Below, piece by piece: positions 1-60,460 of a stretch of 60,460 nt of DNA. Origin of the DNA: a virus (lineage: Duplodnaviria > Heunggongvirae > Uroviricota > Caudoviricetes); IMG/VR virus record IMGVR_UViG_3300032167_002916, one strand, 5' to 3'. Both the position numbers and the translations under genes were made by a program. The notes beneath the pieces were generated by a model. It saw only the letters and a list, made by a program, of their open reading frames with translations, had not been told where the DNA came from and did no database searches. Position 1 is the first letter of the stretch. Every line of letters begins with the position of its first letter.

Positions 1-2
1 TT

Positions 3-179
3 TGGTTGGAGTCTCCCGCAGGAGATACATACAATCTAAAATCTAAGTTTTCCCAGTGCCTCGCTCTTGGTGAGTTGTTGGGAATCCACGGAAATGAATT
101 GGAACTGTTCTGTTCTTTGAGCGAGGACGAAGCCAAATTCTATAGATTCTTCTATGAGAATCCAGAGGTAATGAAATAA
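3..179 (+). CDS. 3' end of an upstream gene (partial, runs off window)
   Basis: Frame 3 is open from base 3 to TAA at 177-179 (WLESPAGDTY...YENPEVMK*), directly followed by the SD AAGGAG of the next gene. Confidence 0.7.
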   Translation, partial: WLESPAGDTYNLKSKFSQCLALGELLGIHGNELELFCSLSEDEAKFYRFFYENPEVMK

Positions 180-189
180 GGAGAATGCA

Positions 190-708
190 ATGAAAACTCT
201 AATTGTAATCGACATGCAGAACGATTTCATTGAAGGTGCCTTGGGAACGGCAGAGGCCAAGTCCATTGTACCCAGAGTTCAAGCAAAAGTAGAAGCGTAT
301 GTAGCTGCAGGTGATAATATTATCTTTACAAGAGATACGCATCACTGCAATTACTTAAACACAAATGAGGGCAAACATCTCCCTGTGCCGCACTGTATGT
401 ACAATACGCAAGGCTGGTGCATCCATAAAGACATTCAGAGTCAGTTCGGTACGGTAATTCTGGATAAGTTTTCTTTTGGCTACACTGAGTGGGAAGCATT
501 TAGTGACCTGCTTGATGTAGATGGAATCGAGATTGTTGGCGTCTGCACTGATATTTGTGTTATCACCAATGCTCTGATGCTGAAGACGCACTATCCTGAA
601 GTAGAAATCACAGTAGATGCAAGCTGTTGTGCTGGTGTGACGCCGGAAAAACATAGTGCTGCTTTGGAGGTAATGAGATCCTGTCAAATCAATGTGGTAA
701 ATGCATGA
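190..708 (+). CDS. pncA: Nicotinamidase / isochorismatase-family cysteine hydrolase
   Basis: LIVIDMQNDF, TRDTH, HC..GW and GVCTDICV motifs (catalytic Asp, metal ligands, Cys nucleophile). Confidence 0.85.
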   Translation: MKTLIVIDMQNDFIEGALGTAEAKSIVPRVQAKVEAYVAAGDNIIFTRDTHHCNYLNTNEGKHLPVPHCMYNTQGWCIHKDIQSQFGTVILDKFSFGYTEWEAFSDLLDVDGIEIVGVCTDICVITNALMLKTHYPEVEITVDASCCAGVTPEKHSAALEVMRSCQINVVNA

Positions 709-724
709 TGCAGGAGGGCAAATA

Positions 725-1468
725 ATGAGAAAACTAATCGGAGTTATTCTTGTCTGCATCGCATGGCAGGTGGGTTCTATGATGACCACGCCTTTGTTCG
801 TACCATCTCCTATCGCAGTGTGGGAGGCACTTGTCGGCTTGTTTGAATCTGGTCAGTTAATTCCTGGCCTGTTGTATTCGTTTAGTCGCATTTCAGCGGC
901 TACATTACTTGCAATCGTAATTGCAGTGCCGGTGGCACTGCTTATTTCTTTGTCAGAAACGTTAAAGGATATTATTTCTCCGGTCGTTTCTGCAATGAGA
1001 TATATTCCAGTAACTGCATTTTCTCCGTTGCTAATCCTTTGGTTTGGCATCGATGAGACGATGAAGGTATCATTTCTATTCCTTGCATCTTTTGTATACG
1101 TACTGCCAACAACAGTACTTTGTCTAGAAGATGTCTCTCAGGATCTAATTGATACTGGTAAGTCAATCGGTATGAAATCACACCAAATCATTACAGAAAT
1201 TCTTTTACCGGCTGCATTACCCTCGGTTATGAGTTCATTCTTAATGATGTATGGCATTGGCTGGACTTATGTTGCGGTTATTGAAGCAGTAAACGCAAAA
1301 TATGGCTTAGGATACATTATCAATCAGGGAGCTGCCAGAGGTAAAACTGCAATTGTTTTTGCAGCGATCTTGGTGATTATCGCATTCAGCTATTTGTTTG
1401 ACAAGGCGGGCAATGCACTAATCAAAAAGTGTTTCAGATGGAGGTATTTAGATGATAACCTTGAATAA
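725..1468 (+). CDS. ABC transporter permease (SsuC/TauC/NitT type)
   Basis: Six hydrophobic segments, FVPSP and EAA-like loop (DLIDTGKSIG); SD AGGAGG supports ATG 725 over 701. Confidence 0.88.
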   Translation: MRKLIGVILVCIAWQVGSMMTTPLFVPSPIAVWEALVGLFESGQLIPGLLYSFSRISAATLLAIVIAVPVALLISLSETLKDIISPVVSAMRYIPVTAFSPLLILWFGIDETMKVSFLFLASFVYVLPTTVLCLEDVSQDLIDTGKSIGMKSHQIITEILLPAALPSVMSSFLMMYGIGWTYVAVIEAVNAKYGLGYIINQGAARGKTAIVFAAILVIIAFSYLFDKAGNALIKKCFRWRYLDDNLE

Positions 1469-2048
1469 TTTGGTGGTTGGATATAAAAAGCCTCTGCTCG
1501 ATCCGCTAAATGCAGTATTTGAAGACGGTAAGATTTATGGCATTCTCGGTCCGTCTGGATGCGGCAAGAGTACGCTATTAAAGACGATCGCAAAAATGAA
1601 AAAACCTATAGCTGGCAAAGTGATCCGCAACGATAATTGCCAAATCTATATGATGCATCAACGGTATACAAACTTTAACTGGCTTAATTGCCTTGATAAT
1701 GTGTTGATTGCAGAAAGAAGTAAACGCAAGAGAAGAGAGCTCGTTCCAAGAGCAAAAGAAGTCTTAGAGCAGGTTGGACTCGGTGAATACATGGACAGAT
1801 ACCCAACAGAACTGTCCGGTGGTATGCAACAAAGACTTGCGTTGGCAAGAGTTTTGTTCATCAAGCCAAAGTACCTGCTTATGGATGAACCGCTTTCAGC
1901 TCTCGATGATGTAACAAGAGCGAGAATGCAGCAACTAATCAAGGCGGTTCACAATGAAACGGGCGGAACAATCATTATGGTCACGCACAGTATTGCAGAA
2001 GCAAACCGCATGTGCGATCAAATTATTACATTAACAAAGGGGAAATGA
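1452..2048 (+). CDS. ABC transporter ATP-binding subunit (SsuB/TauB type)
   Basis: Walker A GPSGCGKST, signature LSGGMQQR, Walker B LLMDEP, H-loop VTH. Confidence 0.95.
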   Translation: MITLNNLVVGYKKPLLDPLNAVFEDGKIYGILGPSGCGKSTLLKTIAKMKKPIAGKVIRNDNCQIYMMHQRYTNFNWLNCLDNVLIAERSKRKRRELVPRAKEVLEQVGLGEYMDRYPTELSGGMQQRLALARVLFIKPKYLLMDEPLSALDDVTRARMQQLIKAVHNETGGTIIMVTHSIAEANRMCDQIITLTKGK

Positions 2049-2049
2049 C

Positions 2050-2586
2050 ATGGGCTTTCTGGAAAAACTGGGACTTGTTGTCAGCGAAGAGCCTGAGGTA
2101 GGTATTGTTGCACCGGAGGCACCGGTGGTCAATCCTGCTCCCGAGGTAGATGCGGATATTAAGTCCACAAACAACATCATCAGTGAAATCTACAAGCAAA
2201 ACGAAATGGAAGAGATGGATGAATCAATTTACGCTGTGAAGGCGTTTATTGAGACTCTGCCTTCTGAAATGACAACTGCGAAGAAGCAAAGCACCGTATC
2301 TGGTATTTTGGCGGTTTCCAAAATCTCTGTTGCGGATCTCGTTACAGACGCACTGAGCCGTATGGATGTTCTTCGTATGGCACAGGCAAAGGTTGTCGAT
2401 GAGAGAACTGCAGAAATTGCAGCCGCTAATGCAGATATTGAGGCTCTGAAGCAGGCAATTGAAGCTGCGACAATCAAAATCAAAAATGCTGAAGAGATTA
2501 TCGCGGCAACTAAGAAATCTATTGAGGATGAAGTCGGTGTTATCACCGGTTTAGTCGAATTTTGTAATGGAATGGAGGTAAAGTAA
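2050..2586 (+). CDS. Acidic coiled-coil protein with N-terminal amphipathic helix
   Basis: MGFLEKLGLV start, heptad-rich C-terminus, translationally coupled in the ABC/PspA operon. Confidence 0.7.
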   Translation: MGFLEKLGLVVSEEPEVGIVAPEAPVVNPAPEVDADIKSTNNIISEIYKQNEMEEMDESIYAVKAFIETLPSEMTTAKKQSTVSGILAVSKISVADLVTDALSRMDVLRMAQAKVVDERTAEIAAANADIEALKQAIEAATIKIKNAEEIIAATKKSIEDEVGVITGLVEFCNGMEVK

Positions 2587-2587
2587 G

Positions 2588-3334
2588 ATGGAATATGTAT
2601 TTGGCGTAATCATTGCACTCGTTGTGCTGGCACTTGTGCTGTTCCCTGGATTTCGCAAGAAACTGAAGGTGTTGGTTGGCGGTATTCTTGATGTCTTTGT
2701 TGAGGATCAGGCCAAAACTCCTGAAGGTGCTGCAGCGGTTTTCAATCAGGCAATTGATGAAGTTCAGGAAAAGTATAATCAGGCATCTTCTACCCTGAAT
2801 AAGTTGTCTGGTGAACTGAATCATGCAAAGACCGCAGTTGAGAGACTGACCAGTAAAATCAAGCAGGTAGAAGCTTCTTGTGAGAGTCTGGTGAAGGCGG
2901 GCCGCATGGGTGATGCACAGGTTTATGCAGAGAAGCGTTCTGAGCTGATGACCGAACTGCAGTATGAGCAGAATCGAGTTGCTAAGCTGACTCCGATGGT
3001 AGCAGAAGCAACTCAGATCCACACTACTTACGGCAATAATCTGCGTGAACTGCAGCGTAAGAAGAAGGAAACCATTAACAAGATCAAGATGAATACCCAG
3101 ATGAAGGATCTGTATGGCGATCTGGACGAGCTACGGAAGGATTCTGCAACAGACAAGATGCTGAGTGCGGTTCTGGATGGTTCTACTGAGCTGGAGAAGG
3201 AAGCAGACGGCGCTCGTATTGTCCATGAAAATAAGGCATCTACAAAGATTGCTCGTGCAGAGCAGAATGCTGCGAAGCTGCAGAATGATGCCTATCTGGA
3301 AGAACTCAAGAAGAAGTATAATGGAGGCAAGTAA
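2588..3334 (+). CDS. pspA: PspA/IM30 (ESCRT-III-like) family protein with N-terminal TM anchor
   Basis: N-terminal TM, then EDQAKTPEGAAAVFNQAI and long coiled coil ending in YLEELKKKY, typical PspA-like architecture. Confidence 0.7.
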   Translation: MEYVFGVIIALVVLALVLFPGFRKKLKVLVGGILDVFVEDQAKTPEGAAAVFNQAIDEVQEKYNQASSTLNKLSGELNHAKTAVERLTSKIKQVEASCESLVKAGRMGDAQVYAEKRSELMTELQYEQNRVAKLTPMVAEATQIHTTYGNNLRELQRKKKETINKIKMNTQMKDLYGDLDELRKDSATDKMLSAVLDGSTELEKEADGARIVHENKASTKIARAEQNAAKLQNDAYLEELKKKYNGGK

Positions 3335-3337
3335 AAA

Positions 3338-4927
3338 TTGAAGAGAATGAAACTGACGACTGCCGGTCGTGTTGTGATTTTTATTCTGGTTGCTGCAATT
3401 CTTTGCGGCGCAGCGTTCTTTGCGTACAACTATTTCGCACCTAAGCTGATTGACAATTTCGGCTCTGACAATATCGGTAATTATCCCGAAAAGAACGAAG
3501 CTGGAAAGCCCGCAGCGACTGCAAAGCCTGCGGAGACGAGTAAAGTCGACATCAGCAATACTGAAATCAACCTGTCTCTGGATGAGTGGATTGGTTGGAA
3601 GCCCATCATTGATGCAAACCAGGGTTTGACAACTCAGCCTGGTTCTATTTTTGATAAGCTTGGTCTGAAGGTTAATATCCATATTGTGAACGACGCAGAA
3701 GCATCTAGTAATGCCCTGATTAAGGGCGATTTGAATGCTGCAGGTTACACATTGAATCGTACCGCCTTTTTGTCTGGCAAGTTTGCAGATGCTGGCCTTG
3801 ATGTAGTTATGCCTGTGTTTACCAACTATTCTGATGGTGGTGATGGTATTATTGCGCTGAGCAATATTACATCCATTGAGGATCTGGTTGGTGCAAAGAT
3901 TGGCGTTCCCAAGTTCTCTGAGGCGCAGTCTCTGGTTATCTGGTTTGTCAACAAATCTGATTTAACGGATGCTGAAAAGGCAGAGATCATCGACAATCTG
4001 GTTCTTCTAGATGATGCTGAACAGACCGGTCAGGCATTCTTTGCTGGATCATTGGACGTGGCAGCAACTTGGCAGCCTTACCTGTCTAATGCAGAAGCAA
4101 GTACGGATTCCCATATTCTGTTTGACACCTCCGCGTCCAATAAGTTGATTATGGATGGCATCGTATTCCGTGCTGACTTTGCACAGGCACATCCCGATGT
4201 TGTTTCCAAGTTCATCGATGGTATTTTCCAGGCAGAGCCTATGTACGAAACTGAGTTTACCTACATCAGAAAGGCAATGCCTATGTTTGCGGACTCTTCT
4301 GATGAAGATATCAAGGGTATGTGCGGCGATGCTGGCTTGATGGGTTATGCAGAGAATGTCAACGCCTTAGAAAATGATTGCCCCATTGTTTATGCAGATA
4401 TGTGTTCCGTATGGGAAAGCATTGGTGAGACGGTGAATCGTCCTCTGGGTGCAACTCTCTTTGACACAAGCTATGTAAATGCACTGTCTAACAACTATTC
4501 TTCTCTGATCCAGGCGGATACCATTGAAATTACAGAAGAACAGAAGGAAGCTGCGATGGATGTTCCCTCTATGCTGAGTAAGAGTTGTACAATCGAATTC
4601 CATCCTGATACTGCTAAGTTTAAGGATAATGCTGCAGCTGCTGCTGTGTTAGATGAGTTCGTTGAAATTGCCAAAGTTTTGGATGGTACGATTATTCAGA
4701 TCGAAGGCAATGTGAATTTTGATGGTCATAAGTATTCTGGTGATGCACTGTCCACAAGCAGAGCGAAGACTGTTAAGAATTACTTTGTTGCTTGCGGTAT
4801 CGATCCTGACAGAATTATTGTTATTGGCAACGGTAACTCTAAGATGTTGGTTGATCCTAATTTAAGCACAGAGGAGACGATGCCCAATCGTCGGACGGAT
4901 ATTTTCTTCAAAACTATTGGTGCCTAA
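3338..4927 (+). CDS. Membrane-anchored NMT1/THI5-like substrate-binding protein fused to C-terminal OmpA-like peptidoglycan-binding domain
   Basis: TM anchor; SBP motifs (DEWIGW, YSDGGDGII, ATWQPY); OmpA-like IQIEGN...LSTSRAKTVKNY...G.G...NRRTDI. Confidence 0.85.
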   Translation: MKRMKLTTAGRVVIFILVAAILCGAAFFAYNYFAPKLIDNFGSDNIGNYPEKNEAGKPAATAKPAETSKVDISNTEINLSLDEWIGWKPIIDANQGLTTQPGSIFDKLGLKVNIHIVNDAEASSNALIKGDLNAAGYTLNRTAFLSGKFADAGLDVVMPVFTNYSDGGDGIIALSNITSIEDLVGAKIGVPKFSEAQSLVIWFVNKSDLTDAEKAEIIDNLVLLDDAEQTGQAFFAGSLDVAATWQPYLSNAEASTDSHILFDTSASNKLIMDGIVFRADFAQAHPDVVSKFIDGIFQAEPMYETEFTYIRKAMPMFADSSDEDIKGMCGDAGLMGYAENVNALENDCPIVYADMCSVWESIGETVNRPLGATLFDTSYVNALSNNYSSLIQADTIEITEEQKEAAMDVPSMLSKSCTIEFHPDTAKFKDNAAAAAVLDEFVEIAKVLDGTIIQIEGNVNFDGHKYSGDALSTSRAKTVKNYFVACGIDPDRIIVIGNGNSKMLVDPNLSTEETMPNRRTDIFFKTIGA

Positions 4928-4954
4928 TTTTGGCACCAAATTTGAGGTGTTCGT

Positions 4955-5317
4955 ATGAGTGTTTGTGAAGACTGTGGTTGTGAATCCCATATTACATGGG
5001 GTAGCTTGGGGGGTGCACGCTTGTGCTTCCCCTGTGCTGAAAAAAGAAAACAAGCTAAGGTTATTGAAAGAAGCGCAGAAATTAAGCATCCATCTGATTT
5101 CGAGACATGGGATCACGGTGATATGTCAGAACTATTCTGGGTTCATCTTGGTAAATATGTTAAGAATCCTAATCCGGAAAGCATCAACTATATGAACATG
5201 GCTTTCTTATGGGCGTGCCACGATAGCCATGGCCTGTCTAATTCGTTCGATCATGCGATGAAATGGGCGGGAATTGACTTGCATAAAGAGCTGAGTCGTT
5301 GGCGCGCAACGGGTTAA
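4955..5317 (+). CDS. Hypothetical protein, N-terminal CxxC..CxxC zinc finger-like
   Basis: SD GAGGTG, CEDC and CFPC motifs. Confidence 0.65.
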   Translation: MSVCEDCGCESHITWGSLGGARLCFPCAEKRKQAKVIERSAEIKHPSDFETWDHGDMSELFWVHLGKYVKNPNPESINYMNMAFLWACHDSHGLSNSFDHAMKWAGIDLHKELSRWRATG

Positions 5318-5339
5318 AATTATACCAAACAGGAGTTTT

Positions 5340-5543
5340 ATGTCAGACAGTAATACTTGTTCATTGCCAGATGGTTTCGACATTAAACCAGATGGAATCC
5401 ATTCACTCGATCCATGTATCTATGAAGATATTGAGTTACACAAAAATGTAACAGTAATTGTTTCTCGCTGCAAGAATTGCGGGAAAATCAGTTTAAGCTG
5501 GTTGCGTACACCAGACACTGAGAGCATTGATCTAACTGAATAG
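5340..5543 (+). CDS. Hypothetical small protein
   Basis: SD AGGAG, 67 aa, CKNC motif. Confidence 0.6.
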   Translation: MSDSNTCSLPDGFDIKPDGIHSLDPCIYEDIELHKNVTVIVSRCKNCGKISLSWLRTPDTESIDLTE

Positions 5544-5547
5544 TTAA

Positions 5548-5580
5548 TCCGGCACTCGAAACTTGGGTGCCGGAATTTTT
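5548..5580 (+). terminator. Intrinsic terminator-like hairpin
   Basis: TCCGGCAC/GTGCCGGA 8-bp stem followed by ATTTTT. Confidence 0.65.
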
Positions 5581-5582
5581 AT

Positions 5583-5670
5583 GGAGAGTTGTCCGAGCGG
5601 TTTAAGGAACCGGTCTTGAAAACCGGCGAGGGTAACACCTCCGTGGGTTCGAATCCCACACTCTCCGCCA
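5583..5670 (+). tRNA. tRNA-Ser (anticodon TGA)
   Basis: Acceptor GGAGAGT/ACTCTCC-G-CCA, anticodon arm CCGGT-CT-TGA-AA-ACCGG, long variable arm, GGTTCGAATCC T-arm. Confidence 0.97.
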
Positions 5671-5685
5671 TACTAATTTGAAAGG

Positions 5686-5994
5686 TTGAAAATAATGTTT
5701 GACAATAAGTTAGTAGAATGGGCATCGAATATTTTAGATTTTGTTTTTGGTATAGTCGGAGACATTATCTCGTTTGGTGTAACCATTGGGTTGCTGTATG
5801 CAACCTTTTATCTAGTCGGTAAATACTTAGTCTGCCAAAATGATGAGGCTGAATGGTCTAAGTTTACAGGTCATATTCGGTCTGGAATCAAAGATCTAGC
5901 AGAGGCTTTCAAAAATGCGGCTCCTGCAATTAAGGCTACTGCAAAAGAGTGGGCGGATACAATTCTTGATTGCATTGAAGATATTGTAGATTAA
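5686..5994 (+). CDS. Hypothetical membrane protein
   Basis: One long hydrophobic segment; start uncertain (TTG 5686 or ATG 5695). Confidence 0.55.
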   Translation: MKIMFDNKLVEWASNILDFVFGIVGDIISFGVTIGLLYATFYLVGKYLVCQNDEAEWSKFTGHIRSGIKDLAEAFKNAAPAIKATAKEWADTILDCIEDIVD

Positions 5995-6004
5995 AGAGGT
6001 AAGT

Positions 6005-6256
6005 GTGAAAGTATATTTTTGTAATTGCTATGATGAAATGCGCCAAATCGGTGAAGTAAAAGAAGTGGGCGAGACATCCAACGAAATCTTTAAGGCAGCA
6101 ATGCAGGTTATCAATCCATTCCTTGAAGAGCGGAAGTATAAAAGCTACTACGTACGATATTGGAAAGAACCTCGGGACGGTGTTCCGATGATGAAGTTCG
6201 ATGTGGGTAGTCATTCAGAATTCTTTTACATAGATAAGCTAATGCCTGGAATGTAA
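6005..6256 (+). CDS. Hypothetical phage protein
   Basis: SD GAGGT with GTG start, tiles with neighbours. Confidence 0.6.
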   Translation: MKVYFCNCYDEMRQIGEVKEVGETSNEIFKAAMQVINPFLEERKYKSYYVRYWKEPRDGVPMMKFDVGSHSEFFYIDKLMPGM

Positions 6257-6269
6257 CGGAGGTATACAT

Positions 6270-6605
6270 ATGTTGAATTTCTGTAAGGAGTGGTCTCCAG
6301 AAGAAAACGAGCGCTTCTTGGCCGCTTGCCGCCAAAGGAAGATTGAATACTGTCAGAAATTCGGACTGCCAATTCCTGAAACATGGGACACATTGCAGGA
6401 TTATATGACAGAGAATAAGAGACTTCATGTGACAGTACAGTGCATGGCGGTATATGACAGCTATATCGATGTTCCAGCTTGCTATTCTCTGGATGACGCA
6501 ATCGAATATGCTAAAGATAATCTGCATGAGATCCCGTTGGGGCAAATGGAGTATGTTCAGGATAGTGATATCTTGGATGAAGAGAATTGTGATTTTGAGT
6601 GGTAA
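6270..6605 (+). CDS. Hypothetical phage protein
   Basis: SD GGAGGT, acidic C-terminus. Confidence 0.65.
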   Translation: MLNFCKEWSPEENERFLAACRQRKIEYCQKFGLPIPETWDTLQDYMTENKRLHVTVQCMAVYDSYIDVPACYSLDDAIEYAKDNLHEIPLGQMEYVQDSDILDEENCDFEW

Positions 6606-6615
6606 ATGAAAGGAA

Positions 6616-6921
6616 GTGTGTTCCATGATCGGTGCCGAAAATAGAGACTTCTCTTGGAGAAAAGCTTTAAGAAAGAAACGGATATCTGACCAAATCTATG
6701 GCAGATACGGTCAAGAACACAGTTACTATAGTAATTTGCATCAGTATTCCAAGAATAAGATTCACTGTTCTTGCCCCATATGTAGTCCGAAAACACGAAA
6801 TAAGGGTAGACGTGACAGAAAGAATTACGCACCGTCGCTCAATTATAAACTTTCTGATAGAAAGAGAATTGAAGCGATGGATGCGGAAATTCAAGAATTT
6901 ACAATCGAAGAACTAACATAG
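6616..6921 (+). CDS. Basic hypothetical protein with HCSCPIC motif
   Basis: K/R-rich, putative metal-binding motif; ATG 6626 is a likelier start. Confidence 0.6.
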   Translation: MCSMIGAENRDFSWRKALRKKRISDQIYGRYGQEHSYYSNLHQYSKNKIHCSCPICSPKTRNKGRRDRKNYAPSLNYKLSDRKRIEAMDAEIQEFTIEELT

Positions 6922-6929
6922 TAATAGAT

Positions 6930-7014
6930 GCGGGCATGGTGGAATCGGTAGACTCTGGGGATTTAGGTTCCCCTGTCGAGAGGCGTGCGGGTTCGAGTCC
7001 CGCTGCCCGCACCA
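6930..7014 (+). tRNA. tRNA-Leu (anticodon TAG)
   Basis: Acceptor GCGGGCA/TGCCCGC-A-CCA, anticodon arm GGGGA-TT-TAG-GT-TCCCC, variable arm, GGTTCGAGTCC. Confidence 0.96.
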
Positions 7015-7031
7015 CTATGAAAAGGAGATAC

Positions 7032-7559
7032 ATGCCAGAAATTTGGAAAAGATTATCGTATCCGGGACTCTGTGATGAAGATAACCGATTTGAAGTTAGT
7101 TCGCATGGTCGCCTAAGAAACAGGCTCACAGGACATATATATAGTCCATCTGTGCTCAGTAGTGGCTATTTATGTGTACGAACTTCTTTGGGTAGCAGGG
7201 CAAAAAGAATCAACATTATAATTCATAAGGCAGTTGCACATACATTTATTGATAATCCAAATGATTACCCGGAAGTTAACCACATCAACGGGAACAAACG
7301 GAATAATGAAGTTGACAACTTAGAATGGTGTACACGCCAAGATAATGAGATTCACAAATATGCATGCGGCCTTATAGATATAGAATTGTTAAAAGGCGAA
7401 AACGCAAGTTCTGCGAAACTATCGTGGGATGCTGTGCATGACATCAGAGAGAACTGTATTTTAGGATCACACACCAATGGAATACGGTCGTTTGCAAGAA
7501 AATATGGTGTGTGCAGAAAAACTATTGAGTCAGTTATACATAATAAAACATGGAAATAA
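7032..7559 (+). CDS. NUMOD4-type HNH homing endonuclease
   Basis: MPEIWK..YEVSSHGR N-terminus, IHKAVAHTF, VNHINGNKRNNEVDNLEWCT; SD AAGGAG at 7022 places the start after the tRNA. Confidence 0.88.
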   Translation: MPEIWKRLSYPGLCDEDNRFEVSSHGRLRNRLTGHIYSPSVLSSGYLCVRTSLGSRAKRINIIIHKAVAHTFIDNPNDYPEVNHINGNKRNNEVDNLEWCTRQDNEIHKYACGLIDIELLKGENASSAKLSWDAVHDIRENCILGSHTNGIRSFARKYGVCRKTIESVIHNKTWK

Positions 7560-7572
7560 TTGACTTAACCAC

Positions 7573-7662
7573 GGAGGATTGCCCGAGTGGCTTAAGGGAA
7601 CAGCCTCGAAAGCTGTCGACGGGTCCGCCCGTCCGTAGGTTCGACTCCTACATCCTCCGCCA
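7573..7662 (+). tRNA. tRNA-Ser (anticodon CGA)
   Basis: Acceptor GGAGGAT/ATCCTCC-G-CCA, anticodon arm ACAGC-CT-CGA-AA-GCTGT, long variable arm. Confidence 0.96.
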
Positions 7663-7667
7663 AATAT

Positions 7668-7745
7668 CCGGGCTTAGCGAAGTTTGGTCATCGCGCCTGA
7701 TTTGGGATCAGGAGGCCGGGGGTTCGAATCCCCCAGCTCGGACCA
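7668..7745 (+). tRNA. tRNA-Pro (anticodon TGG)
   Basis: Acceptor CCGGGCT/AGCTCGG-A-CCA, anticodon arm CCTGA-TT-TGG-GA-TCAGG, GGTTCGAATCC. Confidence 0.96.
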
Positions 7746-7763
7746 TAATACGAGGAGCATTAT

Positions 7764-8048
7764 ATGGATATTACTAAATGTCTGACGATTTCTACATCAC
7801 ATATCACAAAACAGACTGGCGAGATGCTTGACCTAGAACCATTTGATGACGTTCTAGGGTTAGTTGTATATAACAAGGGCGACTATGGTTGGTGGATTTA
7901 TATTGGCGATGATTCTGCTTCTATACCCAAGGATTTACCGCTTGATTTGATGGCATGTATTTGTGAAGCATTTACAAATAATTGCCAATGGCTGTGTTTG
8001 GATTGTTGCGGAGAAGAGCTTGAATCGCTTCCAACCTACGGATGGTAG
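7764..8048 (+). CDS. Hypothetical protein (DUF5983-like)
   Basis: ISTSHIT, KGDYGWWIY, CQWLCLD and LPTYGW pattern; SD GAGGAG. Confidence 0.6.
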   Translation: MDITKCLTISTSHITKQTGEMLDLEPFDDVLGLVVYNKGDYGWWIYIGDDSASIPKDLPLDLMACICEAFTNNCQWLCLDCCGEELESLPTYGW

Positions 8049-8054
8049 AACTAT

Positions 8055-8291
8055 ATGAGAATTCGGCCTGTTAGAGAAGTTGATACTGAGATCATCGAAA
8101 CAATAAAAGAGTACAGATGGGCGTACAAATGTGCACAACTTAGAACCGGTCCGCATTGTTATGGTTGGATGTATCCTGAGTTCGTACCAATTATGAATAA
8201 GTGTACTAGCCATCTAAAAAATTTAGACCTTGAAAGAAACCGTTCCAAAATGAAGGAATGGGAACAGAGAGCAGGAATCAAGAAAGGTTGA
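8055..8291 (+). CDS. Hypothetical small phage protein
   Basis: Tiles in the co-directional ORF array. Confidence 0.5.
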   Translation: MRIRPVREVDTEIIETIKEYRWAYKCAQLRTGPHCYGWMYPEFVPIMNKCTSHLKNLDLERNRSKMKEWEQRAGIKKG

Positions 8292-8295
8292 TAGC

Positions 8296-8547
8296 GTGTT
8301 TTGTACCGAATGTATTTGTCACCAATGTCCACATGGACTACATTGCTGGATTTGCGATAGAGAGCTTGACGGTCATTTGCTGATTGTCGAAGGATGTAAC
8401 GGTGGTCGTGAATCAAGTAAATGTCCATTAGATTTGATTGCACCGGAACACGCCGAAGCTTTAAGAAAGATTATCAAAGAGCACGATGCGGATGCTATGA
8501 AGGCATATTTCGATTATAAAACTGGCCTGTGGTATGCCAAAGGATAA
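8296..8547 (+). CDS. Cys/His-rich hypothetical protein
   Basis: CTECICHQCPHGLHCWIC; GTG start with SD. Confidence 0.55.
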   Translation: MFCTECICHQCPHGLHCWICDRELDGHLLIVEGCNGGRESSKCPLDLIAPEHAEALRKIIKEHDADAMKAYFDYKTGLWYAKG

Positions 8548-8559
8548 TTTTATTGAGGT

Positions 8560-8751
8560 GTGAAAATGAAGCCTGATATTATTAAATGGTGCGACCCTAG
8601 ATGGATTGATGGCTATGTTGGCGTGTTTTGTAGATGTGGTAGGACTCTATATATCAAAAACATGCCTCAGAAAGCCAAGCAAACTGTCGATGTCGAGTGT
8701 CCTTGTGGTTTCGTAATACACACAATGTACACAAGATATTCGCACAATTAA
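8560..8751 (+). CDS. Small zinc-ribbon-like protein
   Basis: CRCG and CPCG motifs; SD GAGGTG. Confidence 0.55.
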   Translation: MKMKPDIIKWCDPRWIDGYVGVFCRCGRTLYIKNMPQKAKQTVDVECPCGFVIHTMYTRYSHN

Positions 8752-8782
8752 AACGATAAAATGACGATTTACTAAGGAGTAG

Positions 8783-9037
8783 ATGATGGCAGGTTACGAG
8801 ATGATTATAAAAGACGTCAACAAATCTGGCGGTGCGGTATATAAGGATGGAGAATCTACGATTCTTAAAATGTATCTAAATTACATTCCTCGTCAACATG
8901 ATATCTTTAAGTTCAATGATGAGTACTATGAGGTAATCCGCATAATCAGTGACCTCGATGACTTTTGTTCTCCGTTGACAATCGTTGTGCGCAAGTATGT
9001 CATGTTCCCTGAAATAATTGATGGCAACCATGAATAA
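8783..9037 (+). CDS. Hypothetical small phage protein
   Basis: SD AAGGAG, tiles in array. Confidence 0.55.
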   Translation: MMAGYEMIIKDVNKSGGAVYKDGESTILKMYLNYIPRQHDIFKFNDEYYEVIRIISDLDDFCSPLTIVVRKYVMFPEIIDGNHE

Positions 9038-9052
9038 AGAGGTAAGCATTTT

Positions 9053-9247
9053 ATGTGGAAAATGTTTTGGATAAAGTTATTTGGGCAAAGAAAGCTATAC
9101 AAAGTTGTGTATGATCGTTATGGCACACATACAACGATTGTAGAAGCAAAAGATGAGTGTCGTGCAATAAGAAAGTTTCATAAGATGTTTGAGTATACTG
9201 GCATCAAACCGAGTATCATTTCGTTTGAAAGATATTGGGTTCAATAA
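9053..9247 (+). CDS. Hypothetical small phage protein
   Basis: SD GAGGT, tiles in array. Confidence 0.55.
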   Translation: MWKMFWIKLFGQRKLYKVVYDRYGTHTTIVEAKDECRAIRKFHKMFEYTGIKPSIISFERYWVQ

Positions 9248-9270
9248 AATCGATATATAAAGGAGCGCAC

Positions 9271-9537
9271 ATGGGGAAGGTTATTTTGGAGTTTAGCACG
9301 AAGTACGATACAGGCGACTTCGTAATTTTTGAAAAGAACGATACATATATGGTTGGCATGATTGCTGGCTACTACGTTGATACAAACTGCGATGATACTG
9401 TTTTCTATAATATTGCAGTAAACAAGAATAAGACATATACATTTGCAAACGGCGGCGATGTTGCTGAATACCACATCATCGGGAAAATCACCGAGCAGAA
9501 CCTTATTGATGCGCTCATGCATATGTTTTACAAGTAA
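9271..9537 (+). CDS. Hypothetical small phage protein
   Basis: SD AAGGAG supports ATG 9271. Confidence 0.6.
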   Translation: MGKVILEFSTKYDTGDFVIFEKNDTYMVGMIAGYYVDTNCDDTVFYNIAVNKNKTYTFANGGDVAEYHIIGKITEQNLIDALMHMFYK

Positions 9538-9539
9538 AA

Positions 9540-9815
9540 ATGAGGTGTGCAATGGGCAAGATTCGTAATGTCTACTCCATGATTTATGATAACCCAGAAA
9601 GAGGAAATAATGGTTACGGAGAGTTTTTAGGAAAATTTAAGCCAATTCAACAGATTACTTATGGCGGTTGGGATGATACATTCATCGGGCAAAACGTTGA
9701 CACTAAAGAAATCTGTTTAATCCTGAGCCACGAAGTATGCGGCTTTGGCGGTGGAATTTCTTATCAAGTATACCCATTGAAGGGTTTGATTTTGAATGAA
9801 AGTGCAGTTTTATAA
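9540..9815 (+). CDS. Hypothetical small phage protein
   Basis: SD GAGGTG before internal ATG 9552; tiles in array. Confidence 0.55.
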   Translation: MRCAMGKIRNVYSMIYDNPERGNNGYGEFLGKFKPIQQITYGGWDDTFIGQNVDTKEICLILSHEVCGFGGGISYQVYPLKGLILNESAVL

Positions 9816-9830
9816 CGTGGAGGACTAAGC

Positions 9831-10168
9831 GTGAGAATCGATTTACCACAGTGTGATTTCAAGAACTGTCGAAGATGTTTTGACGGTAATTGCAATTCGA
9901 AAATGGCCTTTCGTGATTGCCAGTATCAGCAGCTAAAAGAAAAAGAGAACCTAAGACTGGATGTAGTTTCCTCGGAAAATGGAGATTGGCACGGTCTATA
10001 TGCTAACGGAAGGTTGTTCTTCGAAGGAGACGAAATTCCAATACAAAAAGTCGTTGGATGTGTTTATCAGTTTTTCCTCTTGATATGGTTGAATGGGAAA
10101 TCCCACAAGCAATTGCTGAAAACGGACTTCCAAAGAATATCGAAGATATCGGAGGTGACTGTTTATGA
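9831..10168 (+). pseudogene. Cys-rich hypothetical gene with an apparent 1-nt frameshift at the T5 run 10071-10075
   Basis: The -1 frame after the T run gives an acidic tail (PLDMVEWEIPQAIAENGLPKNIEDIGGDCL*) whose TGA overlaps the next ATG (ATGA 10165-10168). Confidence 0.55.
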
Positions 10169-10317
10169 TGAATGCTATTGCCTTTGTGCTATGTACTATC
10201 GGCGCAGTACTGAAAGCCGTTGACCGTGACTGGGGATGGGTTGCAATTGATACGGCTTGTGCTGTAGCAAATGCAGAGTTTGCCTACCGTTGGTGGAAGG
10301 ATAGAAAGGTTAAGTAA
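10165..10317 (+). CDS. 50-aa membrane peptide (absent from ORF track)
   Basis: SD GGAGGTG; MMNAIAFVLCTIGAVLKAVDRDWGWVAIDTACAVANAEFAYRWWKDRKVK*; stop abuts ATG 10318. Confidence 0.6.
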   Translation: MMNAIAFVLCTIGAVLKAVDRDWGWVAIDTACAVANAEFAYRWWKDRKVK

Positions 10318-10662
10318 ATGGACTATGTACATGATTTTACGAAACAGGACGTAGAAGCGATTGGCTCCTTTCTCTCTGTAGCTTTCTATAACGGTTATGA
10401 AGAAGATATTTCGGATATCCGAAAATCTTTGTATAAAGCTTTTTCGTTTGATCCGGAAGCAAAGTTTAAGACGGTGCTGCGCCCAGAAAAATGGAGCGAA
10501 TGCCCCAATCACAAGGTTGATGAATTTGGTGGAATTTTCTGGTCATGGTTGGTGTTGAGATACGGTGATTACGGAACGTCCCCAAGATTCGGATGGATTT
10601 ATGGTGAAAATGCAAGGAGATTGTACACCATCATTTCAGAACGTTTAGAGGATAACGAATGA
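10318..10662 (+). CDS. Hypothetical phage protein
   Basis: Coupled start; GDYGTSPRFGWI motif. Confidence 0.65.
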   Translation: MDYVHDFTKQDVEAIGSFLSVAFYNGYEEDISDIRKSLYKAFSFDPEAKFKTVLRPEKWSECPNHKVDEFGGIFWSWLVLRYGDYGTSPRFGWIYGENARRLYTIISERLEDNE

Positions 10663-10868
10663 TAAAAGTAATTCCAAAGGACGAGGAGCCTCGGAAAAGA
10701 GTAGAGTGTATCAACTGCGGCGCAGTGCTTGAATATGCACACAGTGATACATACCATGATTGGCATTATGATTGCGGCCTTAAATTAGATATTCACGCTC
10801 TGTACATTACATGTCCAGCGTGTAGATACCGGCTTAAGGTTAGAGAGTGGGCAGTTGACTGTTTATAA
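10659..10868 (+). CDS. Zinc-ribbon protein
   Basis: CINCGAVLEY...CPAC; SD GAGG. Confidence 0.65.
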   Translation: MIKVIPKDEEPRKRVECINCGAVLEYAHSDTYHDWHYDCGLKLDIHALYITCPACRYRLKVREWAVDCL

Positions 10869-11394
10869 AAGTAGGATTGAGGCAAATATGAATACGAAAA
10901 TTTACAGTGTTTTCCCGGCCTGTGGTAAAACTTGGATGTGTGAACATCAAGAAGGATATGGATTGAAAATTCTTGATTCAGACAGCAGCCAGTTTAGTTG
11001 GATGGAACGACCAGTTACATTTAAGACGGGCGATCACCAATATGAAAAGATTATTAAACTTCGCAATCCAGATTTTCCAGCTAATTACATTAAACACATC
11101 AGAGATAACATCGGTAAATACGATTACATTTTTGTAAGCAGCCATGCTTCAGTAAGAGAGGCACTGGATACCGAAGGAATTGAATTTACAATTGTGTATC
11201 CTGAGCATCATTGTAAAGCTGAATGGGTTGGCCGGTGTTACATCAGAGAGAAGCGAGGCGAGACTGGCTGCGGAGCGGAGGTTATGTACAATAACTGGGA
11301 TCAATGGGTTCGTGAGTGCTTTAATACTGGCACAGACCATAAGGAGATTGTGTTAAGTCACAATGAATTTTTGGGTGACTATTTTTGGGCATAA
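10855..11394 (+). CDS. P-loop NTPase/kinase-like protein
   Basis: IYSVFPACGKT Walker A-like motif, LDSDSS; ATG 10888 is a likelier start. Confidence 0.65.
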   Translation: MTVYKSRIEANMNTKIYSVFPACGKTWMCEHQEGYGLKILDSDSSQFSWMERPVTFKTGDHQYEKIIKLRNPDFPANYIKHIRDNIGKYDYIFVSSHASVREALDTEGIEFTIVYPEHHCKAEWVGRCYIREKRGETGCGAEVMYNNWDQWVRECFNTGTDHKEIVLSHNEFLGDYFWA

Positions 11395-11411
11395 ATTGAA
11401 ATAGGATTTTT

Positions 11412-11750
11412 ATGAATCATGAAGTAAGGAATGTCACCAGGCTATGGGTAGATAATGACTCGACGGTTATTGTGCGTCATTGGACTACTGAAGAATATGA
11501 GTCCGTTAGTCCTGACGACCGTATCTATGAGAAGCATTGGAGTTGGTATTGCCCACGATGTCGGACAGTCCCAGCAATTTGTGCAAACAAAGACGATGCA
11601 AAACACTACGCAAACCGGCATGAGTTTCTACACGGACATCGGCATAGATGCAAGGTGAAATACAGAGATCACGAGCTGATTTGTCTTGAGTTCAAAGAAG
11701 AATACTCAACAAAGTACAAAGTATGGGTAGCAAGGCAAATATTATACTGA
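11412..11750 (+). CDS. Hypothetical protein with CPRC..H..H motif
   Basis: Tiles in array. Confidence 0.55.
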   Translation: MNHEVRNVTRLWVDNDSTVIVRHWTTEEYESVSPDDRIYEKHWSWYCPRCRTVPAICANKDDAKHYANRHEFLHGHRHRCKVKYRDHELICLEFKEEYSTKYKVWVARQILY

Positions 11751-11983
11751 ATGCCAAAGATAGGATTTATAACATGAAAAGAATTGATATGGGTAACAAG
11801 CTACCGACTTATTGTCTAAAAGTGGTTTTAACTGCAGAGGACATTTATGAAAAGCTTTCCGATGAAGATAAGAAGAGATTTAACCGGGTAATCATCGCGG
11901 ACGTTTCCAGAGATTTGGAAATGAATTTGGAGATTACCTGCGTTGCAGTTAATGATTGCCCTATGATAATTGAGGAGCACTGA
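11723..11983 (+). CDS. Hypothetical small phage protein
   Basis: Tiles in array; true start probably internal. Confidence 0.5.
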   Translation: MGSKANIILNAKDRIYNMKRIDMGNKLPTYCLKVVLTAEDIYEKLSDEDKKRFNRVIIADVSRDLEMNLEITCVAVNDCPMIIEEH

Positions 11984-12185
11984 ATTAGAGATGAGTTGGA
12001 TTGCGTGCTATGATAGGCAACCGACAGAGTCTTCCATCTATAAGATACGAACGGTCGGAATTTATGGGCACGTTAGAAAGGCTTACTATAATACTTTCGA
12101 TGGGACATGGATTTACGACGATGGAGTTTGGTTGCCAGCAGATATTACACCTTACGTACTTTTCTGGAAGGAGACCAAATCATAA
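11970..12185 (+). CDS. Hypothetical small phage protein (DUF551-like W..P..W pattern)
   Basis: WIACYDRQP...W..W pattern; start uncertain. Confidence 0.5.
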   Translation: MRSTELEMSWIACYDRQPTESSIYKIRTVGIYGHVRKAYYNTFDGTWIYDDGVWLPADITPYVLFWKETKS

Positions 12186-12186
12186 C

Positions 12187-12468
12187 ATGGTAGAAATCAA
12201 ATTAAAGAAAAATCAGACCGGATACGATGTTGTTGCGGAGTTCATTAAAAGGTATTGGGAACATCACATAACAGATCAGATTGTTGTATCCTTGGGACTT
12301 TCTCGTGATGGCATTACTTTTGAACATCATAATGAGGTTGCTTCGCCATACAACTTTGATGATATTGAGTTCGATTACGATTGGTGGGAAGGCGAACAGT
12401 ATATTAGAATTTTTGGAATCACCAGTGTAAATAAGCTAAATATCGCCGGTGGTATCTACGATAAATAA
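12187..12468 (+). CDS. Hypothetical acidic phage protein
   Basis: SD AAGGAG upstream; DWWEGEQYI motif; the track's longer N-terminus overlaps the previous gene. Confidence 0.6.
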   Translation: MVEIKLKKNQTGYDVVAEFIKRYWEHHITDQIVVSLGLSRDGITFEHHNEVASPYNFDDIEFDYDWWEGEQYIRIFGITSVNKLNIAGGIYDK

Positions 12469-12479
12469 GAGGTGATTAC

Positions 12480-12806
12480 ATGTACGTTGTTACAAAACGA
12501 GGATATAAATTACCGGTAGATACTTCTTCCTTGCCAGATGACGCATACGAACCATTCCAGCAGAATGTTGGGTTATACGATGACTCTACAGTACTTAAAG
12601 AAGTGTGGATTCTTGAACTCAATAGAAAGAATGATTGGAATTCTAGTGGCGATAAATATGAACTTGAGTTCGTAAAAGAACTCAGGTTTACTCATGAGCC
12701 AACAAAGGAAGAGATTCTATGGGCGATGTCCGCTTATGGATGTAGCAGATGGGACGTAGCCTTTGTCAAGAAGGCATACGAACTAGATATGGAGTACGAT
12801 GGATAA
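12480..12806 (+). CDS. Hypothetical phage protein
   Basis: SD GAGGTG. Confidence 0.6.
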   Translation: MYVVTKRGYKLPVDTSSLPDDAYEPFQQNVGLYDDSTVLKEVWILELNRKNDWNSSGDKYELEFVKELRFTHEPTKEEILWAMSAYGCSRWDVAFVKKAYELDMEYDG

Positions 12807-12984
12807 TAATCCAAACATTTGCCCCTGCTGTGGTAGATGGAGACGAGATATTAAACGACGCAGACAGAATACAGCATACCAAGATGATGAGTTCAATTAT
12901 ATCACTGTATGTATGGAATGCTATGAAGAAATCGAAGACTACTGGAACGAACGCTGGGAGGAATATTGGGCTTCTTGCCTGTAA
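12799..12984 (+). CDS. Small zinc-finger protein
   Basis: CPCCG and CMEC, W/E-rich tail; SD GGAG. Confidence 0.6.
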   Translation: MDNNPNICPCCGRWRRDIKRRRQNTAYQDDEFNYITVCMECYEEIEDYWNERWEEYWASCL

Positions 12985-12985
12985 T

Positions 12986-13156
12986 ATGTACTTAAAATAT
13001 GTCGGAAAAGATTTCTCAATGGGATTGCGAACGGGTCAAACGTACAAAGTTAAAGTACTTTCAAAAGACCATTATATTTGGGTAGAATGGGGATTTTGCA
13101 ATGTTTGTCCCTATGATTCCCCAGGGAGTTTTGCAAAGAATTGGGTTAAACCATGA
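12986..13156 (+). CDS. Hypothetical small protein
   Basis: ATG 12986 follows the previous stop; track extension to 12749 overlaps two genes. Confidence 0.5.
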   Translation: MYLKYVGKDFSMGLRTGQTYKVKVLSKDHYIWVEWGFCNVCPYDSPGSFAKNWVKP

Positions 13157-13163
13157 GGTGTTT

Positions 13164-13394
13164 ATGTCAAAAGGAAAACAGAGATGGTACCCGGATAAAC
13201 CACAAAACAATATGCCTTTAGTCTGTCCAAGGTATGAAGACCATGGCGGATCAGTTTATTGTGAACAAGGAAACGTTGGAGATGCACGAGTGTGTCATGG
13301 GAATCCTCACAATTGTGTCAAAACCAAGTATCATAGGGCGGCAAGTAGGAGCAATAAACAAATAATTCACGACAATAGGTTGGAGGAATTATGA
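13164..13394 (+). CDS. Cys-rich hypothetical protein
   Basis: SD GAGGTG; VCHGNPHNCVKT. Confidence 0.55.
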   Translation: MSKGKQRWYPDKPQNNMPLVCPRYEDHGGSVYCEQGNVGDARVCHGNPHNCVKTKYHRAASRSNKQIIHDNRLEEL

Positions 13395-13741
13395 GTCAAT
13401 ATGACTTTTCTTTAGATGATACAATTCCAAAATATAGGAAGAAATCAAAGAAGTCCGGTACTCCTAGAGCGAAGCATAAACATGATTACAAAACTGTTCT
13501 GCTGACGAAATACTATGAGTATACACCGGGGAAGAAAAGCAAGTCAGTTTCTCCGGCAAAGGTATGCAGCATATGCGGTAGGGTAGGAGAGGTTGATTTC
13601 TTTCAATATGAACTGATTGATAAAACGGATCAAACATATCCTTTCGCAATGAAAGAACGTAGAATCAGAGATCCAGAGACGCTAGAAAAGTGGCACTGTG
13701 ATTTCTTTGATAAATTTGCTAAAAAGACGGAGGCAATATGA
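13391..13741 (+). CDS. Basic hypothetical protein
   Basis: SD GGAGG; KHKH..CSICG. Confidence 0.6.
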   Translation: MSQYDFSLDDTIPKYRKKSKKSGTPRAKHKHDYKTVLLTKYYEYTPGKKSKSVSPAKVCSICGRVGEVDFFQYELIDKTDQTYPFAMKERRIRDPETLEKWHCDFFDKFAKKTEAI

Positions 13742-14007
13742 ATCGATATATTATTGGACATTCCAGTAGTGGTAAAACCAAAAGCCTTTTAGAGGCAGCA
13801 AAAGAAGCAGGAGCCGTAGTGGTATGCAGAAACCCTGAAGCAATGAGGGTGAAGGCGTATAACTACGGTATTTTTAATCTCCAGTTCTATAGCTATAACG
13901 ACATCGATAAGTTAGATCGCACTACAAAGATTGTAGTTGACGAGCTAAAAGATTTTTTCGAGTGGCAAGGATATGAACTGGCAGGTTTTAATTTAACAGA
14001 AGACTAA
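13738..14007 (+). CDS. Short P-loop protein
   Basis: IIGHSSSGKT Walker A, KIVVDE Walker B in only 89 aa; SD GGAGG. Confidence 0.6.
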   Translation: MNRYIIGHSSSGKTKSLLEAAKEAGAVVVCRNPEAMRVKAYNYGIFNLQFYSYNDIDKLDRTTKIVVDELKDFFEWQGYELAGFNLTED

Positions 14008-14164
14008 TTCGTATGGGTTGATATGTACTGGAATGATAGAGTGCGAAGAGCAGAGCCGCCCACACATATCGTAAAACCAAACTATCAGACCGAGAGGTTG
14101 GGCTAACGACACAGGTCAACTGTGGGAGAATGTAATGGGTTTCCCTTGGAATACGGAGTGAAAT

Positions 14165-14503
14165 ATGAAATATGTATACGATGATCGTATGAATGCTCCA
14201 CGTAATACGCCGATTTGGGGTCTTGCGTACGACGTAAATAACGAAACAGAACACAGGAATTATAGCTGTAAGCCAGTATTAGGAGAAATTCGATCGAGGC
14301 ATTTCTTTAAGTATAAGAAAGGTACTACAGAGTGTCAGACGACTGGCGTAGGTATTCGGTCAAGGCAATATGCAGATACCTACGAAGAAGCTGCAGAGCT
14401 ATATAACAGCTTGGTAATGGCGAGAATCGACACCCTATATAGGCTTATTGATTCGGCTCAGAAAGATTTAATTCCTGTAAATACAACTGAAGGAGATACA
14501 TAA
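14165..14503 (+). CDS. Hypothetical phage protein
   Basis: SD GGAGTG; coupled to vWA gene. Confidence 0.6.
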   Translation: MKYVYDDRMNAPRNTPIWGLAYDVNNETEHRNYSCKPVLGEIRSRHFFKYKKGTTECQTTGVGIRSRQYADTYEEAAELYNSLVMARIDTLYRLIDSAQKDLIPVNTTEGDT

Positions 14504-15228
14504 TGAACGCAAATTTAACCGAAATTGTTTTTATCCTGGATAGAAGCGGCTCAATGTCTTATCTAACAAGCGATACCATTGGTGGCTTTAACTCATTCAT
14601 TGAGAAGCAGAAGGCTGAACCTGGTGAGGCACTGCTGACCACAATTCTGTTCGACGATCAGTATGAGGTGCTGCATAACGGTATCAATCTAAAGGAAGTC
14701 CAGCCTATGACTAGAGATCAGTACTGGGCTCGTGGCACGACTGCAATGTATGATGCAATTGGCAAGACAATCAATGATGTCGGTGCAAGACTGAGTTCTA
14801 CGCCGGAGGAAGAAAGACCTAGTAAGGTGATTTTTGTCATCACTACCGACGGCATGGAAAATGCAAGCCGAGAGTTTAATCAGGCTAAGATCAAAGAGAT
14901 GATTCAGCATCAGACTGAGAAGTACAGTTGGGACTTTATTTTCCTCGGTGCGAATATTGATTCTGTACAGCAGGCCGCCAATATTGGCATTAGTGCAGAT
15001 TTTGCCGCTGATTATCAGGCTACTGCGGATGGCCTGTTCTGTATGTATGATGCCGTAGATGCAGCAGTTAGTAGCAGCAGAACTTATGGCTGCGTGGCAA
15101 AGGGTTGGGCAGATTCTTTAGCCTCTACAAACGCAGTTGATAAAGTCGCTGCTTTAACTAAAGTAGATGATTTTGCAGTAGCGGTTGCTGAAGCGCAGGC
15201 TAAAGTTGATTATTTCGGTACATTCTAA
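14503..15228 (+). CDS. von Willebrand factor A (TerY-like) domain protein
   Basis: MIDAS IVFILDRSGSM, T.MYDAIG, VITTDGMENAS. Confidence 0.88.
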   Translation: MNANLTEIVFILDRSGSMSYLTSDTIGGFNSFIEKQKAEPGEALLTTILFDDQYEVLHNGINLKEVQPMTRDQYWARGTTAMYDAIGKTINDVGARLSSTPEEERPSKVIFVITTDGMENASREFNQAKIKEMIQHQTEKYSWDFIFLGANIDSVQQAANIGISADFAADYQATADGLFCMYDAVDAAVSSSRTYGCVAKGWADSLASTNAVDKVAALTKVDDFAVAVAEAQAKVDYFGTF

Positions 15229-15239
15229 GGAGGAAGAAA

Positions 15240-15512
15240 ATGAGAGTTCCTATTGAATTAAACACAGTAAGTGAAGTTGAGAGATTTACCAAGATTGCAC
15301 AGAGTGTTGACGTCGATGTTCGGGTTACCGGCAAGGATGAGAACGGAAATTACTGGGAGCTGTCTGCCAAATCTCTCTTTTGTTCTCTGATCCTGTCTGC
15401 AAAGGTTCAGAAGCAGCGTGAACACACGGCACATGAAGTTGATTGGAACACAATTTGGTGTGAGTGTGATAAGGATATTTACTATCTGATTCGTGATTTC
15501 GTGAAGGAGTAA
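15240..15512 (+). CDS. HPr-like phosphocarrier-fold protein lacking the His15 motif
   Basis: IELNTVSEVERF...V.V...SAKSL pattern of the clostridial HPr-like family; SD AGGAGG. Confidence 0.6.
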   Translation: MRVPIELNTVSEVERFTKIAQSVDVDVRVTGKDENGNYWELSAKSLFCSLILSAKVQKQREHTAHEVDWNTIWCECDKDIYYLIRDFVKE

Positions 15513-15513
15513 T

Positions 15514-15687
15514 ATGAGCAGAATCTTTACGCAATGGCGATGTGAACACTGTGGAGATGAGTTCCAGAAATACATAAGCTTCGGACACCCTAATGAGGAT
15601 TTTGAGTTCAAGTGGAAATGCGGTAAGTGCGGCGGTATTAACGTTCTGTTAGTCGAAGCATTGCCGTATTTTTGGTATCTAAAATAA
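15514..15687 (+). CDS. 57-aa zinc-finger protein (absent from ORF track)
   Basis: SD AAGGAG; CEHC and CGKC. Confidence 0.6.
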   Translation: MSRIFTQWRCEHCGDEFQKYISFGHPNEDFEFKWKCGKCGGINVLLVEALPYFWYLK

Positions 15688-15710
15688 ACAATACCGAGGA
15701 GAATGAAGCT

Positions 15711-15977
15711 ATGAGTGAATATCAAGTCAAGTTGTACTACGGTTTTGAAGAAATGGAATATGATATTTTCCACGCATTTGAAGCTATCGATCCAGATGTG
15801 GGGCATGATGATGCAGTGATAGCCAAAGCATTGGCGGAACAGTTAGATACTGATCCTGACAGCGATAATTACTCTTGCTACTCCATGTACATCAATTTGC
15901 CGGCATCTTTGATCGAAAGAATTAAGGCCGATGCAATCAGAGAATATAACGAAGGAGTGAATGCGAATGGGCAATAA
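15711..15977 (+). CDS. Acidic hypothetical protein
   Basis: SD GAGGAG supports ATG 15711. Confidence 0.55.
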   Translation: MSEYQVKLYYGFEEMEYDIFHAFEAIDPDVGHDDAVIAKALAEQLDTDPDSDNYSCYSMYINLPASLIERIKADAIREYNEGVNANGQ

Positions 15978-16803
15978 GCGAGATAGCCTTGGCGATAGAA
16001 TGAAAAAGTATGAATATATTACTAGAACGCATTTGGTACCAAGAATGCCTGTAATTATTCGACTTGATGGCAAGGCGTTCCATACATTTACAAAGGGATT
16101 CGCCAGACCATTCGACGACTTCTTTATCTCAGCCATGCAAAAGACAATGATGCACCTCTGTAAAAACATACAGGGGTGCGTTTTAGGTTATACCCAGTCT
16201 GATGAAATCACGCTTGTTTTGGTGGATTATAAGAAGCTAGATAGCTCTGCCTGGTTTGACAACAATATCCAGAAGATGTGTAGCATTGCGGCAAGCATGG
16301 CTACTCTAGAGTTTAACAGAGCCTTCGAGGAAGAAACACGAGATTTTCGGAGAAGAATCAACGAGTGTTGGACGTGTACGTCGCCAGAAGACAAACTATG
16401 TACAGCCTATGAGAAGGCTATTGCAAAAGGCGCAATGTTTGATGCGAGAGTATTCAACATTCCGAAAGAAGAAACATGCAACTGTGTCCTTTGGAGACAA
16501 AATGATGCAACAAGAAACTCAATTCAGATGGTTGGACAGGCACATTTTTCCCATAAGCAGTTAGAGGATAAGTCGCAAAGCGACATTCAGGATATGTTGA
16601 TGCTTGAAAAGGGTATTAACTGGAATGATTACCCAACACATCAGAAGCGGGGAAGCTGCTGTGTGAAAAAAGCAAAAATTGTTCAAGCGACACCTGAGAG
16701 TGAACCAATTGTAAGATTTTTGTGGGAAATTGATACTGAGATCCCCATCTTCAAGGGTGAGGGAAGAAAGTATATCAACGATCTGATTTTTGTAGGTGAG
16801 TAA
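15967..16803 (+). CDS. tRNA(His) guanylyltransferase Thg1 / Thg1-like 3'-5' polymerase
   Basis: DRMKKYE, IIRLDGKAFH, GYTQSDEITL, FDARVF, WRQNDATRN motifs. Confidence 0.92.
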   Translation: MGNKRDSLGDRMKKYEYITRTHLVPRMPVIIRLDGKAFHTFTKGFARPFDDFFISAMQKTMMHLCKNIQGCVLGYTQSDEITLVLVDYKKLDSSAWFDNNIQKMCSIAASMATLEFNRAFEEETRDFRRRINECWTCTSPEDKLCTAYEKAIAKGAMFDARVFNIPKEETCNCVLWRQNDATRNSIQMVGQAHFSHKQLEDKSQSDIQDMLMLEKGINWNDYPTHQKRGSCCVKKAKIVQATPESEPIVRFLWEIDTEIPIFKGEGRKYINDLIFVGE

Positions 16804-17245
16804 TATGGGTTATCGAAGATTATTTATCATGCGTAAAGATTTGCAAATGTCGCCTGGTAAACTAGCTGCTCAGGTTGCTCACTGTGCAGAAGCATATTGG
16901 ACACACAGAATCAGGGGTAAAGCTCGTAAAGATCCGGAAAGCAGAAACGGATTCTATCACTACAGTGATACTCTTGAACAAGATATTTATGAGCAGTATG
17001 TTGCTGCAGCATTTGTGAAAACGATTTGTCAAGCAAGGAATAAGAATCAATTACTGAAGGCTAAGACAATGGCAGATGAGTTGGGACTTATTGAAAATGA
17101 AGACTACGGATTGATTTACGATAATTGTTTAACAGAACTTACCCCAGAGGAAGAGAACGGGACGACTCTTACAGGTATTTGGTTTTGTCCATTACCTGAC
17201 GAGGTGGCACATTCAATCAGTAAGAAGTTCCACCTGTATCAATAA
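16796..17245 (+). CDS. Peptidyl-tRNA hydrolase 2 (Pth2 family)
   Basis: RKDLQMSPGKLAAQVAH, D...TE, T..G..P. Confidence 0.85.
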   Translation: MSNMGYRRLFIMRKDLQMSPGKLAAQVAHCAEAYWTHRIRGKARKDPESRNGFYHYSDTLEQDIYEQYVAAAFVKTICQARNKNQLLKAKTMADELGLIENEDYGLIYDNCLTELTPEEENGTTLTGIWFCPLPDEVAHSISKKFHLYQ

Positions 17246-17259
17246 TAGGAGGAGAGACT

Positions 17260-17733
17260 ATGAATATTGTTGAAGTGTGCCACAAGTGTGGAGGAAAATC
17301 ATTCTGGTTCGAAGTACCAGATGAACTAAAAGATATGATTCACGAAGGTAGTAGTGTTGTGTGCAGTACCAAGGTTGGTAATTCTGCAGGCATCGCACAA
17401 ACATCTGTGTTCTCTGGAGACGGCATTGAAATGATTGCAGTTCAGAACGGAGCAACATTGCCGCTCAAGAGCGTTATCGCTGTCCAAGTAAATTTCCCTA
17501 TGAGTGAAATTAAGATCGGAAACCATATGAAAGCAACGAGACCAGCAAGAAAGAAGATCCAGGAGCGTTTGGTGGAATACTACAAGGACGAAAAGTTCTA
17601 TACTAGAGTTTCAATAGATAAACGTGGATATCTGGTCGATGGTTACTCCGCATATCTGGTTGCCAAGATGTTTGATCTCAAAGAAATCCCGGTAGTGTTG
17701 GAGGCAAAACGTGACGCAGAGAGACTGGCATAG
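17260..17733 (+). CDS. Hypothetical protein with C-terminal ParB-like segment
   Basis: VSIDKRGYLVDGYSAYLVAK..DLKEIPV resembles the ParB N-terminal core. Confidence 0.5.
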   Translation: MNIVEVCHKCGGKSFWFEVPDELKDMIHEGSSVVCSTKVGNSAGIAQTSVFSGDGIEMIAVQNGATLPLKSVIAVQVNFPMSEIKIGNHMKATRPARKKIQERLVEYYKDEKFYTRVSIDKRGYLVDGYSAYLVAKMFDLKEIPVVLEAKRDAERLA

Positions 17734-17956
17734 ATTATTTACAGATGAAGAGTTGGAAGCATATGGAAGACTAGCTGACGATTGGGAAATTGCCTGGAAA
17801 GGCATGAATCAATGGGTAAGGTATAACTCGGATGGTTCATATACATTTTCATATACCCCTTTCAAAAAAGAGGAAAAGGTATCTGAGCAGGAATTAAAGC
17901 TTGGTGATACCAAACCTTTAGATGATTTCCTTGAAACATTTGCAATAAAGGAGTAA
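17711..17956 (+). CDS. Hypothetical protein with DTKPLDDFL tail
   Basis: SD GGAGG with GTG start. Confidence 0.55.
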   Translation: MTQRDWHRLFTDEELEAYGRLADDWEIAWKGMNQWVRYNSDGSYTFSYTPFKKEEKVSEQELKLGDTKPLDDFLETFAIKE

Positions 17957-17960
17957 ATAA

Positions 17961-18770
17961 ATGAGTCATTTTACAGTTGCAGTTTTTAGTAATAAAGATG
18001 GCAGTAGCGTAGAAGAGCTGCTTGCAAAATACGATGAAAATATCGTAGTCGAACCATATGTTGAGTATACGAGGGAGCAGTTAATCGCCAAAGAGCGCAA
18101 AGATATGTTGGATTATCAGGCCGGTACATATGCAGAGTACCTAAGAAATCCGGAAGAATATCTCGAAAGATACTGTCGCGGTGATCGAGAAAATCAGCAC
18201 TATAAGTATCTGAGCGAAGAATTCCCTAAACGCCTGGATTGGTCTGATGGCGAGCTATATTTACACGGCATTCGATATTATGAAGCAGATCGGATCGGTG
18301 AAAATGGCGAGGTCTATTCAACTTACAATCCCGATTCCAAATGGGACTGGTATGTGGTCGGCGGTAGATTCTCTGGTATGCTTTTAAGAAAGTCAACCAA
18401 TAGCGCTGAGTCTGATTGGGTCGACGAAGCATTCGCTGCGGATATTGACTTTGAAAAGATGCGGCGTGAAGCAAAAAAAGAGTTAACTCCATATAATGAG
18501 TATCTCGAAAACAGCTTCTATTCTAAAGAATATTTGTTGAGGAGATACCCCGATGAAGCGACTTATGAGAAGAGAATGACAAACTTCTCAACCTATGCAG
18601 TTGTAACACCAGACGGAAAATGGCACGCTCCCGGTGAAATGGGTTGGTTTGGCTGCAGTACCGAATCAGATGATGAAGATGCGGTATGGCATGATACCTA
18701 TTACGAAAGATTTATTAAGCCGGCAATCGAGAATGGTTGGTACCTCACTATTGTAGATTGCCATATCTAA
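17961..18770 (+). CDS. Conserved hypothetical phage protein
   Basis: MSHFTVAV start, YNPDSKWDWYVVGGRFSG, AVVTPDGKWH..GEMGWFG, VDCHI end. Confidence 0.8.
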   Translation: MSHFTVAVFSNKDGSSVEELLAKYDENIVVEPYVEYTREQLIAKERKDMLDYQAGTYAEYLRNPEEYLERYCRGDRENQHYKYLSEEFPKRLDWSDGELYLHGIRYYEADRIGENGEVYSTYNPDSKWDWYVVGGRFSGMLLRKSTNSAESDWVDEAFAADIDFEKMRREAKKELTPYNEYLENSFYSKEYLLRRYPDEATYEKRMTNFSTYAVVTPDGKWHAPGEMGWFGCSTESDDEDAVWHDTYYERFIKPAIENGWYLTIVDCHI

Positions 18771-19160
18771 AACAAGTGCCCGATTGAGATAACATATCAC
18801 GGCTGTAAGAGGCGGTCGGATTCCAAGGTGGCGTGCGTGAAGCATGACCGGGCGATAAAGAAACGGCGGTTAGGTGGGTTGTAACACCGAAGTGTAGCTC
18901 TGAAATATGCGCAGGACTTAGCCGCACACAGATGGTAACACTGACTGATTTTACGGAATCAGCGTGAAGGTGCAACGGGTTTGGATACAGTAGGCGTAAC
19001 GCCGTTTGCCTTGTCATATGACAAGTATCCCCGATAATCCAAACCGAAATACCTTGGTAGGATAAGATGGGAAACACTAACACCCCTGCTCTCCGATAGA
19101 CAAGCTGAATTATCGTCATGCGTAAAGGCAATGGGTGAGGCTGAGAGTGGAGTCTCTTGT
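18771..19160 (+). ncRNA. Putative large structured RNA of unknown family
   Basis: ~410-nt intergenic gap with several helices: 18866-75/18916-25, 18945-50/18957-62, 18978-86/19037-45, 18823-29/19051-57, palindrome 19010-25. Confidence 0.65.
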
Positions 19161-19181
19161 ACAACAAAAGGTGGTGCAATA

Positions 19182-19667
19182 ATGATAGATCTGGGAAATT
19201 GTTATTTCTGTTGTGATGAATGCCCAATTATTGAAGGGTTAGATCATCGCTTGAAGTTAGCAGAAGAATACGGTGAGTTGCAGCTCGAATATTGTGGATG
19301 CGATAAGACCGAGTATGAGTTTTTCCTTGGTGGTTATTGTACAGATGCCTACTTACCTAAAGAGAAACGCAAACGTCGTGGTCAACGAAAGACCGGCAGT
19401 GCTTATCGAAGACAAATGAAAAAGCAAAAGTTTGAACGTGCTAAAAAGATTGCAACTAGAACATATAATCCAGCTGCAGGCTATGTTGATTGGGAATACG
19501 TAAATGGGGAACTGATTCCGGTTGGGAAATATTTGAAATACCCGAAGAATTCTAATAAGCAACAGTACTTCAAACGTTACTCGAATAAAATAGTACGCCG
19601 GACTAGCTTACCATTAAAGGGTAATGCTTACCGGCGTTGTTTTGATTATTGGTGGACAATGTATTGA
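19182..19667 (+). CDS. Cys-rich, basic hypothetical protein
   Basis: SD AAGGTGG supports ATG 19182; N-terminal Cys cluster, K/R-rich middle. Confidence 0.65.
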   Translation: MIDLGNCYFCCDECPIIEGLDHRLKLAEEYGELQLEYCGCDKTEYEFFLGGYCTDAYLPKEKRKRRGQRKTGSAYRRQMKKQKFERAKKIATRTYNPAAGYVDWEYVNGELIPVGKYLKYPKNSNKQQYFKRYSNKIVRRTSLPLKGNAYRRCFDYWWTMY

Positions 19668-19691
19668 GCGGTTCGCCTATACATAGATGGA

Positions 19692-20036
19692 GTGGTTGAG
19701 ATAGAACAGCAAAATGTTATTGCGGTAATCAATCAAGTATGTGAAAGACTAAATATCCTAGAGGGCGATACAAACGACATTCGTATACATATGAGTGAAC
19801 AGCTCGATTACATGGAGTACAAATTGGGAAATTGCCAATCTCTTGCACAGTCAGCATATGAATGTGCTAATGTTAGTTACTCGTATGAACGGGTTCTTGA
19901 TGAAATCGTAGAGCGAGTTACCGAATCAGTGGCAGAACGAGTACTGGATCGAGTTTGGAAGATGATCGATGATGCAAAAGAAGCGCCCAGTGAAAAAGAG
20001 TTTTTAACAAGCATTGAAAGATTGCTTTTGAAATAA
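19692..20036 (+). CDS. Coiled-coil hypothetical protein
   Basis: Start uncertain: GTG 19692 overlaps the SD, in-frame ATA 19701 is at SD distance. Confidence 0.55.
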   Translation: MVEIEQQNVIAVINQVCERLNILEGDTNDIRIHMSEQLDYMEYKLGNCQSLAQSAYECANVSYSYERVLDEIVERVTESVAERVLDRVWKMIDDAKEAPSEKEFLTSIERLLLK

Positions 20037-20047
20037 GAGGTAAACAA

Positions 20048-20446
20048 ATGGGTTATTACACAGATTATGATTTAGTTGCGTACTACTACAAGAACGATCC
20101 CTGCTGCAGTCAAGTTATCACTGGGAATCTACATGGAGAAATGTTAGATGCAGTCGAGAGAGAAGTTGACCAGATGCACATCCTTGACAAAGGTTATGAA
20201 AATGCCAGATGGTACGTAAATGCGAAGTGGTATGAATACGAAGCAGACATGTGTTTACTTTCGTCAAAGTTTCCAGATGTTATGTTTGAACTCTCAGGAC
20301 AGGGCGAAGATTCAGAAGATATGTGGATGGCGTATTTTTACCAAGGTAAAACACAGCACTGTCCAGCGATCATCACATTCGATGCCTTGGATTTGAAAAA
20401 GATGATTCCCAAAGAATTACCACAAGAATATTATTATCGAAGCTAA
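20048..20446 (+). CDS. Conserved hypothetical phage protein
   Basis: MGYYTDY, KWYEYE.DM..LS..FPDV.FEL.G.GED. Confidence 0.7.
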   Translation: MGYYTDYDLVAYYYKNDPCCSQVITGNLHGEMLDAVEREVDQMHILDKGYENARWYVNAKWYEYEADMCLLSSKFPDVMFELSGQGEDSEDMWMAYFYQGKTQHCPAIITFDALDLKKMIPKELPQEYYYRS

Positions 20447-20474
20447 GTTTACATAATTCAGAAAGGAGAGAACT

Positions 20475-21077
20475 ATGAGTACAGTAAAGATTTCCAGAGG
20501 AAACAGTAAACTAGGCCAGATCCCAAGCGTTTCTCTTCCTTCTGTTATAACTTGCAGAGAGTGTGCATGTCAGAATAAATGTTATGCAAGAAAGCTGGAG
20601 AGATTAAGGCCGGCTGTTCGTAATGCCTACAAGCACAATCTGGATGTGCTAAATAATGATCCTCATACTTATTGGCGGGAGGTCGAAGCATCGATTATGA
20701 TGTCTCGATTCTTCCGCTTTCATGTTTCTGGCGACATCCCAGATGCTGAGTACTTGGCAAATATGGTATCAATCGCTAACCGAAATACTCATTGTGAAAT
20801 TCTATGCTTTACGAAGAAGTTTGAAATAGTCAATGAGTTTATTGGAAAGGGCGGTATGGTGCCGGCTAATTTACATTTAATTTTCAGCGGTTGGATTGGT
20901 TTGGAAATGAATAACCCATATCAATTACCTGAAGCCCATGTCAGATATCGCAATGGTTTTACAACGGCCCGTGAAGATGCGATTGGTTGCAACGGTAACT
21001 GTACCGAATGTGCACAAACTGATGGCGGTTGCTGGGCTTTGAAGAAGGGCGAACAAGTAGTATTTGACGAACACTAA
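20475..21077 (+). CDS. GP88-like Cys-rich protein
   Basis: GNSKLG..SLP...C..C...CYA, FRFHVSGD, FTKK, C.G.C..C. Confidence 0.7.
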   Translation: MSTVKISRGNSKLGQIPSVSLPSVITCRECACQNKCYARKLERLRPAVRNAYKHNLDVLNNDPHTYWREVEASIMMSRFFRFHVSGDIPDAEYLANMVSIANRNTHCEILCFTKKFEIVNEFIGKGGMVPANLHLIFSGWIGLEMNNPYQLPEAHVRYRNGFTTAREDAIGCNGNCTECAQTDGGCWALKKGEQVVFDEH

Positions 21078-21088
21078 GGAGTGAGACT

Positions 21089-22021
21089 TTGACTCAAAAA
21101 CATTACATGGATATTACCCATCTGAAGCCAGCTCTGGCAGATGGGTTTCAAGCCGGTGATGAAGTTATCATCCAAGAAAAAATTGATGGTGCTAACTTCT
21201 CCATTCGGTATGACAGAGAGAGTGACCAAGTGATGGCTTTCTCAAGAAAGAAGGAGCTGAACTATTCCGAGACTTTAAGAGGTGCTTGGAATTGGTCGCA
21301 GCAGCTAGATAAGAAACTGGTTGCAGAAACGTTAGGTGATAATCTAATTCTCTTCGGAGAATGGTTGTGCAAGCATACAGTTTTATATCCTGCAGATAGA
21401 TACAGTAAACCGTATTTTTATGATGTATACGATGTTTCCAATGAAAAGTATCTGCCACAATCTGATACAAAACAGATTATTGAGAAGCTGGGTCTTACAT
21501 ATGTCCCGGTGTTCTATGAAGGAAAGTTTGATTCCTGGGAACATGCTATGCAGTTTGTTGGTAAGACACAACTCGGCGGTGAATACGGTGAGGGTATCGT
21601 TATCAAGAATATGACGAGGCTAAATGATCCTAATACTCGTTTGCCATTCTATACCAAGATTGTGTGTGAACAGTTTTCTGAAACCAAACCTATCAAAAAG
21701 AGGCTTCCTCCCGACCCCGTTGAATTAGCAGAGCGTGAACGAGCCACAGCGTTGACTGCATCAATCGTAACTGATGGTAGGGTTCGCAAGCTAATCCATA
21801 AGTTCGTAGATGAAGCCCTCATCCCAGAGGATTGGGATGAACGGCATATGGCTATCATCGCGAAGAACCTCGGCAAAGCTGTTTACAATGACTGTGTTAA
21901 AGAGGAGCCGGAAACAGTCGCTGAAATCGGTCAGCTTTTCGGTAAGTTTGCAAGTTCTACAGCAATGAAAATTGCAAGAGATATTCTTGCGGAACGAAAC
22001 AGCATTCCGCTCTATGCATGA
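21089..22021 (+). CDS. RNA ligase (Rnl2-like nucleotidyltransferase)
   Basis: Motif I EKIDGANFS, FGEWL, YFYDV, EGIVIK, YTK. Confidence 0.82.
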   Translation: MTQKHYMDITHLKPALADGFQAGDEVIIQEKIDGANFSIRYDRESDQVMAFSRKKELNYSETLRGAWNWSQQLDKKLVAETLGDNLILFGEWLCKHTVLYPADRYSKPYFYDVYDVSNEKYLPQSDTKQIIEKLGLTYVPVFYEGKFDSWEHAMQFVGKTQLGGEYGEGIVIKNMTRLNDPNTRLPFYTKIVCEQFSETKPIKKRLPPDPVELAERERATALTASIVTDGRVRKLIHKFVDEALIPEDWDERHMAIIAKNLGKAVYNDCVKEEPETVAEIGQLFGKFASSTAMKIARDILAERNSIPLYA

Positions 22022-22032
22022 CGGAGGTATAG

Positions 22033-22605
22033 ATGGCAATATACTACATCTCTGATCTGCATTTTGGTCATGCAAATATTATTAAGTTCGATAATCGCCC
22101 GTTTGATTCTGTCGAAGAGATGGAAGAGGAGATTGTCAAGCGGTGGAACAAACGAGTAAAACCTCAAGATACAGTAAATATCTTGGGTGATTTTTGCTGG
22201 AAGACAGAGTCTGAGTGGATCAGGATTCTACAGCGGCTAAACGGAAACAAAGTCCTCATTCGAGGAAATCATGATCCAAAGCAGGTTTCAGGGAAACTAC
22301 GAAAGTACTTTGCAGATGTGAAGGATTATAAAGAGATCATTGATAATGGGCGTAGGGTTTGTATGAGTCACTTCCCAATGCTGCTTCATAAGCATTCATA
22401 CGATCCAAATTGCTACATGCTTTGCGGTCACGTCCATATCACATCTGAAAACGATTGGTTGGAAAAGTGGCGATCTGAACTGAGAGAACATCGGCATAAG
22501 AGAGCCGCAAATCAAGGAAACATAATTAACGTAGGAGCCATGATGCCCTATGTGGATTATACACCGAGAACACTAGATGAACTTATTGAAGGAGTTGGTT
22601 TCTAA
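22033..22605 (+). CDS. Calcineurin-like metallophosphoesterase
   Basis: SDLHFGH, LGDF, GNHD, SHFP, CGHVH. Confidence 0.9.
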   Translation: MAIYYISDLHFGHANIIKFDNRPFDSVEEMEEEIVKRWNKRVKPQDTVNILGDFCWKTESEWIRILQRLNGNKVLIRGNHDPKQVSGKLRKYFADVKDYKEIIDNGRRVCMSHFPMLLHKHSYDPNCYMLCGHVHITSENDWLEKWRSELREHRHKRAANQGNIINVGAMMPYVDYTPRTLDELIEGVGF

Positions 22606-22883
22606 TGATGGATTATGTAATTAAGGACATTAAGTCCAAGCGAACAGACGGATGGGTTAATCCATGTCATGCTGATGTGTTGGGTAAGCCCTGTAAGATT
22701 ACCTCTCTGATGGAAGGATACAGCGCAATGCTGATGCTTGGTCAAGAAGAGGGTATGGAACACATGAACTACCTACATACTTCAACTGTCTACAGTTTTG
22801 AAGAACAGGAAGACGGCTGCGTAATCATTAACACGAGAAACTCTATTTACACACTGGAACCGATCGGCGGCGATGATAAGTGA
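22605..22883 (+). CDS. Hypothetical phage protein
   Basis: Coupled; TSTV...TRNSIY.LE. Confidence 0.6.
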   Translation: MMDYVIKDIKSKRTDGWVNPCHADVLGKPCKITSLMEGYSAMLMLGQEEGMEHMNYLHTSTVYSFEEQEDGCVIINTRNSIYTLEPIGGDDK

Positions 22884-24043
22884 TATACTTAGACAATGCT
22901 GCTACGACTCAGATTGATCCAGAAGTTTTAGAGGCTATGATGCCATACTTAACCAATGAGTATGGCAATCCAGGCAGCCTGTACAGTCATGGACGAAAGG
23001 CAAGAGAGGCCGTTGAGAATGCCAGACGGCAAGTTGCAGCGTTTTTGAACGCAGAACCGGAGCAAATTATCTTCACATCTGGCGGAACCGAAGCAAATAA
23101 TATGGTGTTCGCAATTACGCAACATTTATTGGAGAAGTCCGGAAGAAAAAGAGTTGCTTTTACGGCTATAGAACACGATTCTGTGATAAAAGCGGCTCGT
23201 AGAATGAAGATAAAACACGGATTTGATGTTACAAAGATCCCAGTAAATACTGTCGGCAGTGCATCTCATATGGTGCTTAGCGATTACTATATCAATGACT
23301 CCATGGGTTTGATTTCTATGATGTTTTCGAATAATGAAATCGGAGTCCTTAATTTAGTCCATATGATTTCTGAAAAATGCCATGAACATGGAATCTTGTT
23401 TCATACAGACTGTGTACAAGCTGCAGGGTATAATGTGCTCGACGCAAAAAGAATTGGTTGCGATTTTTTAACAATCTCATCTCACAAAATACACGGACCA
23501 AAAGGCGTTGGCGCTTTGTTTGTGAAGAATCCAAGAGATGTTGAACCGATGATTTTAGGAGGGGCAAACCAAGAGTTTGGTCTTCGCGGCGGCACAGAAA
23601 ATGTTGCGGGTATTGTAGGTTTTGGTAAGGCTTGCGAAATATCAAAGCGAAATCATTCTGAAATTGTTACCAAGATAGTTGATCTCAGGTGCGAATTCGT
23701 ATGTGAATTTATGAATCGAATGAAGACATATGGAATTGATAATAGGGTATCGATCAATGGTGACGTCTATAGCGGGAAAACTATCAATTTGAGAGTTGAC
23801 GGAATAGAAGCAGAAACGCTGCTCTTAATGTTAGATGGTTTGGGAATTTGTATTTCATCTGGATCTGCATGCAATAGCAGAGAATCTGTACCAAGCCATG
23901 TATTAAAAGCAATCGGGCTATCCGACGAACAAGCAGCAAGTTCTTTCCGGGTCTCGTTCTCAAAAATGAACACCGAAGAAGATGTGAAAACCGCAGCACA
24001 AACAATTGCCGATTGTATCAATATACTACTAGCTAATAATTAG
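22880..24043 (+). CDS. iscS: Cysteine desulfurase (IscS/NifS, PLP-dependent)
   Basis: MIYLDNAATT, FTSGGTEANN, HTDCVQA, SSHKIHGPKG, SSGSAC catalytic Cys. Confidence 0.95.
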   Translation: MIYLDNAATTQIDPEVLEAMMPYLTNEYGNPGSLYSHGRKAREAVENARRQVAAFLNAEPEQIIFTSGGTEANNMVFAITQHLLEKSGRKRVAFTAIEHDSVIKAARRMKIKHGFDVTKIPVNTVGSASHMVLSDYYINDSMGLISMMFSNNEIGVLNLVHMISEKCHEHGILFHTDCVQAAGYNVLDAKRIGCDFLTISSHKIHGPKGVGALFVKNPRDVEPMILGGANQEFGLRGGTENVAGIVGFGKACEISKRNHSEIVTKIVDLRCEFVCEFMNRMKTYGIDNRVSINGDVYSGKTINLRVDGIEAETLLLMLDGLGICISSGSACNSRESVPSHVLKAIGLSDEQAASSFRVSFSKMNTEEDVKTAAQTIADCINILLANN

Positions 24044-24047
24044 CAAG

Positions 24048-24281
24048 ATGAAGCAGAAAGATATATTGAGTAAGATCCCGAGTACAGAAATTGAGTGGAC
24101 TGTATATTTTAATCGTGACGAAATACCTATATTTTTGGTAACGAGTAAAGAATCAAGAGACTTCTATTTCTTATACGAAATATTAAACGGTGGGTTCAAA
24201 AGATTAGGCAAGGCAATTTCACCTATTGCATTAGAAGAAAAATATAAGGTCATAGAGCGAATGAGAAATAATGCCAAGTGA
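24048..24281 (+). CDS. Hypothetical small protein
   Basis: Tiles after iscS; weak SD. Confidence 0.55.
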   Translation: MKQKDILSKIPSTEIEWTVYFNRDEIPIFLVTSKESRDFYFLYEILNGGFKRLGKAISPIALEEKYKVIERMRNNAK

Positions 24282-24544
24282 CTTTCTGCAAGGAGGTGAT
24301 ACCAGTGGCTTATTTTTGTAACGCGGCCAATTGTCCTTTTGTTGACTGTAAATTCAAATTTCGTAATGTACCAGCAGTTGTAAATGGTGAGGAAGTGAAC
24401 TTTTACAATCTGGAAAGCGCATGTAGTCGAATATCGGAATTAAAAGCACACCAAATTAACATGAATAACCATAGATACCGGGCACGATACGAAAGAGAAG
24501 TTAGAACAGGTAAGCGTATTCCTTTCCCGGAGCTTAACGAATAA
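24278..24544 (+). CDS. Cys-containing hypothetical protein
   Basis: SD AAGGAGGTG supports GTG 24305. Confidence 0.55.
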   Translation: MTFCKEVIPVAYFCNAANCPFVDCKFKFRNVPAVVNGEEVNFYNLESACSRISELKAHQINMNNHRYRARYEREVRTGKRIPFPELNE

Positions 24545-24559
24545 TCCAGGAGGAACAAA

Positions 24560-24760
24560 ATCACGGATAAGAAGTGTTGTAATTTATGTGGACTCGAATT
24601 AGATATTTGGGATTTGCACGAAGATCTGTCAATTGACAAAGAGAGACTGGGGTACGGAACCGCTTATGATGGTGATTCCGTACACCTCAGATTTTGCTGC
24701 AGCTGCTTCAATAAATTAGTGGAGTCATGTAAGATAACACCAATCATTGAGCGCTGGTAA
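24560..24760 (+). CDS. 66-aa zinc-finger protein with non-canonical ATC start (absent from ORF track)
   Basis: SD AGGAGG 6 nt before ATC; (M)TDKKCCNLCG...LGYGTAYDGD..LRFCCSCFNKLVESCKITPI. Confidence 0.6.
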   Translation: MTDKKCCNLCGLELDIWDLHEDLSIDKERLGYGTAYDGDSVHLRFCCSCFNKLVESCKITPIIERW

Positions 24761-24786
24761 ATGAAATTGTAAATTATTTAATAGGC

Positions 24787-24815
24787 TTGACACAACACAT
24801 GTAGTTTGATATACT
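24787..24815 (+). promoter_or_regulatory. sigmaA/sigma70-type promoter
   Basis: TTGACA-17 bp-TATACT upstream of the mazF-like gene. Confidence 0.85.
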
Positions 24816-24863
24816 TTCTTCAGAAGATACATATTTTTAGGCTGACGAAAGGAGCTGACATTT

Positions 24864-25292
24864 TTGAATAACACCCAGAATGCAAGAGTGCCGAAAATCG
24901 GAGATGTCTATATGGCAATGTTCGATGGTGACGACAGCGAGCAGACCGGGTTAAGACCTGCGCTAATTTTCCAGAATAATGTAGGTAATCGCCATAGCCC
25001 CAACGTAATTGTCCTGCCTTTAACCAGTAAGGTGAAGAAAAAGTATCTTCCTACCCATGTGATTGTGCCAGCGAAGGAAACAGGGTTGAACAGAACCAGT
25101 ATGGTTTTATGTGAAAACCCTATGAGTATTTCAAAAAATAAATTGGGTGCGTACTGCACAACTTTACCCGGTGAATATATGGGAAAGATTGCAGAGGCTC
25201 ACCTATTAGCAACATCGGCAATTTCGTTTGTTGATCCTTCAGTTATGGCATCTATATGGGAAAAAGCGTCAAAACTTAATTCTGTTACATAG
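24864..25292 (+). CDS. mazF: PemK/MazF family endoribonuclease
   Basis: GDVY, EQTGLRPALIFQNNVGN, IVLPLTSK, HV, VLCE..SISK..L. Confidence 0.9.
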   Translation: MNNTQNARVPKIGDVYMAMFDGDDSEQTGLRPALIFQNNVGNRHSPNVIVLPLTSKVKKKYLPTHVIVPAKETGLNRTSMVLCENPMSISKNKLGAYCTTLPGEYMGKIAEAHLLATSAISFVDPSVMASIWEKASKLNSVT

Positions 25293-25309
25293 CTGCTAGG
25301 AGGGGCGAA

Positions 25310-26272
25310 ATGTATAATGAAGAATTGAAAAATGATTTTTTGGAGTACTTCAAACAAAAACGTCCAGAAGAGGCGGTTGAGTTTTGCATATCAACATTCC
25401 AGTCTTGTGAGCCATTTGAGCAAGATTGGGATGCGGATCTCTGCACAAAGACCGCAGATCAACTCAGCCCAATGATCGAAGAATTGGTTGGGCTAAGAGT
25501 AAAAAGTAAATGGAAGCGCATTATTCTGCTGAAAGAATATGTCAACTGGTGCATTGCAATTGGCTATCCAGGAGTTTGCGATGGAATGTTAAAAATAGAA
25601 TCTGTCGGGTTAAAGAAGGTGCGGACACAAATGGTCTCCGGGCCGCTGCACCTCCAAAGATACTTGGATGAGATTTTCGAACCAGAGAATGAGGAAACGG
25701 TTGACAACATATATAGGTGCTGTTTCTGGCTTTCATATATGGGTGTGGATGAAGAAGATATCGTAGCAATAAAATGTAGCGATGTTAACTTGGAGAAACG
25801 CACATTAAATTATAAAGGCCAGGAATTAGAACTATATTCTATCTCTGTTCCTGCTTTCAGAAATGCCGCTAAGCTGACGGAATTTCGGTTCAAACATCCT
25901 AATTATGCAGACAAATTTGTCATGAGAGAACGTGCTGCAGGCGATGTATTGATTCGCGGTATTCGAAATGCGCCAAGTACAATGGCTATTAGGTCGGAGC
26001 TTTCACGTAGATCCAAAAAGGCTATTGAGGATGGTAATACGCAGTCAAGAATCAGCCTTCAGAGAGCAAGACTATCGGGTATGTTCTATAAAAAGTATGA
26101 ATTAGAGCGAGCAGGGTGCCCAGTAAGCTTTGAGGATGTTACAGAAAAATTTATCGGCGAAAAAGTTTATAAGCTGGACAAAGGAAGAAATACGCAAGAA
26201 GCAAAAAAGAGACAGATAATGAATGATTATTTGCAAGATTACCAACGGTGGAAAGCTGCGTTTATAGTATAG
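25310..26272 (+). CDS. Tyrosine-recombinase-fold protein with degenerate active site (MrpR/YopR-like repressor candidate)
   Basis: MYNEELK..FL start, SAM-like N-domain, box I reads YMGVDEEDIVAIKCSDV (no catalytic Arg), box II lacks His. Confidence 0.6.
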   Translation: MYNEELKNDFLEYFKQKRPEEAVEFCISTFQSCEPFEQDWDADLCTKTADQLSPMIEELVGLRVKSKWKRIILLKEYVNWCIAIGYPGVCDGMLKIESVGLKKVRTQMVSGPLHLQRYLDEIFEPENEETVDNIYRCCFWLSYMGVDEEDIVAIKCSDVNLEKRTLNYKGQELELYSISVPAFRNAAKLTEFRFKHPNYADKFVMRERAAGDVLIRGIRNAPSTMAIRSELSRRSKKAIEDGNTQSRISLQRARLSGMFYKKYELERAGCPVSFEDVTEKFIGEKVYKLDKGRNTQEAKKRQIMNDYLQDYQRWKAAFIV

Positions 26273-26284
26273 AGAGGATAATTC

Positions 26285-26908
26285 ATGGAATTCATACTGC
26301 TTATTATTGTTCTAATCGTTGTAGGGTGTAGTAAGGTACGCACAGATACTGCAATTTCTGAGATTGATAAGGGTGTGAAACAAAGGAACGTAGATCGAAA
26401 ATCTTGGGTCAACAATGTTTTCGATGATTTCATGGGCTCTGACATAAAGCATTTTATTAAACAAGAAGAAAACGCTGAAGTTGTGGAAGGCTTGATTGAA
26501 GAATTGTCCAAGATCGCTCCTGAATTAAGGCAAAACGATATCATTCTATATGAAGAACAGTTGGGAGATTCTTTTACCAAGAAAGAAAAATGCATAATTA
26601 TTGACAATAATGCTTGTTTTTTAACACCATTCTTTATGGCAAAAAAGGGTAAAGTAAATGACTATTTTGGAGTCACGTTTCCCCAACAGTTGGTAATCAA
26701 TGAAGGAACATCATGGGAGCTAAAAAGGTCAAATGAGGCGCCGTGGGGATTATCTCAAAAAAGTATATTCAATTTGAATAGATGGCTCGAAAGGACGCTA
26801 AGAGCTAATGGTGTTCCAAATGCCCGAATTGTTCGTGCAGATACTTTTGTAGGAAAACAATTTTGTTGGGAGGCTGCATCTCAACATAGTGGTGAACGAT
26901 TATGGTAA
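26285..26908 (+). CDS. Putative lipoprotein / membrane-anchored protein
   Basis: Hydrophobic N-terminus ending in lipobox-like VVG-C15. Confidence 0.55.
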   Translation: MEFILLIIVLIVVGCSKVRTDTAISEIDKGVKQRNVDRKSWVNNVFDDFMGSDIKHFIKQEENAEVVEGLIEELSKIAPELRQNDIILYEEQLGDSFTKKEKCIIIDNNACFLTPFFMAKKGKVNDYFGVTFPQQLVINEGTSWELKRSNEAPWGLSQKSIFNLNRWLERTLRANGVPNARIVRADTFVGKQFCWEAASQHSGERLW

Positions 26909-26917
26909 GGTAATATT

Positions 26918-26944
26918 AGAACCTGCTTCGGCAGGTTCTTTTTT
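26918..26944 (+). terminator. Intrinsic terminator
   Basis: AGAACCTGC-TTCG-GCAGGTTCT perfect 9-bp stem, cUUCGg loop, T run. Confidence 0.9.
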
Positions 26945-27001
26945 ATTGGTAAGTCAAACTAATTAAATAATTTACAATATGAATCAAAGGAGACGATTGT
27001 T

Positions 27002-27268
27002 ATGTGGAAGAAAACACCCCAACCCAGTATTTTGGAACAAAAGGAGGCAGAGCTTGTTGCGCTGAATGTTCAGTCCGCCTCTGCAATTCAGCTCGTCCAG
27101 AATACTATTGATGGACTGAGTGAGACGAATGCTCAGATCCAAGCAAAGATTGAAGAGATTGACGCAATTCAAAAGCGGTTTTCCGATGCTCGTGGTGGCT
27201 TGGAAGCTACCTACAACAAGAATCAGAGAATCATGCAGAACTTTAAGACGATGCTTTGCGTCGAGTAA
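27002..27268 (+). CDS. Coiled-coil hypothetical protein
   Basis: SD AAGGAG; heptad pattern. Confidence 0.65.
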   Translation: MWKKTPQPSILEQKEAELVALNVQSASAIQLVQNTIDGLSETNAQIQAKIEEIDAIQKRFSDARGGLEATYNKNQRIMQNFKTMLCVE

Positions 27269-27284
27269 TACATAGGAGGTTCTG

Positions 27285-27989
27285 ATGGCTGAAAGATTAA
27301 ATATTTATCAGAAGCTTGCGAAAATTAGAAAGCAAGTAGAAGTTGTCCAGAAGAATAAGAGCGGATACGGCTATAAGTATGTAACCGACGACGAGCTGTT
27401 GGCAAAAATCACCGCCGGCATGGACAGATACGGCGTATCTTTGATCCCACATATCGTGCCGGCATCACTCGAAGTTCAACCTTATACATACAAGAAGACC
27501 AAGAGGGAAAAACAGAGAGACGGCACCTTCATGGTTTATGAGGAGAATGTAAATGAATTTATCGCCACTAGCGATATGGAATATATCTGGGTGAATAACG
27601 AGAAGCCAGAGGAAAGAGTTGTAGTCAGTTGGAGTATGGTCGGTCAGCAATCTGATGCTTCTCAGTGCCTGGGTTCTGGTCTGACATACTCTATGAGATA
27701 TTTCCTCCTGAAGTATTTTAATGTTGCAACTCCAGACGATGATCCTGATGCATGGCGTAGTAAGCAAAAGGCAGCAGAAATTGCCGAAGACAAGGCGGTT
27801 GCAGAACAGATTATTGCCGTGCTTGATGCTGAGATTAAAAGCTTCCTCGCAGACAATCCTAAGAAGGCAAGCGATGTGAAGACTCTAGTTTCTAAGTATA
27901 CCAAGAATGGTAATTATTTTGCGATTACTGAGTCTGCTATGGCAGCTAAGCTGCTCGATGATTTCAAAGCAAATTTCAATAAGGAGTGA
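27285..27989 (+). CDS. ERF-family single-strand annealing protein
   Basis: IYQKLAKI, GYGYKY, Q..GSGLTY..RY.LL..F...T.DDDPD. Confidence 0.85.
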   Translation: MAERLNIYQKLAKIRKQVEVVQKNKSGYGYKYVTDDELLAKITAGMDRYGVSLIPHIVPASLEVQPYTYKKTKREKQRDGTFMVYEENVNEFIATSDMEYIWVNNEKPEERVVVSWSMVGQQSDASQCLGSGLTYSMRYFLLKYFNVATPDDDPDAWRSKQKAAEIAEDKAVAEQIIAVLDAEIKSFLADNPKKASDVKTLVSKYTKNGNYFAITESAMAAKLLDDFKANFNKE

Positions 27990-27995
27990 TGCGTA

Positions 27996-28370
27996 ATGGG
28001 ATTCAGAACAGGTGCGTATGCAATGGTGTGGTCTGTCGAGCCTAAAACAGACACATGGACAAAGGCAAGAATTTCTACTAGCCGAAAGAATAAAGAAACT
28101 GACGAATACGAACAGGATTTCAGCGGGTTCGTTGATTTTTCTGGCACAGCGAGCGCAAAGAAGGCCGCTGCACTGAAGCCAGAGACTAGAATTAAGCTCG
28201 GCGATGTGGATGTAACGAATAAGTATGATGCTAAAGCCGGTGTTACATACACAAACTATAAAGTTTGGTCATTCGAAACTGTTGGTAAGGCAGCCCCAGC
28301 AAATGATGTTGCAGAGCCACAGCCTGCGGTCGACAGCGGAGAAATTGATGATGCAAGACTACCTTTCTAA
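27996..28370 (+). CDS. ssb: Single-stranded DNA-binding protein
   Basis: OB-fold-like body, acidic tail ending DDARLPF, replisome context. Confidence 0.75.
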   Translation: MGFRTGAYAMVWSVEPKTDTWTKARISTSRKNKETDEYEQDFSGFVDFSGTASAKKAAALKPETRIKLGDVDVTNKYDAKAGVTYTNYKVWSFETVGKAAPANDVAEPQPAVDSGEIDDARLPF

Positions 28371-28382
28371 GAAGGTGAATAA

Positions 28383-29183
28383 ATGGGTGAGGTAAATTAC
28401 GCTCCACTCATTGACGACATGAGATGGAGCCACTCAAGAATAGAGGCATATGAGTCGTGTCCATACCGTTGGTATTTGCAGTATATCCGCAAATGCAAAG
28501 ATAAGGAAAATTTTTATGCTTCGTATGGCTCTTTCATGCACCGACTTATTGAAGGGTATTACAACGGTGAGCTCACAAAAGCAGAAATGCTTACTACTTT
28601 TTTGAAGGATTTTCAAAAAGAAGTAAAAGGGGTTCGCCCAAAAGAATCTACGCTAAAAAAGTACATCGATGGTGGAGTTGAATACTTAAAATCTTTTGAA
28701 CCATTCCCATATAAAATGGTTGCCGTTGAAAAAGAGGTGTCCTTTACAATCGGAGGGAAGGAGTTCAAAGGTTTTATTGACTTCGAAGGCATAGATGAAT
28801 CAGATGGCGAGATTGTGATTGGAGATAATAAATCCAGGGATTTGAGGCCAAGAAGTGGCAGAGAGAAACCGACTAAAAAAGATGAGGAGCTGGACGAGGT
28901 TTTTCGCCAGCTCTATCTTTATTCTGTTGCAATCGAGCAAGAGTATGGAAAGCTGCCAAAGGGACTATTTTTGAACTGTTTTAGAACCGGTGTCTTTATT
29001 TATGAACCGTTCGATATGGAGGCTTATGAAGCTGCTAAACAATGGGCGCTCGATCGCATTTCAAAGATCCGAGAAGATAGTGATTTTGAACCAGTTCTAA
29101 ACCCGTTTGCATGTTTTTGGATTTGCGGTGTTAGCGACAGCTGCATTTATTATCTAGAAGACAAGAAAAGTAAACGGAGGTGA
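28383..29183 (+). CDS. PD-(D/E)XK exonuclease (AddB/Cas4-like)
   Basis: SHSRIEAYESCP, GFID, DNKS, QL.LY, C..C C-terminal cluster. Confidence 0.85.
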   Translation: MGEVNYAPLIDDMRWSHSRIEAYESCPYRWYLQYIRKCKDKENFYASYGSFMHRLIEGYYNGELTKAEMLTTFLKDFQKEVKGVRPKESTLKKYIDGGVEYLKSFEPFPYKMVAVEKEVSFTIGGKEFKGFIDFEGIDESDGEIVIGDNKSRDLRPRSGREKPTKKDEELDEVFRQLYLYSVAIEQEYGKLPKGLFLNCFRTGVFIYEPFDMEAYEAAKQWALDRISKIREDSDFEPVLNPFACFWICGVSDSCIYYLEDKKSKRR

Positions 29184-29187
29184 GAAA

Positions 29188-30516
29188 TTGAGAGCAGATG
29201 ATATTTGTAGTATCGACAGTGAAGCTGGAATTATAGCTTCATTGATACATAATCCAGAGCTTTCTTTCTATTCAGAACACTTACTTCCAAACCATTTTAC
29301 GAATAAGGACAATCGTTGTGTCTATACGGCAATTTGTAATTTGGTTGCGCAAGGTATTACTACGGTCGATCCGTACAACATCATAGAATGTTTGAAATCA
29401 TCAGAGGCGACGAGATCATATGCTGATGATTTATCAATTGATAAACTCAATGAACTTATGGATATGAGCGATGTCCTAGTTCGCAAGAGTGTCGAAGAAT
29501 ACAAAATGCTTGTTGCAAATGTAATGGATGCAGCTTTTCGTAGAGACACATTCCAAAAGCTAAAAGACTGCCAGGCGCTTTGCTACAACAGGTCTGAGAA
29601 GAATATTGAGCAGAAGATCTATGATGTGATTGATGAGGTAATGACCGAGTTTTCATCAGCTAATGAGATTCCGGCATATGCGGAAATCATTGACGATTGC
29701 TGGGAGGAAATACAGTCGAGACAGGGAGCAGGATACGCCGGAGTCCCATTTAAGTTTCCGACCCTCAATGAATATGTCACAATCGAAAAAGGAGAGTTGG
29801 TCGTGTTTGCAGCTGAGGCAAAGCAAGGAAAGAGTATGTTTCTTCTGAATTGTGCTATTGACTTGCTAAAGCAGGACTTGGCAGTTTTGTATTTAGACAG
29901 TGAGTTAAATACAAGAATGTTTACTGCGAGAGTGCTCTCTCATCTATCTGGCGTTGAATATAAACGGTTAACATCTGGTGCTTATTCGGAAGAAGAAGCA
30001 GAGAGAATTGAACAGGCAAAAGAGTGGATGAAGACTAGGAAGTTCACACACATCTATATCCCGATGTTTGACCAGCAGAGCATCTATACGGCAATTAAAA
30101 AGGTAAGTCATACCCAGGGTATTGACGTCTTAGTCGTTGATTATTTCAAAGGTAAGGGTGATGGCGATGCCTTTGACTCATACCAGGAGCTTGGTAGATT
30201 TGTCGATATGATTAAGAATCAGGTTTGTGGTGATATGGGTATCGCAGGAATCGGTGCGGCGCAGGCTACAGCAGCAGGAAAGGTTGCAGACTCAGCGAAG
30301 ATTGGTCGAAATGCGAGCACAATCGCACTTATTCAGGACAAGACTCCTGAAGAAGTTGAAGCCGACGGTGTCGAGTGTGGAAACAAAAAGCTGAGAGTGA
30401 TTTTGAACCGAAATGGTATGCAGCATGCCCAAGGAGAATACATAGATCTACAGTTTAACGGAAACTTGGTTTCTTATGAAGAGGCTAAGCAACACATTCC
30501 TCAGAGCCCATATTAA
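29188..30516 (+). CDS. dnaB: Replicative DNA helicase (DnaB-like)
   Basis: AAEAKQGKS Walker A, YLDSEL, LVVDY, AAQ, NRNG. Confidence 0.9.
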   Translation: MRADDICSIDSEAGIIASLIHNPELSFYSEHLLPNHFTNKDNRCVYTAICNLVAQGITTVDPYNIIECLKSSEATRSYADDLSIDKLNELMDMSDVLVRKSVEEYKMLVANVMDAAFRRDTFQKLKDCQALCYNRSEKNIEQKIYDVIDEVMTEFSSANEIPAYAEIIDDCWEEIQSRQGAGYAGVPFKFPTLNEYVTIEKGELVVFAAEAKQGKSMFLLNCAIDLLKQDLAVLYLDSELNTRMFTARVLSHLSGVEYKRLTSGAYSEEEAERIEQAKEWMKTRKFTHIYIPMFDQQSIYTAIKKVSHTQGIDVLVVDYFKGKGDGDAFDSYQELGRFVDMIKNQVCGDMGIAGIGAAQATAAGKVADSAKIGRNASTIALIQDKTPEEVEADGVECGNKKLRVILNRNGMQHAQGEYIDLQFNGNLVSYEEAKQHIPQSPY

Positions 30517-30540
30517 ATGATTTACGAAAGAGGTGATGGC

Positions 30541-31524
30541 GTGGAGCTGAAAGACCTTATAGAAGCGATTGATATCGTGGAGTACATATCACAATATGTA
30601 GACTTAGAAGAGCGAAATGAAGAGTTTTGGGGACTTTCCCCATTTAAGGAGGAGCGAACGCCATCATTCTCTGTCAGAAGAGAGCCGGCTGTTTTTTACG
30701 ATTACAGTTCAGGTATTGGTGGAAATGTTTTTACATTCGTCCGACATTATCACAATCTGAATGCAGAAGAAGCGATTGAAGCTTTGAAAAAGTATGCAGG
30801 GTGCGAAGGTGAGGCTTTGGCACCAAGAGAGAAAATGTCAGCAACAATGGTATGCAAGAAATTCCGTAAAACAAAACAGCGTTCCAAACAATCAAATGGT
30901 GTAGTTTTACCAGATAATTATATGGAACGATATGAAAAGCGTGAAGATAAATTATTAACTTGGCGCAACGAAGGAATTTCGGCGGAGTCCTTGAAAAGAT
31001 TTCAGGTTTTTTATGATAGTTTTTCTGATCGGTTGGTATATCCGATTAGAAATATGGAAGGAAAAATCGTGAATATCGGCGGCAGAACATTAGATCCGCA
31101 ATGGAAAGAGAAAGATCTGAGAAAGTACAATTACTTTTTCTCCTGGGGAACGATGAATACAATCTATGGATTAGCGGAAAATATGGAGGAAATCCTGAGA
31201 AAACGAGAAGTAATCTTGTTTGAGGGATGTAAAAGTGTTTTGATCGCAGATACATGGGGAATAAAAAACACTGGTGCGATTTTGACTTCGCACCTCAATC
31301 CAAATCAAATGAAAATATTGGCACGGCTGGGTTGCCGTGCCGTTTTTGCATTAGATAAGGATGTAAAAATTCGAGACGATCACAATATCAAAAAATTAAA
31401 AGATTATGTGAACGTTGAATATATATGGGATCGCGATGGGCTTCTTGATGAAAAAGACAGCCCTGTAGACAAAGGGAAAGAAGTGTTCAAAGAATTATAC
31501 ACAGGGAGGTTGCGTTATAGATAA
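30541..31524 (+). CDS. dnaG: DNA primase (zinc-binding domain plus TOPRIM)
   Basis: LSPFKEERTPSF, ILFEGCKS, FALDKD, KDSPVD; SD GAGGTG supports GTG 30541. Confidence 0.88.
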   Translation: MELKDLIEAIDIVEYISQYVDLEERNEEFWGLSPFKEERTPSFSVRREPAVFYDYSSGIGGNVFTFVRHYHNLNAEEAIEALKKYAGCEGEALAPREKMSATMVCKKFRKTKQRSKQSNGVVLPDNYMERYEKREDKLLTWRNEGISAESLKRFQVFYDSFSDRLVYPIRNMEGKIVNIGGRTLDPQWKEKDLRKYNYFFSWGTMNTIYGLAENMEEILRKREVILFEGCKSVLIADTWGIKNTGAILTSHLNPNQMKILARLGCRAVFALDKDVKIRDDHNIKKLKDYVNVEYIWDRDGLLDEKDSPVDKGKEVFKELYTGRLRYR

Positions 31525-34500
31525 AAACTATGTGTGCTATCACCTGCACAGTGACTTATCAAACGGAGTTACAAACGTAGATTCTGTCACAAAATATGGT
31601 GAATACATAGAACGTGCCAAAGAGTGTGGCATGAAAGCCCTTGCATTCAGTGAACATGGATCAGTTTTTGAATGGTATCACAAAAAGACTGCGATTGAAA
31701 ATGCGGGAATGAAATATATTCATGCAGCCGAGTTTTATCTCACAGAAACTTTGCAGGAAAAAGTGAGAGATAACTATCACTGTGTTTTGATCGCAAAGAA
31801 TTATGATGGTTTCTTGGAATTGAATAGGTTGTCATCACAATCATTTAATAGAAAGGATAACCACTTTTACTACACACCAAGAATTTCTTTTGATGAGTTG
31901 TTCTCTACGTCTGACAATATAATTGTAACAACTGCATGTGTTGGCGGCGTTCTTGGCAAAGGCCAAGGCTCTACGAAAGAACGTTTTATTTCGTTCCTAT
32001 GTAAAAATAAACACAGGTGTTTTTTAGAGATTGGACACCATATGGACGACAAACAGTTGTTGTACAATAAAAGTTTATATGAGTTACATCGGACCACGGG
32101 CATTCCGCTTATTGCAGGTACAGATACTCATGCTTTGAATGAAGAGCATGAATTAGGAAGAACAATTCTTCAAAGAGCCAAGAACGTTGTTTTTGATGGG
32201 GAAGACAAATGGGATCTCAAATTCAAAACGTATGATGAACTTGTGATTGCATATCGTAAACAACGATCGCTGCCAGAGCAGGTGTATATGGAGGCCATCG
32301 AAAACACAAACCGAATGGCTGAAATGGTTGAGAGTTTTGCTTTAGATAAGGGAACAAAATACCCTCACATTTACGACAACCCAGAGCAAGTTTTCTATGA
32401 CAAAATTCAAACTGCAATTGTTCAACACCCCTATGCTGCAAAAAGACACGGCGTTGAAAAACTAAAGCAAGTGGTTGATGAAGAATTTGAAGTATATAAG
32501 GCTACTCAGTCAATTGACTTTATGCTACTTCAAAGTTATCTGCGTGAATGGGAAAAAGAGCATGGAATCCAATGTGGATACGGAAGAGGCTCAGTCTCTG
32601 GAAGTATGATAGCTTATTTGTTGGGCATCACTCAGATGGATAGCCTACGATTCGGTTTGAACTTCTTCAGATTTATGAATCCCTCTAGAGTTACAAACGC
32701 GGATATCGATACTGACTATTCAAACAAGGATAGAGGAACAGTAAAACAATTCCTCCTAAAAGACAGAATGGGAATTCCGACAATCCGGTCTGCAGAAATT
32801 ATAACATTCAACACAATTGCACTGAAAGGTGCTATTCGTGATGTTTGTAGGTCGTTATATAAAGATGACCCAACGGTAAATTACATACAACTGTCCCGTG
32901 AAATTGCAGATAATGTTGAAGCTCGTGAAGAAGAAATGCGGAAGAAGTATCCGCAGGTTTTCAAATATGTTGATATTGTAAACGGTACGATTGTATCGAT
33001 CGGTACACACCCGAGTGGTGTTTTGATAAGCGATCTAGAGATTGCAGAAACAGTTGGTTTATGCAGTACGTCTACGTCAGATTATCCAATCTCAATGATT
33101 AACATGAAAGAGCTCGACGAATTGATGTACGTCAAGCTCGATATTCTTGGGTTGGATAATATTGGTGTCATTAACGACACCTGTAAAAAACTAGGTATCG
33201 AACGATTAACTCCAGACAATACAGATATGGATGATATGGATGTTTGGAGAAGCATTCGAGATGATACAACCTTAATATTCCAATGGGAAAGCAATTCGGC
33301 TCAGGCGTATATGCGGAAGTTCATGTCAGATTCGACTCTAAGCATTGCACAGTCAAAGATACCTAATTTTTCAATGCTAAAATGGATGTCATTTGGTAAT
33401 GGCTTGTTAAGACCCGCTTGTGCCAGCTTCCGAGATAGTGTTGCAAAAGGTGAGTTCTACGATAATGGTTTCGACGCATTAAATGAGTTCCTCGCTCCAG
33501 AGGCGGGACGAATTGCCATGCAGGAAACGATTATGCAGTTCTTAGTCAAATTCTGTGGATATAATTCTGCAGAATCCGATAATGTGCGTAGAGCAATTGC
33601 AAAGAAAAAGGGTACTGAGACCTTGCTTCCTGAAATTGAAGAACGATTTATTGCATATTGTTCAGAACAATATGATATGACAACTGAACAATGTTTGGAT
33701 ATTATCAAGCCGTTCTTGCAGATCATTTTGGATGCATCAGCATACGGCTTCTCATGGAATCATTCTGATAGCTATAGTTCCATCGGATACATATGTGGAT
33801 ATCTCAGACATTATTATCCGCTTGAATTCCTAACGTCTGCATTAAATATTTTCGGAGATAACCTTGATAAGACAGCCGAAATTACATCATACGCAAAAAA
33901 GCGTGGTATACAGGTAACTATGCCCAAATGGGGATTGTCCAGGAACAAGTACTTCTTTGACAGAGATCGTGGGATTATTGCCAAGGGATTAACATCTATC
34001 AAGTACATGAGCGAAAATTTAGCAAATGAAATGTACGTTTTATCGCAACAGAAAAAGTATACAAGGTTTGTTGAATTACTCAAAGACCTAGACCAAGAAA
34101 CTTGTATCAATACACGCCAGCTTGACATTCTAATCAAGCTGGATTTTTTCTCGGATTTTGGTAATCAAAGAGAACTGCTGCGCATCGTAGACCTGTTTTA
34201 TGAAACGTTCAAAAAAGGACAAGCTAAACAGATTAAGAAGTCTATGGTAGACGGTACTCCAATGGAGGAGATTGTTAAGAGATACTCTGTCGGCGTTACG
34301 AAATCAGGCGGTGTGGCGAAAAACTATACACTCCTCGATGTTTTCTCCATTCTTAAAGAGGTGGAGGATGCTATTAAAGCTGTTGGAATGCCTGATTTGA
34401 ATGACATAGATAAAGTGAGAAACTTCTATGACGTCATGGGCTATATCGGATATACCTCTGGTAAGCAGGAAGATAGACGAAAACTATATGTGATGGATGT

Positions 34501-34708
34501 CTTCCCTGTACTCCGAAAGAAAGACGGAAAACAGTTTGGATATTCAATCATCACCAAGTCGATTGGAAGCGGCAAGGAAAGTAGATTCACGGTGTTTAAC
34601 GCCTTGTACAAACAAGACCCAATTAGAAAGGGCGACATTATACTTTGTAAGAGTTTTGAGAGAGACGGCCAGTATTTTCAACTCACCAGTTATGACAAAG
34701 TATTCTAA
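31517..34708 (+). CDS. dnaE: DNA polymerase III alpha subunit
   Basis: PHP YHLHSD, GRGSVSGS, DIDTD, GTHPSG, KLDILGL; start placed at ATA 31517 (SD GGGAGGT 6 nt upstream). Confidence 0.95.
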   Translation: MDKNYVCYHLHSDLSNGVTNVDSVTKYGEYIERAKECGMKALAFSEHGSVFEWYHKKTAIENAGMKYIHAAEFYLTETLQEKVRDNYHCVLIAKNYDGFLELNRLSSQSFNRKDNHFYYTPRISFDELFSTSDNIIVTTACVGGVLGKGQGSTKERFISFLCKNKHRCFLEIGHHMDDKQLLYNKSLYELHRTTGIPLIAGTDTHALNEEHELGRTILQRAKNVVFDGEDKWDLKFKTYDELVIAYRKQRSLPEQVYMEAIENTNRMAEMVESFALDKGTKYPHIYDNPEQVFYDKIQTAIVQHPYAAKRHGVEKLKQVVDEEFEVYKATQSIDFMLLQSYLREWEKEHGIQCGYGRGSVSGSMIAYLLGITQMDSLRFGLNFFRFMNPSRVTNADIDTDYSNKDRGTVKQFLLKDRMGIPTIRSAEIITFNTIALKGAIRDVCRSLYKDDPTVNYIQLSREIADNVEAREEEMRKKYPQVFKYVDIVNGTIVSIGTHPSGVLISDLEIAETVGLCSTSTSDYPISMINMKELDELMYVKLDILGLDNIGVINDTCKKLGIERLTPDNTDMDDMDVWRSIRDDTTLIFQWESNSAQAYMRKFMSDSTLSIAQSKIPNFSMLKWMSFGNGLLRPACASFRDSVAKGEFYDNGFDALNEFLAPEAGRIAMQETIMQFLVKFCGYNSAESDNVRRAIAKKKGTETLLPEIEERFIAYCSEQYDMTTEQCLDIIKPFLQIILDASAYGFSWNHSDSYSSIGYICGYLRHYYPLEFLTSALNIFGDNLDKTAEITSYAKKRGIQVTMPKWGLSRNKYFFDRDRGIIAKGLTSIKYMSENLANEMYVLSQQKKYTRFVELLKDLDQETCINTRQLDILIKLDFFSDFGNQRELLRIVDLFYETFKKGQAKQIKKSMVDGTPMEEIVKRYSVGVTKSGGVAKNYTLLDVFSILKEVEDAIKAVGMPDLNDIDKVRNFYDVMGYIGYTSGKQEDRRKLYVMDVFPVLRKKDGKQFGYSIITKSIGSGKESRFTVFNALYKQDPIRKGDIILCKSFERDGQYFQLTSYDKVF

Positions 34709-34719
34709 GAGGATAGAAA

Positions 34720-35172
34720 ATGAGAAAACTAACTGCCGATAATTTACAAGATATTTTACTCGCCTGTCACACAAGTGACTGTATGCAAATTGGAATTGCC
34801 TTTTCAACGCATGAAAGACTCCATGATTTTGCGATGGCGATGAGAAATGAAATAGATGGTGAAGGTGCTCCTTGCATGTTTTATGCCAGGGGCACCAAAC
34901 ATTTTAGGGACATTGATACGGTTTGGTTTGAAAGCGGAAGCAATATACGACTGTTTGATGTGGATGATCCGTGGGAAATGAGAGGTCGCAGATTTGACCT
35001 CGTGTTATACGACGATGACATCAAAGAAGAGCTGCTAGAAGCGCTGAAATATTGTGAGAGACCAAGCCACAATTACCTATTTAAGCGAATGCATCAGTAT
35101 GTTCCAGAGGACAAATTTGAGAACGAAGACACAAAAGCATTGGACGATTTTCTAAACGAATTTATTAAGTAA
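34720..35172 (+). CDS. Hypothetical protein with terminase-ATPase-like segment
   Basis: FESGSNIRL...RGRRFDLVLYDD; tail DTKALDDFLNEF. Confidence 0.55.
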   Translation: MRKLTADNLQDILLACHTSDCMQIGIAFSTHERLHDFAMAMRNEIDGEGAPCMFYARGTKHFRDIDTVWFESGSNIRLFDVDDPWEMRGRRFDLVLYDDDIKEELLEALKYCERPSHNYLFKRMHQYVPEDKFENEDTKALDDFLNEFIK

Positions 35173-35187
35173 TCGGAGGAATTACAT

Positions 35188-35847
35188 ATGAATATTATTG
35201 AACCCAGCTTTGAAGTACTGACAGAAATTGACAAGGACAAAATCCTAAAAACCGTGGAGAGAGTAGGCAGAACTTGTTATAAGAGCGAAGACAAAATTAC
35301 AGAAGGTTCTAGTGAAAAGTTTGTCACAGGAATCATCAATCGAGGACATGAAGCGGTAATTGAGCATTACAACATCACAGTGATTTTAACCAACGATCGT
35401 GGTGTTTCTCACGAAGAGGTGCGTCACCGTATCGCTTCTTATGCACAGGAGAGCACTAGATATTGTAATTACTCCGGTGATAAGTTCGGTAATGAAATTA
35501 CATATATTGACATTCGCGGCGGTATCGACCTTGATCCCAAGATGAAGAATCTGCCGGCAAATGTTGTAGAAGCAATTTATGATGAGTGGGTATATGCTTG
35601 CCTGGATGCTGAACGGCACTATCTCAAGATGATTGAACTTGGTGCGACTCCTCAGATTGCTCGTAGCGTTCTGAATAATTCTACCAAGACAGAGATTGCA
35701 ATTACTATGAATATGAGAGAGTGGCGTCATTTCTTCAAGCTGAGAACCTCTCCTGCTTCTCATCCTCAGATGAGGGAGATTGCAATTATGTTGCTGAATT
35801 GGTTTAAGGAGAATATTCCCGTCTTCTTTGATGATATCAATCCCTAA
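35188..35847 (+). CDS. thyX: Flavin-dependent thymidylate synthase
   Basis: RHRIASYAQESTRY signature, GHEAVIEH, HPQMR. Confidence 0.95.
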   Translation: MNIIEPSFEVLTEIDKDKILKTVERVGRTCYKSEDKITEGSSEKFVTGIINRGHEAVIEHYNITVILTNDRGVSHEEVRHRIASYAQESTRYCNYSGDKFGNEITYIDIRGGIDLDPKMKNLPANVVEAIYDEWVYACLDAERHYLKMIELGATPQIARSVLNNSTKTEIAITMNMREWRHFFKLRTSPASHPQMREIAIMLLNWFKENIPVFFDDINP

Positions 35848-37259
35848 TGAACAGATGCGAACTGTTCGTTGATAATTTTGCCGGTGGAGGCGGAGCATCG
35901 ACGGGGATCGAAGTCGCTATTGGCAAAAGTGTAGACATTGCGATAAACCATGACCCGGCGGCAATTGCTATGCACAAAGTGAACCATCCAAATACAAAGC
36001 ATTATTGCGAGGATGTTTGGGAGGTAGACCCGATTGAGGCGTGCGACGGAAACCCTGTCGCACTTGCCTGGTTCTCTCCAGACTGCAAGCATTTTTCAAG
36101 AGCTAAGGGTGGTAAGCCTGTGGATAATAACATTAGAGGTCTTGCTTGGGTTTCTATCAAATGGGCAATGAAAGTTAGACCAAGGGTTATTATGTTAGAG
36201 AATGTGCCTGAAATCCAAACCTGGTGTCCTTTAGGCAGTGATAATAAACCAATCAAATCTAGGATAGGAGAAACGTTTAACGGATTTATATCTATATTAT
36301 CCGGTGGACTGTCTAAGCATCATCCTGCTTTTCAAGAGTGCTGCAAAGTTTTGGGCATTGACATGGATAGCAAGGAGGCCAATCTATTATCTAATGGCCT
36401 CGGCTATCAAGTTGAATATAGAGAAATATCCTCCTGCGATTATGGAGCTCCGACATCCAGAACTAGGTTTTATATGATCGCCAGAAGCGATGGAGAACCT
36501 ATCGTATGGCCGGCTACAACACATGCATGGCGAAATAGCGAAGAGGTTGTTTCTGGAGCTAAAGCACCATATAAGTCAATTGCGGAATGTATCGATTGGA
36601 CTAATCCAGGTACAAGTATTTTTGATAGGGAAAAGCCCTTATGCGAAAAGACCATACAAAGGATTGCTAAGGGTTTCAAGAAATTTATTCTCGATGATCC
36701 AGAGCCGTTTGTGGTAGATAATAAATATTTGCCCTATCTGATTCAATATCACAGTGAACAAAGCAACTCGGAAGTGCGTGGTCAAAAGATAACAGATCCA
36801 ATTATGACAGTAGACACGAGTAATCGCTATGCACTAATCATGCCTTACATCGTAACGCTTCGGAATAATATGATCGGACAAAATGTAGGCGATCCGATAG
36901 GCACAATTACTGCGGGTGGTAATCACCACATGGCCGTGTATGCCTATCTAATTAAATATTACGGAAGTATCGAAGCGTGTAGTGCGCAAGAACCCCTACA
37001 CACTATTACGACCAAAGACAGATTCGCTCTGGTGACAGTCCAAGAACAGGACTACATCGTAGCGGATATTTTTATGCGCTTTTTGACACCAAGAGAGTTA
37101 TTCAATGCGACAGGGTTTCCAGAAAACTATGTGATTGACAGGGACTGTAATGGTCAAGTGTATCCTAGAACTAAGCAGATAGCAAGATGTGGAAACGCTG
37201 TAACGCCACCTGTTGCAACAGCTTTGGTCAGGGCAAATCTGCCGGAATATTGTACTTAA
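35847..37259 (+). CDS. C5 DNA cytosine methyltransferase (orphan)
   Basis: FAGGGG motif I, SPDC motif IV, ENV motif VI, R.R motif VIII, GNAV motif X. Confidence 0.92.
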   Translation: MNRCELFVDNFAGGGGASTGIEVAIGKSVDIAINHDPAAIAMHKVNHPNTKHYCEDVWEVDPIEACDGNPVALAWFSPDCKHFSRAKGGKPVDNNIRGLAWVSIKWAMKVRPRVIMLENVPEIQTWCPLGSDNKPIKSRIGETFNGFISILSGGLSKHHPAFQECCKVLGIDMDSKEANLLSNGLGYQVEYREISSCDYGAPTSRTRFYMIARSDGEPIVWPATTHAWRNSEEVVSGAKAPYKSIAECIDWTNPGTSIFDREKPLCEKTIQRIAKGFKKFILDDPEPFVVDNKYLPYLIQYHSEQSNSEVRGQKITDPIMTVDTSNRYALIMPYIVTLRNNMIGQNVGDPIGTITAGGNHHMAVYAYLIKYYGSIEACSAQEPLHTITTKDRFALVTVQEQDYIVADIFMRFLTPRELFNATGFPENYVIDRDCNGQVYPRTKQIARCGNAVTPPVATALVRANLPEYCT

Positions 37260-37271
37260 AGAGGTAAAGAA

Positions 37272-37805
37272 ATGAATGTAGTTTGTATTTCCGGTAAAGC
37301 ACAGCATGGAAAAGATACAACTGCTGGCATTATCAAAGAATTATTGGAAGAACAGGGTGAAAAGGTCTTAGTAGCCCACTACGGAGACCTTGTTAAATAC
37401 ATATGCAGAACGTTCTTTAATTGGAATGGAGAAAAAGATGCTGCGGGAAGACATTTGCTGCAGTATGTCGGTACAGATGTGATTCGAAAGAAATACCCAG
37501 ACTACTGGGTTGATTTTGTAGCCGAGATGCTGGAATTGTTCAACGGAGAATGGGACTGGGTACTAATCCCAGATACCAGATTTCCTAACGAAGTGGAAGT
37601 AATGAAAGAGAAGTTTGGAGCAACGCATCTGCGTGTAATTCGGCAGAACTTTATTAGCCCACTAACAGAAGAACAGCAGCGACATCCATCTGAAACAGAA
37701 CTAGATGATTACTATGCTGATTGGTTTTTGTTTAATGATGGAACAATCGACAACTTAAAGACGACTGTAAATACTTGGTTCAAGGAGATTTATTATGCAG
37801 ACTAA
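37272..37805 (+). CDS. Deoxynucleoside monophosphate kinase-like P-loop protein
   Basis: ISGKAQHGKDT, LQYVGTD, IPDTRFPNE, HPSET. Confidence 0.8.
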   Translation: MNVVCISGKAQHGKDTTAGIIKELLEEQGEKVLVAHYGDLVKYICRTFFNWNGEKDAAGRHLLQYVGTDVIRKKYPDYWVDFVAEMLELFNGEWDWVLIPDTRFPNEVEVMKEKFGATHLRVIRQNFISPLTEEQQRHPSETELDDYYADWFLFNDGTIDNLKTTVNTWFKEIYYAD

Positions 37806-38436
37806 TCAGAACAACTACTACGATATCGAATTTGACTTCGAAGGCATTATGCTGGAAAGCGGCATGGTTGAGGAAATGTTCTACCTAAAAGATTTGAAGC
37901 AGCGCAAGCTGTTCTTAAATGAGGGTATTAACCAGAGCTCTATCGCAGAAATTGTTAAGCACATTATGCAGTTCAACTGTGAAGATAGGGGAATCCCCTC
38001 TGATGAACGCAAGCCAATCTTGCTGTATGTTGTGTCAAATGGTGGTGAGGTTGATTCCGGTTTTGAATTGATTGACATTATCCAGAACAGCAAAACCCCG
38101 GTGTACACCATCAATCTCGGCTATCAGTATTCAATGGGATTCTTGATTGGTTTGGCAGGCCATAAAAGATACGCAACGAAGAATGCTAAATTTCTGATGC
38201 ACGATGGATCGAATTTTATTTACGACTCCGGAGCAAAAGCACAGGACAGAATGCGATTCGACAGCAGAGTTGAGGAGCGCACTAAGGCATACATCCTGTC
38301 TCGTGGTAATTTGACTAGCGAAGAGTACGATGCTAAGTTCCGTGTCGAATGGTATATGTTCGCCGACGAAGCAAAAGAGCGAGGATTTGTAGACTATATT
38401 ATCGGCGAAGATTGCGATATCGATGAAGTGATCTGA
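37795..38436 (+). CDS. ClpP-like serine protease subunit
   Basis: SNGGEV, YSMG nucleophile, LMHDG, W..ADEA...G.VD. Confidence 0.85.
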   Translation: MQTNQNNYYDIEFDFEGIMLESGMVEEMFYLKDLKQRKLFLNEGINQSSIAEIVKHIMQFNCEDRGIPSDERKPILLYVVSNGGEVDSGFELIDIIQNSKTPVYTINLGYQYSMGFLIGLAGHKRYATKNAKFLMHDGSNFIYDSGAKAQDRMRFDSRVEERTKAYILSRGNLTSEEYDAKFRVEWYMFADEAKERGFVDYIIGEDCDIDEVI

Positions 38437-38446
38437 GGTGATCCTA

Positions 38447-39157
38447 ATGGCTGCAAAGAAAAGAGCAGTAATGGAATTTGCTGGAAACGCACCTCAGGAA
38501 ATTGACGGAAATATCTTTTATGGGCTCCAACTAGATGATGAGCAATGCAAATTCGCCAATGCAATTTGGAACCCTAACATCGACATTGTCTTTTGCAATT
38601 CAAAAGCAGGCACGGGTAAAACAACAATCGCAACGGGCGTTGCTAATATGCTAGTGCAATATGGTAAATTCGAAAATATCGTATACATAATGTCTCCGTA
38701 TGGAGAACGTAAACAAGGATGGCTTCCCGGAACAATCACCGAGAAGTCATCTGTTTATTTTGAAGCATTTTACCAGGCGCTAATTACCTGCGGCATCAAT
38801 CCGCATACAGCAATTAACACAGAAAGCATGGTAAATCAAAAAAATGGCACAGGATACATCACATGTATTACTGACACATTTTTACGCGGCGATAACCTTG
38901 ACAATGCTGTTGTCATCCTTGATGAATCACAAAACTACACAGTCGGCCAATTAAAAACAATACTAACCAGAATTCACGACAATGCAAAGGTAATTGTTAT
39001 TGGTCACGAATTACAGTGTGATTTGGATAATCCTGAAAGAAGTGGATTTACCAAATATATCGAGCATTTCAAAGGCCAAGACAAAGCAGCCTTCTGCACT
39101 CTGGTAAACAACCATAGAGGTTGGATCAGTAGACATGCAGATGCTTTAGAGGAATGA
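38447..39157 (+). CDS. phoH: PhoH-family ATPase
   Basis: KAGTGKT, FLRG, ILDESQN, LTRI, IGH..Q.D. Confidence 0.9.
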   Translation: MAAKKRAVMEFAGNAPQEIDGNIFYGLQLDDEQCKFANAIWNPNIDIVFCNSKAGTGKTTIATGVANMLVQYGKFENIVYIMSPYGERKQGWLPGTITEKSSVYFEAFYQALITCGINPHTAINTESMVNQKNGTGYITCITDTFLRGDNLDNAVVILDESQNYTVGQLKTILTRIHDNAKVIVIGHELQCDLDNPERSGFTKYIEHFKGQDKAAFCTLVNNHRGWISRHADALEE

Positions 39158-39870
39158 GGTGTACATTGCTAAGAATTCTAATTGATATGGATGATACAAT
39201 CGAACACTTAGTTAGTGCGTGGATCAAATGCCTGAATAGTAGATACGGAACTTCTGTCAAACAGGAGGAAGTGACACAGTGGGATCTACAAATTGCCTTT
39301 CCTTCTCTAACAAAGGAGCAAATTCATGCTCCTTTAGAAGAGGATGAATTTTGGCAACATGTAGAACCCATGGAAGGGGCTGCTGAAGCCATTCAATGGA
39401 TGCAGAAGAGAGGTTATCAGGTATACATTGTTACAGCATCTGCATATCGTACGATTCGTCCCAAAATGGAGCAAATGCTTTTCAGGCATTTCCCCTTTTT
39501 AACTTGGGACAATGTCATTATTACAAATCATAAGCAGATGATAAACGGCGATATTTTAATCGATGATGCGCCTCACAATCTAGTCCAAGGAAAATACGTC
39601 CAGGTTCTTATGAGCGCACCACATAACCAATCATTTAATGCTGAAGCAAACGGCATGCTTAGAGTGACCAATTGGAGTGAAGTAATATCCATTATCGAAG
39701 GTATTGAAATCGAGAGACGGCTGTCGCAGGAGACAATAAACTATGCGATGCGATATAGGCAAAATCCCGACCTGTTTGCAGAAGAAATTTTGGGACTAAA
39801 ATTGAAGCCTCATCAAAGAAAATTACTCCAGTTATACAGCAAAAGGCTTGGATTTCAAACCAAAAATTAA
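39154..39870 (+). CDS. 5'(3')-deoxyribonucleotidase (NT5C, HAD) with terminase-like C-terminal extension
   Basis: IDMDDT, IVTA, LIDDAPHNL; tail YRQNPDLFAEEILGLKLKPHQRKLL. Confidence 0.85.
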   Translation: MRCTLLRILIDMDDTIEHLVSAWIKCLNSRYGTSVKQEEVTQWDLQIAFPSLTKEQIHAPLEEDEFWQHVEPMEGAAEAIQWMQKRGYQVYIVTASAYRTIRPKMEQMLFRHFPFLTWDNVIITNHKQMINGDILIDDAPHNLVQGKYVQVLMSAPHNQSFNAEANGMLRVTNWSEVISIIEGIEIERRLSQETINYAMRYRQNPDLFAEEILGLKLKPHQRKLLQLYSKRLGFQTKN

Positions 39871-39888
39871 ACACAAAGGAGAAATGCT

Positions 39889-42102
39889 ATGGTTGTAATC
39901 AAACGAGATGGTAGAGTGGCTCAATTCGACAAAAGTAAAATCGTAAATGCTGTTTTGAAGGCATTTGCGGAAATTGACGAAGTTGTGACGCCCTATGCCA
40001 AAAGTAAGGCAGCAGAAATTGCGAATTATATCAGCGATCTTGATGTAGAAAGCATCGAGGTAGAACAGGTTCAGGACATTGTTGAACAAAAACTGATGGC
40101 AAGCAATAGAAAAGACGTTGCCAAAACCTATATTTTGTATCGTGACAATAGAAACCATGTTAGAGAACGCAATAGTAAGATAAATCGAGAGATCGCAGAG
40201 AAATTACAAGCAATTAACGTCAGTAATCAGAATGCAAATGTCGATGAAAAGTCTTTTGGTGGCAGAATTGGTAGCGCAAGCGGCGCCGTGATGAAGAAAT
40301 ATGCCTTAGATTACTGTGTCTCTGACATGGCGCGCAGAAATCACCTAAACAACGAAGTATACATACATGATCTTGACCACTATGCAGTAGGAGATCACAA
40401 TTGTTTGTCAATTCCATTTGATAAGTTACTTGCAAATGGCTTCAATACCCGTCAGACGGACGTTAGACCGGCTCAATCTGTTAACACAGCCTTCCAGTTG
40501 GTTGCAGTAATCTTCCAGTTACAGAGCCTTCAGCAGTTCGGTGGTGTATCGGCAACGCACTTGGACTGGACGATGGTTCCTTATGTGAGAAAAAGCTTTT
40601 TTAAGCACTACAAAGACGGCGTAAAGTATTTAGAACACAAGGAGTTAGACTACAGTTTCCACAGTGAACTGTCAATTAACGAAGACGACTATAAAGTATA
40701 CTCTCCTGTAGCATACGAATATGCATTGGATATGACTGAGAAAGAAACTAGACAAGCAGTCGAAGCAATGTATCATAATTTGAATACATTACAGAGCCGA
40801 TCTGGCAATCAGCTCCCGTTTACATCCATTAACTACGGCACATGTACACTTCCCGAAGGTAGAATGGTGACAAAGGCATTGCTTGACACATCTATTAAGG
40901 GTATTGGAAAGCTCCATAAGACCTCAATTTTCCCATGCGGTATCTTCCAGATGATGAAGGGCGTGAACCGTGAACCGGGCGACCCGAATTATGACCTGTA
41001 CAAACTGGCACTTACTTCTACTGCACAGCGGCTGTACCCCAATTATGCAAATGTAGACTGGTCTGGCAATGCTGGATACGATATTGATGACCCAAAAACT
41101 TACTTCAGTACAATGGGCTGCCGAACAGCAAACGGAATGGATGTCAATGGCTTTGGACAGCTGAAAGACGGGCGTGGTAATCTTTGCCCAGTGACAATCA
41201 TTATGCCTACACTAGCAATGTTGGCACAAGAAGAACTATGTGACGGCGAATACCACTCTTCTTCTGAGTTTATCGGTACATTTATGAAACTCCTGGATAA
41301 GAAAATCCATGAAGCTAAGGATATGCTGCTTGAGCGGTTTGAATATATGTGTAGTCAGTCTCCTGATTCTGCAAAATTCATGTATGAAAATGGTTTAATG
41401 GAAGGATATGTACCAGAAGAGGGTATTCGATCTGCATTAAAGCATGGTACATTGGTTATTGGACAGCTGGGTCTGGCAGAAACGTTGCAGATTTTAATTG
41501 GGTGTGACCATACAGAACCACGCGGTATGGCTTTGGCAAAGGAAATTGAGCAATTATTCAAAGATCGTTGTGCACAATTCAAGAAAGAATACAGTTTGAA
41601 TTTCGGCGTGTATTATACACCTGCAGAAAATCTGTGCTTCACAGCTATGACAAAGTTCAAAGAGACATATGGTGAGATTCCCAACGTTTCTGATAAGAAA
41701 TTCTTCACCAACAGCATGCATGTCCCTGTTTGGAAGAAGGTCGACCCGTTCACTAAGATTGATATTGAATCTGAACTGACCGGATATAGCAACGCAGGCT
41801 GTATTACTTACGTTGAACTTGATGCCGGTGTCAAGCATAATATCGATGCACTCGAAGCAATCGTAAATTACGCTATGGACAAAGACATTCCGTATTTTGC
41901 AGTGAACGTTCCTAATGACATGTGCGTCGACTGTGGTTATACAGACTACATTGATAGAGAATGTCCTATGTGTGGTTGCAGAAAAATTCGTAGACTCCGC
42001 CGTGTTACCGGATATCTGACAGGTGACTACATTGAAGCGTTCAACGAAGGCAAGCAGCAGGAAGTTGAAATGCGTGTCAAACACATGGAATATCAGAACT
42101 AA
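39889..42102 (+). CDS. nrdD: Anaerobic ribonucleoside-triphosphate reductase (class III)
   Basis: ATP-cone VIKRDG, HDLD..NC, MGCRT, TPAE, CxxC..CPMC, RRVTGYL glycyl-radical loop. Confidence 0.97.
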   Translation: MVVIKRDGRVAQFDKSKIVNAVLKAFAEIDEVVTPYAKSKAAEIANYISDLDVESIEVEQVQDIVEQKLMASNRKDVAKTYILYRDNRNHVRERNSKINREIAEKLQAINVSNQNANVDEKSFGGRIGSASGAVMKKYALDYCVSDMARRNHLNNEVYIHDLDHYAVGDHNCLSIPFDKLLANGFNTRQTDVRPAQSVNTAFQLVAVIFQLQSLQQFGGVSATHLDWTMVPYVRKSFFKHYKDGVKYLEHKELDYSFHSELSINEDDYKVYSPVAYEYALDMTEKETRQAVEAMYHNLNTLQSRSGNQLPFTSINYGTCTLPEGRMVTKALLDTSIKGIGKLHKTSIFPCGIFQMMKGVNREPGDPNYDLYKLALTSTAQRLYPNYANVDWSGNAGYDIDDPKTYFSTMGCRTANGMDVNGFGQLKDGRGNLCPVTIIMPTLAMLAQEELCDGEYHSSSEFIGTFMKLLDKKIHEAKDMLLERFEYMCSQSPDSAKFMYENGLMEGYVPEEGIRSALKHGTLVIGQLGLAETLQILIGCDHTEPRGMALAKEIEQLFKDRCAQFKKEYSLNFGVYYTPAENLCFTAMTKFKETYGEIPNVSDKKFFTNSMHVPVWKKVDPFTKIDIESELTGYSNAGCITYVELDAGVKHNIDALEAIVNYAMDKDIPYFAVNVPNDMCVDCGYTDYIDRECPMCGCRKIRRLRRVTGYLTGDYIEAFNEGKQQEVEMRVKHMEYQN

Positions 42103-42124
42103 AAAGGAGCCCTACGTGGGCTCC
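42101..42124 (-). terminator. Hairpin oriented as a minus-strand terminator
   Basis: GGAGCCC/GGGCTCC perfect stem preceded by A5 on the + strand. Confidence 0.5.
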
Positions 42125-42188
42125 ACAATAGTCTTAACAACATTGTCGGTTGGGAAAATAAAACGAATATTTGATAAAGAGGTTCATA

Positions 42189-42680
42189 ATGAATTACGCA
42201 TCAATAAATAAAGTCGACGTGGCAAATGGTGACGGCATCAGAGTGAGTGTCTTTGTCTCTGGATGCAGGCATTACTGTAAAGGCTGCTTTAATGAAGAGG
42301 CGTGGGACTTCAACTATGGACAAAAATTCACAGAAGATACGATAAACGAAATCATAAATGCAATGAACCATGGTTATATTTCTGGTTTAACAATACTTGG
42401 TGGAGAACCATTCGATCCAGATAATATTAAAAATGTTACAGATCTCTGCCGCTTGGTAAAAAGTATTTATCCAGAGAAATCAATATGGGCATATACAGGT
42501 TTTGTTTATGAAGAGATATGCAACAACGAAGTTATGAAATACATAGATGTTTTAGTTGATGGTCCGTTCATTTATGAGGAACGTGATTTAACACTAAAGT
42601 TTAAGGGATCAAAAAATCAAAGGGTGATTGATGTCCCAGAAACAAGAACTTTAGGACATATAACACTTTACATAGAATAA
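42189..42680 (+). CDS. nrdG: Anaerobic RNR activating protein (radical SAM)
   Basis: GCRHYCKGCFN CxxxCxxC, LGGEP, DVLVDG. Confidence 0.95.
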   Translation: MNYASINKVDVANGDGIRVSVFVSGCRHYCKGCFNEEAWDFNYGQKFTEDTINEIINAMNHGYISGLTILGGEPFDPDNIKNVTDLCRLVKSIYPEKSIWAYTGFVYEEICNNEVMKYIDVLVDGPFIYEERDLTLKFKGSKNQRVIDVPETRTLGHITLYIE

Positions 42681-42694
42681 AAGAGGTATTCAAA

Positions 42695-42970
42695 ATGGTT
42701 TATAAAGATCACATCGTAGCACATGCAGCCAAAACTGTTGGTATTACAAAAAAGGAAGCTGAAGCAGTGGTGAATGCGACACTAGAAGCAATTACCAATG
42801 CGCTGAGTGATGGTGAAAAGGTTCAGCTGACCGGCTTCGGCACTTTTGAGGTGAAGCGTCGGAACGCAAGAACTGGCAGAAATCCCCACACTGGTGAGGC
42901 GATCAGCATTCCTGCCAAGAATGTTCCTAACTTCAAGCCCGGTAAGGCTCTGAAGGAACTAATTTCCTAA
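42695..42970 (+). CDS. hup: Histone-like DNA-binding protein HU
   Basis: LTGFGTFEV, RTGRNPHTGE, FKPGKALKE. Confidence 0.95.
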   Translation: MVYKDHIVAHAAKTVGITKKEAEAVVNATLEAITNALSDGEKVQLTGFGTFEVKRRNARTGRNPHTGEAISIPAKNVPNFKPGKALKELIS

Positions 42971-42977
42971 TTATCAG

Positions 42978-43286
42978 TTGGGAAAACGAAATATGAAAAC
43001 AACAGACCCATATATTGAAAAATTTCCAATGGAATTCTACGCAGATCCGCGTACTGCGTTTATAAAACCTGTAGATACGAGAACCCCATATGAACAATAT
43101 GAATCGGGCAAAAAGTGGATTTACGTTGATTTGTCTGACATCTTTCCAAACGAGAAGCCGTATTGGATAACCAGGGAAGGATATTACAATAAATTCATTC
43201 ATCCACGAAGTCCCGCTGATAGGTACTGGGTATCAAGATATAATATGCAAATAAAGCTATTGGGTCCAAAGAATAATACCGAATGA
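42978..43286 (+). CDS. Hypothetical protein
   Basis: Fills the gap in the operon; start uncertain. Confidence 0.5.
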   Translation: MGKRNMKTTDPYIEKFPMEFYADPRTAFIKPVDTRTPYEQYESGKKWIYVDLSDIFPNEKPYWITREGYYNKFIHPRSPADRYWVSRYNMQIKLLGPKNNTE

Positions 43287-43297
43287 GGATTGAGTAA

Positions 43298-44053
43298 ATG
43301 CTATCTATAATTCAGGTCGGCCATAATGATGCGTCTGACCGCTATATTAGAAATAAAATCGCAGCGATCGAAACAGCTGGAATGGTAGCGGAAGTTATCA
43401 ATCTGCCAGAAAATACTTCTACGGAAGATATTTTAAGCTGTATCAGGGCAGCAGACATTAAAGATGGGAACTCAGCAATTATGGTTCAGCTCCCATTGCC
43501 GCCACAAATCGAAAAGGACATTGTTTTGCGAAACATTCCTGTTGAAAAGGATATTGACGGACTGAACCCACACAGTAATTATAAGCCGCTAACGCCTTGT
43601 GCGATTATGAGATGGCTAGAGAAATATAAGCTACAGGGGAGAAATGTGGTGATCTTCGGAAAATCTGATTTGGTTGGTAAACCACTAGCGAATATGCTAA
43701 TGGAGGCCGGTGCAACTGTTACTGTGATGAACAGCAAAACAACAGAGTGGTTCCGTGAATTGCACTGCCAATTTGCAGATATTATCGTCGTCGCTACTGG
43801 CAAGACAAATACATTCAAGAAAAACTATGTCAGTGATATCATTGTCCAAACTGTGATTGACGTTGGCATTAACAGAAATGACGAAGGAAAACTATGCGGC
43901 GATGTCTCTGCAGAAGCCAGAGAATTGATAGGGGAGCATCATGGAACATGTACCCCCGTTCCAGGCGGCGTAGGGAAATGGACAGTGAATGAGCTTGTAC
44001 TTAGACTAAAAGAAATGGAAAACAAGGAGAAATATAATGAAAATCAAGACTAA
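43298..44053 (+). CDS. folD: Methylene-THF dehydrogenase/cyclohydrolase, N-terminally shortened
   Basis: VQLPLP, KDIDG, TPCA, GKSDLVGKP, IDVGIN, TPVPGGVG. Confidence 0.9.
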   Translation: MLSIIQVGHNDASDRYIRNKIAAIETAGMVAEVINLPENTSTEDILSCIRAADIKDGNSAIMVQLPLPPQIEKDIVLRNIPVEKDIDGLNPHSNYKPLTPCAIMRWLEKYKLQGRNVVIFGKSDLVGKPLANMLMEAGATVTVMNSKTTEWFRELHCQFADIIVVATGKTNTFKKNYVSDIIVQTVIDVGINRNDEGKLCGDVSAEARELIGEHHGTCTPVPGGVGKWTVNELVLRLKEMENKEKYNENQD

Positions 44054-44567
44054 GAAGTTGAGAGAACACGCAATCATCCCTGCAATTGGATCTAAAGAAG
44101 CTGCTGGCGCTGACTTATACGCATGTGGTGAGACTGAAGATTTTTCCGTAATGATTCATCCGGGAGAAACCGTGATGATTGGCACTGGTGTCGCCATGGC
44201 TATTCCCAAGAGCTGTGTTGGCTTAGTTTTTGCTCGTAGTGGCATGGCTACAAAGAGAGGTCTGCGTCCTGCAAACTGTGTTGGTGTCATTGATAGTGAC
44301 TACCGTGGTGAAATTATCGTAGCACTACATAACGACAGCGATGGTCATGAGATCATCAAAAGCGGTGAAAGAATCGCCCAGCTAGTTATTGTTCCATATA
44401 TCAAAGTCGAGTGCGCTGTCACTGATGAACTAGACTCCACTGAACGTGGTGAAGGTGGCTTCGGCAGCACGGGTTACTTCTCTAATGATTTCGGTCAAAT
44501 GAACTTCCTTGATCTCCTGTTCGGTAAACACGAAGAAGATGAAAAGGTAAACGATGGAACTGTTTGA
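44037..44567 (+). CDS. dut: Trimeric dUTPase
   Basis: AAGADL, RSG, GVIDSDYRGE, RIAQL, RGEGGFGSTG. Confidence 0.96.
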   Translation: MKIKTKKLREHAIIPAIGSKEAAGADLYACGETEDFSVMIHPGETVMIGTGVAMAIPKSCVGLVFARSGMATKRGLRPANCVGVIDSDYRGEIIVALHNDSDGHEIIKSGERIAQLVIVPYIKVECAVTDELDSTERGEGGFGSTGYFSNDFGQMNFLDLLFGKHEEDEKVNDGTV

Positions 44568-44787
44568 TGTTTACTTCGAAGTGCTAATTGATGAAAAAGT
44601 GGTTATGAAATTCACAATGAGAGCGCCAGCCGATGCAATAATCGCACATTTCGTTGATACAGCAAGACAAATTAAAAATGACCCTAGACATATGAAGCTC
44701 CGAGTTGTAAGGCCGGAGTTGATATGGGATCAATTCGATAGGGAGCACAGAGTGCTAGAAAACTGCATCGAAATTCAGAATTATTAA
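44554..44787 (+). CDS. Hypothetical small protein, last gene of the + strand block
   Basis: SD AAGGT, overlaps dut stop. Confidence 0.6.
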   Translation: MELFDVYFEVLIDEKVVMKFTMRAPADAIIAHFVDTARQIKNDPRHMKLRVVRPELIWDQFDREHRVLENCIEIQNY

Positions 44788-44791
44788 CATT

Positions 44792-44828
44792 AGTGGTGGT
44801 GCTTATTGTGCCACCGCTTTTATTTTTT
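44792..44828 (+). terminator. Terminator at the strand-convergence point, overlapping the tniQ stop codon
   Basis: 11-bp stem (44792-802/44808-818, with G-U pairs), T-rich tail; tniQ stop lies in the loop. Confidence 0.7.
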
Positions 44829-46122
44829 CTGCAATAATTGGATCGTCAAGATACGGAAGAGAAGCGATGACATTCCGTACACGCATATTTGTTAATTTCA
44901 TCAATCCTGTCATATGCACTACGCCAACCGAACCCAACATTGTCTTAGCCGCCCATTCCAGCTCCCGTGCCCAATATTGTTCCTGGGACTCCGTGTACTT
45001 CATAATTTCTGCACGACACAAAGGATAATTCCGCAGCCCGTTCTTCGGCATACCAAGCATCCGTTCGATCATACCAACGGAGATTCTTACTGGGCGTTGG
45101 TCTGGATGCTGCCGAACACTGGCGATTACGTCTATGACCTTCGGAAGTGTGTCAATATCTTTGGCATTCCAATCATGCTTTTTCGCACCGCCGTTTGTGT
45201 GAGATTCCTTAGATTTGCATGACGGCACATACTCTGGCAATTCAATCGATGACAGGTCGCCTGCAGGTATTTCGAGGAACATGGCGAGCATACATATTTC
45301 CACAATGTTGGTGCGTACACCAGAGAACACCTTCTCTATTTGCCAATCCTGCTTAAATTTAGGACATGGAAAATCTTTGTAAAAATCCATGAAATCTGAA
45401 TGTAGAAGTTCAATATATCTCTTGCGCCCGTGGCTGGATAGATATTTTGTTCCTGCCAATCGATAGTGCAGGAATCTACCGACAGGCGCGTCTGATTTGA
45501 TGTCCAGATCCGCAGTAAAAACTTCTGCGACATATTCAGCCAGACGGCACTCCAACTCTTTCTCGGTAAATATAATCTCTGCATCAGATATTTCGTCTTC
45601 TGCAGTAATCAGATTTGGACTCACGGAGCTGTTGGTCGGGATGGCGCTGTTAATCAGCCGGCACTGGTGGGCGGGGCAGACATCTACTCCGACCATCTGA
45701 TGAATCCTGTGCCAATAGGTTTCTCCGAACCGCTCTCTATCATTTTGAACACAGGCAGGGCAGTATCGGAGATAACGTACAGACCTACTTTTTGGAATAG
45801 GTAGGAGCCGCCGATAATCTGTTCGCATATTGACCAGAGAGTTAAAAGCTCCCATCCTGCGCTCCGCCTTCAGGAACCGACCATAATACGGGAACATCGT
45901 GTGCTTCATAATAATTTCTTCTAACGGCATTGTCGAAGTAATTACAGAAAACGCTTCTGGCGTATAGGCGTTCAGAAACTCCACATCCGGTCTGACAGTC
46001 TTACTTTGAAATAACTGCTCTGCAGTGAAGATATATGCTAGGTTCCCAGAACGTGCATGGTATCGAGCCAGCTGACTGTACAGCAGTTCGTCGGGATAAA
46101 TCGCAGGAAATTGTGTAATCAT
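44803..46122 (-). CDS. tniQ: TniQ/TnsD-family target selector
   Basis: YPDELLYS.LARY, CPAC...ETYWHRIHQ..GV.VCPAHQC zinc finger, TnsD-like C-terminal extension. Confidence 0.88.
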   Translation of the reverse strand: MITQFPAIYPDELLYSQLARYHARSGNLAYIFTAEQLFQSKTVRPDVEFLNAYTPEAFSVITSTMPLEEIIMKHTMFPYYGRFLKAERRMGAFNSLVNMRTDYRRLLPIPKSRSVRYLRYCPACVQNDRERFGETYWHRIHQMVGVDVCPAHQCRLINSAIPTNSSVSPNLITAEDEISDAEIIFTEKELECRLAEYVAEVFTADLDIKSDAPVGRFLHYRLAGTKYLSSHGRKRYIELLHSDFMDFYKDFPCPKFKQDWQIEKVFSGVRTNIVEICMLAMFLEIPAGDLSSIELPEYVPSCKSKESHTNGGAKKHDWNAKDIDTLPKVIDVIASVRQHPDQRPVRISVGMIERMLGMPKNGLRNYPLCRAEIMKYTESQEQYWARELEWAAKTMLGSVGVVHMTGLMKLTNMRVRNVIASLPYLDDPIIAEKIKAVAQ

Positions 46123-47369
46123 ACTGCCACCTCCAGTACAGGAATGTAATCTCGCAGTAAAGTGAGCATATCCAGATTCTGTTCCTTCGTTGCCGCCGCT
46201 AACTGAGAGATAATATTTTCACCTTCAACGATTACTTTTGCGCTTGCCTTTTGGGCAGGCGCTTTTTTTATTTTCGGCGCCGCCAACGGCTTCCCTGTAA
46301 CAGAAGGTGCAATATATACGTGTAACATAGAGAGTCGTTGCTGATAAGCTATAGCCAGTGTTTCCAGATTTAATATCTCTTTACCATTCAAAATGGCAAT
46401 CTCCTGTGCATCATGCACCAGAGATACAACAACAGAAATTATTCCTGCGCTATGTTCATACAGCCATTCCGTAATCCCTTCGGTCAACTGACTGCTATTT
46501 TTCGTGTACTGGTGGGAGAACAAGGTTTCGCAGAAATACTGAAAGAATTCATCGTAATCCAGTCTACCATATTGGATGCCGACCGATCTGCGTGCCAGCT
46601 GCATCGCTTGTTCAAAGAAGACTGCGCTTTCGGGCGTACCAACCATACAGATAGAGATCCCACTATTATTTATGAGCTGCGTCAGCATACCGACCAAACT
46701 CTTCCCATTTTTACTGTTGACCACATTCTGGATCTCGTCTACAATAAGAAGACCTATATGGTTTAGAGCAACCTGGCTGACGCTGCCAATCAGCATATCC
46801 GTAGTGGCCCGAACCCGCATTGCATTTTCATAATAATTGCTGCAAATGCGCTCGTCCACTTTTCGCAGTATTTCTAAGAGTAGCCCCTTGACCGAAGAAT
46901 CAAATGGACACTGTACAGTCAGACAGGGGATGATGGTTGTATACGGACTGTCCAAAGAAATAATCCTGTCCTCAGTAATCAGAGAGATAGCCCTACTGAT
47001 GGCGGCACTCTTACCGATACCAGATGCCCCGATGATTGTAAAGCTGTCAGCGCCTCCGATGATTCCAGAATGTGGCTGATTTTTAATTGCTCTATAATTC
47101 TGCATCTGCTGCCGGATTGCGAGGGTGGTCTGTTTCTTCTGCAATGATTGTAACAGCGCCAGATACAGCCTACTGTATATCTCTACAGACATTTGCGAAG
47201 GAAGATAGAAGTTATACAAATCGGACAAGGACATGAGACGTGTTGCCGCATCAGCATTTCTAATAGATTCATCGTATTCAGGCAGCATTTCTAATGCCGA
47301 TAGGAGTTCTTTACCAGCCAGCATAAGCGGCAACTTTGATACCAAGTTCTGTCTAACCATTGAGTTCAC
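46119..47369 (-). CDS. tnsC: TnsC AAA+ transposition regulator
   Basis: GASGIGKS Walker A, LLIVDEIQN Walker B, ICMVGTP, ARR. Confidence 0.9.
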   Translation of the reverse strand: MNSMVRQNLVSKLPLMLAGKELLSALEMLPEYDESIRNADAATRLMSLSDLYNFYLPSQMSVEIYSRLYLALLQSLQKKQTTLAIRQQMQNYRAIKNQPHSGIIGGADSFTIIGASGIGKSAAISRAISLITEDRIISLDSPYTTIIPCLTVQCPFDSSVKGLLLEILRKVDERICSNYYENAMRVRATTDMLIGSVSQVALNHIGLLIVDEIQNVVNSKNGKSLVGMLTQLINNSGISICMVGTPESAVFFEQAMQLARRSVGIQYGRLDYDEFFQYFCETLFSHQYTKNSSQLTEGITEWLYEHSAGIISVVVSLVHDAQEIAILNGKEILNLETLAIAYQQRLSMLHVYIAPSVTGKPLAAPKIKKAPAQKASAKVIVEGENIISQLAAATKEQNLDMLTLLRDYIPVLEVAV

Positions 47370-49185
47370 CAGCCTTCATATAATCAGTGTGGGTCTTGCG
47401 CTGAGCACGTTTTCTGTTCTCTCGTACGGACTTTATCTGTGTGTTTTTGGAAGAATTTGCTGTGCTTGCAATCGTGCAAATATGGTCAGCTAGATCGATT
47501 TTTGCTTGTAAATTTTCCTGTGTGGCACTCTTAATAATTGCTCTCTGAGCCGTCTGCATCGCTTGTGTGGCACTTAACTCCTTGCCGTTGAATCTGCGCT
47601 CAACCAGTTCAAAACGGACGTAGGAACCGTTCTCGATCAGCCACACGCATGACACATCATCAGGATTATAGGCAACGGTTGCAGTACCTCCTTTGAGATA
47701 TGCCTCGGTGTAATCGTCATGGGCATACCGCATTTGATTGACTTTCAATCCGTTTCGTGCAAATGTTCCAGTCGTTCTTGGTAACAGTGTCAGCAGAAGA
47801 TGCTCCCGGCTTACAGATATGAGATTAGCTCCTGGAAGCTTCATACTCCAATTCCAGATTGCACTTGCCGTTGGCTGGACATTATCAGTTAGCATTTCTT
47901 CTGTATAAGGAAAGTTCTCAATTACACGGTTGCAATTGTAATACACGATGCACCGAAGCAAAATCTTTTCAAATGCTTCTAATGTTAGACAGGCATCTTT
48001 TCTATAATCATGTGCGCCTCGTTCCTGAAAGTCAGGATCGATTACCCCCTTGCCCTTCAAATGAGGCTTGTACAGGTCTTGCACAATATCAAAGAACTTT
48101 TCTACAGAGCCTTTCAGCTCCGGACGATATGGGGGAAGATTGATAAGCCTAACTCCAAGCTCAACGATTTGTTCAAAATTGGCAGACTTATATTCGCTTC
48201 CTTTGTCTGTAACCAGTGTTGCAGGGAGCTGGTTGCAACACCAGTCATCCTCATTTATAATTATGCCAAATTGTTTGCATAAGTCCGTTTTATTGGCTAT
48301 AACAGACGTCAGAAGCCTCCGTAAGCTTTGAACTCCGCCTTCCCATGAAAGGGCATACCCGCAACAAAGACCGCTGTAAGCGTCGACACAGGCCGTCAGG
48401 ATGGGTCTTCCTATAAGGTTATTTGCTTCATCAACTAAGTAAATGTCACAGATTGTTGAGTCCAACATTGCAACGCCTATTGCGGGTGCAAACTCGCGAA
48501 CGCCATCTCCGATTAGCGGTCGACTATTCCGCTGGTAGTTCTTAATTCCATTCCTTGAGATATAGTAAGTCTGTAGCTTCTTATGCTTTCTGTAAAAGTA
48601 ACGAAACTGGTTAAAAGTAGGGAAGTCCGGAAGGAGAGTCCCGGTTTCATCACTATATTTTTCTTTCAACATCATCGTATATGCGGTTGGTAAACTGTTC
48701 TGATTTTTCGTGTAGAAGAATTTGTTCAGCGCCCACCGCATATTTTTTTCGTCTTTACTTAGGGGCCGTTCGTCTTCTATTCGCTTTGGGGCAAGAGCAG
48801 ATATATTCTGAAATGCCAAATACAGACACAAATAATTGCGTACAGTCTGTTTGCATATTTCGTGCTCATCGGCGATTCGAGAAATAACTGCACTTCTCAT
48901 TTTTTCATCAGTGAGGAAGGGGAGTACTCCGGCGATAACAGTGTAGCGCTCATGTACGATTTTTCTTGTTGCAGCATCTAAAGCATCTGGGTCGAATATC
49001 TCAACATCAGACAAGCCAATCAGATCCTGCTCCGTAACCACCTCTCCGCACAGATTATCAGCCGGATACCATTTTGGCATATTTCTTTTCAAGCAATCAA
49101 TGGCTAACACGCGGTCTTTATCAACAGACAGAATCCGATATACAGAGCACTCATTCCGAATCAAATCATTTTTCTGCATCGACAA
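47353..49185 (-). CDS. tnsB: TnsB DDE transposase (Mu/Tn7 family)
   Basis: LDST (D), VTDKGSEY (D), KGSVEKFF (E), PT..QFRY HTH region, Mu-like C-terminal beta domain. Confidence 0.92.
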   Translation of the reverse strand: MSMQKNDLIRNECSVYRILSVDKDRVLAIDCLKRNMPKWYPADNLCGEVVTEQDLIGLSDVEIFDPDALDAATRKIVHERYTVIAGVLPFLTDEKMRSAVISRIADEHEICKQTVRNYLCLYLAFQNISALAPKRIEDERPLSKDEKNMRWALNKFFYTKNQNSLPTAYTMMLKEKYSDETGTLLPDFPTFNQFRYFYRKHKKLQTYYISRNGIKNYQRNSRPLIGDGVREFAPAIGVAMLDSTICDIYLVDEANNLIGRPILTACVDAYSGLCCGYALSWEGGVQSLRRLLTSVIANKTDLCKQFGIIINEDDWCCNQLPATLVTDKGSEYKSANFEQIVELGVRLINLPPYRPELKGSVEKFFDIVQDLYKPHLKGKGVIDPDFQERGAHDYRKDACLTLEAFEKILLRCIVYYNCNRVIENFPYTEEMLTDNVQPTASAIWNWSMKLPGANLISVSREHLLLTLLPRTTGTFARNGLKVNQMRYAHDDYTEAYLKGGTATVAYNPDDVSCVWLIENGSYVRFELVERRFNGKELSATQAMQTAQRAIIKSATQENLQAKIDLADHICTIASTANSSKNTQIKSVRENRKRAQRKTHTDYMKAGELNG

Positions 49186-49504
49186 CTAACCCCCAATCAG
49201 AAACACCACGGCTCAACCAATACTCTCTCGAAATGTCCAATAGTTTAACTGTCATTGGCTTCGTCAAATGACTGCGCTGTACACACTCTCTGACCATCTG
49301 TTCTCCATCTGCTTTTATACAAAGGAAGTCTGTTGTGTAATCCTCCGTATCTAGCAAGACGTTACACCAAAATTGAGAGACACCGTCATCATCCTGCAAA
49401 GCCTTCGCATACGCCATTTGGATTGGGTCGTATGTCTTACAAACTCCTTGGCATTTTGAGAGAGAAACCTTTTCGCACCTACCCTTGTAGTTTTTCTTAC
49501 GCAT
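49166..49504 (-). CDS. tnsA: Minimal TnsA-like endonuclease-fold protein (112 aa)
   Basis: YTTDFL...VREC, R.YW...G..W.LV; SD GGAGG at 49511-15 supports ATG 49504. Confidence 0.7.
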   Translation of the reverse strand: MRKKNYKGRCEKVSLSKCQGVCKTYDPIQMAYAKALQDDDGVSQFWCNVLLDTEDYTTDFLCIKADGEQMVRECVQRSHLTKPMTVKLLDISREYWLSRGVSDWGLVVDAEK

Positions 49505-49514
49505 TTTGCACCTC

Positions 49515-49697
49515 CATATGTTTTCCCAAAAACATCCCAAAAATTTCCCAAATCCTTCCCAAAAATGAATTTGGGGATTTTCGCCTCAAATTTGGGAACT
49601 TGTAAAAGTTGTGAGATCATATGTTAGTCCCTAGTTGCCTGAACTTTTTTGCGGAACAATTCCCCAAAAATTTCCCCAAAAATGAGATTCCCAAAAA
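49515..49697. repeat. Array of (T)TCCC(C)AAA(AA) motifs, candidate transposase-binding / attachment junction
   Basis: CCCAAA at 49525, 49536, 49547, 49558 (11-bp period); inverted TTTGGG at 49570 and 49591; CCCAAA at 49663, 49675, 49690. Confidence 0.8.
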
Positions 49698-49826
49698 TCT
49701 CTATGTCATGGGGCAAACCCGTTTTCGCTCATTTTGATGGCTGAAAAAGGGTAGGGGAAATGAATATAAAATGCCGGTTTCATAACATATAGCCTCAACA
49801 ACTCAAGGTTTCACCGTGCTTTGCGT

Positions 49827-49866
49827 AAAAAAATAGACCTCAAAGGAAAAATCCTTCAAGGTCTAT
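49827..49866 (-). terminator. Intrinsic terminator (minus strand)
   Basis: ATAGACCT...AGGA-AAAA-TCCT...AGGTCTAT stem with A7 on + strand. Confidence 0.75.
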
Positions 49867-49933
49867 CTAGCGAAAAAATTTATGCCTTTTCAGCGAAAAT
49901 CAGTTTTGCAAGCACATAGAGTAAACCTTGTAC
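49827..49933 (-). ncRNA. Putative ~105-nt small RNA or attenuated leader
   Basis: Bounded by a consensus promoter and a terminator; only a 5-codon ORF inside. Confidence 0.5.
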
Positions 49934-49937
49934 TTAC

Positions 49938-49966
49938 AGTATAGCACACGAAAGTGCCTATGTCAA
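49938..49966 (-). promoter_or_regulatory. sigmaA/sigma70-type promoter
   Basis: TTGACA-17 bp-TATACT on the minus strand. Confidence 0.85.
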
Positions 49967-49979
49967 ATTTATAGGGCGC

Positions 49980-50012
49980 AAAAAAAAGCGAGCCATCATA
50001 TCGATGACTCGC
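49980..50012 (-). terminator. Terminator closing the lysis module
   Basis: GCGAG-C-CATC/GATG-A-CTCGC stem with A8 on + strand. Confidence 0.7.
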
Positions 50013-50052
50013 AATTACTGGTTCATTCCAAAGCTACACACCCACTTTTGCT

Positions 50053-50625
50053 TTAGTTTGAATTAGGCTTTTCGGGGACACCATTAGAATCCACGATTAG
50101 CAGTTGCTCCATCTTCGGAAGCACCTCGCTATGTACGTATCCATTTCCACCCATGTCCTCATAGTCACGGAACAGCTCCCAGAAGGTTTCTGCCTCCATG
50201 TGAGTCCAAGTCTGGTTGGGGTTGGTCTTTGGATTCGTGTAGTATCTAAAGTTCTGCAGAAGTAAGTCTCTCAACTTATTTCTATTTCTTCTGTTTGACT
50301 GTTCTTCGTTCTGATCCATCCGAGCTTGTAGATCTTTAAGTGCCTCGGTGTTCTGTCGCTGCATTTCTCGAATCTCTTGGATTTCACCTTCGAGCAATTG
50401 CTGGATCTGAACACTCTGCTTCCGGTATTCAGGATACTTGCTTACAGCTTCCCAGGTTTGTCTCATCTGCTCGTCCTTCTGTCTTTTTGCTTCATATAAA
50501 GCAATTAGCTTGTCCCAGATTCTCTTGCACACCGTTATCACGAAGGCCAGTGCTAGACCCCATATGACTACATCGCCAAGAGTAATATCGCCGAATGCAG
50601 TCAAAAATGCGTCTACGGCTTTCAA
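50053..50625 (-). CDS. Membrane-anchored coiled-coil protein of the lysis module
   Basis: N-terminal TM, coiled coil, WELFRDYEDMGGNG motif. Confidence 0.7.
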   Translation of the reverse strand: MKAVDAFLTAFGDITLGDVVIWGLALAFVITVCKRIWDKLIALYEAKRQKDEQMRQTWEAVSKYPEYRKQSVQIQQLLEGEIQEIREMQRQNTEALKDLQARMDQNEEQSNRRNRNKLRDLLLQNFRYYTNPKTNPNQTWTHMEAETFWELFRDYEDMGGNGYVHSEVLPKMEQLLIVDSNGVPEKPNSN

Positions 50626-50654
50626 TCAAATCACCTCCAATATTTCAATTACCT

Positions 50655-52106
50655 TTACTGCTTTTGACAATACTGTAGTGATACCCAGCCAGAAATCTCC
50701 TGCAGTTTGCCCCATCCGTTCTGAACCTCAGAAAGAGTGTAAACCGCATTCTTCTTGACGGTAGTCTTTACAGCATAGTTAGTTCCTGCGCCTTTACGAA
50801 CGTTCAGGAGATTTGCCACTACGATAACTGTGTCGCCGGCATTGAAAGAGCCAGCCAGAGCGGATTTGATAGCTGCCTGGGTTAAAGGACCGGCGATTCC
50901 GTCTCTGGTCAAGTTATGCTTTTTCTGGAATTCGCGAACAGCATTTGCCGTCTTAGCCCCATAGATGCCATCAGCCGTACCGCAAGAATGTCCAAGCGTA
51001 TTCAGATTCTCTTGAAGCGTTTTGACAGCTTCACCAGAGCTACCCTGACTAAGGGTCTTGTATGTAGTACTGGTGGTGTTGGTCGTTGTGGTTGTTCCGG
51101 TAGTAGTATTGGCTGGTGCTGAACCGCCAAAGGTAGAACGATATGCTTCCTTCTGACCGTACCAGAAGCTCTTCTTTTCACGAGTATCGATGTGTACGAA
51201 ATGACCATCGCTAGACGTTTCGTATAGACCAATACCCATGATGCCAATGCTCTCGGCGTACTTAGCGACTTCTCTGGGCGCTACACCCTTAACAACAATG
51301 TCTGCAGCATCGCCCTTGGAATGTCTTGAGCCTGTTGCTCCACCGATACGAGAATTGTGGGTCGGGCACCGGTACGGACTGGTAATTGTAATAGGGGCAT
51401 TGAAGTGGTTTCTGATTTTTTCCAAATACTCAATGAGCTTTTCATTGACGACGGTCTGGGAGCAGCAACCTCTGCCATGGCAATCAAATTCAGTAGAGAC
51501 AAAATGCTCAGACACCTTTACGGACTGGCCTTTTGTAAAATACAAATAGCCCATGTTCTCCACTCCTTTCGTAGAATTGGTCACAAATAGCGTGTAGTAT
51601 TTTTGACCGAAGCTCGCACGTTTGATTTTGTGGGATTCTGCATTATAAGGACATTCGAATTCCATAAGGACGATATCCGACGCTTCCATGACAGAAGTAG
51701 CGGTCTTCAGCACGTTGAGAACTTTTGAAAAACTTTTTTGGAGTTCGATAAAAAGGTACTCCAACTGCATCTCCAGGTCTCCAATTGATCTGCCTGTTGA
51801 CTTTGCGTATTCGTACAGCGCCTTCTTTCGTGTCCAATAAGTCCATTGACATAGGCCAAATCCTGCTTGGTCGTAGACGAATTGTTCCTTTGTATAGACA
51901 CCGCTGTCCACCAACGCGACATAGGTTTCATCATTGCATTTCAATCGTCCCTGACACGAATCCTGCAAGTTGATGGAAATCAAAGCAGATTCTGCGTCAA
52001 TGTTTCCCATAAGTCCCGCTGCTCCATATGGAGTCAGTCCTTTAGCAATACAGAAATTCCATATCCTTTGTGCGTTTGTGCTTCCAACCAAAGCCATTGG
52101 AATCAC
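50655..52106 (-). CDS. Modular endolysin: phage-tail-lysozyme-like, peptidase M15, PG-binding and SH3b domains
   Basis: GLMGNIDAES..GLCQWT; SPYRCPTHN..SRH..AADI..FVHIDTR; LSQGSSGEAVKTLQ..DGIYG; LNVRKGAGT..GWVS. Confidence 0.88.
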   Translation of the reverse strand: MIPMALVGSTNAQRIWNFCIAKGLTPYGAAGLMGNIDAESALISINLQDSCQGRLKCNDETYVALVDSGVYTKEQFVYDQAGFGLCQWTYWTRKKALYEYAKSTGRSIGDLEMQLEYLFIELQKSFSKVLNVLKTATSVMEASDIVLMEFECPYNAESHKIKRASFGQKYYTLFVTNSTKGVENMGYLYFTKGQSVKVSEHFVSTEFDCHGRGCCSQTVVNEKLIEYLEKIRNHFNAPITITSPYRCPTHNSRIGGATGSRHSKGDAADIVVKGVAPREVAKYAESIGIMGIGLYETSSDGHFVHIDTREKKSFWYGQKEAYRSTFGGSAPANTTTGTTTTTNTTSTTYKTLSQGSSGEAVKTLQENLNTLGHSCGTADGIYGAKTANAVREFQKKHNLTRDGIAGPLTQAAIKSALAGSFNAGDTVIVVANLLNVRKGAGTNYAVKTTVKKNAVYTLSEVQNGWGKLQEISGWVSLQYCQKQ

Positions 52107-52130
52107 CTCGCTTGCATATAGTAGTACTTC

Positions 52131-52163
52131 GGGGAGTGCATCCGGGCGTCCCGGTCACTCCCC
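52131..52163. promoter_or_regulatory. Strong GC hairpin between holin and endolysin
   Basis: GGGGAGTG/CACTCCCC plus CCGGG/CCCGG; T run follows on the + strand. Confidence 0.6.
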
Positions 52164-52170
52164 TTTGTTT

Positions 52171-52572
52171 TTATTCAGCCTTCTCAGCTGCTTCGTTTTC
52201 CTCGAAGATCTTGCGCATGGTCTTCAGAGCCTCGTCAATAGCCTCGTCGATCCATGCAATCACGTCTGCCTGATTAGTGACCTTGGACAGAATGGGATAC
52301 ATCGCAAAGACCTCGTCGATGACCTGAGCACGCTTAATCTCACCGGACTTGACCCACTCGTAGTAGTCGCACTCGGCCTCAGTAACCAAGCGAAGCATGA
52401 CTTCCTTAATTTGAGCCTTGGCAATTTCCAACTGCTCGTCCTGAGACTTGCTGAAGAACTCCATGGCCTTCTTGCCGATAGCAATAATCAGAACAATGAT
52501 GGCAAAAATCATCGTCCAGTTGTTGTTCACGAAATTCAAAAAATTATAGATGCCATCCAAAACAATGTTCAT
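52171..52572 (-). CDS. Holin-like protein (LL-H type)
   Basis: One N-terminal TM, LVTEAE...G..KRA.V, IDEA pattern; directly upstream of endolysin. Confidence 0.7.
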   Translation of the reverse strand: MNIVLDGIYNFLNFVNNNWTMIFAIIVLIIAIGKKAMEFFSKSQDEQLEIAKAQIKEVMLRLVTEAECDYYEWVKSGEIKRAQVIDEVFAMYPILSKVTNQADVIAWIDEAIDEALKTMRKIFEENEAAEKAE

Positions 52573-52585
52573 AATGATGCCTCCT

Positions 52586-52990
52586 TTATCCTACCGCTTC
52601 GGTAGATTCACTCATCTCTTTTGCGGTTGCCTTCTTATCCGCCATTGCAGATTCATAGACAACACCGCCAGAGGTGTTTTCTTTTGTGGACTTCACGAAA
52701 TATCCAAGTACAACGGAAGCCAGGGTTGCGATTGTACCTACCATCGCATACAGGGCATTGGTGTCGCCTGTCATAACAATCATGTATTGGCAGAAGAAAA
52801 GGATCTCGACACACAGCAATGCAGCTACGATCAGCACGATCTTACTGGTTGATGGCAGGACGAACTTAGGCCAATACTTCATGCGCTCTTCACGCAATCT
52901 GCGGCGGTATTCAATGCCCTCGTTCCGCTTCTTGGCTTTTGCCAACTTTGAATCAAATTGGCTTTTGGTCATTACCATTTCAATCACCAA
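52586..52990 (-). CDS. Two-TM membrane protein (second holin candidate)
   Basis: Basic N-terminus, two TMs, GYFVKSTKENT.GGVVY. Confidence 0.6.
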   Translation of the reverse strand: MVIEMVMTKSQFDSKLAKAKKRNEGIEYRRRLREERMKYWPKFVLPSTSKIVLIVAALLCVEILFFCQYMIVMTGDTNALYAMVGTIATLASVVLGYFVKSTKENTSGGVVYESAMADKKATAKEMSESTEAVG

Positions 52991-53003
52991 CCTTTTTGAG
53001 CAT

Positions 53004-53033
53004 AAAAAATAGCCGCCCTCCGGCGACTTGGCT
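53004..53033 (-). terminator. Imperfect terminator-like hairpin
   Basis: AGC-CGCC/GGCG-GGCT stem with A6 on + strand. Confidence 0.4.
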
Positions 53034-53055
53034 CTCTTATATGAGAGTATTAAGT

Positions 53056-53853
53056 TTAATTGGGGTTATGGAAAATATTGCAGACCTTGTTGACAACCTT
53101 AGCGAATAGCTTACCGGCCTTAGACTGGAAGGGTTTCTTCACATATGCGCCCTCCACAATATCGTCCAGCACAGCCCAGCACTCAGCCATGCCGAGTTCG
53201 TAAGGCAGAATAAACTTGCCGCCTACACCCCAGTCCTCACCCCAAGAGTTCTGGATCTTCCAACCACGCTCATCCCATCCGTAGATGAACATACAATGGC
53301 CTCCGCCGTAACCAACGAAATCAGTGTGTAAAACACCGTCAACGACCTCCATGTCCTCGTACCATTCCATAGCCATCAGCAGGGGGACACCGGACATCAG
53401 AGCCAGCTTGGCGGCGGCAACAGTATTGACACGGCAATACTCACTAATGCGATTGGGACGGCCAACTTCGTACAGCTCATCAGCACGTCTTTCGTACAGC
53501 TTCAGAGCACGAGGGGTTTCTTCATTGTAAGGGAAGTCCTCATGAGGAACATCACCAAACTTGGCGACTACATCCAGAGCGTCACGCATAATCATTCCGG
53601 GATCTTTGTGCTCGGAATTGGTGCGGTTGCCATAGATATAGCCGACGCTCATTTCGGTAGGATCGTTACGCTGAACCACATTGTAATACTCGATAATGCT
53701 GGACAGTGCATGAGCAACGCAAGAACCAGTCATCATCTGATTCTTGATCCGAACAGTCGGTAGCTCAAAATCTTCGGGGAAATCATAGGTCTGTGCGGTG
53801 CAGACCATTTGATAATCTCTTACGTCGACACCTGAAAAAATTGCTCCGTACAT
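53056..53853 (-). CDS. Papain-like C1 cysteine peptidase
   Basis: NQ..TGSCVAHA (Gln, Cys), GGHCM (His), IQNSWG (Asn). Confidence 0.9.
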   Translation of the reverse strand: MYGAIFSGVDVRDYQMVCTAQTYDFPEDFELPTVRIKNQMMTGSCVAHALSSIIEYYNVVQRNDPTEMSVGYIYGNRTNSEHKDPGMIMRDALDVVAKFGDVPHEDFPYNEETPRALKLYERRADELYEVGRPNRISEYCRVNTVAAAKLALMSGVPLLMAMEWYEDMEVVDGVLHTDFVGYGGGHCMFIYGWDERGWKIQNSWGEDWGVGGKFILPYELGMAECWAVLDDIVEGAYVKKPFQSKAGKLFAKVVNKVCNIFHNPN

Positions 53854-53869
53854 ATCATCACTCCTTATT

Positions 53870-53900
53870 GCCCAGGGTTCACTCAGCCCTGGGCTTTTAT
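53870..53900 (+). terminator. Hairpin oriented as a plus-strand terminator inside the minus-strand operon
   Basis: GCCCAGGG/CCCTGGGC perfect 8-bp stem followed by TTTTATTTT. Confidence 0.55.
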
Positions 53901-53907
53901 TTTTCTG

Positions 53908-54336
53908 TCAAAACAGCTTATATCTAGGCTTCTGTTCATCCCATAGCCAGTACCTAATGTAATCATCCAATACGATACCGGCTAGGGATAGCGCAGCCCA
54001 GATAAAGATAAACTGAGGACAGATTTGACCAAGAATGTTAAAAGGCAACTGTGAATAGTCCCAAATTCCCAGTCCGAGCCACACATTTAATATCAGCCCG
54101 GCAAGGAACTCTGCAGAAGTGACAGCCATAGTGCCTGCCAAAACCTGCTTCCACAGAGGGGTATCCCATTCAAGCCAGTTATTGAGACTTCCGAGCAATA
54201 AAAAAAGCAGCCCACCAAGGACTGCCATAGTCCAATGTGTGTAGCCGCGCCATAGGATCTCTAGAGATGCATAGATAAATGCACCAATACAGAAGAGCAC
54301 CATTGCCTTAGCAATGTGCTGATATGAAGTTTTCAT
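53908..54336 (-). CDS. Four-TM membrane protein (putative ABC-transporter type IV-like family)
   Basis: LEILWRGYTHWTM..LGG, EFLAGLILN..LG..IWDYS..PFN..GQICP. Confidence 0.75.
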   Translation of the reverse strand: MKTSYQHIAKAMVLFCIGAFIYASLEILWRGYTHWTMAVLGGLLFLLLGSLNNWLEWDTPLWKQVLAGTMAVTSAEFLAGLILNVWLGLGIWDYSQLPFNILGQICPQFIFIWAALSLAGIVLDDYIRYWLWDEQKPRYKLF

Positions 54337-54343
54337 TCAAAAA

Positions 54344-55078
54344 TCAAGCTCCTATCTGCTCCATAATTGTCTTGAATACATCAGTCATATACTCTTCTGG
54401 GATAGGCATGCCATACTCAACTGCCATAATCTCGTCAACAGTGTCCATAGACTGAATGTAGACTCTTAGGTTATTGAAATAGGACTCCTGATAAATCTTC
54501 CACTGAGTCGCCGTACTAGCCACAAGCTGGAAATCTTCTGCCGAGAAGTAACGACACTCTTCGCCATCAGCGTGGTAAGGAACCGCCTCTGCGCCCGACA
54601 GGATCAATGACTGCAAAGACATCAGGTTCAACTGATCTTCCAGCTTCAGGGAGAAGTGGTACTTTACGCCATCAGAAAGAACAACATCGATACCGTTCGT
54701 TATGACTTCACCACAAGTGGCACTCATCTTTTTAATGATAGTCTCCCGAACAAACTCAACGGTTGCATTAGCAGGTATTTCAGGATCTTCCTCGGGCTGA
54801 ATAACCGGTCCTGCGATATCTAAAGCCTTCACGAGGGCTTCATATTCAGTTTCATTGATGTACTCGATGGTCACGATACCAGCAGTGGTGACATTATCTG
54901 GGAACAGATGCCATCCTTCGACCTGATAAATTTCACCAGTACGTTCAGACACAATGCCGTTGGGCTTGTCCTTGGAACCGCATCTCAGAACCAGGCCGGA
55001 TCGCTTGTCGTACTTACAATATCTTAACTCTTTATAAGCATCGATAATTTGTCCATTAAGGACTATTTGTGCAAACAT
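54344..55078 (-). CDS. Tail-associated protein with DUF4376-like C-terminus
   Basis: HFSLKLEDQLNL, YHADGEECRYFS..F; SD GGAGGG supports ATG 55078. Confidence 0.7.
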   Translation of the reverse strand: MFAQIVLNGQIIDAYKELRYCKYDKRSGLVLRCGSKDKPNGIVSERTGEIYQVEGWHLFPDNVTTAGIVTIEYINETEYEALVKALDIAGPVIQPEEDPEIPANATVEFVRETIIKKMSATCGEVITNGIDVVLSDGVKYHFSLKLEDQLNLMSLQSLILSGAEAVPYHADGEECRYFSAEDFQLVASTATQWKIYQESYFNNLRVYIQSMDTVDEIMAVEYGMPIPEEYMTDVFKTIMEQIGA

Positions 55079-56207
55079 TATATTCCCTCCAATCTGAGTT
55101 AAATAGTTCACCAAACAGCTTCTCCATGTTCTTTATCGTGTGCCATGCATTAAAGTTCGACGCATACGCCTTCCAACTTTGCCAACTGGAATACGCATCC
55201 ATCATTGTCATCTTGCCGGTTGCGATAAGCTCTTTGAATTTCTTAATCTTTTTGCGCTGTTTAGTTACGGATCTACGATAGATTTTGCGAACGATCTTGC
55301 CAGAGGGCAGCAAGAAGAATCGCACCTTCAGCCAAGTAAAGCCGTGCGATAGTTTAACAATTTGAGTCTTCTTTTCGTTCAACTTAATATCGAGTCTTCT
55401 GCAAAGAATCTTGATAGCCTGCATACACTTTTGCAGATGTTCTTTGCTGTGGTGGATTAAATATCCATCGTCCATGTATCGTCCATATCCGCGAATCTGA
55501 GCCTTCTCCTTGATATAGTGGTCGAGACGGTTTGCAGACGCCAAGGCGAGAACCTGGCTGATCTGACTTCCGAGTCCCATTCCTACGTCGCCGAAAGCAT
55601 CGATAAAGTGTTCCATAATGGCAATGAGACGCTCGTCAGTGAACTCTTTATGAAGGATTGCCTTTACAAGCTTGTGAGATACTCTATCAAAGAACTTGCT
55701 AAAATCGAATAGGAGGATATAGCCTTCTGTGCCATGCTTACGGTAGTGCTCACGGAGGTGCTGGCAGATACGATTGATAGCAAACGTATATCCCTTATTC
55801 TCCATACTTGCACCATTATCATAAATAAAGGTACGTCCTACCATGGGAACAAGAGCGTAATCGCACAGACAACGCTGCACAACTCTTTCTCCAATAGTAA
55901 CAGATTTGATGTGTCGTTTCTTTCCTCGCTCATAAACGTCGAACTCAATAAAGCCTTTCGTTCTGTATCTGCCGTCCATGAGTTGGTCATAAGTGTGACG
56001 AACATTTAATGGTGCATTGGTGATATACCGCTGCACACTGGCTTTCCAGCCAACGTTACGGCGGCACTTCTTATAAGCTTCGTACAGGTGACGGTACGAA
56101 AATACTTGTTCGTAGTCATCATACTTCGCACAGAGTTCACGCTTGTGAGCGGCTCTCTTTGCCACTCTGCGTTGAAACCTGGCTTCTCTACGTTCTTCAC
56201 TTGTCAT
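55056..56207 (-). CDS. DGR reverse transcriptase
   Basis: KKRHI, ERVVQR, FDFSKFFD, GLGSQISQ, YGRYMDD, K.NEKKT; adjacent TR and avd. Confidence 0.96.
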   Translation of the reverse strand: MTSEERREARFQRRVAKRAAHKRELCAKYDDYEQVFSYRHLYEAYKKCRRNVGWKASVQRYITNAPLNVRHTYDQLMDGRYRTKGFIEFDVYERGKKRHIKSVTIGERVVQRCLCDYALVPMVGRTFIYDNGASMENKGYTFAINRICQHLREHYRKHGTEGYILLFDFSKFFDRVSHKLVKAILHKEFTDERLIAIMEHFIDAFGDVGMGLGSQISQVLALASANRLDHYIKEKAQIRGYGRYMDDGYLIHHSKEHLQKCMQAIKILCRRLDIKLNEKKTQIVKLSHGFTWLKVRFFLLPSGKIVRKIYRRSVTKQRKKIKKFKELIATGKMTMMDAYSSWQSWKAYASNFNAWHTIKNMEKLFGELFNSDWREYNVCTNSP

Positions 56208-56628
56208 ACCGTCACCTTCTTTCTTTTAGAATTGTCCCGTACAGCGATTTGGACGGTTACAGTAGCTGCATAAGACCACCAGCCATGAAACAGAGGATTC
56301 ACCGTCAACCTCTGCCATGCAAGCAGCGTCCGGCTGGGTCTATCGGAAATCGGACACTTTTAATCCGACTGTGGGTATCCACGACAAATATTTACCCATA
56401 CGGGAGGGCCATGCACTCCTTCTCTCCACCATGCACTGATTTCGCCTATATCTGGTTACTTTGTCTGACACGAGAGGAGCCGGGGGCGACGCCATTGTTG
56501 TTGTTGGCGTTGTTGTTGTTGGAGTTGCCGTTGTTGTTGACATTGTTGAAGTTAGTGGAAGAGCCGCTCGCGGGCGAACGCAACCACCAGTTAGAAGCAA
56601 CGAATTTTACAGCGCATAGCCCATATGA
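56208..56628 (-). ncRNA. DGR template RNA region (TR plus structured spacer between avd and RT)
   Basis: Contains the TR and hairpins such as TCGGA/TCCGA and CAGAGG/CCTCTG upstream of the RT start. Confidence 0.7.
56478..56599 (-). repeat. DGR template repeat (TR), 122 bp
   Basis: 16 AAY codons, 34 adenines on the sense strand; aligns ungapped to 57230-57351. Confidence 0.97.
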
Positions 56629-57039
56629 TTACCGGAGCAATTCTCTGTATCGCCCTCGGTCTGCCTTCATGATACCTTTTACTAATTTGATCTCTGTGCT
56701 AATCAGACCACTCCATTCTGTCATAATCGCAGGATCAAAATGAATCATCTCGTAAGCCACCTCAATCTGACTTACAAGATTGTACAATTCAGCATTTGCC
56801 TGAATGAACCAATCACGACGGAGTTGTACCTCATGGGCATTTGTCGGATTGATACTATTTCCTCTCTTGACGCATTCATATACCTTTCTAGCAGAATCTG
56901 CCAGTGGAGTGGCGATAAAGAATGTGTAACGCTTTGGAATCGCATTCACGCATTTGTGAATTGTAAATACTTGGAGCTTCCGAGCCGTTGCCAAAAACTC
57001 AGCTTCGGATTGTCCACGTCTAGAACGAATTACTGCCAT
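56629..57039 (-). CDS. avd: DGR accessory variability determinant (Avd, four-helix bundle)
   Basis: 136 aa, IPKRY.F, RRDWFIQA, W..LI..EIKL..G; position between target gene and TR. Confidence 0.85.
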   Translation of the reverse strand: MAVIRSRRGQSEAEFLATARKLQVFTIHKCVNAIPKRYTFFIATPLADSARKVYECVKRGNSINPTNAHEVQLRRDWFIQANAELYNLVSQIEVAYEMIHFDPAIMTEWSGLISTEIKLVKGIMKADRGRYRELLR

Positions 57040-57150
57040 ATAATCACCTGCCGAAAAACATTATACATCAGAGAATCAGAAAAGGGTAGAAATTTTTACA
57101 AAAAATCGGCCTCCTTACGGCGGCACACTTGGCTTCCGCGTCCACTCACC

Positions 57151-57189
57151 CGATCCCGTAAAGAGGGATCGAGCGGCATAAAGCCGCTC
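57151..57189. promoter_or_regulatory. Tandem hairpins downstream of the VR (DGR target-recognition/cruciform candidate)
   Basis: CGATCCC/GGGATCG and GAGCGGC/GCCGCTC 7-bp stems about 30-70 bp after the target stop. Confidence 0.7.
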
Positions 57190-57218
57190 TCATCCCCCTA
57201 TACGGATAGATGCCTAGA

Positions 57219-60200
57219 TTAAATTGAGAAGCCGGGGGCGACGCCAAAGTTGGCGTTGGCGCCGGTGTAGTTGGAGCCGCCGCCGATGACGACAAAGTTG
57301 AAGTCAGTGGAAGAGCCGCTCGCGGGCGAACGCAACCACCAGTAAGAAGCACTACCAGTACCATTGTACGTTTTCTTGATACGACTGTTATTGTCGGTAT
57401 ACAAGGTGAACGTAACATTTTCTGCATTAGAATCAACTTCACCAGCATACGGAGCTTGGTCAAGGTTAAATCCTACTTCGTTCTGAGACATCAGATACAG
57501 ATAGTCAGCAGAGGAGACAATTTCCGCACTGGACGCACCCTTACTGGACAGAACATTGACTTGCTTAATCAAGCAACGCCAGAACATAGGCAACTCGTTG
57601 TAGAGCGTCTCGTTCAACCAGGTTCTCATGGCAGTGGCAGGCCAGCCTCCGGAGTTCGTATTAGACGAGTTCATCTGTCTGTTAGATGCTAAAATGCCGA
57701 CAGGATACCACGTAGTGGCTGCAAAGTCGCCTGAGCCGTCTGCTAATGTGTGGTGCTTAAATGCATGGAGCTGATAAATCAACTCGGTATCGGCAACCAC
57801 ATCAGTAGACAGGGACATCTTCACCTTATCGCCAACAGAGAGGTATTCCTTAACTGTTTCAACATCAGACAGGACAATAGCAGCAAACTCGGCCTGAGTG
57901 TAAACACTATTGTCTTCTGCGTTATCAGAATAGATATACCATCCGGAAGGAACATAGGCGACACTTGGCAGGATGCACTCCAGGAAGACCGGGTAGCAGT
58001 CCAAATCACAGACGATGTCAGTGGTGTCCTTATCCCATTCGCCCAACCACAGGTACGTCACGTCGCCAGAGGCAGGTCTGGTAAGGTTCAGAGGACCGGG
58101 ATATTCCAAGCTACCATGAGCAGGAGAGGTCAGTGTATACAGGGTTGCACCACCGTAGTTGTGCCAACGGACAGTATACTTTCTGGCAGTCTTGCTATAG
58201 GTAGCGTAAATCTTGATGTCCTCGGAAACGGTAGTTGGCTTGCTGTCCCAACCAGTGTATGTAAATGTATATTCGACGGAGGGTTCCAGATAAGGCTCTT
58301 CGATTTCACCCGTAGAGACAGGATCTTCATAGCGCCAGCCTTCTGCAACTTCCTTTTCGTAAATCAAGGTGGTGCCGTCATTCTGATACCACTGCACAGT
58401 AACAATTGCGAAAGCTTCATACTGTGCAATCAGAGTCATATTGCCGGTAATGGTAGTCGGAGTCTTATCCCATCCAATAAATCTGTAGCCTGTGCGGTCG
58501 ACAGAAGGCTTGGTCGGGGTCTCCATCTTACCTGCGGTAACAGGATCGACCCATGCTTCATCCTTGATGTACATTTCTTCATACAGGACGGTAGAATTAT
58601 CTTCGTCCATGTAGGTGACGGTGAACTCCAGAATGGTGATGTCGCACTCAATCTCCAGCAGAGGCCATGCTTCGGCATAACGAGCCAATTCACTTTCTCT
58701 TGCCTGGTCTAAATGGACATAGCCAGTCAGTACGGAACGCTCAGTATCATTACCAGAGGCGTCCAGACCCATCAGATTGTACAATCTGTTGAGCAACTCA
58801 GTTCCGGTCAGGTTCCAGTTAATGCCGGTCAGACGGACACGAGCGACGTTTGCGGAGCTGTCGGTAATAACATTCGTTTCAATAGAAGGAGAGTCTTCAA
58901 TATTGATTCTGGTAACCTTGTCGTAAGATTCCAAATCGAATTCCTTGACCTGCTTCAGGCTTCTTGCAACAATGGAAGCAATTTCACTACCGCCATGGTA
59001 GGTTTCCAACTTACCACCGTTAGCAAAGCTGACACCAGATACAGCACTACCTTGTCCCAACATTGTGCGCAACTCACGAGAATTGGACACATCGAGAGTG
59101 CCGGTCAGAGCTGTAGTATTTCTAATATCCAGAGTACGCAGCTTCTTACAGCCGCCGATGTCCAGATAGGTCAAGTTAGCGTTCTCATATGTTCCGCCTT
59201 CGCCAACCTCAATAGTTTGACAGTTAGCAAGCTTACTGAAGTCGCAGTAACCAGGGTACATGCGAGACAGGCAAGACATGGAGCTTACGAGCTGAGCACC
59301 TGGAATATAAACTGGCGTATCATTCAGCTTGACATTGCCCTGGTCGAACGTTGCAGACTCACCGGGATTCAGACGAACAGGCTTCTGCAGATCGCCGTCA
59401 TAGTCAACTGTTAGATAGCACTTGTTAAATGCTGTCAGAGTAACTGCACTGGAAGGAGTGTAGCCTTCTGGATATTCGGCAGGAGTGTAACCACGAACGG
59501 TAACCAGATTCTCGCGGTTTGCAGCGGTCTGCCACATAGAAGCGAAATAAGGCTGGTTCTCAATAGCAAACTGTGCGACATGGTCAAGCAGGTTGCCATT
59601 ACACTTAGGCAGATAAGTTGCATTTGCGCTATTCAGTAGTGGGTTCATGTACTTCTTGTGAGCATCATCGCGCCAAAGAGCTTCTGGCACCATAGACACC
59701 CATTCCTTGATCTTGTTCAGACGACGAATGGGGTTCCAAGCACCTGCGGTTTCAGCAGTCTGATAAACGTCTCTCATTCTGTTGTAGAAGTTTGCATTAT
59801 AGAATTCAGAGGTCTTATCATACAGCTTTCTCATATTGACCCACAGCGTATGACGCGCACCATTAAAGACATAACCGCCGCCCAGAATATCGGTATCTTC
59901 CAGACCGTAATCCAGAGTCAGGTCACCAGAGTTGTTGTTGCCCATCTGAGTATCGCCGTCATAAGCAAATACCAGATGCCAGTGCTGACCGTCCTCGGTG
60001 CCATAGAAGGTATTCTTAGCACGGTTATCCGCCATTGTAAACTGGTGAGTCACATGATAATGATATGCAATGCTCTCGAAGATGAAGTAGTCATCAAACT
60101 CCTGCAGGAACTTACCAAGGCGGTAAGCTTCTGTATCGTTAGTATAACCAGTCACTTCATTGCCATCTGCATCTAGAGGCAAAACGGTATAGAACTCACC

Positions 60201-60460
60201 GTCGACTTCGATGGTCTCGGTGTCATAAGCGCAATTCTCAACAACCTTACGGGCGCGACTCTGACTGTCGTATACAGTAACAGCAATACCGTTACTGTCC
60301 AGCTTATACTTTACAACAGCATTGTTTACAACATACATTTCGTCAAGAGGCTCGCCGGTGATCTTATCGGGTTCAGTGCAGGTAGAAGCTACCCAGCGCT
60401 GCATTCTGCGGAAGTTGGACTTCATCAGATCTGTCTCATCGCCATCTGGATACCGGAATG
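57219..60460 (-). CDS. Large tail-fibre/adhesin-like DGR target (5'-partial): CotH-like, LRR-like, Ig-like repeats, C-terminal C-type-lectin fold
   Basis: Frame open to the window edge (FRYPDGDETDL precedes the track's Met); DNRAKN/YDGDT..GNNN motifs; TV.Y...GW repeats; YWWLRSP..GVAPGF end. Confidence 0.85.
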   Translation of the reverse strand, partial: FRYPDGDETDLMKSNFRRMQRWVASTCTEPDKITGEPLDEMYVVNNAVVKYKLDSNGIAVTVYDSQSRARKVVENCAYDTETIEVDGEFYTVLPLDADGNEVTGYTNDTEAYRLGKFLQEFDDYFIFESIAYHYHVTHQFTMADNRAKNTFYGTEDGQHWHLVFAYDGDTQMGNNNSGDLTLDYGLEDTDILGGGYVFNGARHTLWVNMRKLYDKTSEFYNANFYNRMRDVYQTAETAGAWNPIRRLNKIKEWVSMVPEALWRDDAHKKYMNPLLNSANATYLPKCNGNLLDHVAQFAIENQPYFASMWQTAANRENLVTVRGYTPAEYPEGYTPSSAVTLTAFNKCYLTVDYDGDLQKPVRLNPGESATFDQGNVKLNDTPVYIPGAQLVSSMSCLSRMYPGYCDFSKLANCQTIEVGEGGTYENANLTYLDIGGCKKLRTLDIRNTTALTGTLDVSNSRELRTMLGQGSAVSGVSFANGGKLETYHGGSEIASIVARSLKQVKEFDLESYDKVTRINIEDSPSIETNVITDSSANVARVRLTGINWNLTGTELLNRLYNLMGLDASGNDTERSVLTGYVHLDQARESELARYAEAWPLLEIECDITILEFTVTYMDEDNSTVLYEEMYIKDEAWVDPVTAGKMETPTKPSVDRTGYRFIGWDKTPTTITGNMTLIAQYEAFAIVTVQWYQNDGTTLIYEKEVAEGWRYEDPVSTGEIEEPYLEPSVEYTFTYTGWDSKPTTVSEDIKIYATYSKTARKYTVRWHNYGGATLYTLTSPAHGSLEYPGPLNLTRPASGDVTYLWLGEWDKDTTDIVCDLDCYPVFLECILPSVAYVPSGWYIYSDNAEDNSVYTQAEFAAIVLSDVETVKEYLSVGDKVKMSLSTDVVADTELIYQLHAFKHHTLADGSGDFAATTWYPVGILASNRQMNSSNTNSGGWPATAMRTWLNETLYNELPMFWRCLIKQVNVLSSKGASSAEIVSSADYLYLMSQNEVGFNLDQAPYAGEVDSNAENVTFTLYTDNNSRIKKTYNGTGSASYWWLRSPASGSSTDFNFVVIGGGSNYTGANANFGVAPGFSI
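57230..57351 (-). repeat. DGR variable repeat (VR) in the 3' end of the target gene
   Basis: 19 mismatches to TR, all at TR adenines; ends in GC-rich GGCGTCGCCCCCGGC then diverges (IMH vs IMH*). Confidence 0.97.

What the first reader, a model, noticed from the sequence alone, without database searches (positions are those of the whole stretch)
18771..19160. Unassigned ~390-nt ornate RNA in an otherwise gap-free gene array
Seen: the largest gap in the + strand block, GC-richer than its neighbours. Helices: GCGGTTAGGT/ACTTAGCCGC (18866-75/18916-25); CTGATT-tTACGg-AATCAG (18945-62); GGTTTGGAT/ATCCAAACC (18978-86/19037-45) enclosing GGCG/CGCC and a perfect 16-bp palindrome CTTGTCATATGACAAG (19010-25); an alternative GGATAC/GTATCC pairing; CACCC/GGGTG; terminal ACAAG/CTTGT. 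The long-range CCAAGGT/ACCTTGG pair (18823-29/19051-57) crosses CGGTC/GACCG, suggesting a pseudoknot. A GATGG-(TAA/GAAA)-CACT motif occurs twice (18931, 19066). I could not match it to tmRNA, RNase P or group I/II cores. Inference: a large phage ncRNA, either new or a divergent member of a known large-RNA class.
Basis: partly seen in the sequence, partly recalled or inferred. Interest (0 to 1): 0.75.

Follow-up and report, generated by a model that had tools for sequence, protein, structure and literature searches.

The report
New pseudoknotted RNA of phage tRNA-repair modules
The 400-base gap encodes a real, intricately folded RNA from a conserved family that is absent from Rfam, found in gut Clostridia phages inside tRNA gene arrays or beside RNA-repair genes; its job is unknown but probably concerns keeping tRNAs working during infection.

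Summary
The gap is real: window 18771-19181, with no credible gene on either strand and a higher GC content than its neighbours. It encodes a roughly 395-nt RNA on the + strand (18773-19169).

No Rfam 15 family matches it, and single-sequence folding is not significant (z = -0.54). Three motif scans of IMG/VR and one of GTDB genomes recovered about 60 homologous loci, of which about 40 are distinct sequences of 270-490 nt.

On 33 distinct sequences, a 54-pair core forms standard pairs in 96% of cells, against 33-45% when the partners are slid. Thirty pairs change on both sides.

There is no codon periodicity, and the indels shift the frame.

In many phages the RNA sits flush between tRNA genes. 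In the others it lies beside genes that heal, seal or extend RNA ends: Rnl1, Rnl2-like or RtcB ligases, Pnkp-like kinase, RlaP plus CCA-adding enzyme, SPFH and Thg1-like proteins. It is therefore a trans-acting RNA tied to phage tRNA maintenance. The exact mechanism is inferred only.

I found no published description. Earlier agents of this scan had already met the same family on other DNA (e1-5384516, e1-5384521).

The parts
18773..19169 (+). RNA gene, about 395 nt, a member of the new family
   Evidence: The profile HMM of the family matches 18776-19168 at E = 7.5e-72, and this is the only copy in the window. The ends are set by analogy with members that lie flush between tRNA genes.
18777..18854 (+). 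P1 (18777-82 with 18849-54), which closes the 5' domain
   Evidence: 96.5% paired, with C-G to U-A swaps.
18786..18795 (+). Near-invariant unpaired block GAGAUAACAU
   Evidence: Nine of its ten positions are invariant and the tenth is 90% or more conserved across the 33 sequences of A3.
18800..18818 (+). P2 hairpin (18800-04 with 18814-18); its loop carries the 5' strand of pseudoknot A
   Evidence: 100% paired.
18807..18813 (+). Pseudoknot A, 5' strand AAGAGGC, pairs with 19152-19158
   Evidence: 100% paired, with 4 of 7 pairs changed on both sides.
18823..18830 (+).
   Evidence: 96.6-98.6% paired. The variants CGUUGG/CCAACG, CUGAGG/CCUCAG, CUAAGG/CCUUAG and CCAGGG/CCCUGG are all compensated.
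18831..18848 (+). P3, a hairpin of variable length
   Evidence: Its length ranges from about 12 nt to over 100 nt among members. Changes between the window and its sister keep the pairing.
18866..18925 (+). P4 (18866-72 with 18919-25), enclosing P4a and an inner hairpin
   Evidence: RNAalifold on 8 subfamily members; P4 is kept but hardly varies.
18873..18888 (+). P4a hairpin (18873-76 with 18885-88); loop bases 18878-83 (GUUGUA) form pseudoknot B with 19160-65
   Evidence: P4a has 3 pairs with changes on both sides. Pseudoknot B is 100% paired on A1, with 4 of 6 pairs changed on both sides.
18945..18962 (+). P5 hairpin (CUGAUU/AAUCAG)
   Evidence: A hairpin sits at this place in the subfamily with a different sequence. 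Compensated changes separate the window from its sister.
18978..19045 (+). P6 (18978-86 with 19037-45), expanded here by a lineage-specific insertion (18987-19036) that holds GGCG/CGCC (18993-96/19000-03) and the palindrome 19010-25
   Evidence: The P6 stem covaries. The insertion occurs only in the window and its sister phage.
19050..19057 (+). Long-range helix, 3' strand, preceded by the conserved GAAAUA
19066..19085 (+). Near-invariant block GAUGGGAAACAC with a possible GGG/CCC hairpin (19069-71 with 19083-85)
   Evidence: Nearly invariant, so the hairpin can be neither supported nor refuted by covariation.
19086..19150 (+). H7 (19086-93 with 19143-50) and H9 (19103-06 with 19139-42), enclosing H8
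   Evidence: H7 is 98% paired with 6 of 8 pairs changed on both sides. H9 is 97% paired with 2 of 4 changed.
19116..19134 (+). H8 hairpin with the invariant loop GUAAAG (19122-27)
   Evidence: 97% paired, with 4 of 6 pairs changed on both sides.
19152..19165 (+). 3' strands of pseudoknot A (19152-58) and pseudoknot B (19160-65)
19167..19184 (+). Ribosome-binding site AAAGGUGG and the ATG of the next gene (161 aa, Cys-rich); not part of the RNA core
   Evidence: A homologue of this protein lies in the RlaP/CCA/Thg1 cluster of L158.

Best explanation
Window 18773-19169 (+) encodes a member of a previously uncatalogued family of phage non-coding RNAs of about 270-490 nt.

Shown: the fold. A 5' domain is closed by P1. 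A 3' domain is built from H7, H9 and H8. A variable middle domain sits between them. Three long-range helices lock these together: pseudoknot A, the CCAAGGUG/UACCUUGG helix and pseudoknot B. The two long-range helices whose 5' strands lie inside P1 cross it; pseudoknot B crosses both of them and its own P4a hairpin. Several near-invariant unpaired blocks remain.

Shown: the company it keeps. The RNA lies either flush between tRNA genes on their strand, or next to genes that heal, seal or extend RNA ends.

Inferred: it is a stable, trans-acting RNA. Where tRNAs flank it, the tRNA-processing enzymes would release it: RNase P at its 3' end and 3'-end processing of the upstream tRNA at its 5' end.

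Inferred: it works with the phage's tRNA-repair and tRNA-maintenance machinery. The most likely role is an RNA scaffold or adaptor that brings repair enzymes and damaged tRNAs together, as Y RNAs do for Ro60. A decoy for host tRNA-cutting defences is the next most likely role.

I put about 0.95 on the RNA family and its fold, about 0.8 on the link to tRNA repair, and about 0.35 on the scaffold mechanism. The confidence given for this entry is for the statement as a whole.
For: Family: three motif scans of IMG/VR and one of GTDB genomes gave about 60 loci that the profile HMM matches at E = 1e-27 to 1e-118.

Fold: on 27 sequences, 97.7% of cells pair and 26 of 54 pairs change on both sides. On 33 sequences the figures are 96.2% and 30 of 54. 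With the partners slid, only 33-45% pair.

Not coding: there is no third-position excess, and most indels are not multiples of three.

Selection: the RNA is 95.5% identical to the sister phage, while third codon positions of the flanking genes differ by 14% and 25%.

Strand and ends: in L170/L196 the RNA fills the 347 nt between tRNA-Thr and tRNA-Tyr. In L173, L176 and L193 it ends 1-2 nt before tRNA-Lys(UUU). It is always on the tRNA strand.

Contexts:
- Rnl1 ligase plus Pnkp-like kinase/HD protein, then the RNA (L136 group).
- The RNA, then a 740-aa kinase/phosphoesterase/Rnl1 fusion (L114, L177, L185).
- SPFH, the RNA, a metallophosphatase and Rnl1 (L155, L151).
- The RNA, then SPFH, then RtcB (L183).
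- The RNA, then RlaP, CCA-adding enzyme, a Thg1-like protein and a homologue of the window's 161-aa protein (L158, L167).
- Rnl2-like ligase and GP88, then the RNA (L175 group).
- In the window: Thg1-like, PTH2, a 269-aa protein, the RNA, the 161-aa protein, GP88 and an RNA ligase.

RlaP is reported to act in tRNA repair (bioRxiv 10.64898/2025.12.29.696909).
Against: No promoter, terminator or processing site is evident around the window's copy, so its ends in a protein-coding context are unknown. The functional link rests on gene neighbourhood only. A few members lie in other places, such as between an integrase and a lysin (L180, L191) or with unannotated neighbours (L120). Internally deleted 102-nt remnants in four phage contigs show that the RNA can be lost. 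No tRNA-like module is detected inside the RNA. Many sequences come from a few phage lineages, so cell counts overstate the number of independent events.
Confidence: 0.6

Rival explanations
1. It is a self-assembling RNA-only particle like ROOL or GOLLD. Some of the covarying long-range pairs, for example the P4a loop with the 3' tail, would then form between copies and build an oligomer or cage that holds tRNAs or proteins.
For: ROOL and GOLLD are also multi-pseudoknot RNAs of phages and prophages near tRNA islands. In ROOL, a pair first read from covariation as a tertiary contact turned out to be intermolecular (PMC12286853). The context here is the same. Covariation cannot distinguish intramolecular from intermolecular pairing.
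Against: At 270-490 nt it is smaller than ROOL and GOLLD. It matches neither of their Rfam models. No conserved self-complementary loop was seen; the palindrome in the window is lineage-specific.
Confidence: 0.15
2. It is an anti-defence decoy that binds and blocks a host nuclease which cuts tRNAs, protecting the tRNA pool alongside the repair enzymes.
For: It sits in phage tRNA arrays, directly before tRNA-Tyr or tRNA-Lys(UUU), and beside Rnl1/Pnkp-type repair genes. From my own knowledge, that gene pair counters the anticodon nuclease PrrC in phage T4.
Against: No anticodon-stem-loop or tRNA mimic is detectable. The one loop that resembles an anticodon loop varies and pairs with the 3' tail.
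Confidence: 0.15
3. It is a ribozyme, for example one acting in RNA processing or ligation, whose near-invariant unpaired blocks form an active site.
For: A compact multi-pseudoknot core carries several near-invariant single-stranded blocks. This pattern is typical of large ribozymes, which I state from my own knowledge.
Against: There is no match to RNase P, group I or II introns or any self-cleaving class, even at E up to 10. Protein enzymes for each RNA-end reaction are encoded next door.
Confidence: 0.07
4. It is a cis-acting leader or riboswitch that controls the gene downstream (here the 161-aa gene at 19182).
For: In the window, and in L136, L114, L158 and L183, a co-oriented gene starts within 1-80 nt of the RNA's 3' end.
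Against: The downstream gene differs from lineage to lineage. In L155 and L151 it is on the other strand, and in at least ten lineages the RNA is followed by a tRNA and not an ORF. No conserved terminator or structure hiding the ribosome-binding site was found.
Confidence: 0.05
5. It is not an RNA gene: the region is either a protein gene (the minus ORF 18748-19227), a decayed gene, or a DNA-level site such as an operator or origin centred on the 16-bp palindrome.
For: A 159-codon ORF is open on the minus strand, and many members are open over most of their length in one frame. A perfect 16-bp palindrome lies at 19010-25.
Against: The ORF shows no codon periodicity, has frameshifting indels, and is interrupted in several members. 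It has no PHROG hit. Similar spurious minus ORFs also run across true tRNA genes. The palindrome is a single copy in the window and is absent from all members except the sister phage. Compensatory changes on one strand point to RNA.
Confidence: 0.02

Closest known systems
ROOL (Rfam RF03087) and GOLLD RNAs
   Same: They are large, multi-pseudoknot RNAs of phages and prophages, often in or near tRNA islands. Their function is unknown and no protein partner is known (PMC12286853).
   Different: There is no sequence or covariance-model similarity. This RNA is shorter, at 270-490 nt. It has a different helix plan and a marked association with RNA-ligase and end-healing genes. Whether it oligomerises is unknown.
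Bacterial Y RNAs (YrlA) with Ro60/Rsr, beside RtcB operons
   Same: Both are non-coding RNAs encoded next to RNA-repair or RNA-surveillance genes. Y RNAs act as tethers between a protein and its effector (PMC4201824).
   Different: There is no YrlA match in the RNA and no tRNA-like module. No Ro60 gene was seen in the neighbourhoods examined. The fold is much larger and pseudoknotted.
SPFH/Band-7 - tRNA-like RNA - RtcB repair systems (Burroughs and Aravind, NAR 2016; from my own knowledge, since the paper was not held)
   Same: L183 has the order RNA, SPFH, RtcB. L155 and L151 have SPFH, the RNA and Rnl1. This is the same arrangement of scaffold protein, cognate RNA and ligase.
   Different: The described partner RNA is tRNA-like, whereas this one has no detectable tRNA module. 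The profile found no copy next to eight bacterial SPFH homologues in Clostridia. Most members have no SPFH gene nearby.
Phage T4 tRNA region with small stable RNAs (species 1 and 2, rnaC/rnaD) (from my own knowledge)
   Same: Both are non-tRNA stable RNAs embedded in a phage tRNA cluster and released by tRNA-processing enzymes. T4 also carries Pnkp and Rnl1.
   Different: The T4 RNAs are much smaller and are not known to share this fold. No homologue was found among 50,697 cultured phage records.

Membership tests
The new family itself (defined here) | Core helices P1, P2, H7, H9 and H8, plus three crossing long-range helices | tested here: met
   All 54 core pairs can form in the window's copy. 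The family-wide figures are 96-98% paired.
The new family itself (defined here) | Near-invariant blocks GAGAUAACAU, GAAAUACC, GGGAAACAC, GUAAAGG and GGUGAGG | tested here: met
   All are present at 18786, 19046, 19069, 19122 and 19134. The profile HMM matches at E = 7.5e-72.
The new family itself (defined here) | Location in a phage tRNA array or beside RNA-repair genes | tested here: met
   Thg1-like, PTH2 and RNA ligase genes lie within 3 kb.
ROOL / GOLLD (Rfam) | Match to the family covariance model | tested here: not met
   No hit at the gathering score, nor at E up to 10 on 18650-19300. There is also no hit inside the RNA in nine other loci.
RNase P RNA | Covariance-model match and the conserved P4 sequence GAGGAAAGUCC | tested here: not met
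   There is no Rfam hit and the motif is absent from the sequence.
tmRNA / tRNA | Detection by ARAGORN or by the Rfam tRNA and tmRNA models | tested here: not met
   The four tRNAs of the window lie elsewhere, at 5583-7745, and there are no hits inside the RNA.
Group I / group II intron | Interrupts a gene whose exons join in frame, and matches the intron core model | tested here: not met
   The upstream 269-aa protein is full length in relatives that lack the gap. There is no intron model hit. Other members lie between tRNA genes.
Y RNA (YrlA, RF02553) | Covariance-model match, a tRNA-like domain and a neighbouring Ro60/Rsr gene | tested here: not met
   There is no hit in the RNA. No Ro60 was seen among the annotated neighbours.
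Cis-regulatory leader / riboswitch | A constant downstream gene family and an expression platform | tested here: not met
   What follows the RNA is an unrelated gene, a gene on the other strand, or a tRNA. No conserved terminator was found.

The most novel reading that the evidence does not exclude
The RNA is the dedicated RNA subunit of a phage tRNA-repair particle. Its near-invariant unpaired blocks would form a docking surface that captures damaged tRNAs, in the way RNase P and T-box RNAs grip the tRNA elbow or 3' end, and presents them to the neighbouring ligase, kinase/phosphatase, RlaP/CCA or Thg1-like enzymes. That would be a new ribonucleoprotein class for RNA repair in viruses.
Probability: 0.2. 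Interest if true: 0.9.

Novelty: new variant of a known kind. Interest (0 to 1): 0.8.

Why it matters
Large, highly structured RNAs with conserved tertiary pairing are rare. Most of those whose function is known are ribozymes or cores of ribonucleoprotein machines. This one is absent from Rfam and from the literature I could search. It has three covarying long-range helices that cross other helices, and it travels with every major type of RNA ligase and end-healing enzyme in phages of gut Clostridia.

It offers a concrete handle on two open questions. One is what the non-tRNA RNAs in phage tRNA islands do, which is still unknown for ROOL and GOLLD. The other is whether viral tRNA repair uses RNA cofactors.

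Its modest size, clear domain plan and many natural variants make it well suited to structure determination and to pull-downs.

Tried and rejected
- Rfam gave nothing for the region at the gathering score or at E up to 10, and nothing inside the RNA in nine other loci.
- blastn against 50,697 cultured phage records found no homologue, only chance 19-29 nt matches inside protein genes.
- Loci of the upstream 269-aa protein: 80 loci were fetched. Only the sister phage has the RNA, and relatives at 51% identity have no gap.
- The downstream 161-aa protein as a query found only the sister phage.
- The 16-mer GATGGGAAACACTAAC gave chance-level hits.
- Single-sequence folding is not significant.
- The palindrome as a repeated operator: it is a single copy in the window.
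- The minus ORF and the + frame that runs in phase from the upstream gene to the downstream gene, with 3 TAA and 1 TGA stops: both were rejected as coding or recoding.
- Promoter and terminator scans around the window's copy and in L180 found nothing convincing. In L162 a G+C-rich hairpin follows the RNA directly.
- A search of 301 genomes of the host family found only the genome already known to hold it.
- The RNA was sought next to eight bacterial SPFH homologues and not found.
- The Burroughs and Aravind 2016 paper is not held. The supplements of the phage structured-RNA catalogue (PMC10690425) are not held, so I could not check whether a fragment of this RNA is among its 8,495 unnamed candidates.
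- No covariance model was built, because the alignment exceeds the 400-column limit.

Full report
**1. The observation**

The upstream gene (17961-18770, 269 aa, PHROG 10079) ends with TAA at 18770. The next gene is listed from ATG 19131, but it has a far better start at ATG 19182, behind AAAGGTGG. The non-coding stretch is therefore 18771-19181, or 411 nt.

It is the longest stretch of the + strand block without a + ORF of 40 aa or more. It is also richer in G+C, at 0.47-0.53 against about 0.40-0.44 around it.

A single-sequence fold is no better than shuffled sequence: z = -0.54 on the + strand and +0.16 on the minus strand. The sequence alone therefore proves nothing. Rfam 15 gives no match at the gathering score or at E up to 10.

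**2. Finding relatives**

- A blastn search of cultured phage records found nothing.
- Loci fetched through the upstream protein showed one sister phage, IMGVR_UViG_3300045988_147703, with the gap 95% identical. Phages whose protein is 51% identical have no gap at all.
- Notes from earlier agents of this scan said that a roughly 330-nt pseudoknotted RNA family exists near tRNA and RNA-repair genes. They also showed that the shared words lie in the 3' part of my sequence. I treated this as a lead only.
- An exact scan of IMG/VR with a 16-mer from that part gave 56 loci, of which about 21 were true homologues by nhmmer.
- Two degenerate patterns drawn from invariant blocks added about 30 more viral loci.
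- One of those patterns also found five loci in genomes or MAGs of Oscillospiraceae and other Clostridia.

Members are 270-490 nt long. The window holds a single copy.

**3. The fold**

The alignments show conserved blocks separated by hairpins of very different length, which is the usual pattern of a structured RNA. A scan of all column pairs and then two formal counts gave the core below, in window coordinates.

| Element | Position | Note |
|---|---|---|
| P1 | 18777-82 with 18849-54 | closes the 5' domain |
| P2 | 18800-04 with 18814-18 | its loop carries the 5' strand of pseudoknot A |
| Pseudoknot A | 18807-13 with 19152-58 | long-range |
| P4a | 18873-76 with 18885-88 | its loop forms pseudoknot B |
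| Pseudoknot B | 18878-83 with 19160-65 | loop with 3' tail |
| H7 | 19086-93 with 19143-50 | 3' domain |
| H9 | 19103-06 with 19139-42 | 3' domain |
| H8 | 19116-21 with 19128-34 | invariant GUAAAG loop |

The counts were as follows.

| Alignment | Sequences | Cells paired | Pairs changed on both sides | Paired when partners slid 1-3 columns |
|---|---|---|---|---|
| A1 | 27 distinct | 97.7% | 26 of 54 | 33-43% |
| A3 | 33 distinct, less redundant | 96.2% | 30 of 54 | 33-45% |

On A1 the three long-range helices are 98.6-100% paired, with 3-4 fully compensated positions each. The two long-range helices whose 5' strands lie inside P1 cross it. Pseudoknot B crosses both of them and its own hairpin, so the topology is truly knotted.

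The strands 19139-19165 form an almost unbroken run of four 3' strands: H9, H7, pseudoknot A and pseudoknot B.

The middle domain of the window's subfamily has four parts. In this phage and its sister, P6 is extended by a 50-nt insertion that holds GGCG/CGCC and the 16-nt palindrome. Nothing can be said about that insertion from comparison.

**4. Not a protein, not a DNA site**

The minus ORF (159 codons) has no PHROG hit. Across the family there is no excess of variation at third codon positions, and most indels are not multiples of three. Several members are closed in all frames. Similar open minus frames also run over true tRNA genes next door, which I attribute to the purine-rich + strand.

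The palindrome is unique in the window and is lineage-specific.

Against the sister phage the RNA differs at 4.5% of positions. Third codon positions of the two flanking genes differ at 14% and 25%. Several of the RNA's differences are compensatory. The RNA is therefore under purifying selection over its whole length.

**5. Strand, ends and company**

In at least ten lineages the RNA lies inside an array of about 20 tRNA genes, on their strand.

- In L170/L196 it fills the 347 nt between the last base of tRNA-Thr and the first base of tRNA-Tyr.
- In L173, L176 and L193 it stops 1-2 nt before tRNA-Lys(UUU).

I infer that RNase P makes its 3' end and that 3' processing of the upstream tRNA frees its 5' end.

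Elsewhere it sits beside RNA-end enzymes:

| Arrangement | Loci |
|---|---|
| Rnl1 ligase and Pnkp-like kinase/HD protein, then the RNA | L136 group |
| The RNA, then a roughly 740-aa kinase/phosphoesterase/Rnl1 fusion | L114, L177, L185 |
| SPFH, the RNA, a metallophosphatase, Rnl1 | L155, L151 |
| The RNA, SPFH, RtcB | L183 |
| The RNA, RlaP, CCA-adding enzyme, a Thg1-like protein and a homologue of the window's 161-aa protein | L158 (L167 shows the RlaP and CCA genes) |
| Rnl2-like ligase and GP88, then the RNA | L175 group |
| Thg1-like, PTH2, 269-aa protein, the RNA, 161-aa protein, GP88, RNA ligase | the window |

Exceptions are few. In L180 and L191 the RNA lies between an integrase and a lysin, and L120 has unannotated neighbours.

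Four phage contigs carry a 102-nt internally deleted remnant at the tRNA-Lys site.

The RNA is rare in host genomes. It was found in 1 of 301 genomes of the family of one carrier, and that one is the carrier itself.

**6. How it most likely works**

Shown: a conserved knotted fold, the + strand, purifying selection, and a tight genomic tie to tRNAs and RNA repair.

Inferred: it is a stable trans-acting RNA and not a leader. What follows it is an unrelated gene, a gene on the other strand, or a tRNA.

The neighbouring enzymes all act on tRNA ends or breaks, and RlaP is reported to act in tRNA repair (bioRxiv 10.64898/2025.12.29.696909). My best guess, at about 0.35, is therefore a scaffold or adaptor RNA of the repair machinery, as Y RNAs are for Ro60 (PMC4201824). 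The other readings remain open:

- a decoy for host tRNA nucleases (0.15);
- a self-assembling particle like ROOL or GOLLD (0.15), noting that in ROOL a covarying "tertiary" pair proved to be intermolecular (PMC12286853);
- a ribozyme (0.07).

**7. Comparison and novelty**

The closest known kind is the large ornate RNAs of phage tRNA islands, ROOL and GOLLD. This RNA matches neither model and has its own architecture.

The SPFH-RNA-RtcB arrangement of L183 mirrors the system predicted by Burroughs and Aravind in 2016, which I cite from my own knowledge because the paper is not held. That system's RNA is tRNA-like, whereas this one is not, and I did not find this RNA beside bacterial SPFH homologues.

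Seven literature searches found no description. A catalogue of 8,495 unnamed phage RNA candidates (PMC10690425) could contain a fragment of it, but I could not check this.

Earlier agents of this scan met the same family on other DNA (e1-5384516, e1-5384521). The first-reader note e1-5397454 describes the L170-type member, and its quoted words TGCCC/GGGCA, GATGT/ACATC and two copies of GCGGAAGC are all in L170.

**8. Verdict**

This is a real, conserved, uncatalogued phage RNA with a well-supported pseudoknotted fold and a clear association with tRNA repair. Its mechanism is still open.

Noticed in passing
window 55056-56473 (-): An RT-2 RNA (RF03077, 126 bits, full length) lies at 56215-56473, directly upstream of a 383-aa reverse transcriptase gene (RVT_1, 55056-56207) on the same strand. 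This is an RT with its cognate structured RNA, carried by the phage.
   Followed up: partly
L186:6328-6429, L188:2079-2180, L189:1505-1606, L194:1931-2032: These are 102-nt remnants of the RNA. The 5' 57 nt are joined directly to the last 47 nt, so the whole middle is deleted. They sit at the same place before tRNA-Lys(UUU), which shows that some phages have lost the RNA.
   Followed up: partly
L158:565-4325: One cluster holds the RNA, RlaP, the CCA-adding enzyme, a Thg1-like protein (56% identical to the window's) and a homologue (54%) of the window's uncharacterised Cys-rich 161-aa protein. That small protein probably belongs to the tRNA-repair set.
   Followed up: partly
L163:1-152: The 3' part of a tmRNA (Rfam RF00023, E = 4e-10) lies at the start of a phage tRNA array that also holds the RNA.
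   Followed up: no
window 24545-24863: This is a second stretch of the + strand block (319 nt) without a + ORF of 60 aa or more. I did not examine it.
   Followed up: no
window 19006-19012 and 19125-19131: A perfect 7-bp complementarity (UUGCCUU/AAGGCAA) links the lineage-specific insertion to the invariant H8 loop region. It could be an extra tertiary contact or an alternative fold, but it cannot be tested with only two near-identical sequences.
   Followed up: partly
L162:5473-5491: An 8-bp all-G+C hairpin lies directly after the RNA's 3' tail in a member that is not followed by a tRNA. It is a possible terminator that would mark the same 3' boundary.
   Followed up: partly

Follow-up and report, generated by a model that had tools for sequence, protein, structure and literature searches.

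Tn7 carries four packed TnsB sites in its right end, Tn7R, where direct sites point toward tnsA, and its TnsB sites overlap the tnsAB promoter. Active-site mutants of Tn7 TnsA yield replicative cointegrates. In bacteriophage Mu, a cluster of sites called the operator/enhancer (O1-O2/IAS) serves both repression and transpososome assembly. Arrays of the omega or ParR type consist of short phased repeats in mixed orientation around a promoter. For Tn7 relatives without TnsA, namely Tn5053/Tn402 and type V-K CAST, donor-target fusions flanked by two direct transposon copies are described in PMC8649781.

Here we report on a stretch of 60,460 bp of phage DNA (from now on called the window), in which a tnsA-tnsB-tnsC-tniQ operon in the gene order of Tn7 lies beside one transposon end:

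49166..49504, minus strand: tnsA-like gene, 112 aa, nuclease N-domain only, with E-C-V replacing E-x-K
47353..49185, minus strand: tnsB, 610 aa, DDE transposase, Tn7 TnsB-like
46119..47369, minus strand: tnsC/tniB AAA+ ATPase, Pfam TniB match with E 1.5e-13
44803..46122, minus strand: tniQ target selector of the guaA-type clade, Pfam TniQ match with E 3.8e-23

A sequence-profile search of the PDB with the TnsA-like protein gave no match and the Pfam family Tn7_TnsA-like_N matched below its cutoff; the fold search alone succeeded, with the TnsA structures 1T0F and 1F1Z as top Foldseek matches (TMq 0.77-0.81, E 1e-6) to an AF2 model of pLDDT 92. In an alignment of 13 sequences, residues D59 and E73 are invariant and position 75 is V or I throughout, so the catalytic signature E...D...(D/E)xK is not present, where residues were mapped onto Tn7 TnsA by fold topology and not by residue-level superposition. 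Helix 1 carries Q29. Since R72 and R77 are conserved close by, TnsA may have kept activity despite the missing lysine. The protein ends at 112 aa and thus lacks the C-terminal domain of Tn7 TnsA. By analogy with Tn7 TnsA mutants and with the TnsA-less relatives, cleavage of the 5′ strand has probably been lost. Within this TnsA-like family, three cysteines (C10, C22 and C74) never vary and two more (C47 and C62) hardly do, and they may form a metal site; Tn7 TnsA is not known for conserved cysteines.

TnsB matched the phrog_310 transposase family (E 2e-35) and, weakly, the Pfam families rve and Mu-transpos_C, while PF27135 HTH_TnsB is recorded for a product identical to it. It is 26% identical over 98% of its length to annotated TnsB genes that lie beside TnsA. 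In a model of its first 205 residues, two helical DNA-binding domains come after a small beta-barrel, and this model matches 7PIK, Tn7 TnsB on right-end DNA, with E 1e-8. Plasmids yielded only distant TnsB proteins of at most 28% identity, and the phage records in GenBank contained no near-identical DNA and only distant TnsB matches. The window TniQ is 41-53% identical to guaA-associated TniQs versus 30-34% to ppdK-associated ones; the TniQ clade tracks the attachment site, and the window TniQ falls into a clade that is found only at guaA. The locus is Tn7-like by its TnsB, its TnsC/TniB together with TniQ, the TnsA fold and, as detailed below for the family, TGT...ACA termini, a 5-bp duplication and oriented insertion.

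Upstream of this operon, at a strand switch, a 545-bp intergenic region contains a conspicuous array of short repeats:

49515..49700, minus strand: repeat array, in the tnsA sense composed of D1-D3, promoter core, I1-I2, D4-D7 and RBS; consensus YRTTTTTGGGRAA
49663..49695, minus strand: upstream direct repeats D1-D3, CCCAAA on the plus strand at 49690, 49675 and 49663
49604..49655, minus strand: 52-bp core with a candidate sigma-70-type promoter toward tnsA, TTCAGG (49643-49638), 16-nt spacer, TATGAT (49621-49616), predicted
49606-49577, minus strand: weaker alternative promoter TTTACA-18-GAAAAT, predicted by promoter scoring
49570..49596, minus strand: inverted repeats I1 and I2, TTTGGG on the plus strand at 49591 and 49570
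49525..49563, minus strand: direct repeats D4-D7, four copies with an 11-bp period, running up to the Shine-Dalgarno sequence of tnsA

A motif count over the window found all nine hexamers of the array where the original prediction, made from the sequence alone, had put them: four copies of CCCAAA on the plus strand at 49525, 49536, 49547 and 49558 with an exact 11-bp period, two inverted copies (TTTGGG) at 49570 and 49591, and three further direct copies at 49663, 49675 and 49690. The other elements of that description were recovered at their coordinates as well. The repeat search gave the 11/13 inverted pair 49591-49603 / 49656-49668 (13 nt, 85% complementary, 52 nt between the arms), and the inner 7-mer pair AAAAGTT/AACTTTT at 49604-10 and 49642-48, as well as two copies of CATATGTT..TCCC at 49515 and 49618, can be read in the sequence. 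Nine of the 30 CCCAAA hexamers of the window sit between 49525 and 49695, a clustering well above chance. Shuffled sequence has about 32 CCCAAA per window, so that about 0.09 are expected per 170 bp versus the nine present in the array; the same count revealed no second CCCAAA cluster in the 60,460 bp. The promoter candidate in the core is a weak consensus match only, according to both promoter scan and scoring. No Rfam family matched near its thresholds across 49300-50100.

This array had been interpreted as the joined ends of a transposon. Some of that interpretation has held up, namely the assignment to a Tn7-like tns locus, the short distance between two ends just upstream of tnsA and the existence of junction sequences. 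Place and motif of the ends were wrong, since the termini lie outside the array, at 49704 and 49916, and belong to another sequence type, TGT-N4-5-GGGCAA:

49704..49916, minus strand: end module S, 213 bp, with a terminator hairpin between two inverted transposon termini
From 49916, minus strand: outer (alpha) terminus, TGTGCTTGCAAAAC...
From 49704, plus strand: inner (beta) terminus, TGTCATGGGGCAAAC...
49833..49866, minus strand: hairpin and T-run terminator in S, of the AGACCTTG...CAAGGTCT type, kept in all phage and bacterial copies
49938..49966, minus strand: promoter outside the alpha terminus, reading into S, TTGACA-17-TATACT

Termini of the type 5′-TGT-N4-5-GGGCAA align across the family; about 23 bp further inside they have a second repeat, GGCAAA, giving two GGGCAA-type repeats per end. 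The inverted copy of the terminus is located in the relatives about 210-410 bp inside the outer end, just before the array, which begins 4-8 bp from the inner terminus; in the window, D1, the outermost array repeat, stops 8 bp short of it. The ends of S face inward, which makes S a mini-transposon and not a pair of abutted giant-transposon ends. Elsewhere in the window, the search for the outer end in inverted orientation gave no score above background, and a left end beside tniQ was considered and rejected, as 44567-44803 holds only a 77-aa ORF and a terminator.

Contig boundaries point to the same termini. Contigs L096 and L073 begin exactly at the outer TGT, and in 14 contigs, three of them from phages, the start lies 53-55, 71-85, 116-118 or 140-141 nt ahead of the inner ACA. 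The majority of these offsets come near k values in common use by assemblers (55, 77, 119 and 141). Such starts are expected from de Bruijn graph branching at the inner-ACA base, which argues that the inner terminus is a real junction in nature.

Several further features of S and its borders were observed. The promoter at the alpha terminus and the S hairpin together predict an RNA of about 100 nt across the terminus (49824-49966, minus strand; MFE -29.5 kcal/mol, z -3.5). This promoter block is kept in all phage clades and also left of the second S copy (S2) in bacterial elements, and the leader sequence ACAAGGT is complementary to the 5′ arm of the S hairpin, a pairing that co-varies in L001. 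The flanks of S at 49698-49703 and 49917-49922 are inverted-symmetric (...ACTCTA-S-TAGAGA...; ATACTA-S-TAGTAT in L001); they are not a target duplication and may be a conserved cleavage context for a one-backbone transposon. A variant of the phage of the window (L112:2723-3421, ENA ERZ28593851) contains a tandem duplication of about 140 bp in S, corresponding to window positions 49730-49869, by which the hairpin and the region downstream of it are doubled.

The bacterial form of the element has the structure S-array-tnsABCQ-cargo-S (from now on S-X-S), with the S copies in direct orientation, and is located downstream of guaA or ppdK. The conserved sequence starts 6-8 bp after the guaA stop codon (S. 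ovata, S. aerivorans, L025, L031, L020, L024 and L107) or, in the ppdK-associated elements, shortly after the ppdK stop, at TGT. The two S copies were compared in four elements:

S. ovata: S copies 47 kb apart, one indel in 250 nt
S. aerivorans: S copies about 25 kb apart, 100% identity over the aligned parts
L024 (a MAG): S copies 14.4 kb apart, 100% identity
L062 (Anaerotruncus): S copies 10 kb apart, about 94% identity

Target duplications of 5 bp flank the whole S-X-S and not each single S (AAAGA/AAAGA in S. ovata, ATTTT/ATTTC in L062), so in the bacterial relatives the donor backbone lies between two direct S copies within a single target duplication. Junctions between S2 and host DNA were found in the relatives at the beta terminus. 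The far S copy is preceded on its left by the block TATAAT-N8-CAAGGTC-N-ATACTA, directly before the TGT. All phage clades have this block in the same place beside their single S, the window version being TATACT...ACAAGGT...CTCTA before the TGT. Three relative phage genomes that are 100% complete contain S once and no other end. Judged by the single S in the phages and the shared left flank, the phage form corresponds to the chromosomal S-X-S as a circle with one S, in which the whole phage genome takes the position of the cargo. A large integrated prophage was sought among the 80 retrieved bacterial loci, but apart from the tns genes none of these shares phage genes with the window, and the L020 and L024 cargo does not resemble phage DNA.

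Two of these chromosomal elements have been rearranged further. The far S copy of S. aerivorans (L101, 2228600-2232000) is split by a 2.4-kb insertion with TGT...ACA ends and a 5-bp AGAAT duplication, which looks like another DDE element. In the L062 genome, four S copies in one orientation occur within 41 kb (G011:C19:68349-109075), which suggests tandem accretion of S-sharing modules in the manner of IS26 arrays.

A junction of the very sequence of the window was obtained as well. Among contigs that encode an identical TnsA protein we found L107 (ENA ERZ27248306, 4,027 bp), of which bases 95-4027 equal window positions 49916-45984 over 3,933 bp with 100% identity and no gap. Bases 1-94 comprise the tail of guaA (...PKPIGTIEWE*) followed by 8 bp, and the break falls exactly at the outer TGT (49916). 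An assembly chimera is implausible, because the break coincides with the predicted TGT and has the same distance to the guaA stop as in the chromosomal relatives. L107 is the integrated junction of this same element, at 49916. It may derive from a recently transferred, 100% identical chromosomal copy instead of the phage, and it may have arisen by RecA-dependent homologous recombination with a resident S instead of replicative transposition. Contigs of the phage form are also present, in the same and in other studies, and numerous metagenomes contain this phage, its contigs reaching 142-144 kb. L107 and the phage-form contigs come from samples that include ENA ERZ27248306, ERZ27248370 and ERZ27248436 and JGI 3300024268 and 3300018495.

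These integrated sequences decide about the proposal that the array consists of TnsB sites from two ends joined near 49611-49641, and that integration at this point would separate tnsA from its promoters and so act as a switch. The site orientation does change within the array, and the 11/13 inverted pair flanks the 52-bp core, as such an arrangement would have it. However, the array is unbroken and still contiguous with tnsA in the integrated copies of L107, which is 100% identical to the window, and of S. ovata, S. aerivorans, L024 and L062. There is consequently neither a junction at 49611-49641 nor a separation of tnsA from its promoters. Junctions map instead to 49916 and, in the relatives, to the counterpart of 49704, the array lacks family-type TGT/ACA termini, and the chromosomal elements show the same D-P-I-D layout as the phages. 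We regard joined ends within the array as very improbable. The repeats are thereby re-mapped to a likely control array, with the real ends and the integration junction 4 to 216 bp away.

The original prediction had named a motif comparison upstream of homologous tnsA genes as a check, and this comparison bore the array out as a conserved feature. TnsB relatives were found at 19 loci in IMG/VR, many of them on contigs of 200-220 kb, and at least 179 more loci were detected in bacterial genomes, 80 of which were retrieved for comparison. The bacterial loci belong to Clostridia and Negativicutes and include complete Sporomusa genomes; further loci are located in phages of 140-220 kb. At least three TTTGGG/CCCAAA copies were present within 290 bp upstream of tnsA in 91 of the 97 usable tnsA-tnsB-tnsC-tniQ loci, and the motif density in this region was 18.9 per kb versus 0.39 per kb elsewhere in the same loci. 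The site consensus over the homologous loci is YRTTTTTGGGRAA. In five relative phage genomes that are 98-100% complete (CheckV), the motif cluster was found only at tnsA.

The layout was kept as well. In the tnsA sense, one to three direct sites are followed by a spacer, one to three inverted sites and two to four direct sites up to the RBS; D[P]IIDD is the most frequent arrangement, DDD[P]IIDDDD that of the window. The best sigma-70-like match in the relatives is most often predicted between the first D group and the I repeats, so that the layout around the best promoter candidate is conserved. Spacing varies (11, 13, 15 nt, up to more than 20 bp), as does the number of sites, from 4 to more than 10; the variable spacing suggests that the units are bound one at a time. 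The motif differs by clade (TTTGGGRA, TTTGGGTA, TTTAGGAA) with the layout unchanged, and two phage clades combine this layout with a motif of their own, GTTTTTAGGAAA in one and TTTGGGTA in the other. In L001 and L002, TTTAGG arrays go along with GGGCAA termini; hence, the array motif does not co-vary with the terminal motif.

On this comparative basis we consider it likely that the array is an operator or accessory array bound by an element-encoded protein, while the identification of this protein as TnsB is tentative. The array would then be the cis-acting control and accessory-binding region of the tnsA-tnsB-tnsC-tniQ operon, its short YRTTTTTGGGRAA sites being bound one by one by a protein of the element, for which TnsB is the foremost candidate. 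Sites would flank and cover promoter and leader, with three direct sites upstream and two inverted plus four direct sites downstream to the RBS, and we infer that their occupancy would throttle transposase expression. The array may also mark the adjacent inner terminus for transpososome assembly. It lies outside the mini-transposon, on the tnsA side only, is centred on the promoter candidate and is inherited with tnsA-B-C-Q whatever the cargo, which makes an operator with a core-encoded binder the simplest reading. As the array motif does not follow GGGCAA, this binder or its binding domain may differ from the reader of the termini.

The position of the array beside the termini could also mean that its repeats are structural right-end TnsB sites as in Tn7R, needed for transposition and for left/right asymmetry and not for regulation. 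Direct sites that point toward tnsA and are packed beside it are as in Tn7R, the array is only 4-8 bp away from the inner terminus, T-N-GGG-N-AA loosely resembles the terminal TAGGGCAA, and the N-terminal region of TnsB is Tn7 TnsB-like. Against this, the array is outside the inner terminus and hence not within the S mini-transposon, and the far S copy works as an end without it, as in L062 and S. ovata, where no array adjoins the far S. The number and spacing of the sites vary widely and, in L001 and L002, they do not co-vary with the termini. We therefore consider purely structural sites unlikely.

Phased short repeats of mixed orientation around a promoter, with a motif that evolves independently of the terminal motif, are reminiscent of omega/ParR-type arrays, and operators for another regulator, which might be a repressor of phage or host origin or a protein of the RHH/omega or ParR kind and would link tns expression to lysis-lysogeny or partition, were considered for this reason. 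However, about 90 chromosomal elements whose cargo is unrelated, and also distant clades of phages, have the array together with tnsA, which argues that its binder is encoded in the core (tnsA-B-C-Q) or universal, and no conserved small regulator gene is linked to the operon. This makes a separate regulator improbable. The 11-bp phased direct repeats in a long intergenic region at a strand switch would also suit replication-origin iterons, but the same array is found in non-replicating chromosomal insertions, always at tnsA, and no initiator gene is adjacent. Readings as iterons or origin and as a centromere were rejected because of this tie to tnsA in chromosomal elements, and we assign iterons a close to negligible probability. 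Our preferred reading thus remains an operator or accessory array for a protein of the element.

Turning from expression to integration, we infer from the compared sequences that integration of the phage probably proceeds through Tn7-like transposition of S in the replicative (cointegrate) mode. In the proposed mechanism, S would be the only complete end pair in the phage, with the tns genes and the whole phage genome on the donor backbone, and TniQ would direct the machinery to the 3′ flank of the host guaA. A TnsA remnant that lacks the catalytic lysine would leave 3′-end transfer as the only reaction, and the phage would become fused into the chromosome through replication across S, in the order guaA-S-array-tnsABCQ-phage-S. 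The probable loss of 5′-strand cleavage would favour replicative cointegrates, matching the S-X-S product that was observed.

The right junction predicted from this is ...CCCCATGACA, then GAATT, then the DNA downstream of the host guaA. For the phage of the window, a junction was recovered on the left side only, in L107. A search for the right-hand junction (S2-host) in metagenomes with the 17-mer of the inner terminus gave only chance matches among the matches listed, and a longer pattern had no match in viral contigs. Contigs that carry the 190-aa ORF were of the phage form only or ended inside S, with no S2-host junction among them.

Taken together, large Clostridia phages (~143-220 kb) would need no integrase for lysogeny: guided by TniQ, a Tn7-like machine whose mini-TnsA is nuclease-dead would replicatively transpose a 213-bp mini-transposon, yielding a stable S-phage-S cointegrate after guaA, the TTTGGG array would serve as a TnsB-responsive timing operator/enhancer, and the S-X-S islands of Clostridia and Negativicutes would be made likewise from circular donors. 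We give this scenario as a whole an even chance of being right. If its mechanism is true, it is a new lysogeny route for very large phages, and also a natural system by which more than 140 kb can be placed at the guaA 3′ flank, the circular donor carrying no more than a 213-bp end cassette.

Compared with Tn7, the family shares the 5′-TGT...ACA-3′ termini and 5-bp target duplications, the insertion just after a conserved gene with the tnsA-proximal end adjoining that gene, the folds of TnsA and TnsB, and repeats between the end and tnsA. It differs in that TnsA is a 112-aa N-domain without catalytic lysine or C-terminal domain, each end is a whole 210-410-bp module with both termini, the tnsA-proximal array has another motif and lies outside the inner terminus, and the attachment sites are guaA/ppdK, whereas Tn7 uses glmS. 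The components are Tn7-like; the unusual points are the end module with its two termini, the location of the transposase genes outside the duplicated unit, an integrated state that apparently stays a cointegrate, and an entire large phage as the backbone.

With Mu, the phage of the window has in common a cluster of short direct and inverted sites where the transposase promoter lies, not far from one end, and a DDE transposase with an AAA+ partner. In contrast to Mu, no Mu-type repressor was found in it, its ends are not at the genome termini, and integration would be site-specific via TniQ. The phage of the window encodes a replisome (PolIII alpha, DnaB) and so, unlike Mu, probably does not replicate by transposition. 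TnGBS-type ICEs and Mu-like transposable phages are likewise large self-transmissible elements in which a DDE transposase replaces a tyrosine or serine integrase, but they have outer ends of their own, abutted in the circle or flanked by host DNA, whereas here a mini-transposon inside the genome would mediate the cointegrate.

Pseudo-compound transposons and translocatable units of IS26 resemble S-X-S in that a short element in direct repeat flanks the cargo, a one-copy circular form exists and arrays can share copies, as in L062 with its four S copies; however, the transposase family is unrelated, S is protein-less and targeting is by TniQ. The predicted chemistry, 3′-end transfer only, is that of the TnsA-less Tn7 relatives (PMC8649781). 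Different from those relatives, the cointegrate here is apparently a stable end state, the transposase genes lie outside the duplicated unit, and no resolvase is linked, except for a serine recombinase inserted in L089. This resolvase-like gene (L089:1280-1600), located between tnsA and tnsB, was the only linked resolvase candidate found.

With at least 179 bacterial loci in addition to the phage clades, this is apparently a large, undescribed branch of Tn7-like elements, characterized by two-terminus end modules, a lysine-less nuclease-domain TnsA and an integrated form that looks like an unresolved cointegrate. Our literature search found no account of the family, of Tn7-like elements attached at guaA/ppdK or of integration or lysogeny through a phage-borne tnsABCQ, which is not proof of novelty. 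The position of the module is syntenic across phage clades with TnsB proteins only 50-55% identical, which indicates that it has been kept for a long time.

The genes around the operon are those of a phage and encode PolIII alpha, DnaB, NrdD, a dUTPase, an endolysin and a reverse transcriptase. The latter (55056-56207; RVT_1, E 1e-16) lies beside a 1,068-aa DUF6273 protein, an arrangement that fits a diversity-generating retroelement. The nearest phage record (G001) was examined as a possible empty site and discarded, since its contig ends before the region and matches only 25000-31921 and 52101-52500. In L105, L107 and a contig from ERZ27248370, which represent this phage in different samples, the sequence stops at 46000-46122, within tniQ codons 40-46, and two other contigs of this phage end within tnsB, which may reflect strain divergence or recombination in the operon.
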